A DNA stretch of 64,000 bases from a virus. The notes beneath the pieces are model-generated. The model searched no databases. It had not been told where the DNA came from and was given only the letters and a program-made list of their open reading frames with translations. The stretch lies in IMG/VR virus record IMGVR_UViG_3300030616_000017, positions 32,001 through 96,000 of that record. One strand, written 5' to 3'. The translations under genes were made by a program, and so were the position numbers. Positions 1-64,000 of this stretch are shown here, piece by piece (position 1 is the stretch's first letter; each line of letters opens with the position of its first letter).

Positions 1-26
1 TCGTCTTTAACCCAATTAACTGGCAT
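1..26 (-). CDS. 5' end of a gene running off the window (MPVNWVKD...)
   Basis: ATG at 26 with a GAGGAG RBS upstream and a late-type motif at 61-72. Confidence 0.5.
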
Positions 27-60
27 CTCTACTTTCTCCTCAAAAAAATCTTGTTACTAT

Positions 61-72
61 GTTATATTAGTA
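61..72 (-). promoter_or_regulatory. Putative late promoter TACTAATATAAC
   Basis: One-mismatch copy of the recurring TACTAATATAAT motif, upstream of an RBS and ATG. Confidence 0.65.
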
Positions 73-90
73 ACAAGATTTTAAAAGTTT

Positions 91-417
91 CTATTCTAAG
101 GAAAAATAAATCGTTTCAGGGGGCTGTTCGAAGTACTGATACAACACAGGGCAAAGCCATCCTTCTCTTCCTGTTTCCTCTGAATGGTACAGCGACCATT
201 GATCTCCGCATGCTTCCTGAAGCTCAATTTTATGCTCCAGTTCCACTACATCAGAAAACATAAGCGTACGAGGCTCTTTTCCTAGCTGTTCTTTTACAGC
301 TTCAATAATTTCTGAACTTCCCATAACAAATGCTTCATTTTTGATACCTTTGCCTCGATCATCAAAAACCCAATTATTTCCTTGTCTATGTATCCACACA
401 ATGTATGTGTTTTCCAT
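91..417 (-). CDS. Small hypothetical protein, DUF6717-like
   Basis: Start moved to MENTY (GAGGAGG RBS); WVFDD...EAFV.G...GWLCP.L..YF pattern. Confidence 0.6.
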   Translation of the reverse strand: MENTYIVWIHRQGNNWVFDDRGKGIKNEAFVMGSSEIIEAVKEQLGKEPRTLMFSDVVELEHKIELQEACGDQWSLYHSEETGREGWLCPVLYQYFEQPPETIYFSLE

Positions 418-465
418 CTTCTCCTCCTCGCGAGTCTTGTATATGCAGTTTTGTTGTATATATAT

Positions 466-494
466 AATATAACAAAAAAAGCAGGAAAAGTCAA
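466..494 (-). promoter_or_regulatory. Sigma70-like early/middle promoter TTGACT-17-TATATT
   Basis: Exact 17-bp spacing; the same architecture recurs 12 times in the window. Confidence 0.75.
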
Positions 495-535
495 GTAACT
501 CTTCCCGCTTTTTGAATATTTTTTCAAAAATGAAA

Positions 536-2086
536 CTAAGCAGTATACTTACCTTCTTTAAGTTCAATGAGAGCCCATCTCTGCCATTTTTTACTCTCTA
601 ATGATTCTCCTGACATGAGAAATATGTGAAGCACTTTGGTGAAAAGTCTAAAGCTGAGAGGCTGATTAGCTTTATGAATAAATCTCTTTATCCAGTCCAA
701 GATACTCTGCTTCGTGTTAATATCTACATCTGTAGGGTCTATACCTGATAGTGCTTGTTGAATAATATCGGCTACCTGCTCATCTGTAAAGAGAAAACTG
801 ATAGCGTATACGCGGTCTTGAATCGGTTGAGGAATTTTAGGAAAGTTGGTAATCATAATAACTTTAGAATTAAAGGCAAAGTTATACATACTCTCTCCTG
901 CCTCCACATCCATAAGACCTGCATCGGAAGTAAAATCTATAACATCGCTCGTACTAACTTCGGGGGCTGCTTCTCCAGTATCCCCTCTTTTTTGTTTCTT
1001 TTCCACCTTTACAATTCTAGGCGTATCAGGATCAAGAATACTTTTAAGAATGTTCTGAATGGTGTTATTTTTCATATCATCATTGGTGAGGATATCATCC
1101 AAGATAATAATCTCTCCTTCTCTATGCTTGTAAAGCAGCGTAAGGAGACCTTCATATCCCTTAACCTTTCCTTTAGTATAATATGTTTGAGGCAGATTAC
1201 CCAAGATTTCTTTAGCATAGTATGATTTTCCAATACCGCCTCTTCCGTAGAGATACACGCCCTGAGCAGGGAGTTTATCTTGCATCATTTGACGGAAATA
1301 GAATTTCATAAGATCATACTTCTCTAAATGTTCGTTCTGCATAATCTCTTGCTCGAACTCATCCTCTGCACTCGAATTAGTGGTAATAGGCTGTTCCGGC
1401 TGGCCTCTTCTAATATTTACGTGAGGAATTGCGTCAGCGGCTCTATCATCCCCCATTTCGCTGAAAGCTCTTCGACAATACATCTGAAAAGTCCCTACGT
1501 TTGGAATACTTTCTCTGATGCCTCTTGAGCTGAGCCAATTTAAATACATGTCTTGGATAACAGCCCAATCCCTGCTTCTCCCTCTTGCCATTTCGGCAGC
1601 AGCGCCCGGATCTGATTGCATCCACTCTAATACACCACTCCTATGAGAAAACCTTTCTTGGAGATTTGCTTGAGCCTTGTAGCTTTCTTCTACAACATCG
1701 AAATACTCTCCAGTCAATACCATAGCAATATGATCTAGCACCTGTACAATATTAAACTGAGGAGGAATTTCAATTGTATAAGTGGGTGTCCTAGATACCT
1801 TCTCAAACACATCTACCGACACAATGCTATCAGAACTACCTGTTAAAGCAAAGTTAAGTCTAATAGCCTCAAATGTACCATAGAAAGACATATAACCAGC
1901 AAACTTTCCTTCTGCGTTTTGATATTCAATAGGGAATGAAGCTGGTTCTTTCATCCCACTAAAATCAATTCCTGTTTTTCTGTTCAACACTCTCAGCATC
2001 TTGGGAACCATTTCAGCAGCCTTTCCTGCACGAAACGCTTCTTGAGTGCTTTTCTTTTTGTCTTCAAAGCTCTTTACTAATCTCAT
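536..2086 (-). CDS. P-loop AAA-type ATPase with N-terminal extension
   Basis: Walker A GRGGIGKS, Walker B IIILDD, sensor-like MITN. Confidence 0.75.
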   Translation of the reverse strand: MRLVKSFEDKKKSTQEAFRAGKAAEMVPKMLRVLNRKTGIDFSGMKEPASFPIEYQNAEGKFAGYMSFYGTFEAIRLNFALTGSSDSIVSVDVFEKVSRTPTYTIEIPPQFNIVQVLDHIAMVLTGEYFDVVEESYKAQANLQERFSHRSGVLEWMQSDPGAAAEMARGRSRDWAVIQDMYLNWLSSRGIRESIPNVGTFQMYCRRAFSEMGDDRAADAIPHVNIRRGQPEQPITTNSSAEDEFEQEIMQNEHLEKYDLMKFYFRQMMQDKLPAQGVYLYGRGGIGKSYYAKEILGNLPQTYYTKGKVKGYEGLLTLLYKHREGEIIILDDILTNDDMKNNTIQNILKSILDPDTPRIVKVEKKQKRGDTGEAAPEVSTSDVIDFTSDAGLMDVEAGESMYNFAFNSKVIMITNFPKIPQPIQDRVYAISFLFTDEQVADIIQQALSGIDPTDVDINTKQSILDWIKRFIHKANQPLSFRLFTKVLHIFLMSGESLESKKWQRWALIELKEGKYTA

Positions 2087-2095
2087 TATTCTCTC

Positions 2096-2695
2096 TTACT
2101 CCTTTCCTAATCTTTTAAGTAATGCGTTAAATATATTTTTGTTTAATAAATACCAATGTCTATCTCTTTTTCCCGTCTCTTTATTAGCATAGATAAGATT
2201 GCCTTGCTTTTCTGCTTCTCTCGATAGAATTTCATAAACAGGAACCAAATCCCCGTAAGCAGGCGTAAAAGATATGCATTGAAAATCAGCAGGGTCTTGA
2301 TAATGGTCTTGAAATGCGGTAAGAATTTTAGCAATAGTTGAAAAGACTAACGTACCTAAATTGGATTTAAGATTGCTCATACCTGAAAGAGAATTACTAA
2401 AAGCTAGCGTATGAATAAAAACTTTTATTTGTGTTTCCAGCCCTTCTCTATTCACCTTTATTATACGCCCTGTTGAAGTTAGACGTGTAAGCGTTACCTT
2501 ATACGTAATCGATGTAGCGCCAGGATACATAATTGCAAGATCTACCCACTCTCCGTTGGTATCTTGTAGCTTTACATCTTCTCCTTTGATCTTGAACTCT
2601 GCTTCAAACTCTTTGACTGTATCTTTTTTAATGCTAAAAGGGAGGTATTTGGTAAACCCAATTTCCTCTATCTTATCTTTCTTTACGTATCTCAT
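2096..2695 (-). CDS. Hypothetical protein, distant paralog of 4775-5338 and 5332-5916
   Basis: Shares the (G/T)..F.(V/I)(L/F)ST...I...SF(T/S)...VY..L pattern. Confidence 0.6.
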   Translation of the reverse strand: MRYVKKDKIEEIGFTKYLPFSIKKDTVKEFEAEFKIKGEDVKLQDTNGEWVDLAIMYPGATSITYKVTLTRLTSTGRIIKVNREGLETQIKVFIHTLAFSNSLSGMSNLKSNLGTLVFSTIAKILTAFQDHYQDPADFQCISFTPAYGDLVPVYEILSREAEKQGNLIYANKETGKRDRHWYLLNKNIFNALLKRLGKE

Positions 2696-2724
2696 TGTTT
2701 GTTTTCCTTAAATAATTTCAATAT

Positions 2725-2736
2725 ATTATATTAGTA
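2725..2736 (-). promoter_or_regulatory. Putative late promoter TACTAATATAAT
   Basis: Exact motif 30 bp upstream of the start at 2695. Confidence 0.7.
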
Positions 2737-3664
2737 CGCCAACTTCTTCTAATTCATTATCCCACTCTTTCGTGCTAAGATTAGAAAGTTTTTGCAGAGC
2801 AGCATAGTCTACACCCCACATATCTTCATAATATTCCATCATACTACCTGTTTGATGATTGGTGTTTTTAGCAATATTCAAAATCATAAATTGTTCTTCT
2901 ACAGGATATCTCGCAATGCTTTTAAGTTGAGATGTAATTTTCTTAATATTAGCATGAGTCTTATCTAGCCCCTTCGCTTTCCAAAACTTATACCATGCTG
3001 GAAAAAGAATTTTTTCATATGCTGTCATCATCATTTCGTGAGTATCAACAAGAGGAATCTTTTTGCGAGCCTCATCTTCGAAAACACCCATTCTTTCAAG
3101 CTCATCATACAATTGTTCAGGAGTAAGGTAGTTCATTGAAGTTTGTTTTTCTACTTCCGCTTTTAGATCTGTAAACAACTCTTCCTTTTCAACTGCAATA
3201 GCACAAAAGAGATCCTTTCTCGTTCTTACAGAAGGATTATACCCTTCTATTTCGCGAGCGATTATATCCATTGTATACAGAAGACCTTCTTCTTCCAACA
3301 TCGACTTGCCTTTCTCGTCATGAAACCGCAAGTACGCCCATTTTCGTGGTTCTTGTATTCCATGTTGAGTAAGCCACTCCTCAAACACCGTTAAAAAAGT
3401 AGGGGAAAGTAGATGAATTAACTTCTCCCCCAATTCTTTCAAAATATTTACTATGTTCTCTTTTCTATCTAAGGAGCCAGAAAATCTATAAGAAACAAGT
3501 TTATTGTATTTGTATTCCACCTCGTAAAGATAGGTAAAATAAGGAAGAAGATCGTCTCCCTTTTTTGCTTCTCTAGGAATTCTTACTCTTACGCTATTAA
3601 GCTCGGCAAGAGAGGACTCATGAAGAGGTATATTGGATTTACTAATTTGTTTTATCCGAATCAT
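2726..3664 (-). CDS. Hypothetical protein (possible virion-internal protein)
   Basis: 312-aa ORF in a co-directional gene run; no family recognised. Confidence 0.65.
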   Translation of the reverse strand: MIRIKQISKSNIPLHESSLAELNSVRVRIPREAKKGDDLLPYFTYLYEVEYKYNKLVSYRFSGSLDRKENIVNILKELGEKLIHLLSPTFLTVFEEWLTQHGIQEPRKWAYLRFHDEKGKSMLEEEGLLYTMDIIAREIEGYNPSVRTRKDLFCAIAVEKEELFTDLKAEVEKQTSMNYLTPEQLYDELERMGVFEDEARKKIPLVDTHEMMMTAYEKILFPAWYKFWKAKGLDKTHANIKKITSQLKSIARYPVEEQFMILNIAKNTNHQTGSMMEYYEDMWGVDYAALQKLSNLSTKEWDNELEEVGVLI

Positions 3665-3707
3665 CTTATTTCTGCCCTTTTACAATAAACTTTTGTTTAT
3701 TCATTGT

Positions 3708-4130
3708 TTATCTATTAAAATACTCGGCTGGGTCTATGAGGCTATAAACATAATCCTTTTTCCAGGCCCAATCGGCTTCGAAATTACCTTTTCTATCTGG
3801 GTCATAAATCCAACCAAGCTCCCATCTGCCTCGTTTCCAGACCCCATCGTGCCACCAGCCTTTTTCCCAAGTTCCGTCTTCCCAAATTCCATCTGCCCAA
3901 TAACCGTCTTTCCAAGTTCCTCGTTTCCAAGTCCCCCTTGACCAAGTACCATTATACCAGATGCCATCTTTCCAAGTTCCGCCTTTCCAAACACCATCTC
4001 TCCAACGGCCGTTTTCCCAAACGCCATCTTCCCAAATGCCATCTTTCCAAGTTCCACCTTTCCAAGTTCCCCCTTCCCAATTCTGAAAAGACGAACTTTC
4101 GTTTACTCCAAATCTTTTAAGTTGTATCAT
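3708..4130 (-). CDS. Trp/Gly five-residue repeat protein (WxxGx)n
   Basis: About 18 tandem WxxGx units such as WKGGT, WEDGV, WKDGI. Confidence 0.75.
   Translation of the reverse strand: MIQLKRFGVNESSSFQNWEGGTWKGGTWKDGIWEDGVWENGRWRDGVWKGGTWKDGIWYNGTWSRGTWKRGTWKDGYWADGIWEDGTWEKGWWHDGVWKRGRWELGWIYDPDRKGNFEADWAWKKDYVYSLIDPAEYFNR
3815..4081 (-). repeat. Degenerate 15-bp coding tandem repeat
   Basis: (T/C)TCCA/CCCA recurs every 15 bp and encodes the WxxGx repeat. Confidence 0.8.
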
Positions 4131-4164
4131 TAATCTTCTCCTAAAAATTATTTAATGTTGCTGT

Positions 4165-4398
4165 TTATAAATCCTCTATTTTAATTTTCTCTTTTTTCTT
4201 TTTATGACTTAATTCAATTAACTGAATTAATAAGCTCTTCTTTTCTCTAAGCCTATCAAACATAAAACCCTCTTTACTAATTTTCATCTTCCTATTAGCA
4301 AGCTCATTAATAACGAAAATAAAACCTACTAATAAAATTGATAAAAATACCATTACAAACCATTCCGGCAATGCAAAAAACCCTTTCCAAAATTCCAT
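4165..4398 (-). CDS. Small membrane protein (one TM helix, basic tail)
   Basis: Hydrophobic WFVMVFLSILLVGFIFVI followed by a Lys-rich C-terminus. Confidence 0.6.
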   Translation of the reverse strand: MEFWKGFFALPEWFVMVFLSILLVGFIFVINELANRKMKISKEGFMFDRLREKKSLLIQLIELSHKKKKEKIKIEDL

Positions 4399-4754
4399 TA
4401 CTTTTTACTCCACACCTTTATTTTTTGCCCAGGATGTAGAGTTATCTCATTTATTGTTACTTCAGTTTCAATATCAATAACTTCTTCATACCCCGCTTCT
4501 TGAGATTCTACTTCTTCTGAATCAACACGATCAAGAACGGCATGAAATTCCCCAATATGTACTTTTTCTTCTTTTGCAATATCCAATAATACTTTTTTAA
4601 GTAAAGAGTGCTTGGACGCACGCGCAAGAATATTATATAGATTTATTGCACTTTGTTCCGCTGAAATTGCTATTCTTAGAATTTCTTGATCTGTAGCATC
4701 CTCTAAGTTTAATTCTGTTATAGCCTGTAAAACTGATTCTTTTATTCTTTTCAT
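4398..4754 (-). CDS. Short ferritin-like/rubrerythrin-family protein
   Basis: LRIAISAEQSAINLY...LLDIAKEEKVHIGEF (E...Y and EExH di-iron ligands). Confidence 0.8.
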   Translation of the reverse strand: MKRIKESVLQAITELNLEDATDQEILRIAISAEQSAINLYNILARASKHSLLKKVLLDIAKEEKVHIGEFHAVLDRVDSEEVESQEAGYEEVIDIETEVTINEITLHPGQKIKVWSKK

Positions 4755-4774
4755 TCTGATTTCTTCCTAAAAGT

Positions 4775-5338
4775 TTATATATAAGAGGTGTCTATATATT
4801 TCCTTATAAACTCCTCTATGTTCATAAATATGTAGACTCTTGATCCGTATTGATCAAACGATCCTAAATATGTCAGTTCGGGAATAGCACGAGCAAACTT
4901 TCTAGATAGCAGCTCATATACTTTTACTCTTGATTGTTCTTCTTGTTTTGCTGTGAAACAAAAAGCACAAGTATAACTCATCAAATCTGGTATAAGATCA
5001 TGAATAGCAATATCCACTACTGTAGAGAGTACTGTGAATTGATTTCCTGTATCGGTTAAGTCATACTGAATATTATCCCCATCACCTAACAGAGCAAACT
5101 CTATAGAAATAGCAAGGGTTCTTTCTACACCTTCACGAATTTCATAAGGATCAATTATGGGTACTATACCCTCTATTTGCTTAACTAAAGGGTCTAGCAT
5201 ATCCTCTGCTATATCTTCCAGGCTGAAATGCTTAGTGTGCACCTCATACTCATTCTCCCCCACCGTAAAAGTGTACTGTCTCTTATTGTGCTTTTTATAG
5301 GGAACTGGTTGATCTAAGATTTCTTTTATTCTTACCAT
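4775..5338 (-). CDS. Hypothetical protein, tandem paralog of 5332-5916
   Basis: Start moved to MVRIKEILDQP (overlaps upstream stop); TDTGNQFTVLSTVV and SRVKVY shared with neighbour. Confidence 0.7.
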   Translation of the reverse strand: MVRIKEILDQPVPYKKHNKRQYTFTVGENEYEVHTKHFSLEDIAEDMLDPLVKQIEGIVPIIDPYEIREGVERTLAISIEFALLGDGDNIQYDLTDTGNQFTVLSTVVDIAIHDLIPDLMSYTCAFCFTAKQEEQSRVKVYELLSRKFARAIPELTYLGSFDQYGSRVYIFMNIEEFIRKYIDTSYI

Positions 5339-5916
5339 ATCGGCAACCTCGCCATACCACTCTTCAGCCACTCTAACATCTCTTTTTCTCTCATAAAATA
5401 GAATACCATCTCTTTATCGACCCCTTCAAACTCGCCTAAAAACATAATATCGGGAAACTGTTTAATAAACCTTTCAACAAGAGTCCTGTATACTCTTTCT
5501 CTGGATTTCTCCTTAGCACTAAAAGAGATTAAGGGCACTTTGAATTGAGAAAGAATTTCTTTTGTTATGATTTCTACAACAGTAGAAAGAATAGTAAACT
5601 GTTCCCCTGTATCTGTTACTTTGAAATGTGTCCCTTCTGTATCCTCTCTATAAAACACAATATCGGGACAAGAATCAATACTCATAAGTTTTCGGAGCAT
5701 ATCTGGAGGGAGAGCTCCTTGAAACTTTTCCATGAAATGGGTAATAAGAACTTCTTTTGCCTTTGTTGCTACCCAGCTGCTAAGCACATCTACCACATAC
5801 TCTGCGTGGTTACTATCTCTTTCATTCCCCAGCTCAAATCGCCACCTATCACTAGCAATTTGTTCGTAAGGAAGCGGTTTGTCTAAAATCTCATTAAACT
5901 TTTTAATTTTAACCAT
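5332..5916 (-). CDS. Hypothetical protein, tandem paralog of 4775-5338
   Basis: EILDKPLPY, TDTGEQFTILSTVV and SRERVY motifs. Confidence 0.7.
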   Translation of the reverse strand: MVKIKKFNEILDKPLPYEQIASDRWRFELGNERDSNHAEYVVDVLSSWVATKAKEVLITHFMEKFQGALPPDMLRKLMSIDSCPDIVFYREDTEGTHFKVTDTGEQFTILSTVVEIITKEILSQFKVPLISFSAKEKSRERVYRTLVERFIKQFPDIMFLGEFEGVDKEMVFYFMREKEMLEWLKSGMARLPIW

Positions 5917-5921
5917 AGAGT

Positions 5922-6071
5922 TTATCCTTTTTTCTTAATGATAAAGGGAAGAGAAATATCCCATCTCCAGCTCGTGTATTGAACATAATCTAAGCTGTCT
6001 CTGTTCTCCCAAGGCAAAATTGTGCCAACATCCGGGTGAACTTCTTTTAAGTTTTTTCTCGTCTCAATCAT
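5922..6071 (-). CDS. 49-aa small protein missing from the ORF track (MIETRKNLKEVHPDVGTILPWENRD...KKKG)
   Basis: ATGA overlap with the upstream stop; fills the gap exactly to TAA at 5922. Confidence 0.55.
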   Translation of the reverse strand: MIETRKNLKEVHPDVGTILPWENRDSLDYVQYTSWRWDISLPFIIKKKG

Positions 6072-7105
6072 TGAATTAAACCTCTACTTTTTAATTTTTT
6101 AGACAGCATAGCTGCCATCTGATTTATAAAGAACTTGATTTGTCTCATTAAGCCGTATAAATGTTTATCTAAGAATGCTTCTCCATCTCCGTGAAATGCA
6201 TCCCACCGTTGAGGACGTCTACTTTCTGGATACATAGAAGCATCCAGCTGTGTAAGCCAATAATTGAAGCCTTGGAACTGAAACGAAGGACTAGTACTGA
6301 ATACCTGCACGTCGCTCACTTCCAAGATTTCTTTCATCTCCTTCTGCCCTATACTCTCTCCTTCAAACGCTTCTATCCACTCTAAAGCTCCTAGTATCTT
6401 GACTTGAATCTCATACACTTTAGCGCGATTGCGATTAAGAGAGAGAGAAGAAGGGTCTACTTCCATCTTATCAGTGCTATAAAATCTGTAAGAGCTTCCT
6501 ATGTTATCGTTAGGAGCTTTAGCCCCAAGCTCTGTAGCACTAGTTAAGAATTGAAATGTAACACTCCCTTCTGCTTCATTTATTACACAATCAACAAGCT
6601 TTGCTGTAATGTTTTCTGCACCCATTACTCTATTTCTATCTTTGCGCCATGTCTGTGTAAAGTCGCTTGCATTACCTGCGTCAGCTAAGTCATACAGAGA
6701 AATCTCTTTAAGTGTTCCTTTAGGATAATGAATAAGAGGACGATTGATTGTCTTCTTTTCTACCCTCTCAAACTTCTTTGTATATTCTTTGTCATTTATA
6801 AAACGATCACCTGCTAAGTCTACAGGAATCACTAACGCACCTTTCACATTGCCGTCATAATCCTCTATATCCATAGGAGGAGTCATGGTGGTATAATGTT
6901 TATCCCCATGCAAAAGATCAGTACCACTAAAAATAGTAGCGACTCTTGGAAACTTTGATATTCTATGTTTAGTCACCAAGAAGTCTCTATAGGAGTCAAA
7001 AAACACTCCTAACACTTTGTAAGAGGAAATAACAAATCTCACTATTCTTACTTCATCTAAATTATCTAGCCCTAATTGGGTCTTTAGAAGCTTTCCTGTT
7101 GTCAT
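6068..7105 (-). CDS. Phage protein with a degenerate SWIM-like C-terminal domain
   Basis: DVQVFSTSPSFQFQGFNYWLTQ...FLDKHL resembles CxCxxF...CKH with the Cys residues replaced. Confidence 0.55.
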   Translation of the reverse strand: MTTGKLLKTQLGLDNLDEVRIVRFVISSYKVLGVFFDSYRDFLVTKHRISKFPRVATIFSGTDLLHGDKHYTTMTPPMDIEDYDGNVKGALVIPVDLAGDRFINDKEYTKKFERVEKKTINRPLIHYPKGTLKEISLYDLADAGNASDFTQTWRKDRNRVMGAENITAKLVDCVINEAEGSVTFQFLTSATELGAKAPNDNIGSSYRFYSTDKMEVDPSSLSLNRNRAKVYEIQVKILGALEWIEAFEGESIGQKEMKEILEVSDVQVFSTSPSFQFQGFNYWLTQLDASMYPESRRPQRWDAFHGDGEAFLDKHLYGLMRQIKFFINQMAAMLSKKLKSRGLIQ

Positions 7106-7611
7106 TAGATTTCATCCCCATAGCTCTCTACAATAGACTGCACCTCTTCTGGAAGAGGCATATTATGAGGAGAGCAATTAAACTTTCTTCCTGTAATGTA
7201 ACCTGCTTGCACTGTTCCTAGCAGCTCCGACACTCTTAATACTAAATACAAATCTTTTGCACTCCTTCCATCATGAATTATATGAATAAGAATATCTCCT
7301 TTTTCCACATTATCCTCATGAGCGGCAAATCCTTCTATAGGAAGTACATCGTAAAAGTAAAGAGCTTCTGGCTGAGCGACTGCGCTTGTAACATCCTCTC
7401 TTAGTCTTGTGTAGGGTAGGTCATCAGGAAAAATTAAATTAACGGTGATTTTATCACTATCAATAATTTCTACTGTTTCGTCTCCATATATGTTTTCTTC
7501 TACTTTAAGACGAACAACAACAGACTCTATTCCTATTTGACTTATTTTATAGTCTCGGAGTTTGAGTCTGGCTTGTATTTGGCTTTTAGCGATTTTATCT
7601 TGTAGGCTCAA
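7105..7611 (-). CDS. Putative head-closure/neck protein
   Basis: ENIYGDE and KGDIL motifs, size, late promoter, position near head genes. Confidence 0.45.
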   Translation of the reverse strand: MSLQDKIAKSQIQARLKLRDYKISQIGIESVVVRLKVEENIYGDETVEIIDSDKITVNLIFPDDLPYTRLREDVTSAVAQPEALYFYDVLPIEGFAAHEDNVEKGDILIHIIHDGRSAKDLYLVLRVSELLGTVQAGYITGRKFNCSPHNMPLPEEVQSIVESYGDEI

Positions 7612-7636
7612 CCTTTCTTTCCTTTTTGAGTATTAT

Positions 7637-7648
7637 ATTATATTAGTA
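7637..7648 (-). promoter_or_regulatory. Putative late promoter TACTAATATAAT
   Basis: Exact motif 26 bp upstream of 7611. Confidence 0.7.
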
Positions 7649-7664
7649 CTCATATAGAAAAGAT

Positions 7665-8216
7665 TTAAGAAACTGGTCGCCGAGCAGAAGGAACTCTTGT
7701 TTGAGCTCTCTCTTCTCCTTTTACAGAGTTGGCTCTATCCTCTATAGAAAGAGAGCGAAGTTCACTTCGCATATTAAGCGAAAGGTTGATGAGTAGATTA
7801 TCTATTTTTTTCCACCCCTCCACAAGTTGGCGGTATAGGGATAGTTCCCTTTCAAGACGATCTAAAGAAGACCTCTTCTCCCTAAACTCTTCTTTATTTC
7901 TTACTCTTGTTTCAGATTCAAGCTCTTGTTTAGAGAGCCACTTAGTTCCCGCGATATCGTTCGTGTTGATCTCTCTTCTTGTAGCTACGAATCTCTCATC
8001 CCACCACATATCGAACTCTCTCTGTGCGGAAATCAATTCTGCTTTCTTTCTTTGATACTCCGATGTAAGAGTAAAAAGAATAGGCCCATAATTAGCAAGA
8101 GCTCCGTTGAGTCTATCTGGTGTAATAATTTCATTATCGGTTAGGGTAGCATATCGTCTGTACTTTTGTACGACAGCACTTACCATATCGATGTATTCTC
8201 TTGTATTTTCATCCAC
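7665..8216 (-). CDS. UvsY-like recombination mediator (coiled-coil)
   Basis: Helical pattern FDMWWDE...SKQELE...L..W...L.NL..NMRSE; own early-type promoter. Confidence 0.5.
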   Translation of the reverse strand: MDENTREYIDMVSAVVQKYRRYATLTDNEIITPDRLNGALANYGPILFTLTSEYQRKKAELISAQREFDMWWDERFVATRREINTNDIAGTKWLSKQELESETRVRNKEEFREKRSSLDRLERELSLYRQLVEGWKKIDNLLINLSLNMRSELRSLSIEDRANSVKGEERAQTRVPSARRPVS

Positions 8217-8262
8217 GAAAATACCCTCCTCGTTGTGTTGTAATTTCCTTACTATATGTTAT

Positions 8263-8291
8263 AATATAACAAAAAATATCACTTTTTTAAA
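8263..8291 (-). promoter_or_regulatory. Early/middle promoter TTTAAA-17-TATATT
   Basis: Recurring motif with exact spacing. Confidence 0.6.
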
Positions 8292-8310
8292 TGATAGAGG
8301 AGGGTATTGT

Positions 8311-8895
8311 TTATAACAATTCGTGTTCTTTCAACTCTTCTTTATACTCATCAGTCATTTTTTCTTCTGCATTTTCATCTACTTTCTTCAACTCCTCTTC
8401 TAAAGCTACGTCATCTGGAATAACCTTGCCAGAAAAAATTCTCTCATCTGCTTCACTCAAGCCGGTTCCATCTGCTTTTCCTTTTCCAGGCCCAGCGCCT
8501 TGACCATGAGGCCCGGTTCCATCTCTTTTATACAACCTATCTTCTTCTGTTTCTTCCTCATCTTCATCTTCCTCTTCCTCTTCATCTTTATACGGCTCTT
8601 CTTTATGAGTCATCACTGAATCAATTCCAAAAGAAGTAGAGCTTTGTACTGCTTCTTCTATAAAGTCTTTAGCGGATTTTTCAGATTTAATAAACTCTGC
8701 TACACTAAATCTTTCATCTACTCCCAGATGAGAGAGTACAATACGCTTTGCATATTCGAAATGCTTGCTCTCAAAAACCTCTTCCTTTACTCCGTAAGCT
8801 TCAGAGGTGCTTGCTTTAGCTTTTTCCCACAACTTTTTAATATCGTTTTCTGACTGTCCTGTTTCTTTAACCAATGCTTTCACATAAGGGCTCAT
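8311..8895 (-). CDS. Acidic hypothetical protein with RDGTGPHGQGAGPGKG Gly-rich motif
   Basis: ORF with RBS and a poly-E/D tract. Confidence 0.65.
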   Translation of the reverse strand: MSPYVKALVKETGQSENDIKKLWEKAKASTSEAYGVKEEVFESKHFEYAKRIVLSHLGVDERFSVAEFIKSEKSAKDFIEEAVQSSTSFGIDSVMTHKEEPYKDEEEEEDEDEEETEEDRLYKRDGTGPHGQGAGPGKGKADGTGLSEADERIFSGKVIPDDVALEEELKKVDENAEEKMTDEYKEELKEHELL

Positions 8896-8910
8896 CTTTC
8901 TTTACCTCTC

Positions 8911-9240
8911 TTATATACTTTGGATGGTGTTTCTAGCAGCCCACTTATTGGACCAAATCCAAATATATGGATCAGTTCCGTTTTTGGCTGTTTGAATCAT
9001 CTGCTTATATGTTCTGTTCTTTGTTGAGGGAGGATCGGTTTCATGATCCTTTGCTTTCAATCGTCTAAGTAACAAAGCGAATTCATCTTCAGATCCTCTA
9101 AAGCGAAACTCCCCTTTGTTAACCCCATCCCCTTGCCTGTTTTCGACAGGGCGTAGGCGATATTGATTTTCTCCCTCTACATAAATCTTAATTTTAAGTA
9201 GTCTATTTCTTTCTTCTTTTACTTTTTTAAGTATAACCAT
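8911..9240 (-). CDS. Hypothetical protein
   Basis: ORF with RBS in the late gene run. Confidence 0.6.
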   Translation of the reverse strand: MVILKKVKEERNRLLKIKIYVEGENQYRLRPVENRQGDGVNKGEFRFRGSEDEFALLLRRLKAKDHETDPPSTKNRTYKQMIQTAKNGTDPYIWIWSNKWAARNTIQSI

Positions 9241-9253
9241 CTATCCTTGCTCC

Positions 9254-9643
9254 TTAACTTGAGGATGATTCTCCCTCTTCATCACTGTCTGGTGTATAAC
9301 CGTACACTCTTACTTTTATTGTATTCTCTTCCCCCGATGTATCTGCAAACCCAATAGAAACTAATCCTGCAGAAAACAATTCAGAAGGAGAAAAAGCAAA
9401 AAAATCTTTTATACCGAATTGAACTACTTCTGCTCCTGTAAGTGTAATAGTCGCTTCTCCTGTCGCCTCAATCACCACTAAGCGAATATCTTCTATAGTG
9501 TTTACAGGAAGGGTAAGAGCTCCCAGAGCGAGAAGATTTACATCGTATTCTACTTTCTCTTGTAATGTCCAAGTTATCTCTTTGTAAAAATTATTTGTAT
9601 TTCTTGTGAGATTTTCATCGTATACTTTGCTTATGAATTTCAT
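9254..9643 (-). CDS. Hypothetical beta-rich protein, possibly structural
   Basis: Late motif at 9656-9667; Thr/Val/Gly-rich beta character. Confidence 0.55.
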   Translation of the reverse strand: MKFISKVYDENLTRNTNNFYKEITWTLQEKVEYDVNLLALGALTLPVNTIEDIRLVVIEATGEATITLTGAEVVQFGIKDFFAFSPSELFSAGLVSIGFADTSGEENTIKVRVYGYTPDSDEEGESSSS

Positions 9644-9655
9644 TCTTTTCCTCTT

Positions 9656-9667
9656 ATTATATTAGTT
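9656..9667 (-). promoter_or_regulatory. Putative late promoter AACTAATATAAT
   Basis: One-mismatch copy of the motif. Confidence 0.6.
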
Positions 9668-9893
9668 ATATTTCCCCATAAAGATACTTAACAATGTAAT
9701 CGTATAAGTAACTATAAAATACATTATCACTTGGTGTTGGTACTTCTGAAATATTCACTCTATCAAAACTTATAGGAATAAGAGTATTGTTAATGAAGAT
9801 TTCAGTATGCTTTCTCTTTTCCTTCAAAGAAATATAAAATCCGGGCAAGTCTTCTTCTAAACGTTGTTGTATCCTTCTAAGCTCTGCGTCCAT
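9666..9893 (-). CDS. Hypothetical protein
   Basis: ORF in a tightly packed gene run. Confidence 0.55.
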   Translation of the reverse strand: MDAELRRIQQRLEEDLPGFYISLKEKRKHTEIFINNTLIPISFDRVNISEVPTPSDNVFYSYLYDYIVKYLYGEI

Positions 9894-10138
9894 GGTGCGT
9901 CTTTATAGTTTTCAGCAAGTTTTTCTAATTTTTTTACAATTTCTTCCGTTATTGTAAAATCTAAAACTTGCTGAGGAACACCTTCTTTTATGGCTTGGAA
10001 GTCGAGGTCTTGTTCTACCTCATCTTCCTCTTCCATGTATTCGGCGTACCACCTATCCTCCTCTATATTTAATATAACAGTAAAATGATCAAAATTAAAG
10101 GATATCTCATGGAAAGTTTCTATTAGAGGATCACTCAT
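9857..10138 (-). CDS. Acidic hypothetical protein
   Basis: Overlaps both neighbours; strongly acidic. Confidence 0.55.
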   Translation of the reverse strand: MSDPLIETFHEISFNFDHFTVILNIEEDRWYAEYMEEEDEVEQDLDFQAIKEGVPQQVLDFTITEEIVKKLEKLAENYKDAPWTQSLEGYNNV

Positions 10139-10823
10139 CTTTTAAGATACCTCTTTTCATAAGATGTTCTATAAGAGCTAAGCCGTGCTTTGGAAAAAAA
10201 GGAATATTACTTGGATTTCTTTCCGGGGCTGATCTAAGAGGATGCATCTGCCCATACAAGTGTCCGTGGTAGCGAAGAGCCCATGCATCTCTAAAAATAA
10301 AATCACCATTTATTCCTAGCATTTGGGCGTTATAGTCGCCAACATCTAAATACTTAGCACTGCGCTTGTGTCGTTGAACTAAACGCCTATACTCAGCTTG
10401 AGCTTCTTGTTGGGTGCGTGCTCTTCTTTGAGCTTTTTCTCTAAAACGTCTTCTTGTTTCGGGATACAGAGATTGAATATGCTTTTGAGGAGGCTTCTTT
10501 ACCCACTTCTTATAACTACCTAATCTATATTTCCATATTTTATTATTGAGGGTGAGTTCTTTTAAGGTAAGAATGCTTTCGTATTGATGACGTATTCTTC
10601 GCTGATTCCTTCCTCTGCTCCCCCTAACGTAAGCTCCGTATTGAGGATAGGAAAAGGTTTCTATTTTAAAATACTTCTGGGGTCGCTCAGGGTGATTAAC
10701 ATTTATATCATATCTTTCTTTGATAACTACACGCCTCAATACATCTCTTTCTCTGTAGTTGAAGCGTGTGGGGAAGTGTCTGCGGGTAAGTAGCATGACT
10801 TGTTTTATGGTAAAATTACCCAT
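10131..10823 (-). CDS. Very basic protein with a degenerate SWIM-like C-terminus
   Basis: DFIFR.AWAL...P.RNP....FPKH resembles the C-terminus of 6068-7105. Confidence 0.55.
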   Translation of the reverse strand: MGNFTIKQVMLLTRRHFPTRFNYRERDVLRRVVIKERYDINVNHPERPQKYFKIETFSYPQYGAYVRGSRGRNQRRIRHQYESILTLKELTLNNKIWKYRLGSYKKWVKKPPQKHIQSLYPETRRRFREKAQRRARTQQEAQAEYRRLVQRHKRSAKYLDVGDYNAQMLGINGDFIFRDAWALRYHGHLYGQMHPLRSAPERNPSNIPFFPKHGLALIEHLMKRGILKDE

Positions 10824-10829
10824 AAACTG

Positions 10830-11570
10830 TTACCCCCGTAGCAGCACAACTTTAGGATAGTTTTTCCACTTCTCTGTTACTTCTTCGTATAACTCTTCTG
10901 CTCTAGAAATAAGCTCTCCTCCATCTAAATCATCAGGAGAGGAGGTAGAGATTTGATTGCGTAAAGAACCAAAATAATGAAGAACATAGCTCTGGGCTAA
11001 TTTAATAACATCTTCTTCAAATCTAAAATCAACAGATGCCCAGTCTAAAGAGTATTTAGCCCATATAATAGACAATTGGCCTGTAATGTTGCTGTAGCCT
11101 GTGACTTTTCTGTTAGCATAATCAATTGTTTTCTTAAAGCCTTTATATGTATCTGTGATACTTTGTCTACGAGCTTTCTCTGCATAGTACACTTCACTAT
11201 ATCCATAGTCGTTTCCTGTATTCCACATATTAGCATACCCTCTGCTTTCCGCTTGTCTGATGTTGAGGTCGTTAATAAGAGGGTTACCTGTTTTTATCGT
11301 AGAATAATAAGGGCGGGTGTTAAGACGAAGATCTAGTACGCCCCATGTCTGCTCATCAGGAAAATCCACTGAAAATGTAGAATTGACTTGATAAGAGGCT
11401 TCCTCTTTCACGGGAAACCATTTGAAGTAAATGTTCTTTAGAGCGGGCAAAATGAGTAGATCTTCCACTTGATCTCTTGTTACTTCTAAATCGGTTTCCG
11501 ATACAATGGGATAACCCATGCAAGTCATTATTCTTTGATATATGTCATCGGGAAGTGTAAGTTGAGACAT
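10830..11570 (-). CDS. Neck/head-completion protein (T4 gp13-like)
   Basis: I...MGYP.V..E....Q.E N-terminus and LDG.EL...A..L.EE C-terminus typical of gp13-like adaptors. Confidence 0.65.
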   Translation of the reverse strand: MSQLTLPDDIYQRIMTCMGYPIVSETDLEVTRDQVEDLLILPALKNIYFKWFPVKEEASYQVNSTFSVDFPDEQTWGVLDLRLNTRPYYSTIKTGNPLINDLNIRQAESRGYANMWNTGNDYGYSEVYYAEKARRQSITDTYKGFKKTIDYANRKVTGYSNITGQLSIIWAKYSLDWASVDFRFEEDVIKLAQSYVLHYFGSLRNQISTSSPDDLDGGELISRAEELYEEVTEKWKNYPKVVLLRG

Positions 11571-11580
11571 CTCTTCTCCC

Positions 11581-11865
11581 TTAGAATTGTTTAGATGCTG
11601 TAAAGCTTAAATTCCTAAAAAGCTGGGAAACTTCGTAATCTACATCTGCCCAATCTTCAGACATGTACATAAAAAGATTAGCTAAATCTGTTGCTAAGTA
11701 TCTAGAACCTTTATCACTGTAAACTTCTGTTGTAAGACTGGAAAAGTCAGGTCCAAGAAATCTTTTAAAATGATCCTCTTTTAGAATACGAATCTTATCA
11801 CCTTTTTCAAGAATAATATTCCCAATACGAGTATCTTCTTTTATTTCCACAATACCTTTTTTCAT
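11581..11865 (-). CDS. Small protein carrying an EDTRIGNIILEKGDKI module
   Basis: Module shared with 11965-12222 and with the C-terminus of 4398-4754. Confidence 0.65.
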   Translation of the reverse strand: MKKGIVEIKEDTRIGNIILEKGDKIRILKEDHFKRFLGPDFSSLTTEVYSDKGSRYLATDLANLFMYMSEDWADVDYEVSQLFRNLSFTASKQF

Positions 11866-11900
11866 TCTTGTTTACTCCTTCTTAAATAAACCACTTAGAA

Positions 11901-11949
11901 AAGCCTTTTACCTCAATCTGTAGTAGGAAGAGGAGGAGGTAAAAGGCTG
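11901..11949 (-). terminator. 13-bp stem-loop (AGCCTTTTACCTC/GAGGTAAAAGGCT), terminator or processing site
   Basis: Perfect intergenic inverted repeat followed by a short T run on the minus strand. Confidence 0.55.
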
Positions 11950-11964
11950 ATGTAAAGAGTTCAC

Positions 11965-12222
11965 TTATTTCTTTTTCTTTTTAGATTCTTCTTTTTCTTC
12001 TTCGTCATCTTTTTCTTCTTCGTCTTCACCTTCTTCATCTTCTTTTTCGTCTTCGTCGCCCATTTCTTCTTCTTCATCTTTCTTTTTAGCTTCCTCTACC
12101 TTAGAGTAAACTATAATTTCATCACCTTTTTCAAGGATGATGTCGGTGCCAGCAATTCTAACATCCTCTTCTATAGTAAGCTTTACACCTTTTTCTTTTT
12201 TCTTCTTTTCTGCGTATCTCAT
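11965..12222 (-). CDS. Small protein with IILEKGD module, acidic tract and Lys-rich ends
   Basis: Start moved to MRYAEKK (AAGGAG RBS); late motif at 12264. Confidence 0.7.
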   Translation of the reverse strand: MRYAEKKKKEKGVKLTIEEDVRIAGTDIILEKGDEIIVYSKVEEAKKKDEEEEMGDEDEKEDEEGEDEEEKDDEEEKEESKKKKK

Positions 12223-12263
12223 GCTTTTGTTCTCCTTTTCTAAATAAAGCAATCCGTGTTAAT

Positions 12264-12275
12264 ATTATATTAGTA
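12264..12275 (-). promoter_or_regulatory. Putative late promoter TACTAATATAAT
   Basis: Exact motif. Confidence 0.7.
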
Positions 12276-12335
12276 TGCCTTTTATAAAAAAATACAAGAA
12301 TATAATAAAAAAACCCTTACTATAACAAACTTATA

Positions 12336-14264
12336 TCATTTTTTGTGACGAGACGTACCTACTACTTGATTTTTCCATTTTGCAGTTTGAGAAAAATGTT
12401 CAACCCCATACTTACTTAAATTATTCTTCTTACGTGTTTCTTTAACTTCTTTGTTTTGCATTACCCATTCTGTTCCGTATTTTTTAAGATTAGTTTGTTT
12501 TCTTTTTTCTAACACACTTCTCCACTCTTCTTTTGTATACTTAGCATGATGTTTTTTTATTTTTTCACTACTGAGTTTATTTTTACACTTTTTATCTCCG
12601 CAAGTGTCCCAATAGAACATACCTGAACCTGAAAATGCTTTTTCCTTTCCACAATAAGGGCATATAGTAGACTCATTTTGAGACTTCAAGTATTTATTGT
12701 AGTAATCTTTGCGATCAATCTCGGGGTGAGCTATTGACAAGTGTTTTTTAAGACCTTTGAGAGACTTCATATTACGTTTACAAATTTCGCAATATTCGTA
12801 CCCTTCTTTACGGGGTTCTTCATGGTGTTCTGGCTTATGAAAATAATCTATTTGCTTTTCATTATTTTTTATATTCTCTTCTACTACTCCCCATCCAAAC
12901 ACCATATTACCGCAATCCCATATACGATCAAATCCATTATTTTTCATATTTTCCCATTCAGATAATTCAGAATTAAAATCATTAATCAGTTTATGTAATT
13001 TATGTTTTTGATATTTAATTCTACTCTCTAGATTCATATAATCTTTTGTGTAAAAATAGTTTGGGGAACTGGTATTTATATATGTAAACCCATTAGTTCT
13101 ATACACTTTTCCTGTGCTGTATCTCTTATCAGCATAAGATAATATATTTTTAGGATGATAATTTTTAACAAAATGATTTAATAATTTACTAAATCCCCCC
13201 ACTATTTGTACACTATGCAAAGAAGCAAAACGATGTATCTCATATTCATAAGTATTGTACCTTGAATGACCTAGAGCAAGCACCTGAACCAATCTACTGT
13301 TTTGATCTCGCAGACCATAAAAAATAGTGCTTCCTAAATAGGATTGTTGTAAATGATTTTGTTTGAGAAAATCTTGCGCTTCCTTTTTGTTTACTTTCTC
13401 ACAAATAGTTTTACGGGCATATATTCTTTCATTAAAAATACCTAACTTGCTTAATACAAGACTTTTCACTATATCCCAATATTTTACCATCTCTACATCT
13501 AATATATGTATAACATCAATATTAAAGTAGTCCTTAAAAAAATTATTTTTTTGTATATGATAACTTCTAGGGGTATTTCCCCTTATCTCTGAGTGCCAAT
13601 ATACCCCATCTATTTCTATACCAATGTTTTTATCAGGTATGTATACATCAAGCTCTTTATTTTTACCTCCATCTATATAAAACCTCTTGTTTTTTTCATA
13701 TTTTATAGAATATTCATCAAGAAGATCGGTTATATAAAGTTCTATACCGGAAATACCTTTATACTCTTTAGGAAAACACTTAGGGCATAACGGTACCCTT
13801 CTTCCTACAGAATTACCAGTAAAAATAGTTCCGCAGTGTTTACATTTCCATTGATATTCATATCTAACTCCCTTCCACTCTGTATCTATATTAAATAGTG
13901 GTTCAGAGTGCTTATCTTGCTTCATCTCAGTTTTAATACGAGAAATACTTCTATAATAATTTTTACAAGAGGCGGAGCATAATGTAGGAAACTTTTTAGA
14001 GGTTTTATTCCATGTTACTTTTTTACCGCAATATACGCAAGTAGGATGTTTATGGAGTTCATTTTCTATGCAATATATGCGAGCATTGAAATCTATGTCT
14101 TCAGGAAGAAAATTAGTGGCTTGCTCTACTTCTCTTTTAATTTGATTAAAGAAAGGATATTTAACAGGGTCTCGATCCTCATTTAATTTATTTAAGGTTT
14201 GGGTATTTCCTTCTTTAAATAAATGTTGATACATTCTACTCTTTAAATCTTTAGTATAAACCAC
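12336..14264 (-). mobile_element. Free-standing Hef-like homing endonuclease gene (PD-(D/E)XK/Vsr-like domain plus zinc fingers)
   Basis: ELDVYIP...IGIEIDGVYWHS; RIYARK...IWDCG tail; several CxxC; KRKQTNLKKYG repeats; more AT-rich than the flanking genes. Confidence 0.8.
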
Positions 14265-14295
14265 TAATCAACCTCTTTTTATACAATCTAATTAT

Positions 14296-14324
14296 AATAT
14301 AACATTATATTAGTAATAGTTCAA
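14296..14324 (-). promoter_or_regulatory. Nested promoters: TTGAAC-17-TATATT with late TACTAATATAAT (14304-14315) inside the spacer
   Basis: Both motifs are exact. Confidence 0.75.
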
Positions 14325-14357
14325 GAGTAGAGGTTATTTTAATGTAAAATAAGCAGT

Positions 14358-14390
14358 AAAAAACCCTCCTACTAAGAGGAGGGTTGTTTT
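14358..14390 (-). terminator. Rho-independent terminator after the capsid gene
   Basis: AACCCTCCT/AGGAGGGTT stem followed by a T-tract. Confidence 0.8.
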
Positions 14391-14416
14391 TTAGTTTATC
14401 TTATAAAGTCAATCTC

Positions 14417-15826
14417 TTACAGATTGTTAAGCTTCATCCGAACAATATAATTAGAATTGAGAACCTTATTATCACCAAAGTGATAAAGTCCAGTCTCTTT
14501 GTAAGCTTCTTTATATTCCAAAGTTTGAGTTTGATACAGCGGAATCAGCGAACCGAATACAATCGCCATATCGTTGCTTTCACTTGGGTTTCTCCAAACA
14601 CCAATTGCTTCGTCAGCAGGAACAATATTAGCAGGAGCAACATACACCGGCTTGCCAAGAAGCGTACCAGCTCTGTAAATACCTACTTGGGGCTGAGCAC
14701 CGTCCATGGTGAATTTGTCGTGAAGAGTAAGATAAGAGTACACATCAGAACCAACAACGAGATTGTTAATTCCACCTCTTTGAAGAGCTTTGTAGATTAC
14801 CTGACCAGCTTCAGTAAGCTTTCTTGTAAAACTCTGAGCATGGGCAACTTCACTATCAGCACCAGCAGCAGCAAAATCAGCGTTGAACTCGGTAAGGGTG
14901 TTACCCTTTGAATAACGATAAGCCATTCTAACAGCTTGGAAATCAAGAGATTTCTTCAGCTCGTCGCCGGCTCCAGAAAGAAGAGCTTCTTCAGCGTCGA
15001 TGTCAAGAGTAGTACCAAGCAGAAGCTCAGTCATCTTACTCCAAGACACATACAGCGGCCAAGGTTTGGCTCTCAGCTGGTAGTCACGAAGTTGTAACTC
15101 AACAGCTTCAATTTCATCAGTGGTTTCTTCAGAGTCGAAGAAGTACTGAACAACAACAGCAGTAGGAGTAAGTGAATCAAAATTCACAGTTACGCCACCA
15201 CTTGCAGTGTATTCAACGGTATTAGTCCCGCTTGAAAGAGCATCACCAACAAGATTACCACTACCGTCATCAACAGCAACGGGGGTATTGTCAGCAAGAA
15301 TCTTGACTGAGAAGGGGCGAAGAGGCCCATTAGCTACAGTAAGGGTCCAAGGACCGGTACCAGAACCAGAAGCTGATTCTTCTTCCATTTCAGAAGCATA
15401 ACGATAAGCTGAACTTTCGTGAGTTACATTACCATCGGTAGCTCCTCTATTGGTGGCAGCATAAACAGGGCTGAGGTAGTAAATACTATCTCTTGCAGTT
15501 ACCATCGGATAGTCGTGGAAGATTTCTCCTCTTACACTATTCGGATAACCAAGTCTGACAACGCGAAGAACGTTTTCAGGGGTTGTTGAGAACGCACTAG
15601 AGATCTGAGTCTCAGTGAGTCTTGATAGGTGGCGTTCTTGGTTTTCTAACATAATAGCAAGGCCACGAGCCTTTTGCTCATCTTTTTCCATGAGCTTATC
15701 CATGTTAGTTCCTACGCCGGGATCTTTCGACCATTTTTCAAAAAGCTGATTACCAATCTGCTTGTATTCAGAGAGGTTCTGCTTTTCTTGTTCTTTAAGA
15801 ACTTTTTCTTGCATAGCTTTACGCAT
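14417..15826 (-). CDS. Major capsid protein (T4 gp23-like, HK97 fold) with a beta-rich insertion
   Basis: KWS...A.MLENQ.R.L...E N-terminus; G.L.G..VY; E-rich propeptide; position next to protease and portal. Confidence 0.9.
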   Translation of the reverse strand: MRKAMQEKVLKEQEKQNLSEYKQIGNQLFEKWSKDPGVGTNMDKLMEKDEQKARGLAIMLENQERHLSRLTETQISSAFSTTPENVLRVVRLGYPNSVRGEIFHDYPMVTARDSIYYLSPVYAATNRGATDGNVTHESSAYRYASEMEEESASGSGTGPWTLTVANGPLRPFSVKILADNTPVAVDDGSGNLVGDALSSGTNTVEYTASGGVTVNFDSLTPTAVVVQYFFDSEETTDEIEAVELQLRDYQLRAKPWPLYVSWSKMTELLLGTTLDIDAEEALLSGAGDELKKSLDFQAVRMAYRYSKGNTLTEFNADFAAAGADSEVAHAQSFTRKLTEAGQVIYKALQRGGINNLVVGSDVYSYLTLHDKFTMDGAQPQVGIYRAGTLLGKPVYVAPANIVPADEAIGVWRNPSESNDMAIVFGSLIPLYQTQTLEYKEAYKETGLYHFGDNKVLNSNYIVRMKLNNL

Positions 15827-15971
15827 GACTGTTTTTTTCTCCTATAAGGTTTTTAAAAGTTATACTTTCGAAGGCAGGACCTCTTATATTAAAAGAAGGC
15901 ACTCAACTTCACTTTTTTTCGGCTCTTATTTGAAAGAAACCTCTAATACTTTTATACTATCATTTCTTTAT

Positions 15972-15983
15972 ATTATGTTAGTA
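15972..15983 (-). promoter_or_regulatory. Putative late promoter TACTAACATAAT (capsid gene)
   Basis: One mismatch; lies just downstream of the Hsp20 terminator. Confidence 0.65.
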
Positions 15984-16006
15984 GTATTTTTTCAGAAAAG
16001 TTACAT

Positions 16007-16033
16007 AAAAAAAGGAGGCTTAGTAGCCTCCTT
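16007..16033 (-). terminator. Rho-independent terminator after hsp20
   Basis: AAGGAGGCT/AGCCTCCTT stem plus T run. Confidence 0.8.
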
Positions 16034-16036
16034 AAT

Positions 16037-16447
16037 TTAAGTTAGTTTCAATCGTTTTGGTTTTAGGTCTTCTTTAGCTGGAATAAAAATAGTTAGAATT
16101 CCATTGCTTAGTGAAGCACTTGCTTTATCCACATTGTACTTGGACTGTGGAATAGCATACTTAGTTACAGAAGAAGAAGTTTTAATCCCTTTGTGTAGTA
16201 CTTTCAACTTCCCTTCCATTTCCGTTTTTACAGAAGGTAGAGTTAGTTTTAGAGCATCATTCTCAAACTCAATCTCCACTTCTTCTTTGTCATACCCCGC
16301 TACAGCAAAACGAAAAGTAATATCTTTCGTTTCTTCATCAATAATGACATCGTAAGGGGGAAATGTTGGGTAAGGAAAATCCTCTACCTCAAAACCTTTG
16401 AACACTTGATCAAATAGATCAAACACGTTGTAAATAGAACGATTCAT
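16037..16447 (-). CDS. Small heat-shock protein (Hsp20/alpha-crystallin)
   Basis: FPPYDV, AVAGY.KEE, A.L.NGILTI.IP. Confidence 0.9.
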   Translation of the reverse strand: MNRSIYNVFDLFDQVFKGFEVEDFPYPTFPPYDVIIDEETKDITFRFAVAGYDKEEVEIEFENDALKLTLPSVKTEMEGKLKVLHKGIKTSSSVTKYAIPQSKYNVDKASASLSNGILTIFIPAKEDLKPKRLKLT

Positions 16448-16542
16448 AGTATAAACCTCCTTGAAGCGTTTATATAAATATATTTAAGACCTTCATACGA
16501 AGCGTCTCTTTGTTCTATATTTGTATATGTAATAATATCAAA

Positions 16543-16564
16543 CCTCTCTCTAAAAAGAGAGAGG
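16543..16564 (-). terminator. Stem-loop CCTCTCTC/GAGAGAGG, probable terminator
   Basis: Perfect 8-bp inverted repeat downstream of 16599. Confidence 0.55.
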
Positions 16565-16598
16565 AAAAATATTACAACATTTTTTATGATGTTAAATC

Positions 16599-16907
16599 TT
16601 AGGTGTCTGCTTCGCTGTCTGAATTACCATCTCTCTGAGCAATCACAACAATTTGCTGATCTTCAGTGAGAGAGTATGACCCGCCGTTTTCAATCTTAAC
16701 TTGACCTTCATCAGGGTAAGTAATCACTGCGCCCGTCATAGCTACGACAGCGCCTGATGAACTAAGGGTCATCACAGTAGAAGCTAAAAGATAATCGTCT
16801 ACTTGAAAGTCAATTAGAAGTTCTCCATCGCTGGCATCTCCCGCTGTAACTGTATGTCGATATCCAAAGCTAACACCGTTGGTTGGTCTGGCTAGTACTG
16901 TACTCAT
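16599..16907 (-). CDS. Probable head decoration/structural protein
   Basis: Beta-rich 102-aa protein in the head module. Confidence 0.5.
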   Translation of the reverse strand: MSTVLARPTNGVSFGYRHTVTAGDASDGELLIDFQVDDYLLASTVMTLSSSGAVVAMTGAVITYPDEGQVKIENGGSYSLTEDQQIVVIAQRDGNSDSEADT

Positions 16908-16939
16908 TCTTTTTCTCCTTTATAATTGTCTTTAATATT

Positions 16940-17242
16940 TTAGTGGTTAATTTCTTCTTGTATAGAAACTGACCCAACCCAGTTAACACTTCTCAAAGCC
17001 TGTAGTTCTGAATTATCTACTTCAACCCAGAATACCATATTCTTAGGATCCATTACAGGCTCTTCGAAAGCAATACCGAGATTATCTAACACTTTCTTCA
17101 CCTGACTCTGAGCTCTCTTGTCTCTAGGGTCAGTCATAATCATGATATCATTTGAAGCTCGTTCTCTCAATTCGAGATCTTTTTGAAACTTTTCAAAAGC
17201 AAGACCTTCTTCTATAGATGAAAAATCTCGGATTTTCCTCAT
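16940..17242 (-). CDS. Hypothetical head-module protein
   Basis: Directly downstream of the protease/scaffold gene. Confidence 0.6.
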   Translation of the reverse strand: MRKIRDFSSIEEGLAFEKFQKDLELRERASNDIMIMTDPRDKRAQSQVKKVLDNLGIAFEEPVMDPKNMVFWVEVDNSELQALRSVNWVGSVSIQEEINH

Positions 17243-17246
17243 GATC

Positions 17247-18788
17247 TTACAGCCATCCTTCTCTGATTTTCATACCTGAACTAAGATAAGCTTTTTCTCT
17301 TTCTGTTCCTTTGTCATCTTCCTTGATAAGAGGAATTTTATGATAAGGAGAAGGAGAATCTTCAATTAAGTCTTTCAGAGAAAGGTACGTTCTTTGAGCT
17401 TCCATAAGAGTTCTGCACTTGAGAATTTGCTCTTTGATCTTTTTCATATTAGGATAGCGATCAACCATTCTTTCATAGTAATCTCTTACGGATGCAGTTG
17501 CGCTTTCTAAAAGATCATCGTTCTGTTCTTCCTCTTCTTCAACCTGCTCTTCAACTACCTCATCCTCTACCTTTTCTTCTACCTCTTCTTCTTTTTTCTT
17601 CTTTATTTTCTTTGTAGGTTTGTCTACCTTTTGAGATTCTTCAACTTGCTTTTTAAGCTCTCTGATTTTTTCTTTGAGCTCTTCAATCTCTTCCTCTTTT
17701 TCTTCTGTATAATGATACAGCTCATTGTACTCGGAGGCTTTTACCATACCGTTTTTCTCTGCAAGAGCGGTATCATACATTTCCTTAAACTTTTCTTCTC
17801 TAAGTTTAAGATCATCCAGCATCTGCGCGGCCTTCTCGTACTTGACTTTAACCGCTTCATATTTTTGAGTTACTTCTTCAATTTGTTCAGTAAGAGTTGT
17901 TTTCTCTTTTTCCACAGACTCTACAGATTCTTTTAACTTATCTGTCTCTTTACCTTTTATAGCTAACTCGTAAAGGGTATCATTAATTTCTTTGATTTTA
18001 GCGTTTGCTTCTTCAAGATACTCTTGTACAAAAGAACTTTCAGCGTCTTCGCAATACTCTACGATTTCTTGGTAAACAGAAAGCTTGTCTTTTAGATCTT
18101 CTGTAGCATCTGCACTTTCGAAAAGATGCTTTAGCCCAAGCTTTAAATTCTTCTCTGCAAGAGTAAGCTTCTTCTCTTTTGTGGGATTCTCAGCCATTGC
18201 TTTCTCCTTTTTTTCTTCGACTTTTTCTTCTACTTTTTTCTCAGCAGACTCTTTATCCTCTTCTTTCTCTTCTTTTTTTGATTCTTTAGATGCAAACACT
18301 TGGTAAGACGGTTGGTCTACCCAATCTGCATATCTCTCAATTTCAAATCCTTCTTCTAAAACGGTGCCATTATCATCAACATCACCATAAGCTGAACTTG
18401 ATAATCCTATTTGGCCGCCCGCTTCTAAAATCTCATTAGCAAGTTCGCCATTCTTCCCTACTAGATAAGCATCTACATACATAATCCCCTCTCGCACATG
18501 AGGATTTTTCTCCACTGCGAAAGTGTTAAGTACGTCTGCTTCGTCTTTAGGATGATTGGCTAGCCCTAATGTTACCGCACTTTCCTTCATCAGTTTTTCA
18601 GCTAATTTAGATGAATAAATTCTTTCATTCAGGTTTTTCTGATCTAGTCTCCAAACCGGAATTTCATACGCCCCTCTACACTTGTAAGTGGTGCCATCTT
18701 GTTCAAGTAAAGCCTCACTTTCTGTTAGAGGAAGTTTCTTTATATCATCTTTTTTGACTGTAAATCTTTCTTGAAGTTTTTGTCTCAT
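17247..18788 (-). CDS. Prohead protease (gp21-like) fused to a coiled-coil scaffold
   Basis: NLNERIY, GLANHP, IGLSSSAYG, DWVDQPS catalytic motifs, then a long E/K coiled coil; start moved to MRQKL. Confidence 0.85.
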   Translation of the reverse strand: MRQKLQERFTVKKDDIKKLPLTESEALLEQDGTTYKCRGAYEIPVWRLDQKNLNERIYSSKLAEKLMKESAVTLGLANHPKDEADVLNTFAVEKNPHVREGIMYVDAYLVGKNGELANEILEAGGQIGLSSSAYGDVDDNGTVLEEGFEIERYADWVDQPSYQVFASKESKKEEKEEDKESAEKKVEEKVEEKKEKAMAENPTKEKKLTLAEKNLKLGLKHLFESADATEDLKDKLSVYQEIVEYCEDAESSFVQEYLEEANAKIKEINDTLYELAIKGKETDKLKESVESVEKEKTTLTEQIEEVTQKYEAVKVKYEKAAQMLDDLKLREEKFKEMYDTALAEKNGMVKASEYNELYHYTEEKEEEIEELKEKIRELKKQVEESQKVDKPTKKIKKKKEEEVEEKVEDEVVEEQVEEEEEQNDDLLESATASVRDYYERMVDRYPNMKKIKEQILKCRTLMEAQRTYLSLKDLIEDSPSPYHKIPLIKEDDKGTEREKAYLSSGMKIREGWL

Positions 18789-18834
18789 AATAATTGACTT
18801 CTCCTTAATCGCTTTCCAATACAAAACTTTATAT

Positions 18835-18846
18835 ATTATTTTAGTA
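18835..18846 (-). promoter_or_regulatory. Putative late promoter TACTAAAATAAT
   Basis: One mismatch; upstream of the protease gene. Confidence 0.6.
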
Positions 18847-18863
18847 GCGATTTCTCAAAAATA

Positions 18864-20663
18864 TTAACCTTTTAGAGCTTTTACCCTATCTTTGCTGATA
18901 ACTTGTAACAGTTCTCTCTGTTGCCTGCTCATGTTGGACGAACAATAGAAATGATTATTAGCTAATACCCCTTCTTTAAGAGATTTTTTAGCTTGAAAAA
19001 GAGCTTCTGTGATTAAATCATGGAACTCTTCCTCGTTATAACTTTCTAAAATCTTATTAGTTTTATTTTTCTTAGTTTGTGCCCACAAACTTCCACTTGT
19101 CTCTTCCTCTTCTTCTCCGCCGCTCTCTCTTGCTTTAATAACTGCACCTACCCATTCGTCGATATCTTCGGAATTTAAGAATGAGAGTTTACTAAAGATT
19201 TTTTTGACTACATCTGGGGGAAGCGCTTCTCCTCTATCAAGCCCTAGAGCTTGACCTAAATTATCGATGGTGTCTTTAGCTAATCTTAAAGTATCGTTCT
19301 TAGTCTGTGTTCTATCTCTACTTTCTTCCACCATTGGATAATTCATAGAGAGTTCAAAATCTTCATCATAATCGAAAGCGCCTGTCATTGCAAATTGATT
19401 TCTAACAAGCTGTGTGAGCTCCTCAAGAATTGCAGATTGAAGTCGATAGACAGCTCTTGCAAAAGGCTTATGTTGTCGTAAAAGTGACTGCCCGCTAGTA
19501 CCAAAACTGGACCTATCTACTACCAGATAACCTTTAGGCACTCTTGTACCCATAATAAGATCATCTCGCAATAGCTCTATATCTGCTATATCGTCTAAGT
19601 TCATACGGCTTTCTATTTGGTCAACAGATATAAGTCCTGAGGGGGTCCAAATAGAGGAATTAGCCGCAAATTCTTCTTTGCCTGAAGGATCATTTCCTAA
19701 ATTATTAAATTCTTCTATCGCCTCTTGCACTTTTTCCCATTGAGATACTGCATCTACTTCATCTCCTGTCTCTACCTCGTAGTGACGAATAGGGAAGCTA
19801 GTGGCTCTTGCTAATGCCATGAGATTTTTCGCAGCTTGAAGTTGGCGGAACGGTGCTAAAGAATTAATAAGTAAGGGTCTACCAAAAGGCCAAAATTCAC
19901 TCTGTGTAGTAAAGGAGCGGAAATGTAGGAGGTTCCATGGCGGTAAATAAAGTTTAGCCCCTAAATCGAATCCAAAAAGATAAGACTTGAATGCTTGAGC
20001 TGTCATCTCTACATCTTCACTTTGCAGAATTTTAGAAAGAGCTACAAGACGGGAATCGCTCTGTAAAAATGTGCTGAATTTCTTCTTTTTATTCTGTTTA
20101 CTCATTTGAGAGGCTTTGAATTCAAACCTCTCTTTTACATCGTATACGTCAATAGGCACCAACTCTGTATAGCCTTCTTCTCTGTTGGAAGGGGCTACAA
20201 TAAAATCATCGCCATAAAGGGCTAACCCCCAAGCAATGTTACGAAGAATAGAAGAGTTAAGCCCTATTTTTTCAAAAAATTCTACAATATATTTTCTTAC
20301 TTTTCTGTCTTTAGCGTCTACTTTGATGATTTCTTTTTGGGAATCGTCTTGCACCACTTCGTCAGCGTACAATTCTACTGTCATGGAAATAATGCTATTA
20401 TTGTAATAAGCGTATTCTAAAGCCGCATACCTCTCCAATCTATTTTTTAGCGTTTCGGAATTTTCATACGTATCCGCTAAATACATAGTATAAAGCTTCT
20501 GCAGTTCATCAGGAAGCTTTATTGCAAGAGGTGATTTTTCTTTTCTATCTGGCTTCTTTTCGCCGGGTACTGGAATAGTTACGTCGCTATTTTTGTATGT
20601 TTGCGACGCTATTCCAAAAATATTTCTTAGACTATTTAAAAAACCCTTTTGTGATTTGGCCAT
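18864..20663 (-). CDS. Portal protein (T4 gp20-like)
   Basis: LYADE, LALYGD.F, PWNLLHFR, PFGRPLL, DIADIE...L...RVPK.YL. Confidence 0.9.
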   Translation of the reverse strand: MAKSQKGFLNSLRNIFGIASQTYKNSDVTIPVPGEKKPDRKEKSPLAIKLPDELQKLYTMYLADTYENSETLKNRLERYAALEYAYYNNSIISMTVELYADEVVQDDSQKEIIKVDAKDRKVRKYIVEFFEKIGLNSSILRNIAWGLALYGDDFIVAPSNREEGYTELVPIDVYDVKERFEFKASQMSKQNKKKKFSTFLQSDSRLVALSKILQSEDVEMTAQAFKSYLFGFDLGAKLYLPPWNLLHFRSFTTQSEFWPFGRPLLINSLAPFRQLQAAKNLMALARATSFPIRHYEVETGDEVDAVSQWEKVQEAIEEFNNLGNDPSGKEEFAANSSIWTPSGLISVDQIESRMNLDDIADIELLRDDLIMGTRVPKGYLVVDRSSFGTSGQSLLRQHKPFARAVYRLQSAILEELTQLVRNQFAMTGAFDYDEDFELSMNYPMVEESRDRTQTKNDTLRLAKDTIDNLGQALGLDRGEALPPDVVKKIFSKLSFLNSEDIDEWVGAVIKARESGGEEEEETSGSLWAQTKKNKTNKILESYNEEEFHDLITEALFQAKKSLKEGVLANNHFYCSSNMSRQQRELLQVISKDRVKALKG

Positions 20664-20691
20664 ACTATCTCTCTACCTTAAATAAGTGTAT

Positions 20692-20703
20692 ATTATATTA
20701 GTA
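20692..20703 (-). promoter_or_regulatory. Putative late promoter TACTAATATAAT (portal)
   Basis: Exact motif. Confidence 0.7.
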
Positions 20704-20715
20704 GAAAGAAAGCAA

Positions 20716-20922
20716 TTAGTAAAATCTTTTATTTTGCTTTTTATGTGTTTTTATCCTTGTCTGGTTCCAGCTGTATGGAATTTGAATAGAAGTGGTAAAC
20801 ATTCTATACGCAGTTTCTGTGTTGCAAATAGGGCATAGAACTACTTTAGGATGTTCATCTTGCATAGGAAACTCTTTCTCTACAACTTCTCCGCAGGCTT
20901 CACACTTGTAAGAATACTTCAA
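20716..20922 (-). CDS. FmdB-family zinc-ribbon protein
   Basis: Y.YKCEACG...CPIC. Confidence 0.75.
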   Translation of the reverse strand: MKYSYKCEACGEVVEKEFPMQDEHPKVVLCPICNTETAYRMFTTSIQIPYSWNQTRIKTHKKQNKRFY

Positions 20923-21902
20923 AGTATCAACTCCTTAATTTTATCTTGTATGGTTGGATTATTGATTTTCTTTACAGTAAAGAACTTTTCAAGATAGCTC
21001 GCTAAGTCTTCTTTCTCCCCTACCACTACTCCTACCTCTTTATCCTCCGTTTCTTCATTAGGCTTGAACCACTGATTTATATAAATCTCTCCGTATTTGT
21101 GCTTAATAGAAGGAAGGTCGGGAGCATTGTACACATTATAAATAGGATAAGGACAATCCTGTCTATCGAGAGGTTTCACATTACCTGTCGTAGCCTTATT
21201 ATAATCAACCTCATAAAAATCAATAAACTTCGGGATTTCTTGTACTTCTTCTTCTCCTGTTTCAGTATCAATGAGGTTAAGTGTACAAGTAATTCCCTTT
21301 TCATCACTTCTTGTAATGGTATTTACTCCTACATAACCTTCACTTAAATTAGGAATATGGTAATGCCCCATACGTCGAATACCTGATAAAGCATCAATAT
21401 CTACTTTATCTCCAAACATCTCTTTATGAAAGAAGTGTCCGAAAATATAATTAAACTCTATCTCTTTGTGCCCCTCTACCCATTCTTCGTAATACTCCTG
21501 CTGGGATTTTCCTCCGTAAAAACCAGGAGGAATAGCAGGAAGAAGAGCTATTTTTATTTTGTCAATATCTGCCATTTGAGGAGTACGGACAATTTCTACA
21601 TTGGAATGCTCTTCAAGAGGATCAACTGCATACGTTTCTTTAACTCTATTTATCTCATGCACTCCATTACCGGCAAGCACATAAATTCTTTTAAAGTTCA
21701 AAGAATTAAAAAAGCGATGGGCGAGCTGGTATTCCTTAGGGCTGGGACTTCTTCTATGAAAAAAATCTCCTACATGAACAGCATAATTTTCTTCATTATT
21801 CCATTCCTGTTTCGCAACCCAGTCAAAATAGTCTTTCTTTGCAGAAAAGTACGGTTCTTCGAAACGAACGTGGTCATCTCCAAATACAATAAGTTTACTC
21901 AT
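20919..21902 (-). CDS. SbcD/Mre11/gp47-like metallophosphoesterase nuclease
   Basis: GDDH, GDFF, GN..H, GH, GHYH motifs. Confidence 0.75.
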   Translation of the reverse strand: MSKLIVFGDDHVRFEEPYFSAKKDYFDWVAKQEWNNEENYAVHVGDFFHRRSPSPKEYQLAHRFFNSLNFKRIYVLAGNGVHEINRVKETYAVDPLEEHSNVEIVRTPQMADIDKIKIALLPAIPPGFYGGKSQQEYYEEWVEGHKEIEFNYIFGHFFHKEMFGDKVDIDALSGIRRMGHYHIPNLSEGYVGVNTITRSDEKGITCTLNLIDTETGEEEVQEIPKFIDFYEVDYNKATTGNVKPLDRQDCPYPIYNVYNAPDLPSIKHKYGEIYINQWFKPNEETEDKEVGVVVGEKEDLASYLEKFFTVKKINNPTIQDKIKELIL

Positions 21903-21929
21903 TTACACTCCTTTTAAAATATTTTTATC

Positions 21930-22208
21930 TTACAGGGGGGCATCCATTTGGGGACCACCTGTAAATCGGGTTTCTTTAATAGGGGTTATTTGCTCTTCCT
22001 TCTTAACTGTTTTCAACTGTTGCTCATCAAAATATTCTCCAATTGGCAACTCCATCTTTGTATCTTTTTTAAAAATAATTTTCGGTTTAACACAATACTG
22101 AATACATTCATTAAAATATTGCACTCTGGCAGTTACAGTTCCCTTAAACCCAGTAACAATATCCTCTACCTGTTCTCCAAGATCAAACTTAAAATAAACT
22201 TCACTCAT
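21930..22208 (-). CDS. Conserved small phage protein (SH3-like)
   Basis: F.LG..V.D.VTGF.G...R.QY...C.QY.V.P...FDE..L...GGP. Confidence 0.65.
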   Translation of the reverse strand: MSEVYFKFDLGEQVEDIVTGFKGTVTARVQYFNECIQYCVKPKIIFKKDTKMELPIGEYFDEQQLKTVKKEEQITPIKETRFTGGPQMDAPL

Positions 22209-22221
22209 ACTATTTATCTCC

Positions 22222-22635
22222 TTATAATAGTTTTAAATTACCAGTAATTTTATTAATTTCTTCAGACTTTGCAGGGCCTATAGCAATACAAGTAGGTGTT
22301 TTTACACCATGAAATTCAGTTAAGCCGCTATCTACAATATAAGAACAAGGTAAATTTCTTTTTTCAGCTTCCCTGTATAATTCATTTAACTCTTCCTCTG
22401 AATTACAGCTTACTACTACTTTAGTAAAAAGACCCTCCATCCAATCTCTCATATCTTCTGTTATATTCTGAATAACGCAATAATACTGATTCTCAACCCC
22501 AGCATCGATATCCATTACAGTAATATTGTCAAAAAATACTTTCATAGAAGCATGTGCTGATTGAGCTGCAATTTTTCCTTTACGCATTTTAAGGTCTTTT
22601 CTTACTACTATAACTTGTTTAATTTCTTCACTCAT
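22222..22635 (-). CDS. pth2: Peptidyl-tRNA hydrolase, Pth2 type
   Basis: KQVIVVRKDLKM.KGK.AAQ.AHA, TKVVV, D.G.TE, T..AIGP, ITG.LKL. Confidence 0.95.
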   Translation of the reverse strand: MSEEIKQVIVVRKDLKMRKGKIAAQSAHASMKVFFDNITVMDIDAGVENQYYCVIQNITEDMRDWMEGLFTKVVVSCNSEEELNELYREAEKRNLPCSYIVDSGLTEFHGVKTPTCIAIGPAKSEEINKITGNLKLL

Positions 22636-22644
22636 ATTTTTTCC

Positions 22645-23070
22645 TTATATATAACATACTCGAATTTCTATGTTTGTATTTCTAAAAACTTCCTTTATGT
22701 CTTCCTCTGTAATCTCCCAGGGAAGCTGATCTAAACCTGAACCAATTTTAGGCATTACAATATGTTTAATTCCAGTATTCATTGCTATATATTTCATATC
22801 ATGTAAAGCATAAAAAAGATCCTGTTGTTTAGGCTTCCCAGATGATCTGGCCTTTGTAATAAGATTAAAAACTCCATGATGAAGAATACACGTAGGGTAT
22901 TTCCTTTCCTGTTCAGAGTATATGTCTTTCATCTCATAAAGATTAAACTTTTTTTTAATTGGTACAGCAATACCAGCCCCCATTCTACAATCAGATGCAA
23001 TACAATGAGCAACATGGTACTTATTAAAATCAACTGTAAAAATATCTCGCTTTTCTATGCTGTATATCAT
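22645..23070 (-). CDS. Macrodomain (Poa1/TARG1/DarG-like) ADP-ribose hydrolase
   Basis: HCIASDCRMGAGIA, NLITK, MPKIGSGLD.L.W. Confidence 0.9.
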   Translation of the reverse strand: MIYSIEKRDIFTVDFNKYHVAHCIASDCRMGAGIAVPIKKKFNLYEMKDIYSEQERKYPTCILHHGVFNLITKARSSGKPKQQDLFYALHDMKYIAMNTGIKHIVMPKIGSGLDQLPWEITEEDIKEVFRNTNIEIRVCYI

Positions 23071-23091
23071 TTTTTTTCTCCTTATTTATAT

Positions 23092-23120
23092 AATATAACC
23101 AAAAAATCATATATTTTCAA
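23092..23120 (-). promoter_or_regulatory. Early/middle promoter TTGAAA-17-TATATT
   Basis: Exact spacing; upstream of the macrodomain gene. Confidence 0.75.
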
Positions 23121-23700
23121 GTGATATATCTAAATGGTTTTTGCCTTCTAAGTAGTGTTTAGCATATAAATCTTCCGGTAAATTACTAAGGATGTAGGGT
23201 TTATGATCTTTTCCAATAAATTCTACTCGATCTAAGCCAAAGTGATTAGCAATTTTTCTCCAATTTTTTATCCATTTGGATTTATCCTTTCTTTCATGAT
23301 GCTGCACATATAAATCCATTCCTCCCAAATCAAACCCTAACACTTTAACTTCCTTATATCCCTCATACAGAGCTGCTGCTACCAATGTAGATCCAGATTC
23401 TGCATAAAAATGTTTCGGTAAAGTTAATTGTTGAACACCAGGTAATTCCCAAGATCTTTTATTCTTTCCATATATTGCCATTTTTAATCGGTATTTTCTT
23501 TTGTATTTTACTGCGATTTTTAACGCTACATAATCTCCTATCAATCTATCCAAGCGGGGTAATGAGCCATTTGCAAGCTCTAAAAAAGCAGAATTACAAG
23601 CCCATATTTCACCTTCCCATTCTTGAATAAACTTAACATAATTTTTTCGGGATACGCCGTTTCCTAAAATAAGTACTTTTTCATGATTGATTTGTTGCAT
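23107..23700 (-). CDS. Putative sialyltransferase-fold protein (CstII/Maf-like), paralog of 25118-25738
   Basis: LILGNGVSR, W.CN, SGSTL, LGFD motifs. Confidence 0.55.
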   Translation of the reverse strand: MQQINHEKVLILGNGVSRKNYVKFIQEWEGEIWACNSAFLELANGSLPRLDRLIGDYVALKIAVKYKRKYRLKMAIYGKNKRSWELPGVQQLTLPKHFYAESGSTLVAAALYEGYKEVKVLGFDLGGMDLYVQHHERKDKSKWIKNWRKIANHFGLDRVEFIGKDHKPYILSNLPEDLYAKHYLEGKNHLDISLENI

Positions 23701-24400
23701 AACCTTTTTCCTGTAATAATGTTTCTAGTATGTTCCAATCCTCTTTTTCATCTATTTCATAAGAAGTATACGGTGGTGTAATATATAAAGAAACAGGGGG
23801 AGTTAAGCGACATTTATTGTCTATATAATTTTGAATAGAGTTTATGTATATACCTCCATTTTCTACAAATAAGCCATTATGAAAGTTCTGTCTTCTTTCT
23901 CTTTTTATAGGATCATAATTAACTGGAACTCCAACTTGTTCTATTCTAGATTTATATGTCCAGAAAAACCTTTCACTTTGACTTACACTTAACAAGGATT
24001 TACAATCAGTTTCTTCTACATATTGTGAAATAGCTCCATCAACAAAAAAAGAATTTACCCACGGAGAAGTGGCCTGAACAAGAACTATGTGATCTTCTGG
24101 CTCTCTTTTAAACACACCTTTATGTATCCAGTCCATTACCGCCGATTCAGTAGTAGCTTCGTCTGTAGCTGTCTCAATAGAACGCCAATGTATTCTACCT
24201 TTTGAAAAATAAAAAGAAACAAAAGCATCTGCATAGTTCATACTATCTAAAAGTACGTGAAACTCTTCTATATAATGTGATTTTTGAAGAGCATTACATA
24301 CCCACCAAAATAAAGGCTTTCCAAGAAAATCTTTAATGTTTTTATTCGGTATTCCCTTGGATCCGCTTCTTAGAGGAACAATCCCTATATATCTACTCAT
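23681..24400 (-). CDS. neuA: Acylneuraminate cytidylyltransferase (CMP-nonulosonate synthetase)
   Basis: PLRSGSKGIPNKNIK, QATSP, RRQ, ENG.IY, EIDE..D; start moved to MSRYIG. Confidence 0.9.
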   Translation of the reverse strand: MSRYIGIVPLRSGSKGIPNKNIKDFLGKPLFWWVCNALQKSHYIEEFHVLLDSMNYADAFVSFYFSKGRIHWRSIETATDEATTESAVMDWIHKGVFKREPEDHIVLVQATSPWVNSFFVDGAISQYVEETDCKSLLSVSQSERFFWTYKSRIEQVGVPVNYDPIKRERRQNFHNGLFVENGGIYINSIQNYIDNKCRLTPPVSLYITPPYTSYEIDEKEDWNILETLLQEKGYATNQS

Positions 24401-25118
24401 AGCTTTTTTCTCCATTTTTCGTAAATACAAAAGTTGCGTAATGAATTTTTTCTCTAATGTTAGAAATATATAAAGGTTGTAAAGAAACAGAAAGTAGGGC
24501 TTTCCAAAATTCATCTAGCATAAACGAAGTAGCACGCATATGCTTAACTTTATATTCATCTATATTCTCAATAGGCTTATAAGCTTCTTCCCCATTATCG
24601 TAGCGTATTTGAATCACTCCTACTCCGTTTACTTTCAAAGCTTGAGCTATTATTTGTAACACTTCCATAGCGTATTCTTTCGAGGGAAAATGCTGAAAAA
24701 CAGCAGTAGAAAGAAAAAGGTCAACAGGATCGTGAATCGATTCTAGAACAAATTGCGGGTTCTCTTCTATTAAAATAGGAGTAAATGTAATGTTGTTTTC
24801 TTCCGCAACCGCTTGTGACGCTTCTAAACTACGGAGAGAAATATCAATACCGATATATTTTTTTATGTAAGGAATTAAAGCATTGATATTAGAACCGCCA
24901 CCAACTCCCCACTCAGCAATTATCATTGGCCCCATTTTTCGATCTAAAAATGAGAAACCCTGTTTTATTTGCGGTAAATTCCTTTTTCCTAGACTTTCCC
25001 ACTTAGCAAGGTCTTTATAAATTCCTTTTCCTCGAATATGAGAAATGGCGTCTTGATGATCTAAATCAGAACTGTTTACCCACACATCTTTTACTTTATT
25101 AAAATCTTTTTGGTCCAT
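24393..25118 (-). CDS. Class I SAM-dependent methyltransferase
   Basis: EWGVGGGSN, GIDIS, DLFLS.AVFQH; start moved to MDQKD. Confidence 0.85.
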   Translation of the reverse strand: MDQKDFNKVKDVWVNSSDLDHQDAISHIRGKGIYKDLAKWESLGKRNLPQIKQGFSFLDRKMGPMIIAEWGVGGGSNINALIPYIKKYIGIDISLRSLEASQAVAEENNITFTPILIEENPQFVLESIHDPVDLFLSTAVFQHFPSKEYAMEVLQIIAQALKVNGVGVIQIRYDNGEEAYKPIENIDEYKVKHMRATSFMLDEFWKALLSVSLQPLYISNIREKIHYATFVFTKNGEKSYE

Positions 25119-25738
25119 TATACAACCTCCAAGTGATTTATACCCTGCGAATACAATTGCCAATATTTATTATCTGGCTCATCACTCAATAAATATTTTT
25201 TATGATCTTTTCCTATGAATTCAATCCTATCAAGCCCATAACTTTTGGCTATCTTGCGCCAATGCTGAATCCAATTAGTTTTATTCTGAGTATGAAGATC
25301 ATCCACGTAAATATCATAACCCCCCAAATCAAACCCAGCTAAATAAATCTTTTCATACCCCTCTACTAATGCTTTAACGGTAAGCGTGCTTCCTGAATCT
25401 CTAACATACATTGCAGGAATATTATCTAATTTTTCAACATGAGGTAAAGCTATATTTTGAGGTCGTTTAGAAAAAATTCTATAGGCAAACTTGTATTTAT
25501 CAATAGCAGCAGAAGCTTCTTTTAATGCATCGTGATCACCTGTTAGTACATTAAGCCTTGGAATGTCCTTAGTAATAAGTTCTTTGAACACGTTATTGCA
25601 GCCCCATATCTCTCCCGGCCAATGCTGTACAAATGGTTTATGCCGCAGTCTTGATACCCCGTTTCCAAGAATCAATACAGATTTTATATTTGGATTTTTC
25701 CTATAGGTGTCTAGGATTCGTTTACATTGTTCTGTCAT
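25118..25738 (-). CDS. Putative sialyltransferase-fold protein, paralog of 23107-23700
   Basis: LILGNGVSR, W.GEIWGCN, DSGSTL, AGFDLGG, GLDRIEFIGKDHK near-identical to paralog. Confidence 0.55.
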   Translation of the reverse strand: MTEQCKRILDTYRKNPNIKSVLILGNGVSRLRHKPFVQHWPGEIWGCNNVFKELITKDIPRLNVLTGDHDALKEASAAIDKYKFAYRIFSKRPQNIALPHVEKLDNIPAMYVRDSGSTLTVKALVEGYEKIYLAGFDLGGYDIYVDDLHTQNKTNWIQHWRKIAKSYGLDRIEFIGKDHKKYLLSDEPDNKYWQLYSQGINHLEVV

Positions 25739-25740
25739 AA

Positions 25741-26331
25741 CTAGTTGTACCCTTTCTTTTTAAATACTAGCATTTTTAAAAAACTACTTTCTATAAACCC
25801 CCACTGATCATCCTCAATTCTACTAAACCACCAATCTCTATTTCGAATAGTTTGATGTAAGTTTCCTATATCCTTAAACTCAGATTCTTTTTTTAGAAGA
25901 TTCGTCCAAGTCATGTTTATTTCTTTTCCATATGCAATTTTAAGAAATAAATATTTTTTACTAACCCTTTTGATTTCTTTGATAGCTTGTTCCGCGTCTT
26001 CAGGAATTAGATGTTCTAATACATCACACGAAAAGACAGCGTCGAATTTATTATCCTCAAAAGGTAATTCTACAGCAGTTGCAACTTGACAAGTTGAAAG
26101 CCCTATGGTTTTAGATTCCTGAATAGCCGTAGTAGAAACATCAACACCATATCCCTCTATTCCTTTTTCAATGAATTTTTTAACCGCCATGCCTTGTGAA
26201 CAGCCAATTTCTAATAGAGAAGAAAACTTATAGTTATCGGTTATATAGTCCACATATTTTATACCGTGATTTTTTAAATCTTTATGATAGCCTTTCCTGT
26301 ATAAAAAATCATACACTTTATAATAATCCAT
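25741..26331 (-). CDS. Class I SAM-dependent methyltransferase
   Basis: LEIGCSQG, GVDVS, LPFEDNKFD, DVLEHL. Confidence 0.9.
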   Translation of the reverse strand: MDYYKVYDFLYRKGYHKDLKNHGIKYVDYITDNYKFSSLLEIGCSQGMAVKKFIEKGIEGYGVDVSTTAIQESKTIGLSTCQVATAVELPFEDNKFDAVFSCDVLEHLIPEDAEQAIKEIKRVSKKYLFLKIAYGKEINMTWTNLLKKESEFKDIGNLHQTIRNRDWWFSRIEDDQWGFIESSFLKMLVFKKKGYN

Positions 26332-26994
26332 TCAATTCTCCTTTAAATGCCCAAGTCTTTGTTCTAAACTATTGATTGTTTCAGAAGATGCTTTCACTTT
26401 TCCTGAAGATATTAACTCATAAATATACCGATGATTATTATCAGAATCATGAACTGTCTGAGGTGTTTTTCTGTTTCTTTGCATTTCCGCAGCTTCCTCA
26501 ATTATAGATTCTGGCAAATACCCCGGATAATATTTTTGTTTATTATTAGAATAAAAATCCACGCCTGTAATGTGAAACTCTTTTGGCGAAGCAGAAACAA
26601 TCATATCTAAAATAATAGCACCCATTAAAGCCCCTCTAATTTCCAATACTCGGGGACTTTGAACTATTACTTCAACAGGAACACCATTATCTATAATTGA
26701 ATCATATAAAGGAGAGTTAAAACTTTTACAATATATATGCTTTAACCCCCGGGCTTTAAGTTTGTCCATATCTATTTCTTGAATATGCCTTTGAAATTGA
26801 GAATTAAAAAATAGAACTGAGTACTTACTTCCATAATCTCTATTAAAATCGGGATCATCTAAGAAAAAAACTGAACCGTTAGTTCTTACAACTATGTCAA
26901 AAGAATCAATCCATTCCCCTAACCCCTTATTTCTAATGCAAGGAGAGGGACCTACAAATATAACTTTTTTATTGGTCATATATTCTATATTCAC
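26332..26994 (-). CDS. GT29-like sialyltransferase
   Basis: Sialylmotif-L-like VGPSP...GLGEWIDSFDIVVRTN; ITGVDFY; C-terminal His. Confidence 0.75.
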   Translation of the reverse strand: MNIEYMTNKKVIFVGPSPCIRNKGLGEWIDSFDIVVRTNGSVFFLDDPDFNRDYGSKYSVLFFNSQFQRHIQEIDMDKLKARGLKHIYCKSFNSPLYDSIIDNGVPVEVIVQSPRVLEIRGALMGAIILDMIVSASPKEFHITGVDFYSNNKQKYYPGYLPESIIEEAAEMQRNRKTPQTVHDSDNNHRYIYELISSGKVKASSETINSLEQRLGHLKEN

Positions 26995-27012
26995 TTAAAC
27001 CTCTTTTTTAGT

Positions 27013-28110
27013 TTAATTGCTTTCACAATATCTATTAAACTCATCAAAATTATTTTTGATAATATGAAATAAGTTTTCTTTAGCTTCTTCAATTTCCTTT
27101 TGAATTTTTCTCTTGTGCTGTAACATATATAAAGCTTTTTCTACTAGAGTTTCTTGTATTTTATCTTCATCATCCAGATCAATCATCCAGTCAAGTTTAT
27201 TTATATCTTCCAGAAAAAACTTAATTTTATTATGCACATGCAAAGACAGAACAGGAATTCCTAATCCAAAAGGAATCATCTGAGAGTGACCTCTACCTGC
27301 AATTACTAAATCGAAAGATTTATAGAAGTTAAAAGAATCTTCTACTGAGTAACGTCTTATATCAATAATAGTATGTGGAATATTTAATTCAACTAAATAA
27401 TCTAGAATTTCAACATCAAAATTGGGAGCATGAAGAACAACAGTAATTGAATACCCTTTATCTACTAATTCCTCAATCCCTTTAGCAATAGGTAAAACTT
27501 TTTGGCGAGGTGTTTCTCCGTATCTCAAAACTTTTCGATCAAAAGGAATATTTATTGCAATCTTTTTTGTTTTTCCGGGGTTTGTAGGAACATTCCACAG
27601 ATGATTAATAATTGTGGTAGTACAAGGTACAAAAGAAATATCAGTGTCTAAATCTGAAGGAAAATGAGGTAATAGTTTCTCAATATCCCCTTTATGTCTA
27701 AGACTGAAGTGAATAGTTTTTTGAGATAATAATTCTACAGAAGATAGAAATAGTTCACTTGGTTCTTGCCCCCAAAAATAATTAAACCCTACAGTAAAAA
27801 CAATAATAGGAATTTGAATACTTTCTAAGACCTCATTGCTTACTTTCCAATGCCAACCAGAAACTTCATTAGAGGATAATCCATGCGCCATAAACAGACC
27901 TCCTCCCCCCACCAGAATTACATCAACATCTTCTAAAATAGTTTTAGCATTTTCATCTGCCCATTCTCTTATATTCATAGGTTTCCATGAAATAGAGTGC
28001 TTACAAAACTTTTCAAACGTTTTTCTAACAGCATGTGTTAAGACATAGTCTCCGTAATTGCCTCTTTTTTCTGAGTAACTTAGATGTAGAATTCTTACAG
28101 GCTCACTCAT
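27013..28110 (-). CDS. Polysaccharide pyruvyl transferase family protein
   Basis: GNYGD, VGGGGLF, FSLR, R.H..., GIP. Confidence 0.85.
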   Translation of the reverse strand: MSEPVRILHLSYSEKRGNYGDYVLTHAVRKTFEKFCKHSISWKPMNIREWADENAKTILEDVDVILVGGGGLFMAHGLSSNEVSGWHWKVSNEVLESIQIPIIVFTVGFNYFWGQEPSELFLSSVELLSQKTIHFSLRHKGDIEKLLPHFPSDLDTDISFVPCTTTIINHLWNVPTNPGKTKKIAINIPFDRKVLRYGETPRQKVLPIAKGIEELVDKGYSITVVLHAPNFDVEILDYLVELNIPHTIIDIRRYSVEDSFNFYKSFDLVIAGRGHSQMIPFGLGIPVLSLHVHNKIKFFLEDINKLDWMIDLDDEDKIQETLVEKALYMLQHKRKIQKEIEEAKENLFHIIKNNFDEFNRYCESN

Positions 28111-28768
28111 ACGCTTCCTTATGTGATATTATCATATCTAGTTTTTCTAAAAAACGAGCATCACAACTTATATAATGTGTTTCAATTATTTCTTTTAAGA
28201 CTACAGCATTCCAATACCTCGAATGGGCTAAGTGGCCGTCTTTATGTGATTCATCTTCAAACGCTTTCATAGTTGGATGAATATACCCTTCCACATATCC
28301 ACTCCAATCTTTATTGTACACATTAGCCCGATTTATGTACATATCCATTCCAGTAAGAAAGAGGTGCTTAGGCTTTAATTTTGTTAAATAGTGGACAACA
28401 GCAACTCCTGAATACGTAAACCCTCTTTTCATTTTACTTTCCACTTCTTTGAAAGCTCGAGGAATAGCTGTATGAGGAATATCTGTATATTGCGGGTAAT
28501 TTCTTTTGAAAAGAAAATGTTTTACAAAAGGGTATTTTTTAAGGTCTGGTTTTAATTCTCTTACAAATGGATTAGTTAAAAAATGAAGTGTGTCTTTTTT
28601 TCCGTAATCTTTTTGATATTCTTTATCTTTTTGTATAAAGAGAGAGCCATTAAACTTCACCACAACATCATGTGAATCAATAAACTCTCCGAGGCGTTTC
28701 CCTTTAATAATATCACTGCTGCCAACAACAATAATTGATTTTCCTTCTACAATTTCCTTGCAATCCAT
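28103..28768 (-). CDS. GT29-like sialyltransferase
   Basis: IVVGSS...LGEFIDSHDVVVKFN...DYG.K; YSG; LTGMD; HS. Confidence 0.75.
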   Translation of the reverse strand: MDCKEIVEGKSIIVVGSSDIIKGKRLGEFIDSHDVVVKFNGSLFIQKDKEYQKDYGKKDTLHFLTNPFVRELKPDLKKYPFVKHFLFKRNYPQYTDIPHTAIPRAFKEVESKMKRGFTYSGVAVVHYLTKLKPKHLFLTGMDMYINRANVYNKDWSGYVEGYIHPTMKAFEDESHKDGHLAHSRYWNAVVLKEIIETHYISCDARFLEKLDMIISHKEAYE

Positions 28769-30039
28769 GATGTATCCTTAAAGGTTGCTTCAACCTTAAT
28801 GTTTCTATCTACAGCTTTTCGAACTCCGGGATGATGTTTACTTAAATAATCATGACCCCCTATAAAGCCGCCTCTCTTGACTTTCGGTAGCCACATTTTA
28901 ATATCCTGCTCTACGAATTCTTCTGCGTGATTACCATCAATATATACAAAGTCTAAACTCCCCTCTTTGAAATCTTTTACAGCTTCTTGAGATTTTGTTT
29001 TTATTTTAGTCACGTTAGGATATTGTGAAAGTACAAAGATATCAAATTGTTTTTCCACCTCAACCATATTATATTTAGACGGATCGGAGGCCCCGTCGTA
29101 ATTACTATAATTAGATTGCCAAGGGTCAACACAAGTTAAATGTTTAACTCTTTTAGCAAAAACTTCGGATGAATTTCCGGCAAAAGAACCAATTTCCACC
29201 ATAGTTACTTTTTCGATAGGTTTTACTCGGCTGATGTAATCACATAAATCTTCTAACCCCGAAATAGCATTTTTTGCTTTTCTTATACTAATTCTGTTCA
29301 TAATGTTCCACCATTTTTCTTCTAACTTAGCAAAATCTACCTTATCGCGGTAGTCTCTTCTTGTAATAGGATCTTGCCAAGGTTTAATAGCTACGTAATG
29401 TAGAATCTTAGCTTTATCAACTGTTTTCTTAAACTTATCACTTTTATACATTCTTTTTTCTACATTATACTCTTTAGGTAGAATTTGTGTTTTTTCTCTG
29501 AAATACTTATTTAAGCATTCTTGATCAGGCAACTTATATCCCTGTTTAATATCTTCGACTAATGCGTGATACGTTTTCTCATTTAACCATTGTTTGCCTA
29601 TAACAAATACTCCGCTATTGAAAGTACTAACAAGTCTATCACAAGCCTCTCTGTAGCTTCTCACAGCTAAAAACTCAGTATGATCTCTAAACAATAAACT
29701 TATTCTATCAAGCACTATCACATCTAAATCAATAAAAATAGCTTGTTGATACCCAAGCTTATACAAAGAAAAAATATCTAGCTTGTAATACGTATTGCGA
29801 AGATGAGGTACGGTTATTTCAAAATTAGTACCTTCATACATCTTATAATTCGGTTGAATAAATGTAAGCTTTGGATAGTATTGACGACAAAACTCTCTAT
29901 CTTTCTCTGTCATTCCTATTTCAAGAAGAACAAAATCAAGAGAAAAATCGGGATGCACTTGAAGCAGAGATTTAACAAATCCTACATAACCAGGAATAAA
30001 ATTCGGCGTAATTAGGGAGCATAAACACTTTTTTAACAT
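28747..30039 (-). CDS. GT8 glycosyltransferase fused to a Methyltransf_24-type methyltransferase
   Basis: FIDLD, FNSGVF, DQ..LN, HY...KPW; then EIGSFAGNS, DFVYIDGNH, GGHDY. Confidence 0.9.
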   Translation of the reverse strand: MLKKCLCSLITPNFIPGYVGFVKSLLQVHPDFSLDFVLLEIGMTEKDREFCRQYYPKLTFIQPNYKMYEGTNFEITVPHLRNTYYKLDIFSLYKLGYQQAIFIDLDVIVLDRISLLFRDHTEFLAVRSYREACDRLVSTFNSGVFVIGKQWLNEKTYHALVEDIKQGYKLPDQECLNKYFREKTQILPKEYNVEKRMYKSDKFKKTVDKAKILHYVAIKPWQDPITRRDYRDKVDFAKLEEKWWNIMNRISIRKAKNAISGLEDLCDYISRVKPIEKVTMVEIGSFAGNSSEVFAKRVKHLTCVDPWQSNYSNYDGASDPSKYNMVEVEKQFDIFVLSQYPNVTKIKTKSQEAVKDFKEGSLDFVYIDGNHAEEFVEQDIKMWLPKVKRGGFIGGHDYLSKHHPGVRKAVDRNIKVEATFKDTSWIARKL

Positions 30040-30875
30040 CCACGTAAATCCTCTCTCTTTTTAAGTTCGCTGGGAAACACTTCTCTGGGCTCATACCCTG
30101 TATATGCGGTACTTAAATCTCTGATGCCTTTGACTAACTTAAAAAATCCCGAAGGCTCTATTGAGGATTTTTGATCACTCCCCCACATAGCGTGGTCCAT
30201 TGTAATGTGTGCTTCTACCCATTTAGCTCCTAGGTAAATAGAAGCAATGGTTGGTATAATTCCATAATAGTGATTGCTGTAGCCTGCACAAATATGAGGC
30301 CACTTATCCTTTATCCACTCAATATAGCGCAAGTTTAATTCTTCTACGGGAGTAGGATAGGCAGAGTTGGTGTGCATAAGCACGTGAGGTTGTAGCAAAC
30401 TGACTGCTTCTGCAACTTCTTGTTCATTACTCATACCAGAGGACATAATCCTAAATCTGAAATTCTCTTTACAAAACTGTAAAAGTTCTTTGTTGGTAAT
30501 ATGAGCGGAAGGAATTTTGACAATTTGTGTCAGTTCGGTCATAAATTGAGCGCTCTCTATGTCCCAAACAGAAGCAAAAAAGCCAATGTTGTTCTCTTTT
30601 GCTTTTTTACTGAGATACAAGTACTCATCTCTATCAAACTCAATGTCTTTTTTGTATTGAAGGTATGTGGTGGGATCTTTTCGCCAAGGAACAATTTTCT
30701 CTTGGTTTTTCTTCTCAGGAGGAACTGCTTTATCTGGGTCTCTTTTTTGGAACTTTACATAGTCCGCGCCAGATAAAGCAGCTACTTGAATTAACTTTAC
30801 AGCTGTATCGACATCTTTTCCTTTTTCCTCTGTTACCGCATTGATACCTATTTCTGCAATAATATTTACTTTCAT
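30033..30875 (-). CDS. neuB: N-acetylneuraminate/nonulosonate synthase (no C-terminal SAF domain)
   Basis: IIAEIGIN, GAD.VKFQKR, KIPS, SAYP, GYS.H, E.H.T.D, GSDQ.SS.EP. Confidence 0.92.
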   Translation of the reverse strand: MKVNIIAEIGINAVTEEKGKDVDTAVKLIQVAALSGADYVKFQKRDPDKAVPPEKKNQEKIVPWRKDPTTYLQYKKDIEFDRDEYLYLSKKAKENNIGFFASVWDIESAQFMTELTQIVKIPSAHITNKELLQFCKENFRFRIMSSGMSNEQEVAEAVSLLQPHVLMHTNSAYPTPVEELNLRYIEWIKDKWPHICAGYSNHYYGIIPTIASIYLGAKWVEAHITMDHAMWGSDQKSSIEPSGFFKLVKGIRDLSTAYTGYEPREVFPSELKKREDLRGC

Positions 30876-30919
30876 CTTTGCTATATCCTTTTCTATATAG
30901 TTTTTACTTGGAACGTTAC

Positions 30920-30931
30920 ATTATATTAGTA
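30920..30931 (-). promoter_or_regulatory. Putative late promoter TACTAATATAAT heading the glycan operon
   Basis: Exact motif 45 bp upstream of neuB. Confidence 0.7.
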
Positions 30932-30959
30932 AAAGGGGTGAAAGTAAAAGCAAAGATAA

Positions 30960-31607
30960 TCAAGGAGATAAATATCGCCTGAGATCCTGCTGAATATCTT
31001 TAAGACGAATTTGTATCCATTGAGTAGTATATCCCATTTTTTTCCCAATAGCGTTATAAGTATAACCGCCCAGCCTCATCTCTAGCATAGAGCTATCTTC
31101 TACAGAAAGACTCTTCTTGAAAGAATCAATAGTAATCTTTAAATCTATATCACCCCCGAAACTTTCGTAGTTCTTAGAAGCGCAAATAGAATTATCTATT
31201 CTTTGATCTATTCCTGCTAAAGAGTCGTTAAAGGAATGAGTTACAAGAGCTGCTTCAGGGAGAGGGGTATGTCGGGGTCTTTTTTTTCTTCCGTCCACTT
31301 CAAAAACGGAAAATCTTTCTTTCGTGGCATATCTTTTTATTTGATTGCGAAGAATGTAGTTAAAAATTGCCCAAATCTTCCAAGTAGAAGAATTAGTGAT
31401 TTTATTAAGTTGCACGTTATTTACTGCTTTTTGCATAGAAAAATAGGCATCTGATACAAAATCCTGTTTATCTTCCCTGGTAAACCCATATATTTTGCCT
31501 ATTTTAAAGGCAGTATGGGTTATAAAAGGTTTGTATTTTTCATACAAAGCATATAACATGTCATTATTTCCATTTTTTGCAGCTACTACCATTTGGTAAT
31601 CGTTCAT
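30960..31607 (-). CDS. Sigma70-family sigma factor (regions 2 and 4)
   Basis: AKNG....LYEKYKP.I, D.QD..S.AY; HTH GYTYNAIGKKMGYTTQWI; late-like CACTAATATATG upstream. Confidence 0.8.
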   Translation of the reverse strand: MNDYQMVVAAKNGNNDMLYALYEKYKPFITHTAFKIGKIYGFTREDKQDFVSDAYFSMQKAVNNVQLNKITNSSTWKIWAIFNYILRNQIKRYATKERFSVFEVDGRKKRPRHTPLPEAALVTHSFNDSLAGIDQRIDNSICASKNYESFGGDIDLKITIDSFKKSLSVEDSSMLEMRLGGYTYNAIGKKMGYTTQWIQIRLKDIQQDLRRYLSP

Positions 31608-31642
31608 AGAGCCTCCTGTTACATATATTAGTGCATATAAAA

Positions 31643-31670
31643 TAGCAGGACCCGTTACGGATCCTGCTTT
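31643..31670 (-). terminator. Rho-independent terminator
   Basis: AGCAGGATCC-GTAAC-GGGTCCTGCT stem followed by ATTTT. Confidence 0.8.
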
Positions 31671-31683
31671 TGAAAAAAGGGGG

Positions 31684-31944
31684 TTAAATAAGGTTATAGG
31701 ATTTCGCCTTTGTAATCAGGTCATCCACTACTTCATCTATCGTGGTTCTTTCTTGAAGAACATCGTCGATGAAATTCGACATCGTAGAAATGTCGGTTCC
31801 CTCTCTTGTATTGACAGCTCTCAGAACAGAAGGAAGAGAGTATCCTGCAGGACTTCCTGTCATACCCTGCGTTTTTGCCTCAAAAACCTTCTGAAGATCC
31901 TGTCCCGTCTTTTCAATCTCGGTCAGTTCAATTCTCTTATTCAT
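31684..31944 (-). CDS. Small stand-alone protein (86 aa)
   Basis: Start moved to MNKRIE (CAGGAGG RBS); TATAAT upstream and own terminator. Confidence 0.65.
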   Translation of the reverse strand: MNKRIELTEIEKTGQDLQKVFEAKTQGMTGSPAGYSLPSVLRAVNTREGTDISTMSNFIDDVLQERTTIDEVVDDLITKAKSYNLI

Positions 31945-32036
31945 AAATGCCTCCTGGTTATTGTTTCTATTAATATTATACCTTATTTTCAAACAAAAAG
32001 CCAGGGTTTTTGAATCTTTTTTTGTTTTTTTTTACT

Positions 32037-34814
32037 TTAAGCAGTTATTTCTCTCCCAAACCCCCATACTTCGCCCTTCCCGTACCAATCTGCCTCTTCT
32101 ACCTCTAGTACAAGAGGAACTCCGTTGTTTTCCGGGATGTTTTCCTCAAAAACTTGTTTGGCCAATTTTCTTAAATAGTGCTCATCTTTGTGGGTGTACA
32201 TAACAATAGAATCATGCACTGTTCCTACAACCCTGCTCTTCAAGTTCTTTTTTCTAATTTCATTTACTAAAGCTACAAGAGTGCGATTAATAATAATAAC
32301 TTCATAATTCTGTACAGGAGAATTCGCTGCTATATTTTTTAAGTTTTTAATATCGGCTTGCTCTCCGTGCTTCCCTTTGTACAGTAATTGAGGTAATCGT
32401 CTTATAGCCCCAAAAGCGGAGATAACATATCCGTTATCCTCTGCGAATTTTATTTCCTTTTCTATATTACTCTTTAATCCCGGATATGTTTCGAAGTGTT
32501 TTCTTTTTATATCGCTTGCTACTGCCCAATAATAAGCAAACTCCAAGGGTTCACTTTTATGTTCTTCGCTTAGCATTCTTTGAAGCATATCTACTTTCTT
32601 TTCTAAATTATTTTTCTCTATATAATCTTGACATTCCTTTAATGACCATTCTTTTTCTATACTTGATTTTGCAAAACTGAAGGCAGTGGCATTAAACAAA
32701 AGGGAAAAGTTAATCATTTTGGCCTTAAATCTGTCGTTTTTAATTTCTGAATCTCCTTCCTTTTTCAGGCGTAGAAATTCCTCTAACGTCAGGTCTCTCC
32801 TTAAAACTGATTGGGCTGTTACACTATGCAAATCCCCTCCGAATTCAGTAAAGGCTCTGTACATATTGAGGTCTTGACTATAAATAGTTGCAATTCTAAG
32901 CTGAAAACCTGCCCCATCCAACTCGTCTATTGAAAATTCCGGAGAAGGCGGCTTAAACATTTTTCTTACTTTTATAGCTTTCTCCCCGTGCTTAGGTATA
33001 TTCTGCAAATTAGGTTCGCGGCATTTGTTGCGATGTGAATCTGTAAGATTAACTCCGAATTTAGAATGAACTCTCCCGTCATTTTTGAGATATTTGTAAT
33101 AACCTTTTTTCTCACTTTTGCTTTTTGATGCAAATCCTTTAGAGGGGGCGTGGTCAAAAAAATCAAAATCGGTGCTGCTGTTTTTGTTTTCTTCATCCTC
33201 GCCTATAAAAGTTTTGAAGAGAGTTTTTAATTCTCTGTACTTGAGAAGCTCATCGATACCTTTTTCCCAACCCCTTCTCTTCCACGCCAACAACTGATCT
33301 TCTCCTGTGAGATAAATATTCCCTACCTTAACGTCCTCTTTTATTTTTAATAAGGTCTTAATTCTTTCTACCGTATTAACGTTTGCTCCCTTTTTACCCC
33401 TTTCTATGAAGGGATACCCTTTTAACTCTAGAAGAATACCTAATTCAGAATCACTATTAAAATTAATAGAGTTTGGAGGAACTCCGAAGGCTTTTTCTAC
33501 ATTTTCCAAAGCTATTTTTATTTCTTTTACCATTGAGAGAGAATTGTGATCTAAAGTAGGTTTGTCAACACAAAAACCTTCCAATTCAATATCTATAAAA
33601 GCGTTTACCGCAGGCATAGTTTCATTATAGAAATAATTTGCTTGGGTTTTGTTGGTGTGCTTGGCGGCTATTGCGGTTACTTTCTTAAAGTGATTTACCT
33701 GGTACTTATATACCAAATAAGTAACAATAGCGTCCATTGTTGCATAAGGCTTTAACACCTCCTTTGGTATTTTGGAATAATCCCTTTTGAATTCAGGGTG
33801 TTTGTCTAGGTAATCATCTAAGTCTCTATCATACCCTCCGTAGGGGGTAAACAACCAGGCAGAAGTTTTAAGACCATTTCTTTGAAGCTCGTTTAGCTGA
33901 TGGGAGGCATGCATAGTATCATGATAAATATAAATACTATTTCTTTCTACGCCGTGTTTAATAACAAACTTAGCATCAAACTTGCCGTTTTGCAGAATCT
34001 GTTTTTTAGGTTTCAAAAATTCTGAAAGAAGGCTTTTATCTATTTTGTCCCAGGGGAGATAATATCCTGTTTTCCCATCAAAGGAGCAGGTAAAACATAT
34101 TATTTTTCCTTCGGGATCAAAAGCATCCAATGTGTTTGTCTCAATATCCCACGCAACGTCTCCCTCGTACTCTTTCCATTCTTGTAAAAATTCGTTGGGG
34201 TTTTCGGGCTCGACAATAGCTGGTTTAGGTATTCTCCTAAGAGGCTCAGCCAGCGTAGCGGCCTGTTTGCATTGATATTGAAAAAAGTAATGATCCCAAC
34301 TATCTTTAGGGATTTTACCGTGATTCATCCATATACCTTCGAATCTCACAGGAAATACATAAGATTTTATATCTGGAGAATAAAAATATGACTTGTTAAA
34401 AACAACATCGTAAAATCCCTGATAGTTTACATCATCGCTTTGCATCAATCCGTATAATACTCTCTGGTTCGCTACTATTTTAGCTCCCGGGCGTATATAC
34501 TGAGATAAATCTATAGTATTTTTCTTATAAAACTTCTTAATAGTGTTTTTAAGGTCTTTATCTTCTCTCGCCCTGAACGGAATAACACATAATACATTTA
34601 TATTTACAGGCCGGCCAAACAAAGGTCCAATAGCGGCTTTAGCCTCTTTTACCAATCTGTCTACGTAATAGGTTTCATATACATTATCTTGCAAAAGCCA
34701 TATATCAGGCTGAACACCTCTCTTTCCTTCATAAAGAAGGACATCATGCAAGATATCCTTCCTTCGCTTTACATCTATGTTTCTTGGAACTGCATTCGTA
34801 AAAAAAGAACTCAT
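32037..34814 (-). CDS. polA: Family A DNA polymerase with 3'-5' exonuclease
   Basis: Exo DIET, QNGKFD, YA.MD; PNLQNIP; motif A DGAGFQLR; motif B R.KAK.INF; motif C VHDS. Confidence 0.95.
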   Translation of the reverse strand: MSSFFTNAVPRNIDVKRRKDILHDVLLYEGKRGVQPDIWLLQDNVYETYYVDRLVKEAKAAIGPLFGRPVNINVLCVIPFRAREDKDLKNTIKKFYKKNTIDLSQYIRPGAKIVANQRVLYGLMQSDDVNYQGFYDVVFNKSYFYSPDIKSYVFPVRFEGIWMNHGKIPKDSWDHYFFQYQCKQAATLAEPLRRIPKPAIVEPENPNEFLQEWKEYEGDVAWDIETNTLDAFDPEGKIICFTCSFDGKTGYYLPWDKIDKSLLSEFLKPKKQILQNGKFDAKFVIKHGVERNSIYIYHDTMHASHQLNELQRNGLKTSAWLFTPYGGYDRDLDDYLDKHPEFKRDYSKIPKEVLKPYATMDAIVTYLVYKYQVNHFKKVTAIAAKHTNKTQANYFYNETMPAVNAFIDIELEGFCVDKPTLDHNSLSMVKEIKIALENVEKAFGVPPNSINFNSDSELGILLELKGYPFIERGKKGANVNTVERIKTLLKIKEDVKVGNIYLTGEDQLLAWKRRGWEKGIDELLKYRELKTLFKTFIGEDEENKNSSTDFDFFDHAPSKGFASKSKSEKKGYYKYLKNDGRVHSKFGVNLTDSHRNKCREPNLQNIPKHGEKAIKVRKMFKPPSPEFSIDELDGAGFQLRIATIYSQDLNMYRAFTEFGGDLHSVTAQSVLRRDLTLEEFLRLKKEGDSEIKNDRFKAKMINFSLLFNATAFSFAKSSIEKEWSLKECQDYIEKNNLEKKVDMLQRMLSEEHKSEPLEFAYYWAVASDIKRKHFETYPGLKSNIEKEIKFAEDNGYVISAFGAIRRLPQLLYKGKHGEQADIKNLKNIAANSPVQNYEVIIINRTLVALVNEIRKKNLKSRVVGTVHDSIVMYTHKDEHYLRKLAKQVFEENIPENNGVPLVLEVEEADWYGKGEVWGFGREITA

Positions 34815-34823
34815 TTAATCTCC

Positions 34824-35531
34824 TTAAATATTTTTAGTGTAAAAATCTACAGCTCTCTCCCAACTTTCGTCTGAAAGATATAGAGGATCTCGAAGATTAT
34901 TTTCTAGAAACGCTTCCGTTCTTTCTACGCAAGACCCGCATTTTCCGCAAGGCTCCTCTCCCCCTTTGTAACAGGTCCATGTTTTAGAGTAATCGACTCC
35001 GAGCTTGATTCCTCTTTCCAAAATAGAAATCTTATTCAAATGAACAAAGGGAGCTGACATCGTTGCTTCTTCATATGTTCCATACTTAATAGCTTGCGCC
35101 ATTGCTTGTTCAAACTCAGGACGACAATCGGGATAGATAGCATGGTCCCCCGCATGGGCCCCATATAGAATATAATTACATTTTTCTGCTTCTGCAATTG
35201 CGGCTAGAATAGAAAGGATAATTCCATTTCTAAAAGGCACAACTGTTGACTTCATATTTTCGTCTGCATAATTCCCCTCCGGAATAGCCTCCGCTCCTTG
35301 TACAAGGGAGGAGGTTTTAGCAGCGATCTCTCCCAAAAACGAAATATCAATTAAACGATGAGGAATGTTATTCGTTTTGCAATGCTCTGCTGCAAGCTCT
35401 ATTTCTTTGGAATGATTCTGTCCATAATAAAACGAGACAGCTTCGAGCTCAAAGCCTTCGTTAAGTGCATGATACAACAAAGTAGTAGAATCCATTCCCC
35501 CTGAAAGGGCAATAACTGCTTTTCTTTTCAC
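34824..35531 (-). CDS. queC: 7-cyano-7-deazaguanine synthase
   Basis: SGGMDS, YGQ.H, VPFRN, YPDCR, TWTCY, CGKCGSC.ER. Confidence 0.97.
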   Translation of the reverse strand: MKRKAVIALSGGMDSTTLLYHALNEGFELEAVSFYYGQNHSKEIELAAEHCKTNNIPHRLIDISFLGEIAAKTSSLVQGAEAIPEGNYADENMKSTVVPFRNGIILSILAAIAEAEKCNYILYGAHAGDHAIYPDCRPEFEQAMAQAIKYGTYEEATMSAPFVHLNKISILERGIKLGVDYSKTWTCYKGGEEPCGKCGSCVERTEAFLENNLRDPLYLSDESWERAVDFYTKNI

Positions 35532-36067
35532 TTCAAATCTCCTTTAATAAAATTAATAATATGATGGGCTTTTATAAGGGGAGGGCCAGGTAACTGCACG
35601 GCACGCAATTCGTAGTTTTCTATATAAGTTAAAAAGAGATTATGAGTTTCTTCCCTGAACTCTTTATTGACACTTCTTACTCCATCTTCAATAACAGCTA
35701 TTTCAGGAGGAAGATAAAAAAACACGTCATATTTATCATAAGTTTTTTCAAAAATGTTCAAAAAATACAAAAAATAGGATTCAGGAATCATTTTATGATA
35801 ATATGAGTACGTGGTATATACCATTGCATCCAATACCGATCTATCTGTAATAATATTACCTTTTATTATATTAGATAAATGCTCTAAAAAAACAAAAGCC
35901 TGAGTACAAGATGTCCCCTCTTCATTGATAGCTACGCCCATATTTTTTAAGGTGCGCACTATTTCGGTCTTAAATTCAAAATTATCTTTAAGATAATTAT
36001 CTTCGCGAAGTAAAGCCATTGTTTCTGTTTTGCCAGTACACTGAACACCCGATAAGCTAATAAGCAT
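35528..36067 (-). CDS. P-loop nucleoside/nucleotide monophosphate kinase (AAA_28/NadR-like)
   Basis: SG.QCTGKT, DRS.LD, EDGVRS. Confidence 0.75.
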   Translation of the reverse strand: MLISLSGVQCTGKTETMALLREDNYLKDNFEFKTEIVRTLKNMGVAINEEGTSCTQAFVFLEHLSNIIKGNIITDRSVLDAMVYTTYSYYHKMIPESYFLYFLNIFEKTYDKYDVFFYLPPEIAVIEDGVRSVNKEFREETHNLFLTYIENYELRAVQLPGPPLIKAHHIINFIKGDLK

Positions 36068-36925
36068 TTATTTCTCCTTTTTTTGCTTTAAAAATAATTC
36101 CCTGTCAATTATTGCTTTTTCCAACGATAAATATTTTTCATCTTTTATTAGCTGTTTGAAAAAGCGTATATTATATATAATATCCGAAGTTTGATCAAAA
36201 GTCAATTCAGCAAGTAAATTATCTGCTAATTTTCCTTCAGGCTTCGTCTCAAGCCCCTTATCCCCAGAGTATCTCACGTTATTGATACCTGCCATTATGG
36301 GGCTGCTGGTATCTATAGTTTCTATGAAAGAAGAATCTCTATAAAAAGAAAATTCATAAGGAAGAGCGCAGCCCAACAGATGATGCGGTTTCTTTTTATT
36401 TAGGATTTTCTTAGTAGATAACTGATAAACAAATCTTTGACGGGCTTTTACCAATTTTTCATCTTTGGAGAAATTGTCGCCGAATTGTTCCAAATAACAA
36501 GGAAGGCCAAAAGTTATAGCAATTTTATCCGCGTGTTCACTCATAAATCTATAGCATTCAAATAACTCAGTCCAAGTGCTTCCTTGCACCACGCCTATAG
36601 CTTTGCCTGGTAAATTAGGATATTTCTTTGTAAAATCTTTAAACTGGTTTATGGTAAGATTTTTATCTCCCCAAGCATCGGGAACAATATATTCTGTAGG
36701 TTTTAGTTTCTTAATCCAATAAGCAAAACGGTCCGCTTCGAAACTTTCTCCTAATTCAAAAAGACTATTATCTAATATAACTCGCCTACCCTCTAAAAGA
36801 GAGTCCTCAAAAAAAGAATAATAAGAAGGGTGTTCTTCAAAAAGATGAACGAGGGCATAGTCATAATCATTGAATATTTTGCTAATGTCTAATAGTTCTA
36901 AAGGAACTTCGTGTGCTACTTCCAT
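36068..36925 (-). CDS. TGT-fold transglycosylase (DpdA-like)
   Basis: ILDNS.FE.G, PD, IGVVQG, HHLLG, DTSSP match TIM-barrel TGT motifs; lies within the que cluster. Confidence 0.7.
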   Translation of the reverse strand: MEVAHEVPLELLDISKIFNDYDYALVHLFEEHPSYYSFFEDSLLEGRRVILDNSLFELGESFEADRFAYWIKKLKPTEYIVPDAWGDKNLTINQFKDFTKKYPNLPGKAIGVVQGSTWTELFECYRFMSEHADKIAITFGLPCYLEQFGDNFSKDEKLVKARQRFVYQLSTKKILNKKKPHHLLGCALPYEFSFYRDSSFIETIDTSSPIMAGINNVRYSGDKGLETKPEGKLADNLLAELTFDQTSDIIYNIRFFKQLIKDEKYLSLEKAIIDRELFLKQKKEK

Positions 36926-36934
36926 GTACTCTCC

Positions 36935-37420
36935 CTAAAAGAAAAATGTATGCGTATTAGCTATATATCTTGCCCTTTCTCTCAAAGAAAAAAATTCCTC
37001 TCTATATCTGTTGCTGTTTTTATAAGATCCTAAATACGATAAAAGATTTTCCATAAACTCGTTTTGTTTTTGATGTATATAGCCTTTTTTAAGCCATCTT
37101 TTATTTCTTGCGTGTAAATCTACAAACGTTTTATAAACATCTTCTATGTTGTAGTCTCCTATGGAAGAGTCTTCTACTTCAAAAGAAAAAGAAGGTTGCG
37201 CTTCGACCGAAGCCAAAAACGCATAAGCTTTACGTTTATCTTCTCCTTTAAGAGAGATAGCGCAACCTTTGATGTAATTAACGATTATATCTTTATAATC
37301 GTGATTGAACCTGCCTTCAGCAAACCTTCCTATTCTTACTTCCTTTTCTTCCCAAGAAAGCCCCTTCAAAGAAGCTCTGAAAACCTGCCAATCCATTCTG
37401 TACTTGTCTACCTTGCTCAT
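36935..37420 (-). CDS. Hypothetical protein inside the deazaguanine cluster
   Basis: 161-aa ORF tightly packed between yhhQ and the TGT-like gene. Confidence 0.6.
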   Translation of the reverse strand: MSKVDKYRMDWQVFRASLKGLSWEEKEVRIGRFAEGRFNHDYKDIIVNYIKGCAISLKGEDKRKAYAFLASVEAQPSFSFEVEDSSIGDYNIEDVYKTFVDLHARNKRWLKKGYIHQKQNEFMENLLSYLGSYKNSNRYREEFFSLRERARYIANTHTFFF

Positions 37421-37442
37421 AGTAGATATTGTACCCTATTAT

Positions 37443-38069
37443 TTAAGAAGTTTCAAGTGCCGTGCCCTCAAATTCCCCTGTTTTTCCTTTAGTAAACAAG
37501 TAAAAGAACGGGGTATCTACTGCAGCAATTATTAGCTTGAGTACGTACTGGGAAATAATCATCCACCACAGATCAGGAACGATGCCCGCAAAAGCTATAG
37601 TAATAAAAATAGAAGTATCAATAAGCTGACTAGTCATAGTGCTTGCATTATTTCTTAGCCATTTATGTTTTCCCTTGGTAAAAGATCCTAACTTATGGAA
37701 AAACCATACGTCCCACGACTGGGATAAATAATAAGCAATCATCGAAGCCATTACCAGTCGGAAATTCATTCCCAGCAAGACCTTATAAGCATCGGCCTGT
37801 GCCTGAGCAAAGGGCGGAGAAGGCATAAGCTGAGTCAAATAAATCATACCAGCCGCGAACAGCGAACAAATAAAACCCGTCTGTACAAGCTTTATCGCTT
37901 CCTTTTTTCCCCACAACTCTGAGGTGAGATCCGTCATTAGAAAGGTAATGGCATAAAGAAGAAAGGCTCCCGGAACAATAAATCCAAAGATATTAAGTAC
38001 CTTCCCCGCCACCACATTTGAAACTACCAGAGCAGCAATAAACAAACTCTGAATAAGCAGCTTTTTCAT
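37443..38069 (-). CDS. yhhQ: Queuosine precursor transporter (YhhQ/VUT family)
   Basis: SNV.A.K, TD..SE..G, R...AS..AY..SQ..DV, W.RNN.ST..SQ.IDT. Confidence 0.92.
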   Translation of the reverse strand: MKKLLIQSLFIAALVVSNVVAGKVLNIFGFIVPGAFLLYAITFLMTDLTSELWGKKEAIKLVQTGFICSLFAAGMIYLTQLMPSPPFAQAQADAYKVLLGMNFRLVMASMIAYYLSQSWDVWFFHKLGSFTKGKHKWLRNNASTMTSQLIDTSIFITIAFAGIVPDLWWMIISQYVLKLIIAAVDTPFFYLFTKGKTGEFEGTALETS

Positions 38070-38077
38070 TAGTCCTC

Positions 38078-38569
38078 CTATTTATAATCTTTATGGCCCT
38101 GCCATTGGCCATTGTATAAGTTTTCTTCTTTTACTTCCTCTTTATTTTCAACCATATAAATCTGCGCAACTCTCGCATGCCTTTCAATCACTAACTCACT
38201 AAAGGGAAGAAGAAGAATAGCTCCACAATATTCTGTCTCGAAACCTGCGTCGTATACGCCGCTAGTAATCAAACCTCCTGCCCTGGCCACACTACTTCTA
38301 TGTCGTATAAAAGCGGTAGCCCACGCAGGAACTTTAATACCCTGATCAAATGTTAAAGCGTAAACCCCAGGAGTAAGACGGTATTGAGATCTTGCTTTAA
38401 CTTGAAAAACAGGTTCATAGTCGTTGATAATAGTCTCATCCCGGTTTACAACCCCTCCTTTAATACGATTAACGTATTTAAGAGTTAGGTCGTAGCCTAT
38501 TTGAGTTTTCTTACCTTCCACGTCGTGAATGCGAAGGTAAGAAAACAGTTCATCTGCTGATAATATCAT
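38078..38569 (-). CDS. Trimeric dUTPase/dCTP deaminase family protein
   Basis: GYDLTL, RSS.AR.G, DAGF, R.AQ, Y.GQ.QG. Confidence 0.8.
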   Translation of the reverse strand: MILSADELFSYLRIHDVEGKKTQIGYDLTLKYVNRIKGGVVNRDETIINDYEPVFQVKARSQYRLTPGVYALTFDQGIKVPAWATAFIRHRSSVARAGGLITSGVYDAGFETEYCGAILLLPFSELVIERHARVAQIYMVENKEEVKEENLYNGQWQGHKDYK

Positions 38570-39190
38570 TTACTTTCCCTGTTTAATAAGGTGGAAAAAT
38601 TCTTCCCTTACTTCTGGCTTAGAGCGAAATACTCCTCTCAAATCAGAGGTTCGCATGCTTGAATTCTCGCTCTCTTCTACACCCCTCATCACCATACACA
38701 TATGGGTGGCCTCAATAAAAACAGCTACGCCGAGAGGATCAAGAGTTTCCTGCACAAAATCCGCTATCTGCTTTGTTAACTCCTCTTGGATTTGGGGTCT
38801 ACGCATAAACCATTTAGTAATGCGTACCAGCTTACTAATTCCTACCACTTTGTCACCCGGAATATAAGCTACATAAGCGTTCCCCAGGAAAGGCATCCAA
38901 TGATGAGAACACATACTCTTAATCTGAATAGGTCCAAGCACAACCATTTCATCGTATTCTTTTGTATTAGGAAAAACAGTAATCTTAGGTTGCTCATCAT
39001 AATTCCCAGAAAAGACCTCATTAACATACATTTTAGCTATGCGGTGAGGCGACTCCTCAAGCTGAGGATCGTTTCGGTTGAAATGAAGAAGATCAAAAAT
39101 CTCTTCAAACTTTTCTTCTACTTTAGAAATCATATCATCCTTCTCTTCGCGGGTGAGGACAACATTGTCATTACTAACAATAGGTGACAT
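38570..39190 (-). CDS. folE: GTP cyclohydrolase I
   Basis: [38 protein letters not shown]. Confidence 0.97.
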
Positions 39191-39530
39191 TAAATAACTC
39201 CTTTTTATTTTTAATATTTTCTCTACAATAAGGACAACGCTTGTTTAGTTCTTTCAAACTGTTTTCGCTGTCTACTGATCCTGCTTCATACAGAAGGCTG
39301 TATTCATCGTCTTTTATAGGACTTTTATGGTTGTAGCCTCTCTTCAACATTTCCTCTACTAGGGCGTCATGTCTTTTAATTACATTATGAACTTCTACAA
39401 GACCGTTAGTAATATAACCCCTTAAAGAAATTCCTTTTCTTAGAGACCCCAGTAAAGTATGCATTTCCCTGTGCTCCCCCAGTAAATGTGATCTGCACAT
39501 TATAGAAGGGTCCACATTCCACATTCTCAT
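39174..39530 (-). CDS. Pyrimidine-dimer DNA glycosylase (DenV-like)
   Basis: [26 protein letters not shown]; start moved to MRMW. Confidence 0.8.
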
Positions 39531-39531
39531 T

Positions 39532-40218
39532 TTATACTCCTTGAATATTACCAAAAATTATAATATGACTTCTTAGAGAAAGGTTCCAGCCTCTCTCTAT
39601 AAGAATATCATAATATTTTTTCACAATACCTAAAATAGTTTTTGCATCTACTCCTTTGGGTTGAATGTAGATTCTTTCAGAAGGTATAGAATGATTCTTT
39701 TGTTCTTCTATAATATAACCTAAATCTTCATCATTTTCTAGTAAAAACTTAACTATTTTATTTGAGTAGCCTATATCGAGAAGGTAGGGGTAAGTAGCTT
39801 TCTGCAAGCCGGCGCTGTCTTGAGCTACGTTAGTTTTGGGGGAAATGTTAAGCTTAACATTATACTTTTTAAACAAAGACAACACCATTTCATTAGGTAC
39901 CAATGTCCCGTTTGTTTCAATTTCAAATGAAATCTTATCTCCATAGTCCACCAAAAAATCTACAATAAAGCCCTCATGCTTAGGAAGAAGTGGTTCTCCC
40001 CCTGTTATAACTACATTAGAGGTTTTCTTGATCATCTCCCCCACTGTTTCTGCATTATAGGCAATCCCATTATCTGTCCATGTAAACTTAGAATCACAAA
40101 AAGAACATCTAAGATTGCACCCGGGAAATCGAATAAAAAGGGAGTGTTTACCTTGTGTATCTCCTTCTCCCTGAAACCCATAGAAAGGCTCTTCTGCGAG
40201 ATAAATTAATTCTTTCAT
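39532..40218 (-). CDS. queE: 7-carboxy-7-deazaguanine synthase (radical SAM)
   Basis: QGEG, FIRF.GCNLRCSFCD, ITGGEP, IETNG, SPK. Confidence 0.95.
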   Translation of the reverse strand: MKELIYLAEEPFYGFQGEGDTQGKHSLFIRFPGCNLRCSFCDSKFTWTDNGIAYNAETVGEMIKKTSNVVITGGEPLLPKHEGFIVDFLVDYGDKISFEIETNGTLVPNEMVLSLFKKYNVKLNISPKTNVAQDSAGLQKATYPYLLDIGYSNKIVKFLLENDEDLGYIIEEQKNHSIPSERIYIQPKGVDAKTILGIVKKYYDILIERGWNLSLRSHIIIFGNIQGV

Positions 40219-40589
40219 TAGTCCCAATCTCCGCATTCACACCATGTCTGCTTCCCCACGGCTGTCTCATACACCCTTACCTTAAATTCTAGGCTAGGAT
40301 TAGAAAGCTTAACTTCGTCGTAAAACCGTTGGCAGAGATTTTCTGCTGTAGGGTTAATATTGTCGAATGGAGCGATGTCGTTAATAAATTGGTGATCGTA
40401 CATTTCCTTCAATCGTTTGACATTCCCAAAATCCCAAAGAATCCCTACTTCATCTACTTGAGAAGACTCTCCTCTAACCCACACTTCTACGAACCAAGTG
40501 TGCCCATGAATCCTGCTACAGTTGCCATCATATCCTCTGAGCTGATGAGAACTGTCTATAGTTGTCTCTGTATGCAATGTAAGTATCAC
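40218..40589 (-). CDS. queD: 6-carboxy-5,6,7,8-tetrahydropterin synthase
   Basis: SSH.L, C.RIHGH, DF, DH..IN, PTAEN, V.ET. Confidence 0.95.
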   Translation of the reverse strand: MILTLHTETTIDSSHQLRGYDGNCSRIHGHTWFVEVWVRGESSQVDEVGILWDFGNVKRLKEMYDHQFINDIAPFDNINPTAENLCQRFYDEVKLSNPSLEFKVRVYETAVGKQTWCECGDWD

Positions 40590-40600
40590 TCTTTCTCCTC

Positions 40601-41176
40601 CTATATATTATATATTAATAACTCTTTTTGTGCGTTTTGTAAATCTAAAAGCCACTCATCCCATAAATTAGAGCCTTCACCTCCGTTTCTTACGATGTAA
40701 GAGGGGTGGTAAGTAGGCATAATTAAAAAGCCTAGTTCCTCAAAAGTCTGCCCATGCACTTTAGTAATTTTCGGTGGAATGGTTACAAAAGCATTACAAG
40801 GGTTGTTTCCTAAAGGAATAAGCATTTTATACCCTCTGCCTTTTAGATATTCTAATTCTTCATATAGCCCTTCGTTGCAGTGTTTTTTAAGAGCTATCTT
40901 TGTATTAGTTTCTGTAAACTTATTATCTTTTGGTCTGCAGTTTATTACGTTAGTTAGCCAATAGTAGTGACTTGTTATCCCCACCTCTCTAAGGGCTTTT
41001 CTTAGAAGCTTTCCAGCTGCCCCTATAAAAGGTTCTTTGTTCTCATCTTCCATTTTTCCAGGGGCCTCTCCTATGAAAACAAAATCGCCCCTTTCACTAC
41101 CCCTTCCCCAAACTCTATTTCTATAGGCAAGGGGGCATCCCTCGCATTTTACTTGTTGTCTTTCATATATAAGCAT
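40601..41176 (-). CDS. Uracil-DNA glycosylase family 4 (Fe-S)
   Basis: C..C, GEAPG..ED, PF.G.AG, N...CRP, PTYHPS. Confidence 0.92.
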   Translation of the reverse strand: MLIYERQQVKCEGCPLAYRNRVWGRGSERGDFVFIGEAPGKMEDENKEPFIGAAGKLLRKALREVGITSHYYWLTNVINCRPKDNKFTETNTKIALKKHCNEGLYEELEYLKGRGYKMLIPLGNNPCNAFVTIPPKITKVHGQTFEELGFLIMPTYHPSYIVRNGGEGSNLWDEWLLDLQNAQKELLIYNI

Positions 41177-41182
41177 GCTTCT

Positions 41183-43024
41183 CTACATCTCTCCCTTTAG
41201 TATGTGCTTCCACTCATCTTTGGATAAGCTTTCTCTCTTAAAAATAGATTCATCTAAATCTTTCTTGTTCTTGAGAGATTTATCTAATCTTGTATCAATC
41301 GTATTTTCAAAAATTAAATTATGAACAATCACAGGGTCTTCTTGGCCTATTCTATGAAACCTCTTAATAGATTGAGCGTACTCAACATAGGAAAAACTAC
41401 GAGAAAAATATACGACTCGTTTGCATTGAGTAATATTCACTGCTGTTTGCAGCACTTTAGAGGATGCAATTAAAAGATTACACTTAGGGTCGTGCTTGAA
41501 CTTCTCTAGTTGTTCGTTTCTCCACTCAATAGCTTCTCTCCCCTTCGGAGTATTTTGCCCATGCAGGACTATCGGATTATACTTTGCATACCTTTTTGCT
41601 AATTGTTCTATCGTACTAGGATGAAAATCAAAGATTGTTAATTTCTGTTTTTCATCCTTGATGTATGTAGTTACCAGCGAATCTAAAATGCTCAATTTAC
41701 CATGATGCTTATCAAACTTGAATTGCTGCACGAGAGACGCCAAAGTCGATGAGCGGACAGGATCGATTCTATCCTTTAATAAAGAGGCGTTTTCGTAAGC
41801 TAAAGAAATATAAGGGAACTTATTAAACAGCCTTTTAGGAATAAGTTGCCCGTCATCTTCTTCCTTCAGAACGCTTATAACATAATTGATCAGCTGTTCA
41901 TAAATCATAGATTGGGTAGGTGAAAGGGCTGCATACGTATCTTTTATATATAGATCGGGAAGATCTAACAGTTCATTAGAAGTAAATCTTGATACCCACG
42001 GAGCAAAAAGCTGTTCCCATTCCTCTCTTTTCTTCTCATAAATAAAGTTTATAGCGTAGGCGCTAAATCTATTTCCTGTATTGGCTATCTCATCTACCCA
42101 TTCATAATAATTATGAGGTACCAGACTAGAGTCTAAAAACTTCATCTGAGAATAGACCTCTGTAAAGTTATTAGGAGAAGGGGTTCCTGTCAATAAATAT
42201 CTATACTCAAAAAACTGTTTATGCAAATGCAGTGCTTTCGATTGCCTTGCTTTGTGGTTCTTTATGTTATGAGATTCATCCAATATAATAGCTCTATTAC
42301 TGCCCCAACTATCAAAGGGAATAGTTGCTTTTCTATAATTCTTACTTGTTTTCTTTCCGCTTCTTTTGTGATAATCATCGCTCAGCGTAAGAAAGTGACG
42401 ATATGTCATTATAATAACTTTAGGAGACAAAGGAAGAGGGTCACGCACCGTTTGTGGGCTGGAAATAATAATATCTTTATCCTTATTATCAATAAAAGTA
42501 GCAAATTGAAGTAACTCTCTCCTCCAGTTGTAGACGCCTTCAGGCGGGGTAACAACTAAAACCCTATCGCACTTTCCTTGCTCAAAATAATGATTCAAAG
42601 TAGAAATATTAATAAAAGTTTTTCCACTACCCATCCCCAAAAAGAAAGCATATCGATTGCTGTTGATACCTTTCTGTATGCAATCGAGTTGAAAACTCTC
42701 ATTGGGAGCTTTTCCTTTAATAGGCTCACTTTTTAAAAGCCGTTCGTTTAATTTATTACGTTTGAATTTGGTTTCTCTTTTTCCAAACTGCTGAGATGCT
42801 TCTTTTATTTTTTCTTCAGCCCCTTGCTCAAAGACCACGTCATCATAATCTTGAATATGAGGAAGGGCCTGCATAAGCTTGCGGGCGGAAGCCCCCCACT
42901 CTTTTGTTTCTCCATTATAAGTAAACTTATGGCGTTTAACTGTTTCCAACACGGCTGAAAATGCAGAGCCGGAAAAAGTCACAAAAGCTGTTTCTTCTCC
43001 TGTACTGTAAGAGATCTTAACCAT
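41183..43024 (-). CDS. SNF2-like SF2 helicase
   Basis: MGSGKT, DESH, LTGTP, Q...RFHRIGQ. Confidence 0.92.
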   Translation of the reverse strand: MVKISYSTGEETAFVTFSGSAFSAVLETVKRHKFTYNGETKEWGASARKLMQALPHIQDYDDVVFEQGAEEKIKEASQQFGKRETKFKRNKLNERLLKSEPIKGKAPNESFQLDCIQKGINSNRYAFFLGMGSGKTFINISTLNHYFEQGKCDRVLVVTPPEGVYNWRRELLQFATFIDNKDKDIIISSPQTVRDPLPLSPKVIIMTYRHFLTLSDDYHKRSGKKTSKNYRKATIPFDSWGSNRAIILDESHNIKNHKARQSKALHLHKQFFEYRYLLTGTPSPNNFTEVYSQMKFLDSSLVPHNYYEWVDEIANTGNRFSAYAINFIYEKKREEWEQLFAPWVSRFTSNELLDLPDLYIKDTYAALSPTQSMIYEQLINYVISVLKEEDDGQLIPKRLFNKFPYISLAYENASLLKDRIDPVRSSTLASLVQQFKFDKHHGKLSILDSLVTTYIKDEKQKLTIFDFHPSTIEQLAKRYAKYNPIVLHGQNTPKGREAIEWRNEQLEKFKHDPKCNLLIASSKVLQTAVNITQCKRVVYFSRSFSYVEYAQSIKRFHRIGQEDPVIVHNLIFENTIDTRLDKSLKNKKDLDESIFKRESLSKDEWKHILKGEM

Positions 43025-43042
43025 AATTTCTTCCTTATATAT

Positions 43043-43071
43043 AATATAAGGTTAAAAAGAAGAAAAGGCAA
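43043..43071 (-). promoter_or_regulatory. Early/middle promoter TTGCCT-17-TATATT
   Basis: Exact spacing; heads the helicase-UDG-que-polA run. Confidence 0.7.
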
Positions 43072-44100
43072 TCAACTTCTTTCAATTTTAGGGGGGCGAA
43101 ATTCAAATGCTTTTTGCGGGGGAGAAGGTTTGTAGTGCTGAGATACCTTACTATTATCTTTTCTATCTATGTGGCGAAAAAGGCGAGGATCAATCTTTTC
43201 AATATCAAAAGCTAGCCCTTCATATAATAATGCGAGATTGCGTGGCTTGAATTTCGAGTTGGTAGTAAATTCCTTTATGTAAGATTCTGAGATAGGGATA
43301 AAAGCAACTAACTGGTGGTTTAAGCGTAAGCGCGCGGACCTCTCTTTGAACTCTTGTTTCCATCTATCTGTTAAATAAGGTATTATATCTATATTAGCTA
43401 ATACCTCAAATATATCTTTATAATCCCCTATGAGCTGCTCTAATTTTTTAGAGGGGAAGTTTTTTATGCCTATGGGTATTTCATCGGCCTTATCTCCCCT
43501 TATTACCTTGTACAAGACTACGGAGGACTCGCTGGGCATGAAATTAAAACGTTCATTAAAAAGTTTTCTGTCATATACTTTCTTTCCCATGTATTGAGCC
43601 ACATCTCTTTTTTTATAGTATATGCCTCTTGACCAATCTAAATCTTCGCTTATAATTAAGGAGGATTCTTTCTCGTTTATAGAATTAAGTACGGGAGGTA
43701 ACAAATCATCTGCTTCAAACCCCGTACCATATACAACGGAGATATTCTCGCCGTAATTCATTAGAATCAATCTCAGATAATCCAGTCCTCTATAAAACGA
43801 ATCACTTTTCTTTTTGCGGGATACTTTATAAGTAGGATCATATAATTGCTGTCTCATGTTCTTTTTGCTATCCGCATTATCAAATAAGCAATAAATCCTT
43901 CCTCCCTGTTTGAGAAACTCCCTTTTAAATCTTTTAAGAGATTGAAGAAAACCCCACACTCCTCCTGTTATTAGATGTTTGCCGTCTATTTCAACTGTCA
44001 GATTTTTATGGATTTCGTAGTTACGATAATACCAATTATTGACGTCTATTATGAGGTTGTCATAATATTTCTGCGGTTGAAAAAAATCTTTTTTACTCAT
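43072..44100 (-). CDS. 5'-3' exonuclease/flap endonuclease (T4 RNase H-like)
   Basis: IIDV, FD, YK..R, EADD, SED.D, GD.AD.I. Confidence 0.9.
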   Translation of the reverse strand: MSKKDFFQPQKYYDNLIIDVNNWYYRNYEIHKNLTVEIDGKHLITGGVWGFLQSLKRFKREFLKQGGRIYCLFDNADSKKNMRQQLYDPTYKVSRKKKSDSFYRGLDYLRLILMNYGENISVVYGTGFEADDLLPPVLNSINEKESSLIISEDLDWSRGIYYKKRDVAQYMGKKVYDRKLFNERFNFMPSESSVVLYKVIRGDKADEIPIGIKNFPSKKLEQLIGDYKDIFEVLANIDIIPYLTDRWKQEFKERSARLRLNHQLVAFIPISESYIKEFTTNSKFKPRNLALLYEGLAFDIEKIDPRLFRHIDRKDNSKVSQHYKPSPPQKAFEFRPPKIERS

Positions 44101-44104
44101 ATCT

Positions 44105-44578
44105 TTATGCTTCTAACGTATCTTTTAAGTAAAGCTCAAACACTTCTTGCAACATAAGGTTATTTTCTTGTAATTGTGCAAGGAATTGTTTTTGATTTTC
44201 TTCGTCTTGGGCTATTTTCTTTGCTTCATCCTTCGCATGAAGAAAGTCAAAGGAGGAATCTACAGAAGAAGAGAAATTCATTTTCTCTGGTTTTTCTCCT
44301 CCTTCCATTGCCTCACCAACCAGTCCTAAAATATTTTGCACAGTATAGGCTATACCTTGTTCAGATTCTTCCTCTTCTAATAAGTTTTCTTGAATATTTT
44401 CTAAAAAATCTTCCAAAAAAATACCATATTTTTCTAAAAAAGATCGTAATGCCTTGAATAGGGACGCAGAAAGATCTTCGTCTGAGTCCCACTCATAAAC
44501 AGGAGCTTCTGATGAAATAATATCTTTAACGGACTCCCGATTAGAGGTTGTAAGTTCAATTTTTATTGTTCCCATCAT
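44105..44578 (-). CDS. Acidic hypothetical protein
   Basis: ORF overlapping the upstream stop. Confidence 0.6.
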   Translation of the reverse strand: MMGTIKIELTTSNRESVKDIISSEAPVYEWDSDEDLSASLFKALRSFLEKYGIFLEDFLENIQENLLEEEESEQGIAYTVQNILGLVGEAMEGGEKPEKMNFSSSVDSSFDFLHAKDEAKKIAQDEENQKQFLAQLQENNLMLQEVFELYLKDTLEA

Positions 44579-46032
44579 TGGTACTTGTCCCCTAGTTTAA
44601 GTTCATCGACAAATCTTACGCCGTTCTCTTCGTCCACCACGTAATATGTTTGCGTGGGTTGTTCCCCTTTCTTCAAAGCTCCGAGGGAAAATTCATTAGG
44701 ACCTATAAGAGAGCCGTTCATAATAATCTTGGCTCCGCTAAAAGACTTGGTAATATTAGAAGAATGAAAATGGCCCATGTTCACGTATTCAAAACTCTTG
44801 TCTATCTGATTAAGAGTTCCTCCCAACAGAGAAATGTCTCTGGATAGATTACCTGGAACAGAGTTCAAACCATTTCCTCCTTTAATTACATCTCCATGCA
44901 GAGAAAGAAATTCATGCCCTACAATCTCGTGCAACTTCATATGTGATTCTGGAATATCAAATTCAACAATATTCTTGGTTTCTCTTTTTATAAATTCATA
45001 AAGAATATATTCATGGTTTTGTCTCTGCTTATGCTTGTAGCGGGGCTTGATATGATGACGAGGATGATTACCTACCAAGCCTAAAGCTTTAATTTTAGCA
45101 AAATGTTTGGACAGATTTTGAATATGCTGAGCGGTATAATCAGCAAGTTCTATAATTCCTTTGGTTACGCCTAGTTCACTATTCTCCGCCAAATCATGAA
45201 GCGTCCCTGAAATCATATCTCCAAGAAAAAGAATATTCAAAACATTTGTACCAAAGATTTTATTATTCTCTAAAACTTTTCTAAAAAGCTTATCAATTCT
45301 CTTTCGTGATATCGAAACAGAATATGCATTAAGGCCTAACATCTCCTCATAATCAACCACCTCATCCCAATGCCAGTCGCTAGCAAGAATGACCGATTCT
45401 GCATTATCCTTGAAATTCTTAACATTGATGTTAGAGGGCTTGAATTCGAAAGGTTCGTACTCTTCTACAACCTGTTCTAAAATGCTTACGAGTTTTTCAT
45501 CTTGAATTTGTCGTGTTTTGTAAAAATCTAATTCTTTTCTAATTTTTTTATTTTCGTGCTCTACTTTATTAACTTTTTTATCTGTCTGAATATGAAATAA
45601 ATTCATTTCATAAATACTTTTTAACACCTGCTTCAAATCAGGTATTTGATATAAGAATGCTTTGTAAGGTATGCTTACTTCTGCAGCTAAATCCCTCACA
45701 TCATCCATTTGAAAAGGCTTTTTAAGTTTTTTAGACTTTGCCTCCAAAAGAGAAATTAAATACTCTTCATCGTACTCTGCGTATTTCTCTTTTTCTCTCT
45801 CTTGTTCTTTTGCCTGCTCTTCTTTGGTTTCTGTTAAGTCGCTTTCTCCATCAGCCATCAGCTGATTGTAGTACAGATGAATAGCTTTCCTATAAGATAG
45901 ATAAGAAGAGTTTGAATCAGTATCTTTAATAAAGTCCGTGTACATACTTTCTGACAGAACCGGCTCTAATTCATAATTATGTTCTGACAGTTTTTCTAGT
46001 ATCCAATCTTTTTTCTTTATGGGTTTCGCCAT
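44575..46032 (-). CDS. Metallophosphoesterase with N-terminal helical region
   Basis: SDWH, GDM, GNH, HGD, GHFH. Confidence 0.85.
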   Translation of the reverse strand: MAKPIKKKDWILEKLSEHNYELEPVLSESMYTDFIKDTDSNSSYLSYRKAIHLYYNQLMADGESDLTETKEEQAKEQEREKEKYAEYDEEYLISLLEAKSKKLKKPFQMDDVRDLAAEVSIPYKAFLYQIPDLKQVLKSIYEMNLFHIQTDKKVNKVEHENKKIRKELDFYKTRQIQDEKLVSILEQVVEEYEPFEFKPSNINVKNFKDNAESVILASDWHWDEVVDYEEMLGLNAYSVSISRKRIDKLFRKVLENNKIFGTNVLNILFLGDMISGTLHDLAENSELGVTKGIIELADYTAQHIQNLSKHFAKIKALGLVGNHPRHHIKPRYKHKQRQNHEYILYEFIKRETKNIVEFDIPESHMKLHEIVGHEFLSLHGDVIKGGNGLNSVPGNLSRDISLLGGTLNQIDKSFEYVNMGHFHSSNITKSFSGAKIIMNGSLIGPNEFSLGALKKGEQPTQTYYVVDEENGVRFVDELKLGDKYQ

Positions 46033-46304
46033 TATGCCCTCTTTCTATTCTTGCGATGGTTTTGTATATGCTTGGTTCGATGTTCGCTGTTGGTCTTAAT
46101 GGTTCCATCTCTCCACCAACAACGAAACTTCATTCTACGTCTTTGAGCTCTATTTGGCCCCGCGGAGCCTTCAATATAAAAAGCAGCTTCTAAAGGCCGG
46201 GTCATTCTTTTATCCCATTTCCTCTTCTCTGCTCCATCCATTTTTTCAATTTTAGCTCTCTCGTAGCTTGTCAAATAATATATGCCTGTTTTTGCTCTAA
46301 ACAT
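46032..46304 (-). CDS. Small basic protein
   Basis: RBS, PNRAQRR motif, Arg/Lys-rich. Confidence 0.6.
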   Translation of the reverse strand: MFRAKTGIYYLTSYERAKIEKMDGAEKRKWDKRMTRPLEAAFYIEGSAGPNRAQRRRMKFRCWWRDGTIKTNSEHRTKHIQNHRKNRKRA

Positions 46305-46319
46305 CTTTTCTACTCCTTT

Positions 46320-46907
46320 TTATTCATCTGTGGGGTCAAGCGGTTTTTGTTCTGATTTTTCTTCAAACAATTCCCAAGCCGCTATGGGAGTCAAGATGCC
46401 TTCCTGTAGCTTAGAAAGAAAGCTGGTGATAGGCATCTTCATCTTAAACCTATATAGATAGTTGTCATATAGATTGCGGACAAACAGTTCGTCTCTCTCT
46501 ATAAGCGCTTTCTCGATTCTCCACGTTCTTTCTGTTTCCTTCCAAAAACCTTCTCCTGTTACGTCTACTAACCCTAGAGTTCCTTCAGAGATCTTTTGAT
46601 TAATTTCTTCAGCAGGAGCCCTCACTTCCTCTCTTACTTTTTGTATCATGAGGGGAAGATAGGGTAAAAGTTTTTTCTTGATAAGATAAATGTTCTTTCT
46701 CACGTCCATCTCATAGTCATATTCAAAATAAAACAGCCTTTCTTTATTCTCAGGGTCATTTTCATCAAAATGTTTATAAAGAATAACTCCACTAGGCTGC
46801 AGAATAAAAGAAATCAGAATAGGAAGTTTGCTGCAGAAATTCGTGAATTTTTTCGTAAACACTTTCTTGAATTGATGGACATCGATGTTTTTCTTGTGTA
46901 CAATCAT
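46320..46907 (-). CDS. Hypothetical protein
   Basis: ORF with AAGGAG RBS. Confidence 0.65.
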   Translation of the reverse strand: MIVHKKNIDVHQFKKVFTKKFTNFCSKLPILISFILQPSGVILYKHFDENDPENKERLFYFEYDYEMDVRKNIYLIKKKLLPYLPLMIQKVREEVRAPAEEINQKISEGTLGLVDVTGEGFWKETERTWRIEKALIERDELFVRNLYDNYLYRFKMKMPITSFLSKLQEGILTPIAAWELFEEKSEQKPLDPTDE

Positions 46908-46941
46908 GGTGCTTCGTCTCCTTAATTATTATTTTATAATG

Positions 46942-48039
46942 TCACACAAACCGAATTGTGGCCACATGTCTCTCTATATTAGTCTCGCCAATCGTGTTAA
47001 AGGCAGGTTGATCTGTATCAAACTGAAAAACAATAAAATCATCATTTATAGATGCAACTGCTTTTTTAACAAGACTCCTTGAAACCCAAAATTCTTCGCC
47101 TACAAGCGCTTCGCTGCACTCTTTCAAAGCCATCTGTCTATTAGCAGGCGTATCTGATTGAGATTCCACCGAAAGAGTTTCCTCGTCTATAATACGAAAA
47201 CAAATCTGTTGATTAGGAACTGTAGTGACAAATACTTCTAAAAAGTCCAAAATATTGATTATTTCGCTTTTCTCAACACAGAGGCTTGTATCATGTTTGT
47301 ACTTACTAATGTGGTCTTCGTCGAAGACATCGGGCGTTGTTAAATCCGCACTGTCTGTCGTTAGACGAAGTTCCTCTCCCTCGCCTATAGTAAAATATAC
47401 GTCGCCATTTTCTTCATTAAAAAACAAGTAGGTGGGAAAAAGAGAAGCCACAGATGATATAAGGCGGGCGATATCTCCTCTTATTCTTATGTTGGGGTAG
47501 TCAATGGGGTTACCATCTTCGTCTTTCTCATCAACCTGAGCTTCGAATATCTGCGAGATGTCATTAGCTATTACTTCGTTTTTCCATAGAGAAACGCCAT
47601 AAAAATTCTCTCCGGGGACAGAAGAGTGTGACCCCGCGTAATTCATGGCTGTTTTAATATTCCGAATAAGGTTGGAAGTAAGAAAATAAGATGTAAAATT
47701 GTTTTCCTCTATTTCTGGAACCGGCATTTCTTCTTCAATAAGAGGAATCTTAAACTTTTCCTCGCCATTATAAAACTCGTAATCTTCATTGAGATAAAGC
47801 GTGTCATATTGACTACAGAGAGTAAGAAAAATGTTTTTATCTACGCTAATGGAGGGGAAAGCTTCTGCAGCCTCAAATTCAAATTCAAATGCAAGCTTTC
47901 CAAAAAGATGTTCTCCTGAAAAAGAAGCTTCTGATGATTCGAAGTTAAGACACAGGTACTTATGCCTTTTATCTTCTTTTTTATAAGAAGCCTCTATAAT
48001 CTTAGCGTACTTATTAAAATTTTCTGTTGAAATCTTCAT
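46942..48039 (-). CDS. Putative DNA sliding clamp (DnaN/beta-like)
   Basis: 365 aa, acidic, three-domain pattern with A.D...I motif; replication context. Confidence 0.6.
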   Translation of the reverse strand: MKISTENFNKYAKIIEASYKKEDKRHKYLCLNFESSEASFSGEHLFGKLAFEFEFEAAEAFPSISVDKNIFLTLCSQYDTLYLNEDYEFYNGEEKFKIPLIEEEMPVPEIEENNFTSYFLTSNLIRNIKTAMNYAGSHSSVPGENFYGVSLWKNEVIANDISQIFEAQVDEKDEDGNPIDYPNIRIRGDIARLISSVASLFPTYLFFNEENGDVYFTIGEGEELRLTTDSADLTTPDVFDEDHISKYKHDTSLCVEKSEIINILDFLEVFVTTVPNQQICFRIIDEETLSVESQSDTPANRQMALKECSEALVGEEFWVSRSLVKKAVASINDDFIVFQFDTDQPAFNTIGETNIERHVATIRFV

Positions 48040-48066
48040 TTACCACCTCCAAATGGCTTATTATTT

Positions 48067-48151
48067 TTTATTTTAGTAGATATTATCTCACTAACATAAT
48101 ACATCCTGCAGTTACATTATATAATATAACCTAAAAAAATAGGAAAGTAAA
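48067..48151. promoter_or_regulatory. Divergent promoter cluster at the strand switch
   Basis: Late-like TACTAAAATAAA (-, 48067-78), late-like CACTAACATAAT (+, 48089-100), early TTTACT-17-TATATT (-, 48123-151). Confidence 0.65.
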
Positions 48152-48549
48152 TGGATCAACAACAAAAAATAAAAATAATTGTAGCTTTTCCTCGTAACCA
48201 AAGATACTATGGCTATTACGTCAATAACAATCTTACAGATAAACACTTAATGAAAAGAGATGCGTTTTATCTTTTTTTAGCTAAGATGGTAAAGGCTCCT
48301 CAAACAGCTAAAATCAAAGAGTTTATAGATTTAAATTTTTTCTTTATCGTTGATATAGAGAATAACATGGCAACGAGGCTTGAATTAAGTAATCAACAAG
48401 ATGTACAAAAATTAAAAGAATCAATCAGAAAAATAGATGGGAATAGAGTCAAAAAAGAACTAGAAAGAGAGATAAATAAAGTAAAAAACGATTTATATGA
48501 GCAAGATGTAAAGAAACTGCAAGATTCTTGTTTAAATTCGGAGGAATAA
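48151..48549 (+). CDS. Hypothetical protein
   Basis: First rightward ORF, with RBS. Confidence 0.6.
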   Translation: MDQQQKIKIIVAFPRNQRYYGYYVNNNLTDKHLMKRDAFYLFLAKMVKAPQTAKIKEFIDLNFFFIVDIENNMATRLELSNQQDVQKLKESIRKIDGNRVKKELEREINKVKNDLYEQDVKKLQDSCLNSEE

Positions 48550-48559
48550 AAGTTATATT
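48531..48559 (+). promoter_or_regulatory. Early/middle promoter TTTAAA-17-TATATT
   Basis: Recurring motif; transcript would be nearly leaderless. Confidence 0.6.
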
Positions 48560-48568
48560 ATATATAAT

Positions 48569-50176
48569 ATGAATGCTCAAAAAAATAAAACTATTTTAGA
48601 AAAGTTTCCTGGTGTAAGTGGTTTTGATTTTACTTCCAATAAAGTAGCTCTTAATCATGGGGGCCGGAACTGGGTTTCAAAAAACTTCAAAAATATTACT
48701 CCTAAATTGCTGAAAAAACATTTCAGCGGGGAGCAAACTATGGCCCTACCTAAATACCCTCATTCTAAATATTTGATCTTTGACATAGACCAGAGAAGTC
48801 AATTAAAAACAGTAAGGGTAAAAAAAATAGTCGATCAAATTATAAAAGATTTTGGATTTCCTTTTTATATAGAGCGCTCTTCACAAACAGGCAATTATCA
48901 TTTATACTATGAGATGGAAGAGTACTTATCTAAAAAAGGAATAAGCGCCCTTCTCGATTATTATGGAAAAAATTATGGATATATAATAGAAGTAGTTCAT
49001 GATCGTAAGGTTATGAGGCTACCTTTCTCATCTCCCTACCAGCAAAAGGCATTTACTTACAAGAATGAAAAAATAGAAGAGGTAGAGAGGCTTCTTGAAG
49101 TGTTTGCTTCTCATGAGCTTTCTCCCCTGCCTTCTTGGTTAAAAAAAGAAAACACATTTGGAGACCCTATTTCTAAAAGAAGGGATGTAAACAAAGACGG
49201 GGGCAAAGATAAAGTGTCTCCTCATTTATTTTACGGGGCCGGAGACAGGCATGAAAAACAACCTCGTATTGGCCTTGAAACCATAAGACTTTACGGCCCG
49301 GAAAGAGAAAGGTTTTATGAGTTGTGTGAATACTACAACGACGGCACCTCTAAAGATATGAAAAAAAATCTTTATGAAAGAAATCAAATCTTGGATAAGG
49401 TTTGGGACTGGTGCTTAACCCATTATGATGATTCTCTTACCTTTGAGAAAACAGAAGAGGGTATGATAGTAGATTATTACGGGAATTTTAAGTTCCTTAA
49501 TAAAAGTGAATTCTCATTTGATGACGAAGAATACAAAAAACTTGAAAAAATTCTAACTTTCTTTTTTAGGAGAAACAAAATAGGAAAGATAAATAGCAAA
49601 TATGAAAAGAGATTTATATTAGACGCTATTATCTTATTAGAGGCAGCGGAAAGCAAAAGATTGTATGATGAGGAAACCAACGCCCATTATTCTAAAGAGG
49701 AATTTTCTAAGTTCTCTAATGCAACTTTACTAACTCATAATCTAAAGAAAAATATAGCCAAATTCTATAAAATTAAAAATGGGATTAAGGTGTGGAGATT
49801 TTTAGAAAGTATCAGAGCTATCACCCCCGTATATATTGGGAAGTACACTCATTCGTATAAAGGAACAAAAAGATTCGGCAAGCATTACCGAATTAAAAGA
49901 GTCTCCCATCTCTATAATAGGTATATGAGAATTAGGAAAAACCACCAAAATCTAAAAAATCTCAAACGTACTCCTATTATTTATAATTATATTAATAAAA
50001 ATATTAATATTAATAATATTAATTCTCTTAGAGAGAGGAAGAAAAACAATATAAATTATAGTACCAACTTTTTGTTACAAGGAAAATCCTTAGATGAAAG
50101 ATTGGAGGCTGTACGCAAATGGAAGAAGACAAAACCTAAGGCTTATTTAAGAGCTTTAAGAAAAAAAGCGTTATAG
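48569..50176 (+). CDS. AEP-superfamily primase/replication initiator
   Basis: Motif I YLIFDID, motif II SS.TGNYHLY, motif III-like RLPF; basic C-terminus. Confidence 0.7.
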   Translation: MNAQKNKTILEKFPGVSGFDFTSNKVALNHGGRNWVSKNFKNITPKLLKKHFSGEQTMALPKYPHSKYLIFDIDQRSQLKTVRVKKIVDQIIKDFGFPFYIERSSQTGNYHLYYEMEEYLSKKGISALLDYYGKNYGYIIEVVHDRKVMRLPFSSPYQQKAFTYKNEKIEEVERLLEVFASHELSPLPSWLKKENTFGDPISKRRDVNKDGGKDKVSPHLFYGAGDRHEKQPRIGLETIRLYGPERERFYELCEYYNDGTSKDMKKNLYERNQILDKVWDWCLTHYDDSLTFEKTEEGMIVDYYGNFKFLNKSEFSFDDEEYKKLEKILTFFFRRNKIGKINSKYEKRFILDAIILLEAAESKRLYDEETNAHYSKEEFSKFSNATLLTHNLKKNIAKFYKIKNGIKVWRFLESIRAITPVYIGKYTHSYKGTKRFGKHYRIKRVSHLYNRYMRIRKNHQNLKNLKRTPIIYNYINKNININNINSLRERKKNNINYSTNFLLQGKSLDERLEAVRKWKKTKPKAYLRALRKKAL

Positions 50177-50178
50177 AA

Positions 50179-50207
50179 GTTACTTATTGAGTTTTTTAGG
50201 TTATATT
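50179..50207 (+). promoter_or_regulatory. Early/middle promoter GTTACT-17-TATATT
   Basis: Recurring motif upstream of the SSB gene. Confidence 0.6.
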
Positions 50208-50269
50208 ATAGTGTGAACAGATAAGCTATCGGTTATAGCTTTGTATATTTCTATTAGGAGGTTGTACTA

Positions 50270-51595
50270 GTGAGTAGTACCGAAGACATTTTTCAAGCTG
50301 CGCTAAAGAACAGGCAGCAGGAGAGATCAAATCAAAACAATTATGGATTTGACTCAGCATTTGAACAGCCGGAATACACGGCTCTGGAAGCGAATGAGTT
50401 TAAGCTTCTTCGTTTTCTAGGAGAACCTATTTCAGTGAGAAAGGACCCTACTTCTCCTTCTCTTATCTTTCATTCTTTTATTGCAGGAGACGATGGGAAG
50501 AATTTTCGCTGCGTCTGGCCCGATAAGAAAGCTCAGCCGGATTGGCTTCTTTGGAAGATTTACAACAAGGTAATGGCGTACGATTGGGATAAGGACAGTC
50601 AGGTGCCCCGCTATCATCACAGCACCTCTCATCCTGATCTTTTTAACAGGGTCGCAAAAAACAACAAGATTGACAACAAGTATGAAACAGGGTGGAGACC
50701 TACTTCTTATGTTCTGTGGAATGTAATTGACAGGGCCGAGAAGGTGTATAATGGTTTTCATAAGGAACAAAAGAAAACACTTCTTCTTTCTAAGAAAGGA
50801 AGTCCTACTCAGTCTGGCTCCATGTTTTATTTGCCCGGTGTTCCTGTTTCTCTTTACAACATTATTCTTGATGAGATAGTGGAGATTAACGGGGATTGGA
50901 ATAAGTACGATATTTTTGTTACCAAGATGCAGCAAGACCCTTGGTACAAGGCTTATCATGCTGTAGATGATTTCAAAAAAGTATCTGCACGCTTAAACGA
51001 TGAGGCCACTATGAGAGCTATGGGATATGATCCTTCTGTTGCAGAGAGACCTCTCACCGAAGAAGAACTTACGTGGGAGAGATACAATATCGATAAGATG
51101 TTCCCCCTTACTTCGTATAGAAAGATTCATAATCGTCTTGGCGTTTTTATTCAGTCTGTAGATAAAGCTTTCGGAACTCATTTTTATGAAGAGCTGGAAA
51201 CTCTGAAAGAGAAAGAAATTGCGGAACAGCCAGAAAAAGAAGAAAGAACCCCAAGCAGGTCTGCTACGCCCTCTCCTTCACCGCAGCCTGAAGCTTCCAC
51301 AGATGAGGCTCCTGCACCAGAAAAAGCAGAAGCCAGGCCAAGACCGAGACGTACCCCTCCTGTAGAGGGGCAACTCAAAGAACCCAGCTTTGATGAAATT
51401 GCCAAGGAGAACAATTTTGTAGGAATGGACAAACTCACAGAAGAGATGAAAGCAATGATTACAGGGTACGATGATACTAAAGGCACATTCACCTACAGAA
51501 CCGATGAAACTGTGTATAGTTGCGTCGACGAAAACTGTACTATGGAGTCCCCCGAATCATTTACTCATTGTCCGAAATGCGGCGCTGAATTTTAA
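50270..51595 (+). CDS. ssDNA-binding protein (gp32-like) with C-terminal zinc ribbon
   Basis: LRFLG, NVIDR, YDI.VTK, Pro/acidic linker, C..C...CPKCG. Confidence 0.65.
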   Translation: MSSTEDIFQAALKNRQQERSNQNNYGFDSAFEQPEYTALEANEFKLLRFLGEPISVRKDPTSPSLIFHSFIAGDDGKNFRCVWPDKKAQPDWLLWKIYNKVMAYDWDKDSQVPRYHHSTSHPDLFNRVAKNNKIDNKYETGWRPTSYVLWNVIDRAEKVYNGFHKEQKKTLLLSKKGSPTQSGSMFYLPGVPVSLYNIILDEIVEINGDWNKYDIFVTKMQQDPWYKAYHAVDDFKKVSARLNDEATMRAMGYDPSVAERPLTEEELTWERYNIDKMFPLTSYRKIHNRLGVFIQSVDKAFGTHFYEELETLKEKEIAEQPEKEERTPSRSATPSPSPQPEASTDEAPAPEKAEARPRPRRTPPVEGQLKEPSFDEIAKENNFVGMDKLTEEMKAMITGYDDTKGTFTYRTDETVYSCVDENCTMESPESFTHCPKCGAEF

Positions 51596-51621
51596 GATAA
51601 GATTTTTTAGATAATTTAAAT

Positions 51622-51665
51622 GCAGGGTACCGAAATGAAAATATTTTTGGTATCCTGCTTTTTTT
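51622..51665 (+). terminator. Rho-independent terminator
   Basis: GCAGGGTACCGAAA/TTTGGTATCCTGC stem plus T7. Confidence 0.8.
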
Positions 51666-51683
51666 ATTGACTAATAAAAATAG

Positions 51684-52193
51684 ATGAAAGAAAAAGATTT
51701 AAATACAGTGATAAATAATTCATTTAAGTGTTTGGGCTTTTCACATAAGATTTCAGATCCTATGGGAGGACAAGGAAGTCAAAATCCGTTTGATGGTTTT
51801 TCTGTATGTTTCGACCAGGCCTGGTACTGGGAAAGCAAGTTAATTAAAGAGGGCTACTACGCCTTTAATTTTAATAAAATAGAAGAACATCAGTGGGGGA
51901 ATCTCCTGCGTATCAAAAAAGAGATGCCAACCGCTAACTGTGTGATTATTGTAGGGTTTTGGGCTTCCAGATCTTTTTTTGAGTATTTGGTATTTGATGT
52001 TGTTTGTTTGTGGAAAATGAAGAATCAAGGTCAAAAATCAATTAAGAAAACAGAGTTGGAGAAGTTGCGAAAAAAAGGATATAATATGATTATTAAAAAG
52101 AATAAAAACACTAACAAGCTTATGACAGAGAACATGGAAGCAATACAAAATAAAATTATCACGTGCGAGGTGTTACAACATGCAGATAGTTAA
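51684..52193 (+). CDS. RecU-like Holliday junction resolvase
   Basis: P.D, E.K, I.EHQ...L; late-like GACTAATAAAAA upstream. Confidence 0.7.
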   Translation: MKEKDLNTVINNSFKCLGFSHKISDPMGGQGSQNPFDGFSVCFDQAWYWESKLIKEGYYAFNFNKIEEHQWGNLLRIKKEMPTANCVIIVGFWASRSFFEYLVFDVVCLWKMKNQGQKSIKKTELEKLRKKGYNMIIKKNKNTNKLMTENMEAIQNKIITCEVLQHADS

Positions 52194-53022
52194 TACGAAA
52201 AAAACTACGAAACAAGGGGTGCTCTATTACCGCACTTGTGCCTATTGCGGCAATGTAGTCACTTATTACCACACAAACAAACCCACCCACTGCCCCTATT
52301 GTGGAGCTTCTAAGTTTGTAAAACCAAAAACAGAAACAACACTTTTTCTTCTTCAAAAGAAGTATTTTGATTCGGGAAGAGACCCCGCCGTTCTAGCTGA
52401 GTTATATAAAAAAATGAAACCGTATACTATTAGTCTTATAAAAAAAGGTCCCCTAAAAAACTTTTATTATGAATATGATGATCTGGACATTAAAGCTTCT
52501 GAAGCTACAAGTCTTGTGATAGAATACTATTTGGCCAAGCCCGCATTTAAGATAGAAAGTTCTTTCGGAGGTTATTTAAATTATAAAATTAAAGAAGTGT
52601 TTTACAATAAGGTCGACCAAAAAGAAGATCAAATGTTATCTCTAAATGGGCTGATTCCCAATCAAGAAGGTAAAACCAAAGAAGTACAAGACCTATCTAT
52701 GCAAATGAACCTCCAACCTATTTTTTACGACGAAAATAAACACCTTCGATACGAAAGGAATAAAAAAGAAGTATTGGAGGGAGTATATAAAATAATCGAT
52801 TTAATTTACAATACAGCGAGACAAGAATTGTCGGTTAAAGATGCAACCTTCGTAATACTAGGTATTTTAATAAGGGTGCAGAAAGATGGTTTAAGAAACA
52901 TAGATGCATATTACCATTTATTTGGCAGCAAATACAAAAAACACGTAGATAAGGCTCTCCTATTTCTTTATGAATTTATTAAGGAGAGCGAACAACACCA
53001 TGAGGAATGGGATCATGAATAA
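52180..53022 (+). CDS. Zinc-ribbon plus sigma region-2-like protein (candidate late sigma factor)
   Basis: CAYC/CPYC; L.ELY..M......I, DDL, F....SF..Y....I, SLN; no obvious region-4 HTH. Confidence 0.5.
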   Translation: MQIVNTKKTTKQGVLYYRTCAYCGNVVTYYHTNKPTHCPYCGASKFVKPKTETTLFLLQKKYFDSGRDPAVLAELYKKMKPYTISLIKKGPLKNFYYEYDDLDIKASEATSLVIEYYLAKPAFKIESSFGGYLNYKIKEVFYNKVDQKEDQMLSLNGLIPNQEGKTKEVQDLSMQMNLQPIFYDENKHLRYERNKKEVLEGVYKIIDLIYNTARQELSVKDATFVILGILIRVQKDGLRNIDAYYHLFGSKYKKHVDKALLFLYEFIKESEQHHEEWDHE

Positions 53023-53467
53023 CAAAGAAGAAAAAAGAGAATATAAAAATGTTTGGGAATATAGAGTAAAAGAATATTTCAGAAAAAAAGAAAAACAACA
53101 CCAAAATAATTCTTCCACCATACTGTGGGAGATTGTTAATTTGGTTCTTTACGAAAGCACCAAAGATCGACTATTGGTGGACTTGTACAATGTATTAGAC
53201 AAAGAGAATTTTGTAAAAGTTATTTCCCTTCTCGACGGCCGTACTTTCAAATGCCCTACTAAAAAAGAGTTAGAAGAAACCCTTTTACTAGCTTTGTTGT
53301 ATTACGAGAGGGAGGTAGAGCATAAGAGTTGGGGGGAAATACAAAAGACATTCGACTTCCCCGTCTCGTCTATTAAGTATGGTATAAGGATTAAAAATCT
53401 AAACAACTGGATTAAACAAAAAATACAAGAGTTGATACGAGCTCAAGTAGGAGAAAGCAATGGATGA
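53015..53467 (+). CDS. Mor-like HTH transcription factor
   Basis: F.K.I.L.DG.TF..P plus C-terminal HTH-like SWGEIQKTF; start moved to MNNKE. Confidence 0.5.
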   Translation: MNNKEEKREYKNVWEYRVKEYFRKKEKQHQNNSSTILWEIVNLVLYESTKDRLLVDLYNVLDKENFVKVISLLDGRTFKCPTKKELEETLLLALLYYEREVEHKSWGEIQKTFDFPVSSIKYGIRIKNLNNWIKQKIQELIRAQVGESNG

Positions 53468-53921
53468 AGAAACTAAACAAGAGACACAAGAACTTATAAA
53501 TACACTGAAAAATAAAGATATAGCAGAGGAAATTAAAACCGTCCAAGCGCAAAGTCCTGTGCAGCAATTGAGAGAAAGTTTATTTAACTTTTTTGACAGC
53601 CGATTAAAGGCTATCGAGAAAGAAGACGATTTCCTCCGGGTGGTGAGGGAAGCCCTGATAGCTAAGGTAGAAACAGATGAGATGTCTACCGCCCAACTTA
53701 TGCAACTTTTTAATCAAATTAAAAATCAAAGCAGCAAGTCATTAGAAGTATTACTAAATGCATTTAAGCCAACCGAAGGGGATTCTACTATTATGGGGTC
53801 TAGTTCTCACCCGGATACAGATAGAGCTATTGAGGAATTCAATAATCTTTCCCCCGATCAAAAAGATAATCTGAATAAGATTGCTAATCTGTTGGAGATT
53901 ATGAAACAAAGTAGCGAATAG
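53460..53921 (+). CDS. Hypothetical helical protein
   Basis: ORF with RBS overlapping the upstream gene. Confidence 0.6.
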   Translation: MDEETKQETQELINTLKNKDIAEEIKTVQAQSPVQQLRESLFNFFDSRLKAIEKEDDFLRVVREALIAKVETDEMSTAQLMQLFNQIKNQSSKSLEVLLNAFKPTEGDSTIMGSSSHPDTDRAIEEFNNLSPDQKDNLNKIANLLEIMKQSSE

Positions 53922-53924
53922 TAC

Positions 53925-53953
53925 TTTACTATTCACAATAAAGTAGTTATATT
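53925..53953 (+). promoter_or_regulatory. Early/middle promoter TTTACT-17-TATATT (leaderless transcript)
   Basis: ATG lies 8 bp after the -10 box, with no RBS. Confidence 0.7.
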
Positions 53954-53960
53954 ATATAAG

Positions 53961-54539
53961 ATGTTACCATATTTATCATACAAAGATTATACTGAATTTT
54001 ACAATAGGAATGGGCGTACGGTTGACCAAATGGTTAAACCCAAGAACCCACTTAGCGAAAGGCAACTCCATTCGAAATACGAAAAGTATTTGAAAAAGTT
54101 GGATAAGCAAACCGCTAAGATAGAAAGGGGTATGAAAAAATCTCTTAAACCCTCTAAGACTAAGATTGACGAGGCGTGGAAAAAAGTAGCCACTAAAGTG
54201 AGAAGAAGAGATAGAGTATGCCAACTTTGGCCTCGTCTCTTCGCTAATGAGCAGAACGAAGTAATAACATCTACTGGCTATTTTTTACTAGACATTACAG
54301 ATCCTGCTCACATTTTTAGTAGAGGTTCGTACCCCCATATGAAATATGACGAAGAAAATGTAGTATTGTTATCACGTCTTTTTCATAGCCGCATTGATCA
54401 ACTCCAAGATCCTGTTACAGGAGAGTCAATTAGCCCTGAAGAAAGGCAACAGTGGTGGATACGCATTGTAGGTAAAAATCGTTACGACAAATTATATAAC
54501 AAAGCTCACAAGAAGGAAAAAGAGGAAACGAATGGCTAA
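53961..54539 (+). CDS. HNH/NinG-like nuclease
   Basis: V..RD..C, DPAHIFSR, D.EN...L...H. Confidence 0.65.
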   Translation: MLPYLSYKDYTEFYNRNGRTVDQMVKPKNPLSERQLHSKYEKYLKKLDKQTAKIERGMKKSLKPSKTKIDEAWKKVATKVRRRDRVCQLWPRLFANEQNEVITSTGYFLLDITDPAHIFSRGSYPHMKYDEENVVLLSRLFHSRIDQLQDPVTGESISPEERQQWWIRIVGKNRYDKLYNKAHKKEKEETNG

Positions 54540-55665
54540 AAGACCAAAAAAAGAACAAGAAGCAACTACACCCGATGTAACAAAAGAATTAAATTCACTT
54601 ATGAATTCAATTAACAAAGCTTACGGAGATGGCATAGTACAAATAGGCGAAAGCGTAATGAATCAAAAAGTGGAAAGATGGGAAATTGATTCTCCGAACG
54701 TGTCTTATGTGTTAGGAGGAGGAATTCCTAAAGGACGTATTATAGAGTTGTACGGGCCGGAGAGTTCTGGCAAAACAACATTAGCTACTTTTATGGCCGC
54801 TCAGATTCAGCAGAGAGGTGGAAAAGTAGCTGTTATAGACGCTGAACATGGTTTCGATATGGAGTATGCAGAAACGCTCGGCTTGAAAAAAGAAGAGGTA
54901 GTTTTCTCTCAACCCAGCTCAGGAGAGCAAGCCCTCAATGTTACACAAAAAATGGCTGAATCCGGTTTAATCGATTTTATCGTTATAGATTCTGTTGCTG
55001 CTCTCACGCCCGAAGCAGAAATTGCAGGAGAAATGGGCGACCAGACTATGGGTCTTCAAGCTCGTTTGATGGGGAGAGCTTTAAGAAAACTCATCGCTGT
55101 TTGCAACGAAACAAAAACTACTCTTTGTTTTATTAACCAAATCAGAATGAAAATCGGGGTATTGTATGGTAACCCCGAAACCACTCCTGGAGGCAAAGCC
55201 CTCAAATTCTACAGTTCTGTTCGTCTTGAAATCCGTAAAGTAGAGTGGATCAAAGAGAAACAAGAAGTAATAGGAGTTACTTCTCGTGTAAAGGGGGCTA
55301 AGAATAAAGTAGCACCTCCTTTTAGAAAAGCGGAAATAAATATTATTTTTGGAAAAGGACTGCAATACGAAATGGAATACGTAGACCATGCCATCACCTA
55401 CGACATTGTAAAGAAAGGAGGGGCGTGGTATAGTGTATTTGATGAAAAGGGGGAATTCATAGATAAGTTTCAAGGCAAAGACAATCTTGTGGCTTATCTA
55501 AAAGAGAACGATGATGTATTCTCTCTCATCAAAGAACAAACTAAAAAAGCTATTGCAGGTAAGGTTATTAACGAGGTAGAGGAGGAAGAAAATGAACAAG
55601 CATTTGAAACCGATGAAATCGATTCCAATAGACTACAAGAAGATGGCTTACAATCAACTGATTGA
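54532..55665 (+). CDS. recA: RecA recombinase
   Basis: GGIPKGRIIELYGPESSGKTT, IDSVAAL, FINQIRMKIG, PGGKALKFY. Confidence 0.98.
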   Translation: MAKRPKKEQEATTPDVTKELNSLMNSINKAYGDGIVQIGESVMNQKVERWEIDSPNVSYVLGGGIPKGRIIELYGPESSGKTTLATFMAAQIQQRGGKVAVIDAEHGFDMEYAETLGLKKEEVVFSQPSSGEQALNVTQKMAESGLIDFIVIDSVAALTPEAEIAGEMGDQTMGLQARLMGRALRKLIAVCNETKTTLCFINQIRMKIGVLYGNPETTPGGKALKFYSSVRLEIRKVEWIKEKQEVIGVTSRVKGAKNKVAPPFRKAEINIIFGKGLQYEMEYVDHAITYDIVKKGGAWYSVFDEKGEFIDKFQGKDNLVAYLKENDDVFSLIKEQTKKAIAGKVINEVEEEENEQAFETDEIDSNRLQEDGLQSTD

Positions 55666-55759
55666 GGTTATCTATTACAGCCAGTTGGAATTAGAAGAAA
55701 GGGGAACCAAAACCTCTTGTAAGGAAAACTCGCTAAGACAAAAATATATAAGACAATAA
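55643..55759 (+). CDS. Possible 38-aa small protein (MAYNQLIEV...)
   Basis: Open frame filling the recA-mazG gap; weak RBS. Confidence 0.3.
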   Translation: MAYNQLIEVIYYSQLELEERGTKTSCKENSLRQKYIRQ

Positions 55760-55775
55760 AAGGAGTACAACAATA

Positions 55776-56162
55776 ATGGATTGGAGTGAATATCAGGAAG
55801 GTACAACAGCAACAGCCATGTTTAAGAATTCTGTAAAGGATATTATTCTTTTTGATAGAGAGGAAGGACAGAGCAATCAGAGAGTATTGAATTCCTTAGA
55901 GTTAAGTTACATAGGCCTAGGTTTAGGAGAAGTAGGAGAAATTCAGAATAAGCTTAAAAAGATTATTCGTGATGATAAAGGGATTATTAGAGAAGAGGTC
56001 CGCAAGGATTTGTTAAAAGAAGCAGGAGACGCTCTTTATTATCTTACACAATTAGTTGATAAGCTTGGAGGAACATTAGAAGAAACAGCTCAGGATAATC
56101 ATGATAAACTTTTTTCACGAATGGATAGAGGGGTTATTCAGGGTTCTGGTGATAATAGATAA
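55776..56162 (+). CDS. MazG-like NTP pyrophosphohydrolase
   Basis: GE.GE...K.KK, E.GD.LYY, N..KL..R..RG.I.GSGDNR. Confidence 0.88.
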   Translation: MDWSEYQEGTTATAMFKNSVKDIILFDREEGQSNQRVLNSLELSYIGLGLGEVGEIQNKLKKIIRDDKGIIREEVRKDLLKEAGDALYYLTQLVDKLGGTLEETAQDNHDKLFSRMDRGVIQGSGDNR

Positions 56163-56179
56163 AAAGTATAAGGAGTAGT

Positions 56180-58486
56180 ATGGTGGAGAAGTTTACGTTC
56201 AAGCAGAACATAAGTGAAGAAATATTTGAACAAAAATATAATCTGTATAATCAAGCAACTGTAGAAGATGTCATGGAGAGCGTTGCTGAAGAAGTGGCTT
56301 TAGCAGAAGAAACAAAAGAAGATGTGGAAAAATGGAAAAGTGTTTTTTATGATGAGTTAATAAGTACGCGATTAATCCCTGCAGGCCGTATTCTTGCGAA
56401 TGCAAGACCTTTTTCCACCATGAAAAATTACAACAATTGTTTTACCATTGATGTAGAAGATAATATGGAGGGAATTTATCAATCCATCTATGAAGATGCT
56501 ATGATAAGTAGAACAGGAGGAGGAGTAGGGTTTGATATTTCTAAATTACGCCCCAAAAATTCTCCTCTTTCTAAGTTACAGGGGGCTGTCAGTTCTGGTC
56601 CTATGTCTTTTCTGCGTATTTTTAACGAAAGTGCTAAAATTATTCAGACAGGGGGTTATAGAAGAAGTGCTCATATAGCCCTTATGGATATTTCTCACCC
56701 AGATATTGAAGAATTCATTACTGCTAAAAGAGGAGATATAAATAAAGAGTTTACTCAGTTTAATATATCTGTAAAAATACCAGACGCTTTTATGAAAGCG
56801 GTAAAAGATGATGCAGATTGGGATTTAGAGTTTGAAGGAACGGTTTATAAAACAGTCAAAGCCCGCCATTTATACAAGCTTCTTTCTGATAACGCTTTTA
56901 TGCACAATGAACCCGGTGTATTTTATTCTGATACCGTTGAAAAGTATAATAACGGCTGGTGGGCATTTAAACTTGATCGTGTTAATCCCTGTGGCGAGAT
57001 CGTAATGCCTCCTTATTCACTCTGTTGTTTGAGCGCGGTTAATTTATCTCAATTTGTAAGAAACCCTTTCGAAAAGGAAGCCGCTTTTGATTACAAAGCT
57101 TATGCGGAAACAGTCCGAGTAGGAATTAGATTTTTAGATAATGTGTTGGAGCGCACAGATTATCCCCTTGAGCGAATTGAAGAGTTTTCAAAGGAATGGA
57201 GAAGAATAGGTTTAGGTATTACAGGCTTAGGAGATGCCTTTGCTATGCTAGGAATAAAGTATGGCAGTAAAGAATCTAAAATACTAGCTGAAGCGATTGC
57301 AGAAACGCATATGGTAGAGTCTTATACTACCAGTGTAGAGCTTGCTAAAGAAAAAGGGCCTTTTTTAGCTTGTGATAAGAAAAAGCTATCTCAAAGCGCC
57401 TTCATTACAAACAGACTTCCTGAAAGCTTGCAGAAGAAAATAGCAAAAGTGGGTTTAAGGAATATCGCTCTTAATACAATTGCACCTACCGGCACCATTT
57501 CTTTTTCTATAGGGCAGAACTGCAGTAGTGGAGTAGAACCCATCTTTTCTCTTCAGTATGATAGAAATATCAGAACAGGAAGAGGGGACGAAACAAGAAC
57601 AGAAACAGTGTATGATTATGCTTGGTTGAAATATATAGAGCATCTAGGAGAAAATCATTTAGAGTTTAATGGAGATGTTCCTGAGTTTTTTAATACGACG
57701 CTAAATATTGATCCTTATGACGCTATTGATATCCAAGCTATTTGGCAAACGTATATTGATCACTCTATCTCCAAAACTCTCAATTTACCCAAAGGAACTA
57801 AAAAAGCAGATTATGATAAACTTTTTGAGTATGCTTACGAAAAAGGTCTTAAAGGGTTTACAACATTTAATCCTGAAGGTTCTATGAAGGGCGTGCTAGA
57901 ATATAACGAAGCGAAAGAAGAGCAGGTAGATGAATTCGGCCGTCCGCTTACTATTAATAGAACTAATGCTCCAAAGCGCCCTAAAGAGCTACAATGTGAT
58001 ATGCATCAAATCGTAGTGAATAAAGAAAAACATTTGGTGTTAATAGGAAGATTAGACGATGGGTCTATTTATGAAGTATTTGTTACTCCTAATACCGACA
58101 ACCAAATTGACATAGGAACATATAAAAAAGGCCTGCTGAGAAAAGTAAAGAAAGGGCATTATCAGTTGGTTGTCGTGAATGGAGAAGAGAAGAAGATTAT
58201 TGAAGATATTGGAAAACAGTTTAATGAACTTTATGGCTCCCTCTCTCGTTTTATATCTATGGGGCTAAGGCATGGAATTGATCTTCAGTTTGTAATTACA
58301 CAGCTTCAAAAAGATACTTCTTTTGCTTCATTTGAAAAAGCTGTCGCAAGAGTGCTTAAAAAATATCTGAGAGAAGGAGAGAAGGTAAAAATCTCAGAGG
58401 CATGCCCCGTGTGTGATTCAACTAATCTCTTTTTCAAAGAAGGCTGTATGACTTGTGCTGATTGTGGGTGGTCAAAATGCAGTTAG
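56180..58486 (+). CDS. nrdJ: Class II (B12-dependent) ribonucleotide reductase
   Basis: PAGRIL, NCF, GGGVG, NPCGE, R.GLG.TG, IAPTGT, C-terminal CP.C...C..CGWSKC; no beta subunit nearby. Confidence 0.92.
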   Translation: MVEKFTFKQNISEEIFEQKYNLYNQATVEDVMESVAEEVALAEETKEDVEKWKSVFYDELISTRLIPAGRILANARPFSTMKNYNNCFTIDVEDNMEGIYQSIYEDAMISRTGGGVGFDISKLRPKNSPLSKLQGAVSSGPMSFLRIFNESAKIIQTGGYRRSAHIALMDISHPDIEEFITAKRGDINKEFTQFNISVKIPDAFMKAVKDDADWDLEFEGTVYKTVKARHLYKLLSDNAFMHNEPGVFYSDTVEKYNNGWWAFKLDRVNPCGEIVMPPYSLCCLSAVNLSQFVRNPFEKEAAFDYKAYAETVRVGIRFLDNVLERTDYPLERIEEFSKEWRRIGLGITGLGDAFAMLGIKYGSKESKILAEAIAETHMVESYTTSVELAKEKGPFLACDKKKLSQSAFITNRLPESLQKKIAKVGLRNIALNTIAPTGTISFSIGQNCSSGVEPIFSLQYDRNIRTGRGDETRTETVYDYAWLKYIEHLGENHLEFNGDVPEFFNTTLNIDPYDAIDIQAIWQTYIDHSISKTLNLPKGTKKADYDKLFEYAYEKGLKGFTTFNPEGSMKGVLEYNEAKEEQVDEFGRPLTINRTNAPKRPKELQCDMHQIVVNKEKHLVLIGRLDDGSIYEVFVTPNTDNQIDIGTYKKGLLRKVKKGHYQLVVVNGEEKKIIEDIGKQFNELYGSLSRFISMGLRHGIDLQFVITQLQKDTSFASFEKAVARVLKKYLREGEKVKISEACPVCDSTNLFFKEGCMTCADCGWSKCS

Positions 58487-58502
58487 TTTTTAAGATATTA
58501 GC

Positions 58503-58514
58503 TACTAATATAAA
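58503..58514 (+). promoter_or_regulatory. Putative late promoter TACTAATATAAA
   Basis: One-mismatch motif. Confidence 0.55.
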
Positions 58515-58559
58515 AATGGTAGACATTGTAGATCGGGATAATTTTTATTGACTCATTTT

Positions 58560-58588
58560 AATACCCCCTTCGTGGAGGTATTTTTTTT
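58560..58588 (+). terminator. Terminator-like hairpin between nrdJ and the permease gene
   Basis: AATACCCC...GGAGGTATT imperfect stem plus T8. Confidence 0.65.
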
Positions 58589-58615
58589 GGGTAAAAACAA
58601 CTATAGGAGGTTGGA

Positions 58616-59827
58616 ATGAAACTTTTCACAGAAACATGGAAACAAAAGATGCAGGATATCATTGTAGGTATTCAGTATCTTTTCGTAGCGGCAGGAGCAA
58701 CAATTCTTGTTCCTCTGTTAACAGGTATTCCTGTATCAGTATGCGTAGTGACAGCTGGTATAGGGACTCTTATTTTTCACTTCATTACGGGTAAGGGAGT
58801 ACCTGTTCTTCTTTCTTCATCGTTTGCATTTATTGCGCCGATTGTGGCTGTAAAAGAACTATATGGTTTGCCTTTTGCATACGGAGGAGTTATTGTAGCT
58901 GGTTTATTGTACTTACTGTTTGCAGCTCTTATCTATTTTGTTGGGTTAGAGTTTATTAAAAAACTATTTCCCACCCCTGTGACAGCAACGATGGTAATTC
59001 TAATCGGTTTAATTTTAGCTCCTGTTGCGATTTCAAGTGCTTCACAAAACTGGATTATTGCTTTGATTACTCTTGCTGCTGGAGCTGCTATTAAAGTTGT
59101 GTGGGATAATAAATTCATTGGCTCATTAGCTATAATTGGAGCAATGGCTGTAGGATATCTTGTTTCAATAGCAGCAGGAATTGTAGATGTAAGCGCTGTT
59201 CAAGCAGCTGCGCTTGTAGGTGTTCCTGAATTTCAATTACCTCAATTTAATGCAAACGCTATTATGATTATTGCTCCGATTGCTATTGTAACATTTCTAG
59301 AACATTTTGCAGATATTTCCGCAGTGAGTAAAGTAGTTGAAAAAGATTTTCTAAAAGATCCTGGTGTACATAAAACATTGATAGGCGATGGTATAGCAAC
59401 AGCAATTGCTGGTTGTTTAGGAGGTTGTCCTAATACCACGTATTCAGAAAATATAGGGGCATTAGAGATTACAGGAGTTAAGAGAGCTAGCGTACTAAGA
59501 ATAACAGCTATAGCTTTAATCGTGGTAGGGTTTCTTCCTAAGATTGCATACCTTATTCATTCTATTCCTGCTCCTGTTGTGGGAGGAATCAGCATTCTTC
59601 TTTTCGGTCTTATCTCAGCAAATGGAGTTAAAAACCTAGTACAAGAACAAATTGATCTCAAAGATCATAAGAACCTCTTTATTATAGCGTCCATGTTAAT
59701 TGTTGGTGCTGGAGGCTCAGTTATTGAAATAGGTTCAGTTACATTTTCCAGCTTAGCTCTTGCAGCTCTTGTAGGTATAGTGATGAACGTAGCGTTCAAT
59801 TGGAAAACTTTTTTCAAAAAAAGTTAA
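58616..59827 (+). CDS. uraA: NCS2/UraA-family nucleobase permease
   Basis: GATILVP, SSFAFI, EH..D, GDG.AT, PNTTYSENIG; many TM helices. Confidence 0.9.
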   Translation: MKLFTETWKQKMQDIIVGIQYLFVAAGATILVPLLTGIPVSVCVVTAGIGTLIFHFITGKGVPVLLSSSFAFIAPIVAVKELYGLPFAYGGVIVAGLLYLLFAALIYFVGLEFIKKLFPTPVTATMVILIGLILAPVAISSASQNWIIALITLAAGAAIKVVWDNKFIGSLAIIGAMAVGYLVSIAAGIVDVSAVQAAALVGVPEFQLPQFNANAIMIIAPIAIVTFLEHFADISAVSKVVEKDFLKDPGVHKTLIGDGIATAIAGCLGGCPNTTYSENIGALEITGVKRASVLRITAIALIVVGFLPKIAYLIHSIPAPVVGGISILLFGLISANGVKNLVQEQIDLKDHKNLFIIASMLIVGAGGSVIEIGSVTFSSLALAALVGIVMNVAFNWKTFFKKS

Positions 59828-59835
59828 GAAAGTAG

Positions 59836-59864
59836 TTGAAAAATCTCTTTCGCTTGGTTATATT
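59836..59864 (+). promoter_or_regulatory. Early/middle promoter TTGAAA-17-TATATT for the RNA cluster
   Basis: Exact spacing, 10 bp before the tmRNA-like 5' end. Confidence 0.8.
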
Positions 59865-59873
59865 ATGAGGAGA

Positions 59874-59978
59874 GGGGGAGAAAATGGATTCGACTGCTAC
59901 ACTGCTGAAGCGACGAAAGGCCCAAAGTAACGAAAGCTGAGGTGTAGCAGGACTCGGGTTCGATGCCCGACTCCTCCA
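59874..59978 (+). ncRNA. Minimal tmRNA-like RNA (tRNA-like domain only, 105 nt)
   Basis: 5' GGGGGAG...GGATTCGAC; acceptor stem with G3:U70 and discriminator A; helix CTGCTACAC/GTGTAGCAG; GGAC-TCGGG-TTCGATG-CCCGA T-arm. Confidence 0.85.
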
Positions 59979-59991
59979 AAATAAAAAATAT

Positions 59992-60081
59992 GGGCAAGTG
60001 GCGAAGCTGGTTGAAACGCATGAGACTTAAAATCTCATACCCAAGCGGTAAACATCGTGGGTTCGATCCCCACCTTGCCTA
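59992..60081 (+). tRNA. tRNA-Leu(UAA)
   Basis: Cloverleaf, TGAGA-CTTAAAA-TCTCA anticodon arm, long variable arm. Confidence 0.93.
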
Positions 60082-60085
60082 ATAT

Positions 60086-60159
60086 GGCACCTTAGCTCAG
60101 CTGGATAGAGCATGAGATTTCTAATCTCAGGGTCACAGGTTCGAATCCTGTAGGTGTCA
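60086..60159 (+). tRNA. tRNA-Arg(UCU)
   Basis: TGAGA-TTTCTAA-TCTCA; GTTCGAATC T-loop. Confidence 0.93.
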
Positions 60160-60171
60160 TACTAATATAAA
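60160..60171 (+). promoter_or_regulatory. Putative late promoter TACTAATATAAA inside the tRNA cluster
   Basis: One-mismatch motif 5 bp before tRNA-Lys. Confidence 0.55.
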
Positions 60172-60175
60172 AAAT

Positions 60176-60248
60176 GGACCGTTAGCTCAGTCGGTAGAGC
60201 AACGCACTTTTAATGCGTAGGTCACAGGATCGTAGCCTGTACGGTTCA
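60176..60248 (+). tRNA. tRNA-Lys(UUU)
   Basis: ACGCA-CTTTTAA-TGCGT; atypical T-loop ATCGTAG. Confidence 0.9.
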
Positions 60249-60252
60249 CTAA

Positions 60253-60324
60253 GGTTTATTCGTATATTGGTTAGTACGCTGGATTGTCGATCCAGAAGGC
60301 GGGGTTCGATTCCCCGATAGACCG
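60253..60324 (+). tRNA. tRNA-Asp(GUC)
   Basis: CTGGA-TTGTCGA-TCCAG; discriminator G. Confidence 0.88.
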
Positions 60325-60325
60325 T

Positions 60326-60361
60326 TTTTGTAAGAAATCTATATAGTTTTTTCTTACAAAA
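60326..60361 (+). repeat. Inverted repeat TTTTGTAAGAAA/TTTCTTACAAAA between tRNA-Asp and tRNA-Glu
   Basis: Perfect 12-bp stem. Confidence 0.6.
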
Positions 60362-60368
60362 TCTCTTT

Positions 60369-60442
60369 GCTCCCTTCGTCTAATCGGTTAGGATATCGCC
60401 CTTTCAAGGCGAAGATATCGGGTTCAAGTCCCGTAGGGAGTA
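60369..60442 (+). tRNA. tRNA-Glu(UUC)
   Basis: TCGCC-CTTTCAA-GGCGA anticodon arm; GTTCAAG T-loop. Confidence 0.9.
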
Positions 60443-60453
60443 AAACATTTTAC

Positions 60454-60482
60454 TTTACTTTTTGGTAGAAAATGATTATATT
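60454..60482 (+). promoter_or_regulatory. Early/middle promoter TTTACT-17-TATATT
   Basis: Predicted +1 near 60489 coincides with the first base of RNA repeat 1. Confidence 0.75.
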
Positions 60483-60488
60483 ATATAT

Positions 60489-60546
60489 GTAGGCAGAGGG
60501 AGTTCCTCTAAAAAACACGGTGAAAGTTTGAATACTCTCCGCCTAC
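60489..60546 (+). ncRNA. Structured RNA repeat unit 1
   Basis: GTAGGC-AGA-GGGAGT-TCCT...T-ACTCTC-C-GCCTAC; 30-nt loop. Confidence 0.75.
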
Positions 60547-60561
60547 TTTATTGAAATTAAT

Positions 60562-60617
60562 ATGGCATAGAGGGTTCCTATACTATCAACTTTAAATTGA
60601 ATTCTACCCTCCGCCAT
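60562..60617 (+). ncRNA. Structured RNA repeat unit 2
   Basis: ATGGC-ATA-GAGGGT-TCCT...T-ACCCTC-C-GCCAT; 30-nt loop. Confidence 0.75.
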
Positions 60618-60633
60618 TTTAATATGAGTAATT

Positions 60634-60723
60634 AAGGGCATAAGAAGTTCCTAATGTAAAGAATTTACAGGGCAACTCCTACGGGAGCAGGGCCCTGTGC
60701 CAACAAACTTACTTCTCGCCCTT
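60634..60723 (+). ncRNA. Structured RNA repeat unit 3
   Basis: AAGGGC-ATA-AGAAGT-TCCT...T-ACTTCT-C-GCCCTT; 62-nt loop containing an ACAGGGC/GCCCTGT stem and a cUACGg tetraloop. Confidence 0.75.
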
Positions 60724-60750
60724 TTATTAACCTACCAAAAGGAGAATCAA

Positions 60751-62694
60751 ATGATTTCCACTCTACGTCTTTTTAATGGTATTATTATTCCCAACAAAGA
60801 AGTTCCTGAAGATACTAATTCAGTAATATGGCCTCATGAAAAGTCTTACGAACAGCTTACTAAAGAAACTCTCAAGAAAGGATACATTGTTGATAAGGCT
60901 ATCTATTTTAATCTTACTCCTGAAGGCTTAAAAGACTTTAACAAGGCTATGAAAGAAAAGCTTACTTTTCATCGAGATTGGAATAATAGCTTTTATAAGT
61001 CTTGGAATAAACTGGAAACTCTTTCAGATTTTGAATTGCGTTTAGACCAGCTTTTTCATTACTTTACTACGTATGGAGCCGAAGCTCTTGGAATAAAAGA
61101 TTCTTTTGTTTACCTCCCTAAAGGCAATACTTTTATGCCCCCTGTAAGTGAAGATTTTTCTTTTCTTTATATTCGTGGATTTGAAAGAGAAGAAATTCAG
61201 GAAAAGATTGTAGCTATGGTTGGTTCTGGAATTGCTCTAAAAGAAGAAACCATTGAAGATCTTCTTACTATTGTTATGGAATTTTCAAAGAAGCACATTT
61301 TCGACATCTTCTCTGTTTGCAAGAACAAGGAAGTGAAGGTTCGATTAGCAGAGTTATATGATTTTATTCCTAAAAATGTAGGAGAATTTCTTAGATACGT
61401 TATTTACAAGAATACAGGGAAGTCTCTTGTTATTAAGAATAAAGCTACAATTGACGCTATAAAGATAGGGAGAGATAGAAAAACTCCTTCTTATTTCTAT
61501 GCGTATAGAGATGCTTATGGGCTTGAAAGTCTTGCTAAAAACTTTTATCGGTATAAGCCTCTTCTTCTTGCTTTTCGGTCTGCATTCCCTGAACTAAAGC
61601 CACTGATTAATCAAGTAAGAAAACTTGCTGTAAAGTTCCATGAACCTATGAAAGAAGATTTTCTTAATACTGTTACCAAAAAAATCAAACAGAATGCTGT
61701 TCTTAATCTCACCACTTTAGAACAAGAACTCTTTAAGGCAAACACCTTTAGAAAAGTACGGTTGCTATATGCTCTTCAGAATCTGGAAAGCCAAACTGAA
61801 GATAAAATCTATAATATTCGGAACGGTAAACAGTATGTAACGAAAGCAAGTATGCCTCGATTTAAAAAAGAGGATGTTGCTTTTTTAGCTGATAAGGTCT
61901 ATTCTCATATTGTTGAAGATATTAAACCAAATGTAGAAGGTAAGACAGTTTTGGTTCATCCAAGACTTGCATATGCTCTTCCTTCTTCAGAAAAGAATTT
62001 TATAGGAAACTACCCTGTCAAGAGTAAGGTAGAATTCAACAGTACAAGAGACCTGATTATTGGTGTTCACTGGAAAAATCAAAAAAATAGAGTAGATCTA
62101 GATCTTTCTCTTCTTAGTCTTGATGGAACCAAGTTTGGATGGAATGGTCGTTATAGGGATGAAGGAATTCTTTTTTCAGGCGATGTGACTGATGCTCCTG
62201 GAGCAGGAGCTTCTGAGTTTTATTATTTCAAAGGTGTTAAAGACGGGATGTATTCAGTAGTTTTGAATTATTACAATTCTTATGGGGTAGAAGAAGAATG
62301 CCCTTTTGATATAATTATTGGGGCTTTTGATGGACAAGATATTAATAGGAATTTTATGTTACGCCCTGAAAATATTGTTTTTCAAGCCTCCTCATCTATC
62401 GGCCCTGAACAGATTAATCTGGGAATGGTGGTTATAGAGGGAGACAAAAAAGTATTTAGTATGATAGAGGGAAAGAGAGCTCGTGCTTCAGTGTCTGCTA
62501 ACGATGAACTCAATGCTGTATATTTGAATGCACTTAAATCTGAAACTGAAAATATTATATTTCTAACAGATGTGCTTACTGATGCTGGAGCTGTAGTAGT
62601 AGAAGATCGAGAAGATTCAGTTATTGATTTTGATCTTACTCCTACCTATATTCAGAAAGATACCATTATGTCAATGTTTACAAAGGAGAGGTAA
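60751..62694 (+). CDS. Large protein with helical N-terminal region and TerD-like C-terminal domain
   Basis: Start moved to MISTL (AAGGAG RBS); GVHW...DLDLS and SGD.TDAP..GASEF in the C-terminal third. Confidence 0.7.
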   Translation: MISTLRLFNGIIIPNKEVPEDTNSVIWPHEKSYEQLTKETLKKGYIVDKAIYFNLTPEGLKDFNKAMKEKLTFHRDWNNSFYKSWNKLETLSDFELRLDQLFHYFTTYGAEALGIKDSFVYLPKGNTFMPPVSEDFSFLYIRGFEREEIQEKIVAMVGSGIALKEETIEDLLTIVMEFSKKHIFDIFSVCKNKEVKVRLAELYDFIPKNVGEFLRYVIYKNTGKSLVIKNKATIDAIKIGRDRKTPSYFYAYRDAYGLESLAKNFYRYKPLLLAFRSAFPELKPLINQVRKLAVKFHEPMKEDFLNTVTKKIKQNAVLNLTTLEQELFKANTFRKVRLLYALQNLESQTEDKIYNIRNGKQYVTKASMPRFKKEDVAFLADKVYSHIVEDIKPNVEGKTVLVHPRLAYALPSSEKNFIGNYPVKSKVEFNSTRDLIIGVHWKNQKNRVDLDLSLLSLDGTKFGWNGRYRDEGILFSGDVTDAPGAGASEFYYFKGVKDGMYSVVLNYYNSYGVEEECPFDIIIGAFDGQDINRNFMLRPENIVFQASSSIGPEQINLGMVVIEGDKKVFSMIEGKRARASVSANDELNAVYLNALKSETENIIFLTDVLTDAGAVVVEDREDSVIDFDLTPTYIQKDTIMSMFTKER

Positions 62695-62695
62695 A

Positions 62696-63808
62696 ATGAG
62701 AGACCTTGCTTATATTGCTAAAATTGAAAAGCTTGAACCCATTAAAGATAAGGATAGAATTGAACTCGCCACAGTAGCTAATTGGGAAGTAATTGTAGGA
62801 AAAGGAGAATATAAGGTTGGAGACCTTGTGGTGTATGTTGAGTATGATACTGTTCTTCCTGTCAAGCCCGAATTCGAGTTTCTAAGAAAAAGATGTTATT
62901 CAAAACTTTATGACGGGTTTAGAATTCGTAATATGTCAATGGCTGGTGTATTTTCTCAAGGAATTGTGTTTCCTCTCTCTATTCTCCCAAAGAGTGTTAA
63001 GATTGAGGAGGGAAGAAATGTTGCTAAAGAACTAGAAATTGTTCGATATGATCCAGAAGAGATACGAGAAAATAGAATGATTCATAATTCCAAGCCTAAA
63101 AATCCTCTTATGAGATTTAAGTGGTTTAGAAAACTTCGGAATAAATATTTTGGTAAAACTTCCTCTTATCCTTCTACAGTAAAGAAATCTGATGAAACAA
63201 ATATTCAGAAGCTTTTCAACGCGTACAAAGAAAATTATAATGATGTGAAGTTTTATGCTACGGAAAAAGTAGAAGGACAAGCAGCAACCTATGTGCTTAA
63301 ACGAGGTCGCTTTCACGTTTACTCCCACAATAAGAGTGTGCGGAACGATGGAAAAAACAATTGGTCAGCAACTGCTAAACTGTATGACATTGAAAAGAAG
63401 CTGCGTCAGTATAAAAGAAAACACGGAGTAGAGCTTGCAATCCAAGGAGAAATTGCGGGGCCGGGAATTCAAAAGAATATCTATGGGTTTGATACATTTA
63501 GATTTTTCGTATATAAAATCACTAATGTGAAAACAGGTGAAGCGTACAACTTCGTGGATTTAGTTAATCTTATTGTAAAGTTAGATCTATTTCTTTGTCC
63601 TCTTGTTTATACATCTATATATCTTAATGCGTTTGAAACCGTACAGGAAATTCTTGAGCATAGTAATGGAGATAGTGTATTAAGAAAGGATAAGAAGATT
63701 CCAAGAGAAGGGCTTGTATGGAGAGCTGTAGAAGATCAAAATATAGGGTTTAAAGCTAAGAGTCCGGTATACCTTGCAGCTTGGGATAAAAAAGATAAAA
63801 CTGAATAA
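62696..63808 (+). CDS. ATP-dependent RNA ligase (DRB0094/Rnl2-like with N-terminal OB domain)
   Basis: I...DRIE.A.V..W..., SQG, DE.NIQ, motif I TEKVEG, QGE..GPGIQKN.Y, REG.V, FKA.S..YL. Confidence 0.9.
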   Translation: MRDLAYIAKIEKLEPIKDKDRIELATVANWEVIVGKGEYKVGDLVVYVEYDTVLPVKPEFEFLRKRCYSKLYDGFRIRNMSMAGVFSQGIVFPLSILPKSVKIEEGRNVAKELEIVRYDPEEIRENRMIHNSKPKNPLMRFKWFRKLRNKYFGKTSSYPSTVKKSDETNIQKLFNAYKENYNDVKFYATEKVEGQAATYVLKRGRFHVYSHNKSVRNDGKNNWSATAKLYDIEKKLRQYKRKHGVELAIQGEIAGPGIQKNIYGFDTFRFFVYKITNVKTGEAYNFVDLVNLIVKLDLFLCPLVYTSIYLNAFETVQEILEHSNGDSVLRKDKKIPREGLVWRAVEDQNIGFKAKSPVYLAAWDKKDKTE

Positions 63809-63814
63809 AATTAC

Positions 63815-63843
63815 TTGATTTTTTTCAAATTAGCTGTTATATT
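63815..63843 (+). promoter_or_regulatory. Early/middle promoter TTGATT-17-TATATT
   Basis: Exact spacing. Confidence 0.7.
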
Positions 63844-63874
63844 ATAATCTGTAACCAAAATGAAGGAGTTTAAA

Positions 63875-64000
63875 ATGAAAAAACTACTGCTTGTAATTAT
63901 GTTGTTTCTTTTTACCACGTCTTTTACTTTTGCAGGTAAAGCTATCAATACTGAGTTAACTAAGTTTACTTATGAGACTTGTCAGGCACATAATGTCCCT
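63875..64000 (+). CDS. Truncated secreted protein (signal peptide; possibly a lytic transglycosylase)
   Basis: AAGGAG RBS; MKKLLLVIMLFLFTTSFTFA signal peptide; YETCQAHNVP resembles an SLT N-terminal helix. Confidence 0.5.
   Translation, partial: MKKLLLVIMLFLFTTSFTFAGKAINTELTKFTYETCQAHNVP

Follow-up and report, generated by a model that had tools for sequence, protein, structure and literature searches.

Introduction

Maf-type nonulosonate glycosylation of flagellin takes place in the cytoplasm. O-glycosylation of this kind, with pseudaminic or legionaminic acid, has been described for Campylobacter, Helicobacter, Aeromonas and Magnetospirillum (Maf, PDB 5MU5). Among phages, the glycosyltransferases of mycobacteriophage Che8 and its relatives decorate capsid and tail-tube subunits (Freeman et al. 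2023, cited in PMC12619734); judging by this secondary citation alone, these systems draw on nucleotide sugars of the host and on GT families of the ordinary kind, without a nonulosonate. A further point of comparison is the teichulosonic acid of Streptomyces (cluster SCO4873-SCO4882), which contains Kdn (PMC13011467, PMC11481543) as a frequently methylated polymer (PMC11481543).

Here we describe a cassette of ten co-directional genes on the minus strand (23107-30875) of an uncultured tailed phage with a 147-kb genome; positions are those of the window, i.e., the whole stretch of 64,000 nucleotides that was analyzed. Like the Maf systems, the cassette pairs a NeuB-type synthase and a CMP-sugar synthetase with soluble transferases of the same fold, and both feature methylated sugar variants and several transferase paralogues, while transfer in the phage, as proposed below, would likewise proceed in the cytoplasm onto a structural protein ahead of assembly. 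It differs from them in its presumed acceptor, a virion protein, flagellin being absent from the phage, and in that the cassette adds GT29-like enzymes, a GT8 enzyme and a pyruvyl transferase, yet lacks precursor-forming enzymes. In contrast to the Che8 systems, the present cassette appears to make and modify its own activated acidic sugar, and unlike the Streptomyces system, which produces a wall polymer using membrane steps, it encodes soluble proteins only. A literature search yielded no paper on such a nonulosonate virion-glycosylation cassette in phages. The reading that we favor, at a probability of roughly 0.55 and without any bench test, is that virion proteins receive an acidic nonulosonate glycan, both methylated and pyruvylated, from a pathway that operates late and in the cytoplasm.

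Organization of the cassette

All ten ORFs are present on the minus strand, as listed here with Pfam matches above the curated cut-offs:

30033..30875, minus strand: p1, NeuB-type nonulosonate synthase, 280 aa (Pfam NeuB, 197.9 bits)
28747..30039, minus strand: p2, GT8-methyltransferase fusion, 430 aa (Pfam GT8 73.8, Methyltransf_24 69.4)
28103..28768, minus strand: p3, GT29-like sialyltransferase-fold transferase, 221 aa, soluble (Pfam GT29, 36.2 bits)
27013..28110, minus strand: p4, polysaccharide pyruvyl (ketal) transferase, 365 aa (Pfam PS_pyruv_trans, 58.3 bits)
26332..26994, minus strand: p5, second GT29-like transferase, 220 aa (Pfam GT29, 26.3 bits)
25741..26331, minus strand: p6, class I SAM methyltransferase, 196 aa (Methyltransf_11, 64.8 bits)
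25118..25738, minus strand: p7, small CstII/Maf-fold (‘mini-Maf’) putative nonulosonate transferase, 206 aa (structure model)
24393..25163, minus strand: p8, second SAM methyltransferase (Methyltransf_12, 31.3 bits; Methyltransf_11, 29.1 bits)
23681..24514, minus strand: p9, CMP-nonulosonate (NeuA/PseF-type) cytidylyltransferase (CTP_transf_3, 65.9 bits, from residue 43)
23107..23700, minus strand: p10, second mini-Maf/CstII-fold transferase, 197 aa (p7 paralogue)

A preliminary description had taken these genes for a ten-gene glycosylation operon of overlapping or abutting genes, which the ORF coordinates confirm, the widest gap being 18 nt and the remaining junctions abutting or overlapping by 1-26 nt; its enzyme assignments were all upheld by HMM and structure searches. 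A hairpin scan of the coding strand found no strong terminator-like hairpin within the cassette (none of more than 6 stem pairs). One transcription unit is the best explanation for the ten genes, transcription itself being inferred. No TM-like segment was detected in any of the ten proteins.

The cassette is flanked on one side by genes for Macro, PTH2 and SbcD-like proteins and on the other by sigma and DNA polymerase genes, where two features were located:

30960..31607, minus strand: sigma-factor-like gene, directly upstream of the cassette (phrog_351, E 1.4e-11; weak Sigma70_r2 match)
31644..31668, minus strand: strong terminator-like hairpin with 11 pairs (7 G-C), closing the DNA polymerase unit that lies upstream of the sigma gene

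Sugar synthesis and activation

The p1 protein consists of the TIM-barrel domain alone, without the usual C-terminal SAF/antifreeze-like domain, and its best solved relative is the 290-aa protein 6ncs. Its scores lie under the NCBIfam equivalog cut-offs for both NeuB_NnaB (176 vs 399.65) and PseI (119 vs 340), and residues H202, E221 and H223 are invariant across its phage homologues. In Neisseria NeuB an essential arginine is supplied by the SAF domain, and since p1 lacks this domain its chemistry may differ, a point against the reading favored here. The PseF score of p9 (76 bits) is likewise under the cut-off (205.7).

Two gene starts appear to need correction, based on the translations and on the Pfam match beginning at residue 43. 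The true start of neuA (p9) is probably 24400 or 24415 rather than 24514, while for p8 the ATG at 25118, which overlaps the p7 stop codon by 1 nt, is a more probable start than the TTG at 25163. If started at 24514, NeuA would carry a hydrophobic N-terminus, which would count against a cytoplasmic pathway acting on the virion.

The absence of NeuC and Pse/Leg precursor enzymes, previously remarked upon for the window, holds for the whole 147-kb genome, in which neither Epimerase_2, DegT, Polysacc_synt_2 or SDR Epimerase matches nor a HAD phosphatase were found. Among cellular proteins, the closest p1 homologues (40-45% identity) are all SAF-less and many are from actinomycetes, a likeness to the Streptomyces teichulosonic acid system, although orthology between their loci and SCO4881 has not been shown. 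Kdn is one lead for the sugar of the cassette, the identity of which remains undetermined; the p1 clade is not Kdn-specific, as a 49% identical phage homologue adjoins a NeuC-type 2-epimerase.

The loci of these closest cellular homologues are of cell-wall or capsule type and carry NeuA, GT2 and a polysialyltransferase-like gene. This lends some support to the possible, if distinctly weaker, alternative that the cassette acts late in infection to remodel a glycan of the host surface, be it that of LPS, capsule, S-layer or flagellin, which might mask receptors and spare the loss of progeny on debris or already infected cells. In bacteria, surface polysaccharides are the usual targets of pyruvyl transferases, GT8 enzymes and enzymes with a sialyltransferase fold, which points the same way, and modification of surface glycans by phage genes is well known, prophage genes epaA and epaB, for example, altering the pseudaminic acid of the Acinetobacter capsule (PMC12053666). 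Against the remodeling of a host glycan, the cassette and the genome lack a flippase, a polymerase and an initiating (phosphoglycosyl) transferase, and the cassette proteins are devoid of membrane segments. Soluble transferases could also use host intermediates that are lipid-linked and exposed on the inner side of the membrane, a point against the virion as target.

Modifying enzymes

In p2, residues 6-223 form a retaining glycosyltransferase of the GT8 family that carries a DLD motif, and residues 281-398 form a Methyltransf_24 SAM methyltransferase; the two halves are separate genes in G001, a related phage, and in L050, which carries a related cassette. The PS_pyruv_trans match of p4 spans model positions 1-276 of 280, and a Blastopirellula homologue (30% identity) adjoins SAF-less NeuB and NeuA. 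The best NCBIfam match of p6 is a pseudaminic-acid-associated methylase (47 bits, under the cut-off).

The methyltransferase half of p2 bears the PHROGs label ‘DNA methyltransferase’, and hypermodification of DNA by virus-encoded glycosyltransferases is known (Pyle et al. 2024, cited in PMC12619734), so that the glycan could conceivably be placed on phage DNA as a base hypermodification guarding against restriction. We consider this highly improbable: the alternative loses ground because the genome contains no ThyA-family (hydroxymethylase-type) or ThyX gene, and the cassette promoter is common to virion genes rather than to replication genes. Nor is transfer of a CMP-nonulosonate onto DNA known.

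Sialyltransferase-fold enzymes

The GT-A variant-2 fold of the GT42 (CstII, Cst-I) and GT29 (animal ST3Gal, ST6Gal, ST8Sia) sialyltransferases is common to p3 and p7, and GT29 and GT42 are tied to one another by structure. The Pfam GT29 match of p3 (cut-off 23 bits) spans only sialyl motif L, p3 carrying a sequence of this type, and the PDB entry for ST6Gal1 was matched with E values of 6e-5 (single sequence) and 7e-10 (family profile). The best 20 Foldseek matches of the p3 model (pLDDT 97.1) are all sialyltransferases, and its VIA Z scores to GT42/GT29 enzymes are 12-13 (ST3Gal-I 12.9, Cst-I 12.3, CstII 12.0), the next falling to 4.2. His182 is invariant in 71 homologues; an invariant C-terminal histidine is located where the GT42/GT29 catalytic base sits, residue-level equivalence being unchecked. 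The p5 protein is a p3 paralogue (27% identity, E 4e-22). In contrast to GT29 and GT42 enzymes, these phage proteins of ~220 aa lack a stem or TM region; they are members of a GT29/GT42-like environmental family that is unnamed and very large, with 3403 representative clusters in metagenomes, and that is common in phage contigs; the earlier view of GT29 as mainly eukaryotic thus needs correcting.

Neither p7 nor p10 has any Pfam match, including to any glycosyltransferase model or to PF01973. They share 48% identity (E 1e-63), and p10 keeps every family-invariant residue. The AlphaFold model of p7 (pLDDT 93.8) gives VIA Z scores of 9.9-10.6 to Maf (5mu5, 10.6), Cst-I (10.3), CstII and MptE (10.1), those to GT42/GT29 sialyltransferases being 8.5-10.3. 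It aligns with the central domain of 5MU5; compared to this 632-aa protein, p7 and p10 are short (~200 aa), the Maf domains at the N- and C-terminus being absent.

The resemblance to pyrophosphokinases, i.e., the HPPK MptE and thiamin pyrophosphokinases (TPK, Z 8.1-8.6), stands against the virion reading and raises the question of whether p7 and p10 are glycosyltransferases at all, rather than MptE/TPK-like pyrophosphokinases or other nucleotide-binding enzymes, which would leave the cassette with two nonulosonate transferases. The HHalign probability between this family and the GT29-like family is only 6%. We nevertheless regard such a function as unlikely: CstII (first, E 1.6e-4) and Cst-I fill the best 11 Foldseek matches of p7, and the family profile aligns with Cst-I at both nucleotide-sugar motifs, GNGxS and SG..G(F/I)D (E 0.011). 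Moreover, mini-Maf genes always accompany neuA and neuB or adjoin capsid genes, and G001 has at least six mini-Maf-type domains beside neuA.

Promoter-like motif and related phages

A short motif precedes the cassette:

30920..30931, minus strand: promoter-like motif TACTAATATAAT, exact 12-mer, 44 nt before the neuB ATG

Its extended consensus is tACTAATATAATAT, without a conserved -35 element. The window holds 14 matches at no more than one mismatch against 1.37 expected (~tenfold enrichment), a number attained in none of 100 shuffled windows, and the copies are intergenic, 0-57 nt ahead of gene starts. Copies stand 28 nt before the portal gene and also before those for the tail sheath, the two tail tube proteins and a tape-measure-like protein; the sole copy upstream of the major capsid gene has one mismatch and lies at 145 nt. 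The exact motif reported earlier ahead of both cassette and portal is real, and it is retained before neuB in two related phages (NeuB ~52% identical), namely G001, a complete 139.9-kb genome with 92 of 174 genes shared, and G002, a 90.6-kb contig. Both keep the cassette, with the exact 12-mer ~40 nt (G001) and 32 nt (G002) from neuB in otherwise unalignable intergenic sequence, and homologues of the sigma-like gene also lie upstream. The sigma-like protein is probably the candidate reader of the motif, a role that is inferred; similarly, ‘late’ expression is deduced solely from the motif common to virion genes, in the absence of expression data.

In G001 the motif precedes 16 genes, 14 of them structural, and the cassette, located more than 10 kb from the virion genes on the opposite strand, is one of only two non-structural motif units. 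In other phages, the mini-Maf family is associated with head genes: a p7/p10-family gene directly follows the major head protein gene (start -10 to +200 nt from its end) in 18 of 34 unrelated small-phage contigs, other lineages carry one between head protease/head genes and neck genes, and the related cassette of L050 has the capsid gene ~2 kb downstream of its end. Co-regulation with virion genes in three phages, as suggested by the common motif, and mini-Maf genes adjoining capsid genes in many lytic-type head modules both weigh against the remodeling of host glycans.

In the focal phage the cassette lies outside the head module, which tells against a virion target, and no acceptor has been identified. 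Both observations would suit non-particle phage or host proteins as targets, or a soluble or secreted metabolite as product, possibilities that we also hold to be unlikely given the motif common to virion genes and the head-module placement in relatives.

Proposed pathway of virion glycosylation

The virion, already the preferred target in the preliminary description, gains independent support from the head-module mini-Maf genes of unrelated phages and from the solubility of all ten proteins. In the proposed pathway, the order of whose steps is inferred, the cassette would be turned on alongside the head and tail genes by a single-element promoter specific to the phage (tACTAATATAATAT), the sigma-like protein being its probable reader. 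The NeuB-type synthase would condense PEP with a host-supplied hexose or hexosamine into a nine-carbon 2-keto-3-deoxy acid, which the cytidylyltransferase would convert to a CMP-sugar. Sugar transfer, predicted to occur in the cytoplasm, would fall to the GT8 hexosyltransferase and to four soluble enzymes with a sialyltransferase fold, two of them GT29-like and two mini-Maf/CstII-like, and three SAM methyltransferases and the PEP-dependent pyruvyl transferase would decorate the product. The likeliest acceptors would be Ser/Thr residues of assembling virion proteins, those of the head above all. Since the cassette stands behind a promoter-like signal that it has in common with the genes for head and tail, it probably serves to give the phage particle a coat of sugar, and the released particle would bear an acidic, methylated and pyruvylated coat.

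Organization of the cassette

The phage analyzed here is of the myovirus type, with recognisable portal, major head, tail sheath, two tail tube and tape-measure-like proteins, and its source record (147,158 bp, the window being 32001-96000) was rated 100% complete by CheckV. Its capsid protein exhibits only ~25% identity to that of any isolate in the phage collection, and by megablast the cassette matched none of 50,697 phage records. Ten ORFs on the minus strand fill positions 23107-30875, the biggest gap being 18 nt and the remaining junctions overlapping or abutting, and their Pfam and NCBIfam assignments confirm the ten-gene operon reported in the preliminary description.

Genes of the cassette (23107-30875, minus strand) in 5'->3' transcription order, with families from Pfam and NCBIfam
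p1, (-): NeuB (Pfam, 197.9 bits)
p2, (-): fusion of GT8 and Methyltransf_24 (Pfam)
p3, (-): GT29 (Pfam, 36.2 bits; cut-off 23)
p4, (-): PS_pyruv_trans (Pfam, 58.3 bits)
p5, (-): GT29 (Pfam, 26.3 bits; cut-off 23)
p6, (-): Methyltransf_11 (Pfam)
p7, (-): no Pfam or NCBIfam family
p8, (-): Methyltransf_12, weak yet over the cut-off (Pfam)
p9, (-): CTP_transf_3; nearest NCBIfam model PseF, far under the equivalog cut-off
p10, (-): no Pfam or NCBIfam family

Two pairs of paralogues are present, namely p3 and p5 (27% identity, E 4e-22) and p7 and p10 (48% identity, E 1e-63). Judged by the translations, the start of p8 is probably the ATG at 25118 and that of p9 probably lies at 24400 or 24415. The GT8 domain of p2 (PF01501, 73.8 bits, model positions 2-251 of 253) is full-length and carries its DxD motif as DLD, within FIDLDVIV, while the pyruvyl transferase domain of p4 (PF04230, model positions 1-276 of 280) is likewise full-length. 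The enzyme identities within the cassette are considered solid, and we hold them with high confidence.

Directly 3' of the cassette and in the same orientation (22222-23070, minus strand), a 141-aa Macro-domain protein and a PTH2-type peptidyl-tRNA hydrolase are encoded, the latter being of a type usually found in archaea and eukaryotes. A role for the Macro-domain protein as the sugar-phosphate phosphatase of the pathway was rejected because the cassette of the related phage G001 is not accompanied by the Macro-domain gene; the same is true of the PTH2 gene. Outside the window, a single ORF of 3513 aa occupies positions 7455-17996 of the genome, within the tail/baseplate region.

Synthase, cytidylyltransferase and identity of the sugar

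The NeuB domain of p1 (PF03102) is covered over model positions 1-236 of 241, its metal-binding residues H202, E221 and H223 are invariant in eight homologues, and the protein can be aligned to 6ncs, PseI 8h2c and NmNeuB. It ends at residue 280 and lacks the C-terminal SAF (antifreeze-like) domain of characterised NeuB, PseI and LegI proteins, the match to the 349-aa NmNeuB ending at chain residue 274. The best 80 bacterial homologues (40-45% identity), which belong to numerous actinomycetes and to Chlorobi, Ignavibacteria, Bacteroidota, Chloroflexi and Planctomycetes, are all similarly SAF-less and end less than 40 aa past the NeuB domain. A NeuA-like gene is located nearby in 37 of these 80 cases and a p4-like pyruvyl transferase gene in nine. 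Viral contigs scanned with a single NeuB protein as the query yielded nothing, and relatives were only retrieved by profile searches.

The score of p1 falls below the cut-offs for Neu5Ac synthase (TIGR03569 NeuB_NnaB, 176.3 bits against 399.65) and Pse synthase (TIGR03586 PseI, 119.4 bits against 340.25), while p9, which possesses a cytidylyltransferase domain (PF02348, 65.9 bits, model positions 1-205 of 217), is short of that for PseF (76.4 bits against 205.7). The preliminary description had found no NeuC or Pse/Leg precursor enzymes in the window, and this absence extends to the whole genome, in which no NeuC-type epimerase, DegT aminotransferase, PseB/LegB-type dehydratase, SDR epimerase or KdsC-type HAD phosphatase was detected.

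Synthesis of Kdn requires only PEP and mannose or mannose-6-phosphate, and such simple substrates would suit a phage without precursor genes. A Kdn-type product is supported by these missing genes and by the actinomycete loci containing p1 homologues, in one of which the neighbours are NeuA, a GT2 and a polysialyltransferase-like gene; Kdn-galactose teichulosonic acid, often methylated, occurs in Streptomyces walls (PMC11481543, PMC13011467). An equation of the SAF-less NeuB clade with Kdn is weakened, however, by a phage homologue 49% identical to p1 that adjoins a strong NeuC-type 2-epimerase and a second NeuB, and by a Bacteroidota homologue whose locus encodes an aminotransferase, an SDR and a HAD phosphatase. 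As these two contexts count against Kdn alone, the identity of the sugar stays open: an N-acylated nonulosonate derived from a host precursor is ranked first at a little under even odds, a Kdn-type sugar is only slightly less probable, and something else accounts for the remainder.

A fuller nonulosonate pathway than that of the present phage is found on L077, a 58-kb phage contig, where a run of 16 co-directional genes (30-12050) includes those for an SDR epimerase/dehydratase, a methyltransferase, a GDSL acylhydrolase, a NeuC-type 2-epimerase, a SAF-less NeuB (49% identical to p1), NeuA, a second NeuB-like protein, an SDR, a PhyH dioxygenase and a GT29-like protein.

GT29-like and mini-Maf proteins

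Both p3 and p5 exceed the gathering score of GT29 (PF00777) and contain sialyl motif L, the sequence match being confined to model positions 58-116 of 272. The p3 family profile matched ST6Gal1 with E 7e-10 and CstII with E 3e-6, the latter nearly over the full length (positions 13-205). A structural model of p3, folded with 71 homologues (pLDDT 97.1), returned only sialyltransferases among its best 20 PDB matches in Foldseek, animal GT29 enzymes ranking first. VIA-align gave Z scores of 12.9 for ST3Gal-I (rmsd 2.9, 166 residues), 12.3 for ST6Gal1, 12.3 for Cst-I and 12.0 for CstII, the GT29 enzymes (Z 12.3-12.9) aligning over 166-173 residues, and outside the sialyltransferase fold family Z drops to 4.2. 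The GT29-like designation in the preliminary description thus holds at the level of the fold, and strict family membership holds for the motif-L part only. His182 is the sole invariant residue among the 71 homologues, its residue-level equivalence to the catalytic His being unchecked. The 221-aa p3 has neither a hydrophobic segment nor a stem region, and therefore no type II membrane topology, the catalytic domain commencing from the start of the protein. The earlier characterization of GT29 as mainly eukaryotic was not borne out, since the GT29-like profile matched 3403 representative clusters (903 at E 1e-10 or better) and also many phage contigs.

The small p7 and p10 proteins had been described as CstII/Maf-like, a call that is supported with respect to fold and not with respect to PF01973 membership. 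The p7 model, folded with 18 homologues (pLDDT 93.8), ranked CstII and Cst-I first in Foldseek, and VIA-align returned Z 10.6 to the Maf protein 5MU5 across its central domain (rmsd 3.3, 160 residues, 5mu5 residues 271-500), Z 9.9-10.3 to Cst-I/CstII, with 10.3 for Cst-I, and Z 10.1 to the MptE pyrophosphokinase. At the sequence level, the p7 family profile matched Cst-I only with E 0.011, at the GNGxS and SG..G(F/I)D motifs. No cassette protein matched Pfam CST-I at E 0.01, and PF01973 (Maf/MptE-like, DUF115) was returned neither for p7 or p10 at E 0.01 nor genome-wide at E 1, while in the nearest Atlas clusters it is present in 34-63% of members. The N- and C-terminal Maf domains, which function in substrate/flagellin binding, are missing (206 aa for p7 and 197 aa for p10, versus 632 aa for 5mu5). 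HHalign revealed no link between the p7 and GT29-like families (probability 6%), and they are treated here as two families sharing one fold.

Many relatives of p7 and p10 (proteins P0008-P0013) are tandem fusions of two mini-Maf domains, with lengths of 340-385 aa. In G001, three such fusion genes follow neuA in a row (90318-93501), representing at least six domains.

A promoter-like motif shared with virion genes

The preliminary description had reported that the motif preceding neuB also precedes the portal and other head genes, and its sharing with virion genes was confirmed. TACTAATATAAT is present at no more than one mismatch in 14 copies in the window, versus 1.37 expected. Genome-wide, the minus-strand copies are nearly all intergenic and positioned 0-57 nt 5' of a start codon, including those of the portal, sheath, both tube, tape-measure-like and several small structural-block genes. 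An exact copy (30920-30931) lies 44 nt 5' of neuB. The aligned sites extend to tACTAATATAATAT, and no conserved -35 region was seen, a feature reminiscent of single-element late promoters such as those of T4. Immediately upstream of the motif and cassette lies a sigma-like gene (30960-31607, minus strand), itself preceded by a strong terminator-like hairpin. An exact motif copy is also present 39 nt upstream of a 642-aa ORF in the structural block (12336-14264, minus strand), just 3' of the gene for the major capsid protein at 14417-15826, with strong HNH/homing-endonuclease PHROG matches (E 5e-97).

A search with the p7-family profile returned 39 viral loci, among which two related phages carry a syntenic cassette composed of NeuB, GT8, methyltransferase, GT29-like, variable genes, NeuA and several mini-Maf domains. 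These are G001, a complete genome of 139.9 kb with terminal repeats that has 92 of 174 genes in common with the present phage (roughly 35-60% identity), and G002, a contig of 90.6 kb. The exact 12-mer precedes neuB in both (by ~40 nt in G001 and 32 nt in G002), within intergenic sequence that is otherwise unalignable. In G001 the structural genes are located on the plus strand (15-79 kb) and the cassette on the minus strand (90-102 kb), and 14 of the 16 motif-bearing genes are structural, the remaining two being neuB and the sigma-like gene. This comparison represents the strongest evidence obtained here for assignment of the cassette to a predicted virion regulon, and co-regulation with virion genes is well supported by it. 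Late expression is an inference only, as no expression data are available.

The variable part of the G001 cassette encodes a sulfotransferase, a GT2, a UDP-glucose/GDP-mannose dehydrogenase and a further MptE-like protein, which replace the pyruvyl transferase and methyltransferases; in view of this difference, the cassette looks like a diversifying module for acidic glycans.

Each of the three related phages has a sigma-factor-like gene just 5' of its cassette. That of G001 (103710-104486; 3710-4486 of its stretch L047) has a one-mismatch motif copy, GACTAATATAAT, 15 nt upstream, such that autoregulation within the virion regulon would be possible. The G001 dehydrogenase (95726-97459; L046:15726-17459) is split into two ORFs, the first encoding the N-terminal and central domains and the second the C-terminal UDP-binding domain. 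The junction shows a weak match to intein splicing (E 2.7e-4), and the arrangement may represent either a split gene or the remnant of an intein. Furthermore, G001 harbors ~13 paralogous structural-module genes (26961-50425, L043-L044; 265-596 aa) that share a ~90-aa region with a 140-aa protein encoded at 3708-4130 of the window, this family being strongly expanded in G001 relative to the present phage.

Proposed target of the glycan

The remaining p7-family loci are mostly on unrelated contigs of ~40 kb or shorter. In 18 of 34 loci, the p7-like gene starts between -10 and +200 nt from the end of the PHROGs major head protein gene, in the order portal, protease, virion structural protein, head protein, mini-Maf, neck and tail, while a second lineage has it flanked by the head protease region on one side and neck and sheath genes on the other. 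On L050, a relative whose capsid protein is 53% identical, a cassette of mini-Maf, GT8, GT29-like, methyltransferase and NeuA genes ends ~2 kb before the capsid gene. This association of the mini-Maf family with head modules points to head proteins as putative acceptors, a suggestion that rests on gene position. No neuA or neuB gene was found within 10 kb of the head-module mini-Maf loci, and a host CMP-sugar would consequently be required.

The virion-directed late glycan proposed previously is supported by the motif shared with virion genes, by its conservation in G001 and G002 and by the head-module placement of mini-Maf genes, and covalent attachment to virion proteins is inferred from this context only. 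It is conceivable that the cassette enzymes modify the cell surface instead; the lack of TM-like segments in all ten cassette proteins and of an initiating phosphoglycosyl transferase in the genome argues against this. DNA as the target is disfavoured by the absence from the genome of ThyA-family and ThyX genes, the usual route to hydroxymethyl bases. For these reasons the cytoplasm and the virion are preferred over the cell surface and DNA, and we assign a probability of about 0.55 to the virion as target. Neither the solubility of the proteins nor the missing initiating transferase, ThyA and ThyX excludes action on host lipid-linked intermediates, and surface glycosylation is consequently retained as a less likely alternative.

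Relationship to known systems and implications

The cassette resembles Maf-dependent flagellin glycosylation in combining a synthase, a CMP-synthetase and a soluble transferase of the same fold, here proposed to modify a structural protein within the cytoplasm. A further resemblance is to mycobacteriophage virion glycosylation, to the extent that the work of Freeman et al. 2023 is represented where it is cited in PMC12619734. Unlike both systems, its transferases are minimal single domains, it adds GT29-like enzymes, a GT8-methyltransferase fusion and a pyruvyl transferase, and its donor pathway is phage-encoded yet without precursor steps. A full-text literature search, whose scope left out most subscription journals, identified no paper on phage-encoded nonulosonate virion glycosylation.

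It may be, at somewhat less than an even chance, that a self-made sialic-acid-like sugar, methylated and pyruvylated in the present case, covers the heads and perhaps the tails of many environmental tailed phages, attached by minimal soluble mini-Maf and GT29-like enzymes whose genes are co-regulated with, or embedded among, virion genes; such a virion modification would be widespread and so far undescribed. If so, the large phage and bacterial pool of ~220-aa GT29-like proteins would also be relevant to the origin of eukaryotic sialyltransferases. Independently of this, 'eukaryotic' GT29-type motifs are shown to be common in phages. The pairing of promoter motif and sigma-like gene marks a predicted virion regulon in an uncultured phage lineage. 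For glyco-engineering, an interesting and compact set of soluble enzymes is provided by the SAF-less synthase, the putative nonulosonate transferases of ~200 aa and the pyruvyl transferase. A virion nonulosonate would represent a new class of phage post-translational modification. A coat of this kind, negatively charged and sialic-acid-like, could affect how particles adsorb, aggregate and stick to mucus or mineral surfaces, and could also alter recognition by host defences and animal immune systems, as mycobacteriophage glycans do.

Follow-up and report, generated by a model that had tools for sequence, protein, structure and literature searches.

As far as we know, all TGT-superfamily enzymes characterised so far act on a polynucleotide, either tRNA or DNA, and none on a nucleoside or nucleotide. 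Among phages, only those with a DpdA3-type transglycosylase exchange every G for a 7-deazaguanine; to our knowledge the DpdA3 enzyme has never been reconstituted. Replacement in these phages is 100%, against 30% or less for the DNA-acting DpdA1, DpdA2, DpdA4 and bDpdA, and the only paper on DpdA3 proposes that the modified base is inserted post-replicatively (PMC10516641). Attempts to obtain DNA modification by DpdA3 in E. coli did not succeed, and cells infected with the Campylobacter phage CP220, whose dG is 100% replaced, contained free dADG nucleoside (PMC10516641). Use of modified dGTP by the polymerase had been suggested earlier for Campylobacter phages (PMC6884629).

We analysed a 64,000-nucleotide window of a complete, 147-kb genome of an uncultured phage, recovered from marine-sediment metagenome assemblies. 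Its 7-deazaguanine gene cluster is very probably a DNA modification system of the DpdA3 type. The fuller proposal, that a DpdA3-type cluster within a replication operon exchanges the base at the monomer level, with phosphorylation by a kinase and pre-replicative polymerisation, has, in our estimate, just short of an even chance of being correct.

Gene content and predicted base

The preliminary description reported a continuous run of queD, queE, folE, yhhQ, an unknown gene, a TGT-like gene, a kinase gene, queC and polA. All of these were confirmed on the minus strand between 40589 and 32037, with intergenic gaps of -23 to +22 nt, although two interleaved genes, one between queE and folE and another between folE and yhhQ, had been overlooked. 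The stop codon of the TGT-like gene abuts the start codon of the kinase gene (TAAATG), and the kinase gene overlaps queC by 4 nt (GTGA). The genes of the run, and one gene outside it, are as follows.

40218..40589, minus: QueD, 6-carboxytetrahydropterin synthase (TIGR03367 E 5e-25, slightly below cut-off)
39532..40236, minus: QueE, radical-SAM 7-carboxy-7-deazaguanine synthase (PF04055 E 1e-13; phrog_2076 'QueE-like' E 1e-38)
39174..39554, minus: pyrimidine-dimer DNA glycosylase-like gene (Pyr_excise; DenV/endonuclease V type; PF03013 E 6e-16)
38570..39190, minus: FolE, GTP cyclohydrolase I (PF01227 E 2e-59; NF006824 over cut-off)
38078..38569, minus: trimeric dUTPase/dCTP-deaminase-family gene (PF22769 E 5e-8; PRK02253 E 6e-22, under cut-off)
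37443..38069, minus: YhhQ/Vut_1 queuosine-precursor (preQ0/preQ1) transporter (PF02592 E 1e-51; TIGR00697 over cut-off)
36935..37420, minus: 161-aa protein with no assigned function (no profile match)
36068..36925, minus: DpdA3-family 7-deazaguanine transglycosylase, a TGT-fold TIM barrel without Zn motif (homology and fold)
35528..36067, minus: P-loop nucleoside/nucleotide kinase (AAA_28; dNK/NadR-RNK/TMPK superfamily; PF13521 E 1.5e-10)
34824..35531, minus: QueC, 7-cyano-7-deazaguanine synthase, without Gat domain (PF06508 E 2e-64; TIGR00364 191 bits, cut-off 150)
32037..34814, minus: family-A DNA polymerase, PolA, with 3'-5' exonuclease domain (PF00476 E 2e-38; PF01612 E 5e-9; phrog_17 E 3e-86)
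55776..56162, plus: MazG-like NTP pyrophosphatase, adjoining RNR (phrog_229 E 4e-28; weak PF03819 match)

The DenV-like glycosylase, which had no homologue among 84 DpdA3 loci, is probably a repair gene outside the deazaguanine pathway. The dUTPase-like gene was not found in other DpdA3 phages and is thus not conserved with DpdA3. The 161-aa protein gave no matches in Pfam, PHROGs, NCBIfam or PADLOC, and its Atlas model was poor (pLDDT 0.59) and yielded no usable structural neighbour.

FolE, QueD, QueE and QueC make up a complete preQ0 gene set in one operon with DpdA3. The lack of queF, noted earlier for the window, extends to the whole 147-kb record, where the sole weak match was FolE itself; the same holds for archaeosine synthase, with no ArcS-type match anywhere in the genome. 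Searches of the whole genome likewise found no QueA, QueG or PRTase, and no DpdL, DpdN or amidotransferase is encoded. With QueF, DpdL, DpdN and the amidotransferase missing, the base predicted for the phage DNA is dPreQ0 or dADG. Going by the three DpdA3 phages that have been analysed, the 7-deazaguanine should substitute essentially all dG.

The TGT-fold protein is a DpdA3

The TGT-like assignment was borne out by fold and by homology to DpdA3 proteins rather than by Pfam, where the protein had no match at E <= 0.01. As references we used the founding DpdA3 members CP220 gp056, immuto_65 and phiST CGPG_00065/gp042 (Cui, Hutinet et al. 2023). In tblastn the protein matched all three, with 52% identity to CP220 gp056 (E 2e-60), 43% to immuto DpdA (E 4e-56) and 23% to the phiST protein (E 1e-6), and it matched phrog_19058, the PHROG common to these founding members, at E 2e-64. 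Best Foldseek matches of its AF2 model (pLDDT 93) were all TGT/DpdA (E 1e-8), and VIA-align gave Z of 17.1-17.6 against ArcTGT, TGT and DpdA 7ui4 (ArcTGT: Z 17.6, rmsd 3.2, 235 aligned; 7ui4: Z 17.1, rmsd 3.5, 234 aligned). D52, D83 and D205 are invariant across 29 homologues; in hhalign D205 falls on the nucleophile Asp of E. coli Tgt (FDCV motif), at a low probability of 3.9% (E 0.011).

The protein differs from tRNA-acting TGTs in missing their Zn subdomain and C-terminal parts. Its only cysteines are at 124, 143 and 186 and do not form the CxCxxC motif that E. coli Tgt has at residue 302. This loss counts against Tgt membership only, because the DNA-acting DpdA1 of phage 9g also has no such motif. 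The whole genome gave no PF01702 (Tgt) match, in contrast to 14 of 14 control genomes. The TGT-like gene is a dpdA3, and the region adds one more example to the known DpdA3 systems.

A kinase gene is coupled to dpdA3

The kinase gene had been singled out in the preliminary description. Its pairing with dpdA3 proved to be conserved and translationally coupled, and is missing from DpdA1 control loci. Among 152 viral loci the two genes share a strand in 142, follow the order dpdA3-kinase in 141 and are separated by 60 nt or less in 94. The kinase gene lies within 1 kb of dpdA3 in 20 of the 25 DpdA3 clusters formed at 70% identity, and in 11 of the 13 formed at 60%. CP220 and immuto show the same pairing (their kinases, gp057 and immuto_68, are each 34% identical to the one here), and in Bacillus phage BSTP12 a weakly matching kinase-like gene adjoins that for DpdA3. 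No match to the kinase was found in phage 9g or in 17 DpdA1 (9g-like) control loci, and our searches turned up no DpdA3-kinase fusion protein.

On the basis of predicted fold and profile matches, the protein belongs to the small-molecule nucleoside/nucleotide kinase superfamily. Its profile matches were TMPK (E 2e-6) and NadR RNK (E 2.4e-6). The model (pLDDT 92) superposed best on NadR RNK (Z 16.7, rmsd 2.6, 166 aligned), followed by human dGK (Z 15.7), dNK/dCK (Z 15.3) and TMPK (Z 14.4-14.6). The Walker A P-loop, the DR motif, which aligns with DRF of Aquifex TMPK, and a lid Arg are kept, and the residues G7, G12, K13, R38, Q56, D75, R76 and R131 show no variation among 20 homologues. Thymidylate kinase is the label that homologues carry in PHROG and GenBank. 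AAA_28 (PF13521) was the sole Pfam match of the kinase; PF02223 (thymidylate kinase) was not reported for it, and matched the immuto homologue at E 0.004 with 17 bits, under the cut-off of 27. As there was no PF02223 match at threshold, the substrate of the kinase may be a nucleoside or an NMP.

Conserved coupling to DpdA3, together with absence from DpdA1 loci, makes a route at the nucleoside or nucleotide level a serious hypothesis, and suggests that the modified G is made as a free nucleotide before the DNA is copied. The proximity of polA, which had been used earlier as an argument for such a route, does not help to distinguish it, as the dpdA of phage 9g (DpdA1) also adjoins its polymerase. 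In 9g, DpdA1 modifies no more than roughly one G in four. Since this DNA-acting enzyme, too, is encoded beside a polymerase, has no Zn motif and has an acidic pI, these three traits carry no weight. The earlier interpretation is partly supported: the kinase it pointed to is a conserved partner of DpdA3, and its argument from polA fails.

Possible routes of modification

FolE, QueD, QueE and QueC convert GTP to preQ0, or the pathway halts at its amide, ADG; YhhQ can, in addition, bring in free base. In the route that we favour, which is pre-replicative, DpdA3 would then swap guanine for the 7-deazaguanine on free deoxyguanosine or dGMP before any of it is in DNA. This unusual product, which host kinases may refuse, would be phosphorylated by the coupled kinase, host enzymes would finish the triphosphate, and the modified dNTP would be used by PolA. 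dGTP would be held down by a phage NTP pyrophosphatase, and the MazG-like protein may be such a dGTP-clearing, dGMP-supplying enzyme, though its gene is ~16 kb from the cluster, its family, phrog_229, has no specific link to DNA modification, and its similarity to phiST gp039 is remote. Next to DpdA3 there is a dNTP hydrolase of MazG type in phiST and in immuto, and one of HD type in CP220. As read from sequence, the route is plausible, with nearly balanced prospects, and contradicts the published post-replicative proposal. Against it stand the polynucleotide substrates of all known TGT-superfamily enzymes, the failure of our searches to find a DpdA3-kinase fusion, and the dUTPase-like gene, which is not conserved with DpdA3. 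We consider it possible, though somewhat doubtful, that DpdA3 is the first TGT-superfamily enzyme to act on a free deoxynucleoside or deoxynucleotide, and that with the kinase and a dGTP-clearing hydrolase it yields whole genomes in dPreQ0, dADG, dDG or fdPreQ1.

Alternatively, DpdA3 may be an unusually efficient DNA transglycosylase that exchanges G for preQ0 or ADG in new phage DNA, its P-loop partner either assisting it with the use of ATP, as a functional counterpart of DpdB, or serving as a general dNMP/nucleoside kinase that feeds replication. We regard this as rather doubtful, although Cui et al. conclude that insertion is post-replicative (PMC10516641). It is consistent with the TGT/DpdA fold, with its Z of 17.1 to the DNA preQ0 insertase 7ui4, and with the invariant aspartates, whose spacing of 31 and 122 is close to the 35 and 126 of D95/D130/D256 in bacterial DpdA (PMC10164549). 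DpdA1 of 9g, which acts on DNA, is likewise without the Zn motif and likewise encoded beside a polymerase. Bacterial DpdA also requires an ATPase partner (PMC10164549), and the gene linkage seen here could mean another partnership, for example with an ATP-using accessory like DpdB. The kinase, however, is unlike ParB-like or DNA-binding ATPases; structurally it comes nearest to nucleoside and NMP kinases, and it retains the DR motif common to thymidylate kinase. A generic dNMP kinase, in turn, would not be expected to stay with dpdA3 across such distant lineages as Campylobacter, Flavobacterium and marine T4-like phages. Moreover, no DNA transglycosylase is known to replace every G on both strands irrespective of sequence; these enzymes are motif-bound and reach 30% or less, and DpdA3 did not modify DNA in E. 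coli (PMC10516641).

It is far less probable that the phage makes more preQ0 available to tRNA, whether the host's or its own, and that the TGT-fold enzyme modifies tRNA, not DNA. The phage does encode a Q-family tRNA, tRNA-Asp-GTC (60253-60324), and YhhQ and the preQ0 genes are also part of the queuosine pathway. This use of tRNA-Asp is nevertheless unlikely because the proteins most similar to this DpdA3 (52% and 43% identity) are those of phages with fully modified DNA (PMC10516641). The genome is, besides, without QueF, QueA, QueG and a PF01702 Tgt, the enzyme has neither the Zn subdomain nor the C-terminal parts found in TGTs that act on tRNA, and dpdA3 is located within a DNA replication operon.

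If exchange at the monomer level is true, it would be a further natural, complete pre-replicative base substitution besides hmC/hmU and 2-aminoadenine, and would overturn the published view of all 7-deazaguanine DNA modification as post-replicative. It would also provide a kit of two to three enzymes (DpdA3, kinase, polymerase) for 7-deaza-dGTP analogues and for fully substituted, restriction-resistant DNA. If the route is post-replicative, the locus is an ordinary further DpdA3 system, with a kinase whose role has yet to be explained. The operon fits the entire candidate pathway, GTP to polymerase, into 8.5 kb and is a convenient gene set to express and assay.

Comparison with known systems

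The closest DpdA3 (52% identity) is that of CP220, a Campylobacter phage (Firehammervirus) with dADG that encodes FolE, QueD, QueE, QueC and DpdA3 gp056. As here, its kinase gene (gp057, 34% identity) is directly downstream of dpdA3, a QueC homologue is present (41% identity) and QueF is not. CP220 is, however, a T4-like myovirus with scattered synthesis genes, queD being ~9 kb from dpdA3, whereas here all are in a single operon whose last gene encodes a family-A polymerase. CP220 also has an HD and AAA_33 protein upstream of dpdA3 and no YhhQ seen near it, while here YhhQ is in the operon.

The Flavobacterium phage immuto (DpdA3 43%, kinase 34% identity) has a similar gene order, queD, queE, folE, NTPase, dpdA3, kinase and then PolA, and, like DpdA3 phages generally, replaces G completely. 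Its QueF, DpdN formyltransferase, MazG-type NTPase and small PRTase-domain gene have no counterparts in the cluster here, which has instead YhhQ, the dUTPase-like gene and the DenV-like glycosylase. No similarity between the two polymerases was detected by tblastn. The Cellulophaga phage phiST (dDG; FolE, QueD, QueE, MazG-like, DpdL, P-loop gp041, DpdA3 gp042), the most distant founding member at 23% identity, also replaces 100% of G and has a P-loop kinase-like gene immediately upstream of dpdA3 and a polymerase gene downstream. That P-loop protein is of a different family (AAA_18), with no significant match to the kinase profile; unlike the phage studied here, phiST has no QueC, has a DpdL decarboxylase and has a polymerase of the Pol III alpha type.

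The DpdA1 systems of 9g/Queuovirinae and the bacterial DpdA/DpdB/DpdC systems draw on the precursor pathway seen here and likewise have a transglycosylase of TGT fold; their catalytic aspartates have putative counterparts in this DpdA3, and in 9g dpdA is, as here, beside a polymerase. They act on DNA, are motif-specific and replace 30% or less, with no coupled kinase in 17 DpdA1 loci, and the DpdA3 profile detected no sequence similarity to them. Bacterial DpdA has a 128-residue Ins8 insertion and requires the ParB-like ATPase DpdB (PMC10164549). The likeness to T4 hmC and Z-genome phages is one of mechanism, not membership, since their base-installing enzymes are not homologous to DpdA3, whose action on monomers is putative. 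The T4 hmC system consists of gp42, the dNMP kinase gp1 and the dCTPase gp56. Z-genome phages have PurZ, MazZ and DatZ (PMC8342488, PMC12783734). The logic proposed for the present locus is the same: an enzyme would install the base at the monomer level, a kinase and/or dNTP hydrolase would be dedicated to the pathway, and replacement would be complete.

Gene layout of the cluster

From position 40589 down to 32037 the window carries eleven ORFs, all on the minus strand and spaced by -23 to +22 nt:

ORF 1, minus strand, QueD
ORF 2, minus strand, QueE
ORF 3, 39174-39554, minus strand, Pyr_excise/DenV-like glycosylase
ORF 4, minus strand, FolE
ORF 5, minus strand, dUTPase/dCTP-deaminase-family protein
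ORF 6, minus strand, YhhQ (Vut_1)
ORF 7, minus strand, 161-aa unknown protein
ORF 8, 36068-36925, minus strand, 285-aa protein (DpdA3) with no Pfam match
ORF 9, 35528-36067, minus strand, AAA_28 P-loop kinase
ORF 10, minus strand, QueC
ORF 11, 32037-34814, minus strand, 925-aa family-A DNA polymerase with a 3'-5' exonuclease domain

The nine genes named in the preliminary description are all present, in the order and at the coordinates it gave; the continuous run it described, however, also holds two genes that it overlooked, the glycosylase and the dUTPase-like gene. The stop codon of dpdA3 directly abuts the ATG of the kinase gene, which has GGAG a few bases upstream, and the kinase gene shares 4 nt with queC. 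Past a small ORF downstream of polA there is a strong terminator-like hairpin (31668-31644). Genes for a UDG-superfamily protein, a helicase and exonucleases lie upstream of the cluster, which therefore belongs to the replication module. The UDG-superfamily protein (PF03167, E 3e-24; 40601-41176, minus strand) is encoded directly upstream of queD; neither its gene nor that of the DenV-like glycosylase, between queE and folE, recurs in other DpdA3 loci. The 161-aa protein had no usable relatives in Pfam, PHROGs, NCBIfam, PADLOC or a structure search, and its single tblastn match (24%) adjoins the kinase gene in another viral locus, L053. The source record, of which the window covers bases 32001-96000, is 147,158 bp long and is rated complete by CheckV, and marine-sediment metagenomes contain the same DNA as the virus record.

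Several features lie elsewhere in the window. About 2 kb downstream of polA, a 430-aa ORF (28747-30039, minus strand) fuses a family-8 glycosyltransferase (PF01501, E 2e-20) to Methyltransf_24 (PF13578, E 6e-19); PHROGs labels it 'DNA methyltransferase', and its candidate targets are DNA, sugar or the cell surface. At ~48100 the coding strand switches divergently, from minus-strand genes below ~48.0 kb to plus-strand genes beyond it; GC and AT skew change sign there, and the site is a possible replication origin or module boundary. Five tRNA genes at 59991-60443 (plus strand; Leu-TAA, Arg-TCT, Lys-TTT, Asp-GTC and Glu-TTC) are in keeping with AT-rich codon usage, as expected for a GC content of 36%, and only tRNA-Asp among them is of the queuosine family. 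The structural-gene region contains a 642-aa HNH/homing-endonuclease-like ORF (12336-14264, minus strand; phrog_3339, E 5e-97).

The TGT-like gene encodes DpdA3

The 285-aa protein had no match in Pfam, NCBIfam or PADLOC, and the PDB, searched by sequence and by profile, yielded chance matches only. It has more than 3,000 metagenomic relatives, and is 52% identical to gp056 of phage CP220, 43% to the annotated DpdA of Flavobacterium phage immuto_2-6A and 23% to phiST gp042 (E 1e-6); the CP220, immuto and phiST enzymes are the founding members of DpdA3 (PMC10516641). An AlphaFold model built with 29 homologues as input reached pLDDT 93, and its best Foldseek matches were all tRNA-guanine transglycosylases and the DNA preQ0 insertase DpdA (E ~1e-8), with VIA-align Z scores of 17.1-17.6 over ~230 residues against ArcTGT, bacterial TGT and DpdA 7ui4. 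D52, D83 and D205 are invariant across the DpdA3 family, and their spacing agrees with that of D95, D130 and D256 of bacterial DpdA (PMC10164549); a weak hhalign alignment pairs D205 with the E. coli Tgt nucleophile Asp. The CxCxxC zinc motif is absent. The gene described earlier as TGT-like is thus DpdA3, an identity that comes from the fold and the phage homologues and not from family databases.

Predicted base

QueC is canonical and scores above the TIGR00364 cut-off. The phage genome encodes no QueF, as had been noted for the window, and no HD protein or PRTase; for lack of a PRTase we rejected a PRPP/phosphoribosyltransferase route to a ribonucleotide. Within the cluster there is no DpdL, DpdN or Gat domain. 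This gene set matches that of CP220, which likewise encodes a QueC homologue (41% identity to the window QueC) and yet carries the amide dADG in its DNA (PMC10516641); by this analogy the base in the phage DNA is predicted to be either dPreQ0 or dADG. The presence of YhhQ implies that free base can also be imported, which fits a TGT-type enzyme because such enzymes use the free base.

Linkage of dpdA3 to the kinase gene

Since the kinase link was the core of the preliminary description's inference, we tested it from both genes. A homologue of the window kinase was found in 77 of 80 viral-contig loci collected with DpdA3, usually starting only a few bases from where dpdA3 ends. A further 80 loci collected with the kinase profile, 72 of them new, brought the combined set to 152 distinct loci. 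Both genes occur in 142 of these, on the same strand without exception; dpdA3 precedes the kinase gene in 141, and no more than 60 nt separate the two in 94. As many of the loci are close relatives, linkage was also counted per DpdA3 cluster, and at 70% identity 20 of 25 clusters had the kinase gene within 1 kb of dpdA3, as did 11 of 13 at 60%. Eight of the 152 loci have the kinase only, with neighbours lacking a Pfam match; in three of these the kinase gene is less than 1 kb from the locus end.

Among the known phages, CP220 has the same kinase (34% identity) directly downstream of dpdA3, and immuto has it (34% identity) downstream with two ORFs between, one of them the DpdN formyltransferase. 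In phiST another P-loop protein (AAA_18) is encoded immediately upstream of dpdA3, and Bacillus phage BSTP12 has in that position a P-loop protein weakly matching the kinase profile. As a control we used DpdA1 phage 9g and 17 related loci. Phage 9g DpdA1 modifies about a quarter of G. None of the control loci had a match to the kinase profile or a short P-loop ORF near dpdA. The proposed kinase link is real and conserved, and is absent from these DpdA1 loci.

The metagenomic DpdA3 loci are mostly from marine T4-like phages (Gp23, prohead protease). Of these loci (L005-L084), 64 of 80 have a compact trio of dpdA3, kinase and a bimodular queF, with FolE, QueC, QueD and QueE absent within 8 kb; a formyltransferase is added in 22. 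These phages may thus rely on host-made or imported preQ0, and in the loci examined dpdA3 has a closer tie to the kinase than to the base-synthesis genes. The paper defining DpdA3 does not mention a kinase (PMC10516641), and our literature search found no publication on a conserved DpdA3-kinase coupling or a pre-replicative DpdA3 mechanism.

The two proteins were never found fused: no DpdA3-kinase fusion occurs among longer DpdA3 proteins or the long entries of the 150 best representatives, and in none of the 152 loci does a single open frame encode both domains. When the kinase was used to look for longer proteins, nothing was returned either, which is weak evidence. The DpdA3 search did return DpdA3-QueF and one DpdA3 with an intein, and the long entries included fusions to formyltransferase, DUF3310 and a homing endonuclease. 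Among metagenome proteins P0124, P0125, P0149, P0166, P0246 and P0155, the natural partners are a bimodular QueF (531 aa), in two cases a DpdN-like formyltransferase (447 aa), and DUF3310; an intein carrying a LAGLIDADG endonuclease splits one DpdA3, and another has a C-terminal extension with a NUMOD3 (homing-endonuclease-type) motif.

Nature of the kinase

The kinase family keeps the Walker A loop, and its DR motif, R38, Q56 and R131 are invariant. Its profile aligned at full length with thymidylate kinase (E 2e-6, DR motif aligned), and it also matched the ribosylnicotinamide kinase domain of NadR (E 2.4e-6). The structures nearest to the predicted model (pLDDT 92) were NadR RNK (Z 16.7), human deoxyguanosine kinase (Z 15.7), dNK/dCK (Z ~15) and TMPK (Z 14.4-14.6), all small-molecule nucleoside or nucleotide kinases, with no DNA-binding ATPase in that list. 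The putative acceptor would be either a nucleoside or a monophosphate.

Pre- or post-replicative modification

In a pre-replicative route, DpdA3 would swap the base of dG or dGMP, the coupled kinase would phosphorylate the modified product, host enzymes would complete the triphosphate, a phage NTP pyrophosphatase would lower dGTP, and PolA would incorporate the modified nucleotide. We give this route slightly less than an even chance. The coupling of dpdA3 to the kinase gene is in its favour, as are NTP hydrolase genes adjoining dpdA3, of MazG type in phiST and immuto and of HD type in CP220, and a MazG-like gene beside RNR in the window phage (55776-56162, plus strand). Published results also favour it: every analysed DpdA3 phage has 100% replacement, versus at most 30%, motif-bound, for DNA-acting DpdAs; DpdA3 could not be reconstituted on DNA in E. 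coli; and CP220-infected cells contain free dADG nucleoside (PMC10516641). Against it stand the absence of a DpdA3-kinase fusion and the fact that the dUTPase-like gene is not kept with DpdA3. For the latter reason we also rejected that gene as a dedicated dGTPase, and treat it as a housekeeping gene or one of unspecified specificity.

It is possible, if rather doubtful, that DpdA3 instead exchanges bases in DNA after replication, as published, and that the kinase has another role. Polynucleotides are the substrate of every characterized superfamily member, DpdA3 appears to retain the catalytic aspartates, and bacterial DpdA requires an ATPase partner (PMC10164549). Loss of the Zn motif, acidic pI and adjacency to the polymerase were rejected as signs of a non-DNA substrate, because the DNA-acting 9g DpdA1 has all three. 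The pre-replicative reading first proposed is thus partly supported: the kinase coupling proves to be conserved, and the argument from polA is lost. A tRNA role for this TGT-fold enzyme is very improbable.

Comparison with known systems

For Campylobacter phages, a modified dGTP had been put forward ahead of the discovery of DpdA3 (PMC6884629) and was later set aside (PMC10516641). Bacillus phages BSTP12, BSTP8, BSTP10 and BSP7 are probably unrecognized DpdA3-type phages: their DpdA3-like gene (5896-6684 in BSTP12, L004), labelled 'NadR trifunctional protein', 'polynucleotide kinase' or 'hypothetical' in GenBank, lies between a 7-deazaguanine set (Gat-QueC, QueD, QueE, FolE) and DNA polymerase I. 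The window region is a further member of the known DpdA3 systems, closest to CP220 in enzyme sequence and gene content and to immuto in operon layout. Its own traits are a single operon running from GTP to the polymerase, the YhhQ importer and a lack of tailoring enzymes.

What the first reader, a model, noticed from the sequence alone, without database searches (positions are those of the whole stretch)
59836..59978. Phage mini-tmRNA: intact Ala-acceptor tRNA-like domain with the mRNA domain almost entirely deleted
Seen: tmRNA-type ends (GGGG...GGAUUCGAC; GGAC.CGGGUUCGA..CCCG...CUCCA), a G3:U70 pair and helix 2 are all present. Only about 39 nt separate the helix strands, against roughly 250 nt of pseudoknots and tag ORF in normal tmRNA. 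It is the first RNA after a strong promoter. The insert carries two ACGAAAG copies and an 8-codon frame GCU...UAA (AEATKGPK*) with no Ala-Ala degron. Known: SmpB and AlaRS recognise the tRNA-like domain, and tag-less tmRNAs occur in some mitochondria. Inference: it could be an SmpB sponge blocking trans-translation, or a tag-free ribosome rescuer whose peptidyl-RNA product is cleared by the phage Pth2.
Basis: partly seen in the sequence, partly recalled or inferred. Interest (0 to 1): 0.82.

Follow-up and report, generated by a model that had tools for sequence, protein, structure and literature searches.

The report
Phage tag-less mini-tmRNA gene
A 147-kb uncultured phage carries a real 105-base gene for a shrunken ribosome-rescue RNA (tmRNA) that keeps the alanine-accepting tRNA-like end and has no tag-coding part; one such RNA was already known from mycobacteriophage DS6A, but this one belongs to a longer, previously undescribed subtype with an extra conserved loop.

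Summary
Rfam's tmRNA model matches window 59874-59981 end to end (59.9 bits, cut-off 47, E 6e-21), with 288 internal model positions replaced by 22 nt. ARAGORN misses it.

The RNA has:
- a 7-bp acceptor stem with G3:U70 and A73;
- the GGAUUCGAC D-like loop;
- a 10-bp helix 2;
- a canonical T arm;
- no pseudoknots and no encoded CCA.

It sits behind a recurring phage promoter and heads a five-tRNA array.

It is neither an artefact nor a recent deletion. The locus is identical in at least 9 independently assembled contigs. A related phage (capsid protein 67% identical) has a 127-nt version in the same gene order. Three unrelated large phages carry 108-126-nt versions. All five share covarying stems and a conserved 24-26-nt loop (GACG...CGAAA). 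None has a full-length tmRNA or SmpB.

No reading frame is conserved and none ends in a degron.

The class is already known: the "TLD-only" tmRNA of phage DS6A, and a similar molecule inhibits tmRNA in E. coli. Earlier agents of this scan also found shorter forms on other phage DNA. I file this as a new variant of a known kind.

Most likely it diverts host SmpB, EF-Tu and stalled ribosomes from ssrA tagging. A tag-free rescue route using the phage PTH2 remains possible. No expression data could be obtained.

The parts
59836..59864 (+). Sigma-70-type promoter: -35 TTGAAA (59836-59841), 17-nt spacer, -10 TATATT (59859-59864). The predicted start lies 1-4 nt before the RNA's first G.
   Evidence: Consensus scan, 10 of 12 positions. 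It is one of at least 7 copies of a TTGAAA..GTTATATTAT(A/G) promoter class in the 147-kb genome.
59874..59978 (+). Mini-tmRNA gene, 105 nt from G1 to discriminator A; CCA is not encoded.
   Evidence: RF00023 59.9 bits, E 6e-21. Fold -39.4 kcal/mol, z -3.24. 53.9 bits to model R1, which was built from four homologues that exclude this sequence.
59874..59880 (+). Acceptor stem, 5' strand GGGGGAG. It pairs with 59971-59977 (CUCCUCC) and includes G3:U70. The discriminator A is at 59978.
   Evidence: Sequence. All 7 pairs form. G1:C72, G2:C71 and G3:U70 are invariant in 24 of 24 mini-tmRNAs, while pairs 4-6 covary.
59881..59893 (+). D-loop analogue AAAAUGGAUUCGA (tmRNA signature GGAUUCGAC).
   Evidence: Matches the conserved (upper-case) positions of the Rfam tmRNA consensus.
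59894..59903 (+). Helix 2, 5' strand (CUGCUACACU). It pairs with 59941-59950 (GGUGUAGCAG).
   Evidence: 10 of 10 pairs form. Helix 2 has a different sequence but is fully paired in all five subfamily members. 6 of its 7 modelled pairs show changes on both sides across 24 RNAs.
59909..59938 (+). Apical module: a short stem AGC (59909-59911) / GCU (59936-59938) enclosing a conserved 24-nt loop, GACGAAAGGCCCAAAGUAACGAAA (59912-59935).
   Evidence: The stem is paired and different in all five homologues. The loop is 19 of 24 identical to G003 (0 of 100,000 shuffles reach this) and 15 of 24 identical to G002 (86 of 100,000). The covariance-model alignment reproduces the ungapped loop alignment.
59954..59970 (+). 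T arm UCGGG-UUCGAUG-CCCGA.
   Evidence: Rfam alignment. 5 of 5 pairs form.
59991..60443 (+). Co-oriented array of five tRNA genes (Leu-UAA, Arg-UCU, Lys-UUU, Asp-GUC, Glu-UUC), beginning 13 nt after the mini-tmRNA. None has an encoded CCA.
   Evidence: ARAGORN and Rfam tRNA hits of 57-69 bits.
22225..22623 (-). Phage PTH2-type peptidyl-tRNA hydrolase gene. It is a possible partner and is not adjacent.
   Evidence: PF01981 122.6 bits at G000:C1:54225-54623, minus strand. PTH2 is also present in G001 and G002.

Best explanation
This is a functional phage gene for a CDS-less mini-tmRNA. It consists of the alanine-accepting tRNA-like domain plus helix 2, capped by a small stem and a conserved 24-nt loop, with all four pseudoknots and the tag frame missing.

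Proposed pathway (all steps inferred unless marked):
1. It is transcribed from an early-type promoter together with five tRNAs.
2. It is trimmed by host RNase P and 3' processing enzymes and receives CCA from the host enzyme.
3. It is charged by AlaRS through G3:U70 and A73.
4. It binds host SmpB and EF-Tu in place of host tmRNA.
5. Because it has no tag template, it diverts SmpB and stalled ribosomes away from normal trans-translation, so ssrA tagging and tmRNA-dependent rescue are blocked or bypassed during infection.

Shown here: the identity and structure of the RNA, conservation of the structure, of the alanine identity pairs and of the apical loop, and the promoter and tRNA context. Shown by others: a similar TLD-only molecule inhibits tmRNA in E. 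coli.
For: - **Identity.** RF00023 59.9 bits, above the 47-bit cut-off, E 6e-21. All conserved TLD consensus positions are matched.
- **Real and under selection, not a remnant.**
  - The locus is identical in at least 9 independent assemblies.
  - A 127-nt homologue lies in the same gene order in related phage G001. Its capsid protein is 67% identical and its 665-aa neighbour 47% identical.
  - Further homologues occur in three phages that share no capsid match with this one.
  - All four helices pair in all five homologues, each with a different sequence.
  - Over 24 distinct mini-tmRNAs, 95% of cells are paired against 68% in shuffles, and the covariation score is 0.486 against 0.10.
- **Alanine identity.** G1:C72, G2:C71 and G3:U70 are invariant in 24 of 24, while pairs 4-6 vary freely.
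- **No template.** No frame is conserved, one homologue (G003) has no stop codon in any frame, and no tag ends like ...LAA.
- **No own rescue partners.** No phage SmpB. No full-length tmRNA in this phage or the other four.
- **Expression context.** Recurring promoter class and a tRNA operon.
- **Phage-specific.** The same mid-size pattern found no genuine hit in one genome each of 185,579 bacterial and archaeal species.
- **Literature.** DS6A carries a TLD-only tmRNA. A similar molecule strongly inhibits tmRNA in E. coli, perhaps by titrating SmpB (PMC4131195 and PMC11915505, both citing Mao et al. 2009, which I could not read).
Against: - No expression, processing, charging or binding data exist for this RNA.
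- The host is unknown.
- The published inhibition did not need a chargeable molecule. The strict conservation of the alanine identity pairs therefore hints at more than SmpB titration, for example real entry into ribosomes, which fits the rescue rival equally well.
- The conserved 24-nt loop has no role in the decoy model.
- It is unclear why a phage would gain from blocking ribosome rescue.
- More distant homologue-bearing contigs (L059, L061) show no mini-tmRNA within 10 kb of the marker gene.
Confidence: 0.5

Rival explanations
1. Tag-free ribosome rescuer. Ala-mini-tmRNA with host SmpB enters stalled ribosomes and takes over the nascent chain. Having no template, it leaves as peptidyl-RNA (or is released by a hydrolase), and the phage PTH2 then clears it. 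Ribosomes are recycled for phage translation without degron tagging.
For: - The alanine identity pairs are invariant in 24 of 24 mini-tmRNAs. This is needed for EF-Tu delivery but not for SmpB titration.
- PTH2 is present in all three complete genomes of this subtype: this phage, G001 and the unrelated G002. It is absent from 20 other mini-tmRNA contigs and 30 arbitrary viral contigs.
- Relative G001 also encodes a small RF-1/GGQ-domain protein.
- The phage invests heavily in translation and RNA repair: 18 tRNAs and an RNA ligase.
Against: - PTH2 is 37 kb from the RNA gene.
- Only two independent lineages support the link, and genome size and habitat are confounders.
- Six nearly complete phages with shorter mini-tmRNAs have no PTH2.
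- No mechanism is known that frees a ribosome holding a peptidyl-TLD with no template.
- Nothing was tested biochemically.
Confidence: 0.25
2. Decoy or modulator for something other than trans-translation. Examples are a bait for host defence nucleases or sensors that recognise tRNA or tmRNA shapes (anticodon nucleases, SmpB-like domains of CoCoNuT systems), or a regulator of RNase R. In this reading the conserved 24-nt loop is the binding site.
For: - The apical loop is conserved while its flanking stem covaries. This points to a specific ligand that the TLD alone does not explain.
- Neighbours are a tRNA array and an RNA ligase, a theme of countering tRNA damage.
- Defence systems with SmpB-like domains have been described (PMC11090510).
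- A phage protein-RNA anti-CRISPR uses t(m)RNA fragments (PMC11662646).
Against: - No defence or anti-defence gene is linked to the RNA in the five genomes.
- A decoy for nucleases would not need the invariant alanine identity pairs.
- The idea is speculative throughout.
Confidence: 0.1
3. Miniature but complete tmRNA. The conserved loop holds a resume site (GCN after an A/U-rich stretch), and a short untagged peptide of 6-16 codons is added before termination.
For: - A GCN codon lies at nearly the same loop position in all five homologues.
- In that frame stops follow after 6 codons (this phage, UGA), 9 codons (G002 and G004, UAA in a hairpin loop) and 16 codons (G001).
Against: - G003 has no stop codon in any frame downstream of the loop.
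- G001's 2-nt longer loop shifts the frame.
- The peptides share no C-terminal motif.
- Seeing an in-frame stop in 4 of 5 AT-rich stretches of 35-60 nt is what chance would give.
Confidence: 0.07
4. Non-functional remnant: a decaying tmRNA, an attP-type tmRNA fragment, an assembly artefact, or a chance match over a 21-codon ORF (ATG at 59865 to TAA at 59930).
For: - An ATG-initiated 21-codon frame does run through the 5' half of the RNA.
- Phages that integrate into ssrA are known to carry tmRNA pieces.
Against: - Both TLD halves are present in normal order.
- The genome has no integrase.
- The locus is identical in at least 9 assemblies.
- Compensatory changes occur in every helix across five homologues.
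- A homologue sits in the same gene order in a phage whose neighbouring protein is only 47% identical.
- E 6e-21.
Confidence: 0.03

Closest known systems
"TLD-only" (CDS-less) tmRNA of mycobacteriophage DS6A (tmRNA Website tmID 11587 / Phage__Mycobacterium.9; PMC4131195, PMC11915505; Mao et al. 2009)
   Same: - Phage-encoded.
- tmRNA-type tRNA-like domain with G3:U70.
- No tag reading frame and no pseudoknots.
- Found by Rfam's tmRNA model only through a local match (DS6A 43.2 bits at JN698994 28478-28560, not annotated in the record).
- The SmpB-titration idea was already proposed for it.
   Different: - DS6A's RNA is about 83 nt, from a 60-kb, high-GC temperate actinophage.
- This one is 105 nt, from a 147-kb, 36% GC phage with no integrase.
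- It has a longer helix 2 and an extra stem with a 24-nt loop, conserved in five phages.
- It heads a tRNA operon and lacks an encoded CCA.
- It scores higher against the tmRNA model (59.9 bits, above the cut-off).
Bacterial one-piece tmRNA (ssrA, Rfam RF00023)
   Same: The 5' and 3' ends, acceptor stem, G3:U70, A73, D-like loop GGAUUCGAC, base of helix 2, the GAC linker and the T arm all match the consensus.
   Different: - About 250 nt are missing: pseudoknots PK1-PK4, the mRNA-like region with the tag frame and degron, and helix 5.
- No partner SmpB gene in the genome.
CDS-less organellar tmRNAs (jakobid mitochondria; about 65-nt plastid forms of Mallomonadaceae, PMC11915505)
   Same: Natural tmRNA derivatives reduced to the tRNA-like domain, thought still to act with SmpB.
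   Different: - The organellar forms are the organelle's only tmRNA and are presumed to rescue ribosomes.
- The phage RNA enters a cell that has its own full tmRNA and would compete with it.
- There is no sequence relationship beyond the TLD.
Shorter phage mini-tmRNAs (63-95 nt) in uncultured phage contigs, noted by earlier agents of this scan and recovered here (e.g. L004-L007, L090, L091, L094)
   Same: Same TLD, invariant G1-G3 pairs and covarying helix 2.
   Different: - They close helix 2 with a short hairpin, often a GAAA tetraloop.
- They lack the stem and GACG...CGAAA loop module.
- None of the 20 contigs checked has PTH2.

Membership tests
tmRNA (ssrA, Rfam RF00023), full functional family | tRNA-like domain: paired 5' and 3' ends, G3:U70, T arm, D-like loop | tested here: met
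   RF00023 59.9 bits against a cut-off of 47, with both model ends matched. All pairs form.
tmRNA (ssrA, Rfam RF00023), full functional family | mRNA-like region with a resume codon and a tag frame ending in a proteolysis signal and a stop codon | tested here: not met
   Only 37 nt lie between the helix-2 strands. No frame is conserved among the five homologues, none ends in ...LAA, and one homologue has no stop codon.
tmRNA (ssrA, Rfam RF00023), full functional family | Pseudoknots PK1-PK4 around the coding region | tested here: not met
   288 model positions are skipped. The fold shows one continuous hairpin arm.
tmRNA (ssrA, Rfam RF00023), full functional family | Works with an SmpB encoded in the same genome | tested here: not met
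   PF01668 gives no hit in the complete 147-kb genome. A host SmpB would have to be used.
CDS-less / TLD-only phage tmRNA (DS6A type) | Encoded by a phage | tested here: met
   The source is a virus record rated 100% complete by CheckV. It has capsid, portal, DNA polymerase and 18 tRNAs.
CDS-less / TLD-only phage tmRNA (DS6A type) | Complete tmRNA-type TLD with alanine identity elements (G3:U70, A73) | tested here: met
   These pairs are invariant in 24 of 24 members.
CDS-less / TLD-only phage tmRNA (DS6A type) | No tag frame and no pseudoknots; helix 2 closed after a short distance | tested here: met
CDS-less / TLD-only phage tmRNA (DS6A type) | Inhibits host trans-translation (reported for a similar molecule in E. 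coli) | not testable with these tools
   Known only from the literature (PMC4131195, PMC11915505). It needs a tagging reporter assay.
CDS-less / TLD-only phage tmRNA (DS6A type) | Transcribed, processed and aminoacylated | not testable with these tools
Canonical tRNA-Ala | D arm and anticodon arm with an alanine anticodon | tested here: not met
   No RF00005 or ARAGORN tRNA call at this site. The phage has a separate tRNA-Ala(UGC) at genome 97908-97982.

The most novel reading that the evidence does not exclude
The 105-127-nt subtype is not just a sponge. It is the RNA half of a phage-run, tag-free ribosome-rescue route. Alanine-charged mini-tmRNA, delivered by host SmpB and EF-Tu, takes nascent chains off stalled ribosomes. 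The conserved GACG...CGAAA loop docks a factor or a ribosomal site. The phage PTH2 (and in G001 a GGQ-domain protein) then releases the peptide. Ribosomes are recycled for phage use without ssrA tagging.
Probability: 0.22. Interest if true: 0.82.

Novelty: new variant of a known kind. Interest (0 to 1): 0.55.

Why it matters
Trans-translation is the main ribosome-rescue pathway in bacteria and a drug target. Apart from one mycobacteriophage RNA mentioned in database papers, natural inhibitors or hijackers of it are hardly described.

This case shows that CDS-less tmRNAs are not an oddity of DS6A. They occur in large, unrelated, low-GC phages. They are under clear selection for structure and for alanine identity. 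In this subtype they carry an extra conserved loop that should mark a specific binding partner.

The case gives a compact, testable natural RNA (105 nt) for asking two questions: whether phages shut down, bypass or re-use host ribosome rescue, and whether charging with alanine is needed for that. It also shows that standard annotation (ARAGORN, GenBank records) misses these genes.

Tried and rejected
- **ARAGORN** finds no tmRNA here or in nine other mini-tmRNA loci, so it cannot be used to census this class.
- **BLAST against GenBank phages.** The RNA gave no match, and the 12-kb neighbourhood gave only a tRNA match.
- **Strict pattern at the 40-70-nt gap size in IMG/VR** gave nothing. Looser patterns were needed. 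Most of their hits were tandem tRNAs, 3' ends of full-length tmRNAs, or coding-sequence chance matches, and were filtered out by acceptor-stem pairing.
- **Protein-based search for related loci in IMG/VR** gave nothing. The relative G001 was reached through the large protein database.
- **Contigs of three closer protein homologues** (P0003, P0004, P0007) were too short upstream to be informative.
- **Long "tRNA" hits in relatives** turned out to be insert-bearing tRNAs, not mini-tmRNAs.
- **Host inference** from an exact match to the TLD 3' end in bacterial genomes gave no match. The host remains unknown.
- **MAFFT alignment of the five RNAs** misplaced this RNA's loop. A covariance model built without it gave the alignment I used.
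- **Self-complementary tetranucleotide** in the loop (GGCC, GCGC, UGCA): it is offset by one position between members, so I do not claim it.
- **Mao et al. 2009** could not be read and is cited second-hand.
- **Complex prediction** was not used, because it models proteins only.
- **Rejected readings:** attP fragment (no integrase), two-piece or permuted tmRNA (normal order of the halves), and a small protein gene.

Full report
**1. What is there**

The window is bases 32001-96000 of a 147,158-bp IMG/VR virus record that CheckV rates 100% complete. GC is about 36%. The record encodes a capsid protein, portal, DNA polymerase, helicase, RecA, ribonucleotide reductase, an RNA ligase and 18 tRNAs.

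Rfam's tmRNA model (RF00023) matches window 59874-59981 on the + strand. The score is 59.9 bits against a gathering score of 47, E 6.1e-21. Both ends of the 374-position model are aligned, and 288 internal positions are replaced by 22 nt. ARAGORN reports only the five tRNAs that follow.

Reading the sequence gives these parts:

| Part | Sequence or size | Window coordinates |
|---|---|---|
| Acceptor stem | GGGGGAG / CUCCUCC, with G3:U70 | 59874-59880 with 59971-59977 |
| Discriminator | A | 59978 |
| D-like loop | contains GGAUUCGAC | 59881-59893 |
| Helix 2 | 10 bp | 59894-59903 with 59941-59950 |
| Linker | GAC | 59951-59953 |
| T arm | UCGGG-UUCGAUG-CCCGA | 59954-59970 |

CCA is not encoded, as is also the case for the neighbouring phage tRNAs. 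The predicted fold has -39.4 kcal/mol, z = -3.24 against shuffles. The RNA is 55% GC in a 36% GC genome.

The finding's start coordinate, 59836, is the -35 box of a TTGAAA-17-TATATT promoter. The same design (TTGAAA, about 15 nt, GTTATATTATA) recurs at least seven times in the genome. So this is a regular phage promoter. It would start transcription 1-4 nt before G1. Thirteen nucleotides after the RNA, an array of tRNA-Leu, Arg, Lys, Asp and Glu begins.

**2. Not an artefact, not a recent deletion**

The neighbouring 647-aa protein occurs on nine assembled contigs from several samples. The two loci that were fetched are 100% identical to the window over 7 kb, including the RNA.

The nearest relative I could find is G001, a 146,575-bp sediment phage. 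Its capsid protein is 67% identical and its 665-aa neighbour 47% identical. It has the same gene order: ribonucleotide reductase, then RNA, then tRNAs, then the 665-aa gene. At that place it carries a 127-nt tmRNA-like RNA (RF00023 44.9 bits, E 1e-14).

Pattern scans of IMG/VR then recovered three further homologues:

| Phage | Contig size | RNA length | Note |
|---|---|---|---|
| G002 | 168 kb | 126 nt | |
| G003 | 106 kb | 108 nt | |
| G004 | 178 kb | 124 nt | lies inside a tRNA array |

These three share no capsid or 665-aa match with this phage. None of the five genomes has a full-length tmRNA. This phage has no SmpB and no integrase.

The same mid-size pattern found no genuine hit in one genome each of 185,579 bacterial and archaeal species. 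The form appears to be a phage speciality.

**3. Anatomy of the subtype**

I cut the five RNAs at equivalent places. The acceptor stem, helix 2, a second inner stem and the T stem all pair fully in all five. Each helix has a different sequence in nearly every member.

The inner stem is 3-6 bp:
- AGC/GCU in this phage;
- GCCC/GGGC in G003;
- GGAAU/GUUCC in G002;
- CACUUC/GAAGUG in G004;
- AAAGAC/GUCUUU in G001.

It encloses a loop of 24 nt (26 nt in G001) that begins GACG(A/U)(A/U)AA and ends CGAAA. This phage's loop is 19 of 24 identical to G003's (0 of 100,000 shuffles reach that) and 15 of 24 identical to G002's (86 of 100,000).

So the stems covary while the loop is conserved. That is the signature of a structured RNA with a sequence-specific site.

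A covariance model built from the four other members, without this RNA, finds it at 53.9 bits. That is the best score among non-training sequences. The model aligns the loop ungapped, exactly as I had done by hand.

G001, G002 and G004 have an additional small hairpin (AGAU-UAAA-AUCU, or ACCU-UAAA-AGGU). This phage and G003 lack it, which accounts for the size difference of 105-108 nt against 124-127 nt.

This phage's TLD is the most canonical of the five. The others have a GGCUUCGAUGCC or AUCAUUC T loop and score lower.

**4. The wider class**

The scans also returned shorter (63-95 nt) and other mid-size (104-119 nt) mini-tmRNAs from many unrelated viral and metagenomic contigs. I aligned 24 distinct ones to the model:
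- 95% of pair cells are standard pairs, against 68% in shuffles and 36-55% when partners are slid.
- 19 of 28 pairs show changes on both sides.
- The covariation score is 0.486 against 0.10 in shuffles.

G1:C72, G2:C71 and G3:U70 are invariant in all 24, while pairs 4-6 change freely. One caveat: four of the 24 were picked with a filter that required G3:U70. The others were not.

This means the alanine identity set is under selection.

**5. Is there a tag?**

No.

- A GCN codon does sit at nearly the same loop position in all five. The frames that start there end after 6 codons (this phage, UGA), 9 codons (G002 and G004, UAA), 16 codons (G001, UAG) and never (G003, which has no stop in any frame).
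- G001's longer loop shifts the frame.
- No peptide ends like a degron.
- Stops in 4 of 5 AT-rich stretches of this length are what chance would give.

**6. What is known**

- Hudson, Lau and Williams (PMC4131195) list mycobacteriophage DS6A as carrying a "TLD only" tmRNA. They note that a similar molecule, chargeable or not, strongly inhibits tmRNA, perhaps by titrating SmpB (citing Mao et al. 2009, which I could not read).
- The 2025 tmRNA database paper (PMC11915505) repeats this and adds CDS-less plastid forms.
- I located the DS6A RNA at JN698994 28478-28560. It is not annotated there and scores 43.2 bits.
- Full-length phage tmRNAs are found by ARAGORN in about 2% of phage genomes (PMC9004378).
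- Earlier agents of this scan had already noted many 63-80-nt phage mini-tmRNAs, and the G002 RNA itself, on other DNA. I treated these notes as leads and re-derived what I use.

The kind is therefore known. What is new is this longer subtype with a conserved stem-loop module, its presence in large low-GC phages, and its position at the head of a tRNA operon.

**7. How it probably works**

Shown:
- It is a conserved, structured RNA with all the sequence marks for AlaRS and the tmRNA-specific TLD shape.
- It has no template and no phage SmpB.
- It has a promoter and a tRNA-type processing context.

Inferred:
- It is matured like a tRNA, charged with alanine, bound by host SmpB and EF-Tu, and competes with host tmRNA.

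The published precedent makes inhibition of ssrA tagging the default reading. I give it about 0.5.

The invariance of the alanine identity pairs is not needed for SmpB titration.

PTH2 is present in all three complete genomes of the subtype: this phage at window 22225-22623 (minus strand), G001 and the unrelated G002. It is absent from 20 other mini-tmRNA contigs, six of them at least 95% complete, and from 30 arbitrary viral contigs. G001 also has a small GGQ-domain protein. This rests on two independent lineages, and genome size is a confounder, so it is suggestive only. I give this rival about 0.25.

The conserved loop is unexplained by either model and may be a binding site for another factor. 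A decoy role against tRNA- or tmRNA-sensing defences is a minor rival (PMC11090510, PMC11662646).

**8. Verdict**

This is a new variant of a known kind. Interest is moderate.

Noticed in passing
window 58616-59827 (+): The phage encodes a xanthine/uracil permease (PF00860, 254 bits) directly upstream of the mini-tmRNA promoter. A membrane nucleobase transporter is an unusual auxiliary gene for a phage. The nearest matches are at about 40% identity, in records labelled as phage from human faecal samples and from Listeria.
   Followed up: partly
whole genome, e.g. window 59836, 23120 (-), 494 (-), and genome 97718, 99822, 104586, 121214: A recurring promoter class, TTGAAA, about 15 nt, then GTTATATTATA, occurs at least seven times. 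This is probably the set of promoters read by the host RNA polymerase holoenzyme.
   Followed up: partly
L058:8472-8587, L058:17031-17151, L059:14503-14607, L059:6801-6913: Related phages carry tRNA genes of 105-121 nt with 30-45-nt inserts in or near the anticodon arm, which look like introns.
   Followed up: no
L059:9808-9920: A 113-nt RNA with a T arm, a closed acceptor-like hairpin and a D arm in permuted order. It is a weak match to the Y-RNA-like family YrlA (34.7 bits against a cut-off of 69). It lies just upstream of the homologue of the 665-aa gene in a more distant phage.
   Followed up: partly
L027:517-2359 (IMG/VR 3300008629_000049): Four type II hammerhead ribozymes (40-52 bits, cut-off 37), spaced 350-450 nt apart, flank an 89-nt mini-tmRNA at 1828-1916. 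This may be a self-processing RNA operon.
   Followed up: no
G001:C1:128453-128647: The related phage G001 encodes a small RF-1/GGQ-domain protein (46 bits). It could be an ArfB-like peptidyl-tRNA hydrolase. This phage has none.
   Followed up: no
L058:6983-7165: In G001 the 5' half of the mini-tmRNA lies inside the 3' tail of a called 60-aa ORF whose N-terminal part looks like a ribbon-helix-helix protein. RNA processing would cut that mRNA.
   Followed up: no
genome 116.7 kb (L002:about 1440-1575), outside the window: A tRNA-like RNA with a closed acceptor-like stem and a long insert. Only its T arm matches RF00023 (17.7 bits). Other first-stage readers also flagged it.
   Followed up: partly
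window 60454-60700 (+): A non-coding stretch behind a second promoter-like site (TTTACT-17-TATATT at 60454-60482), between the tRNA array and the 665-aa gene. Another first-stage note describes three stem-loop elements here. I did not examine it.
   Followed up: no
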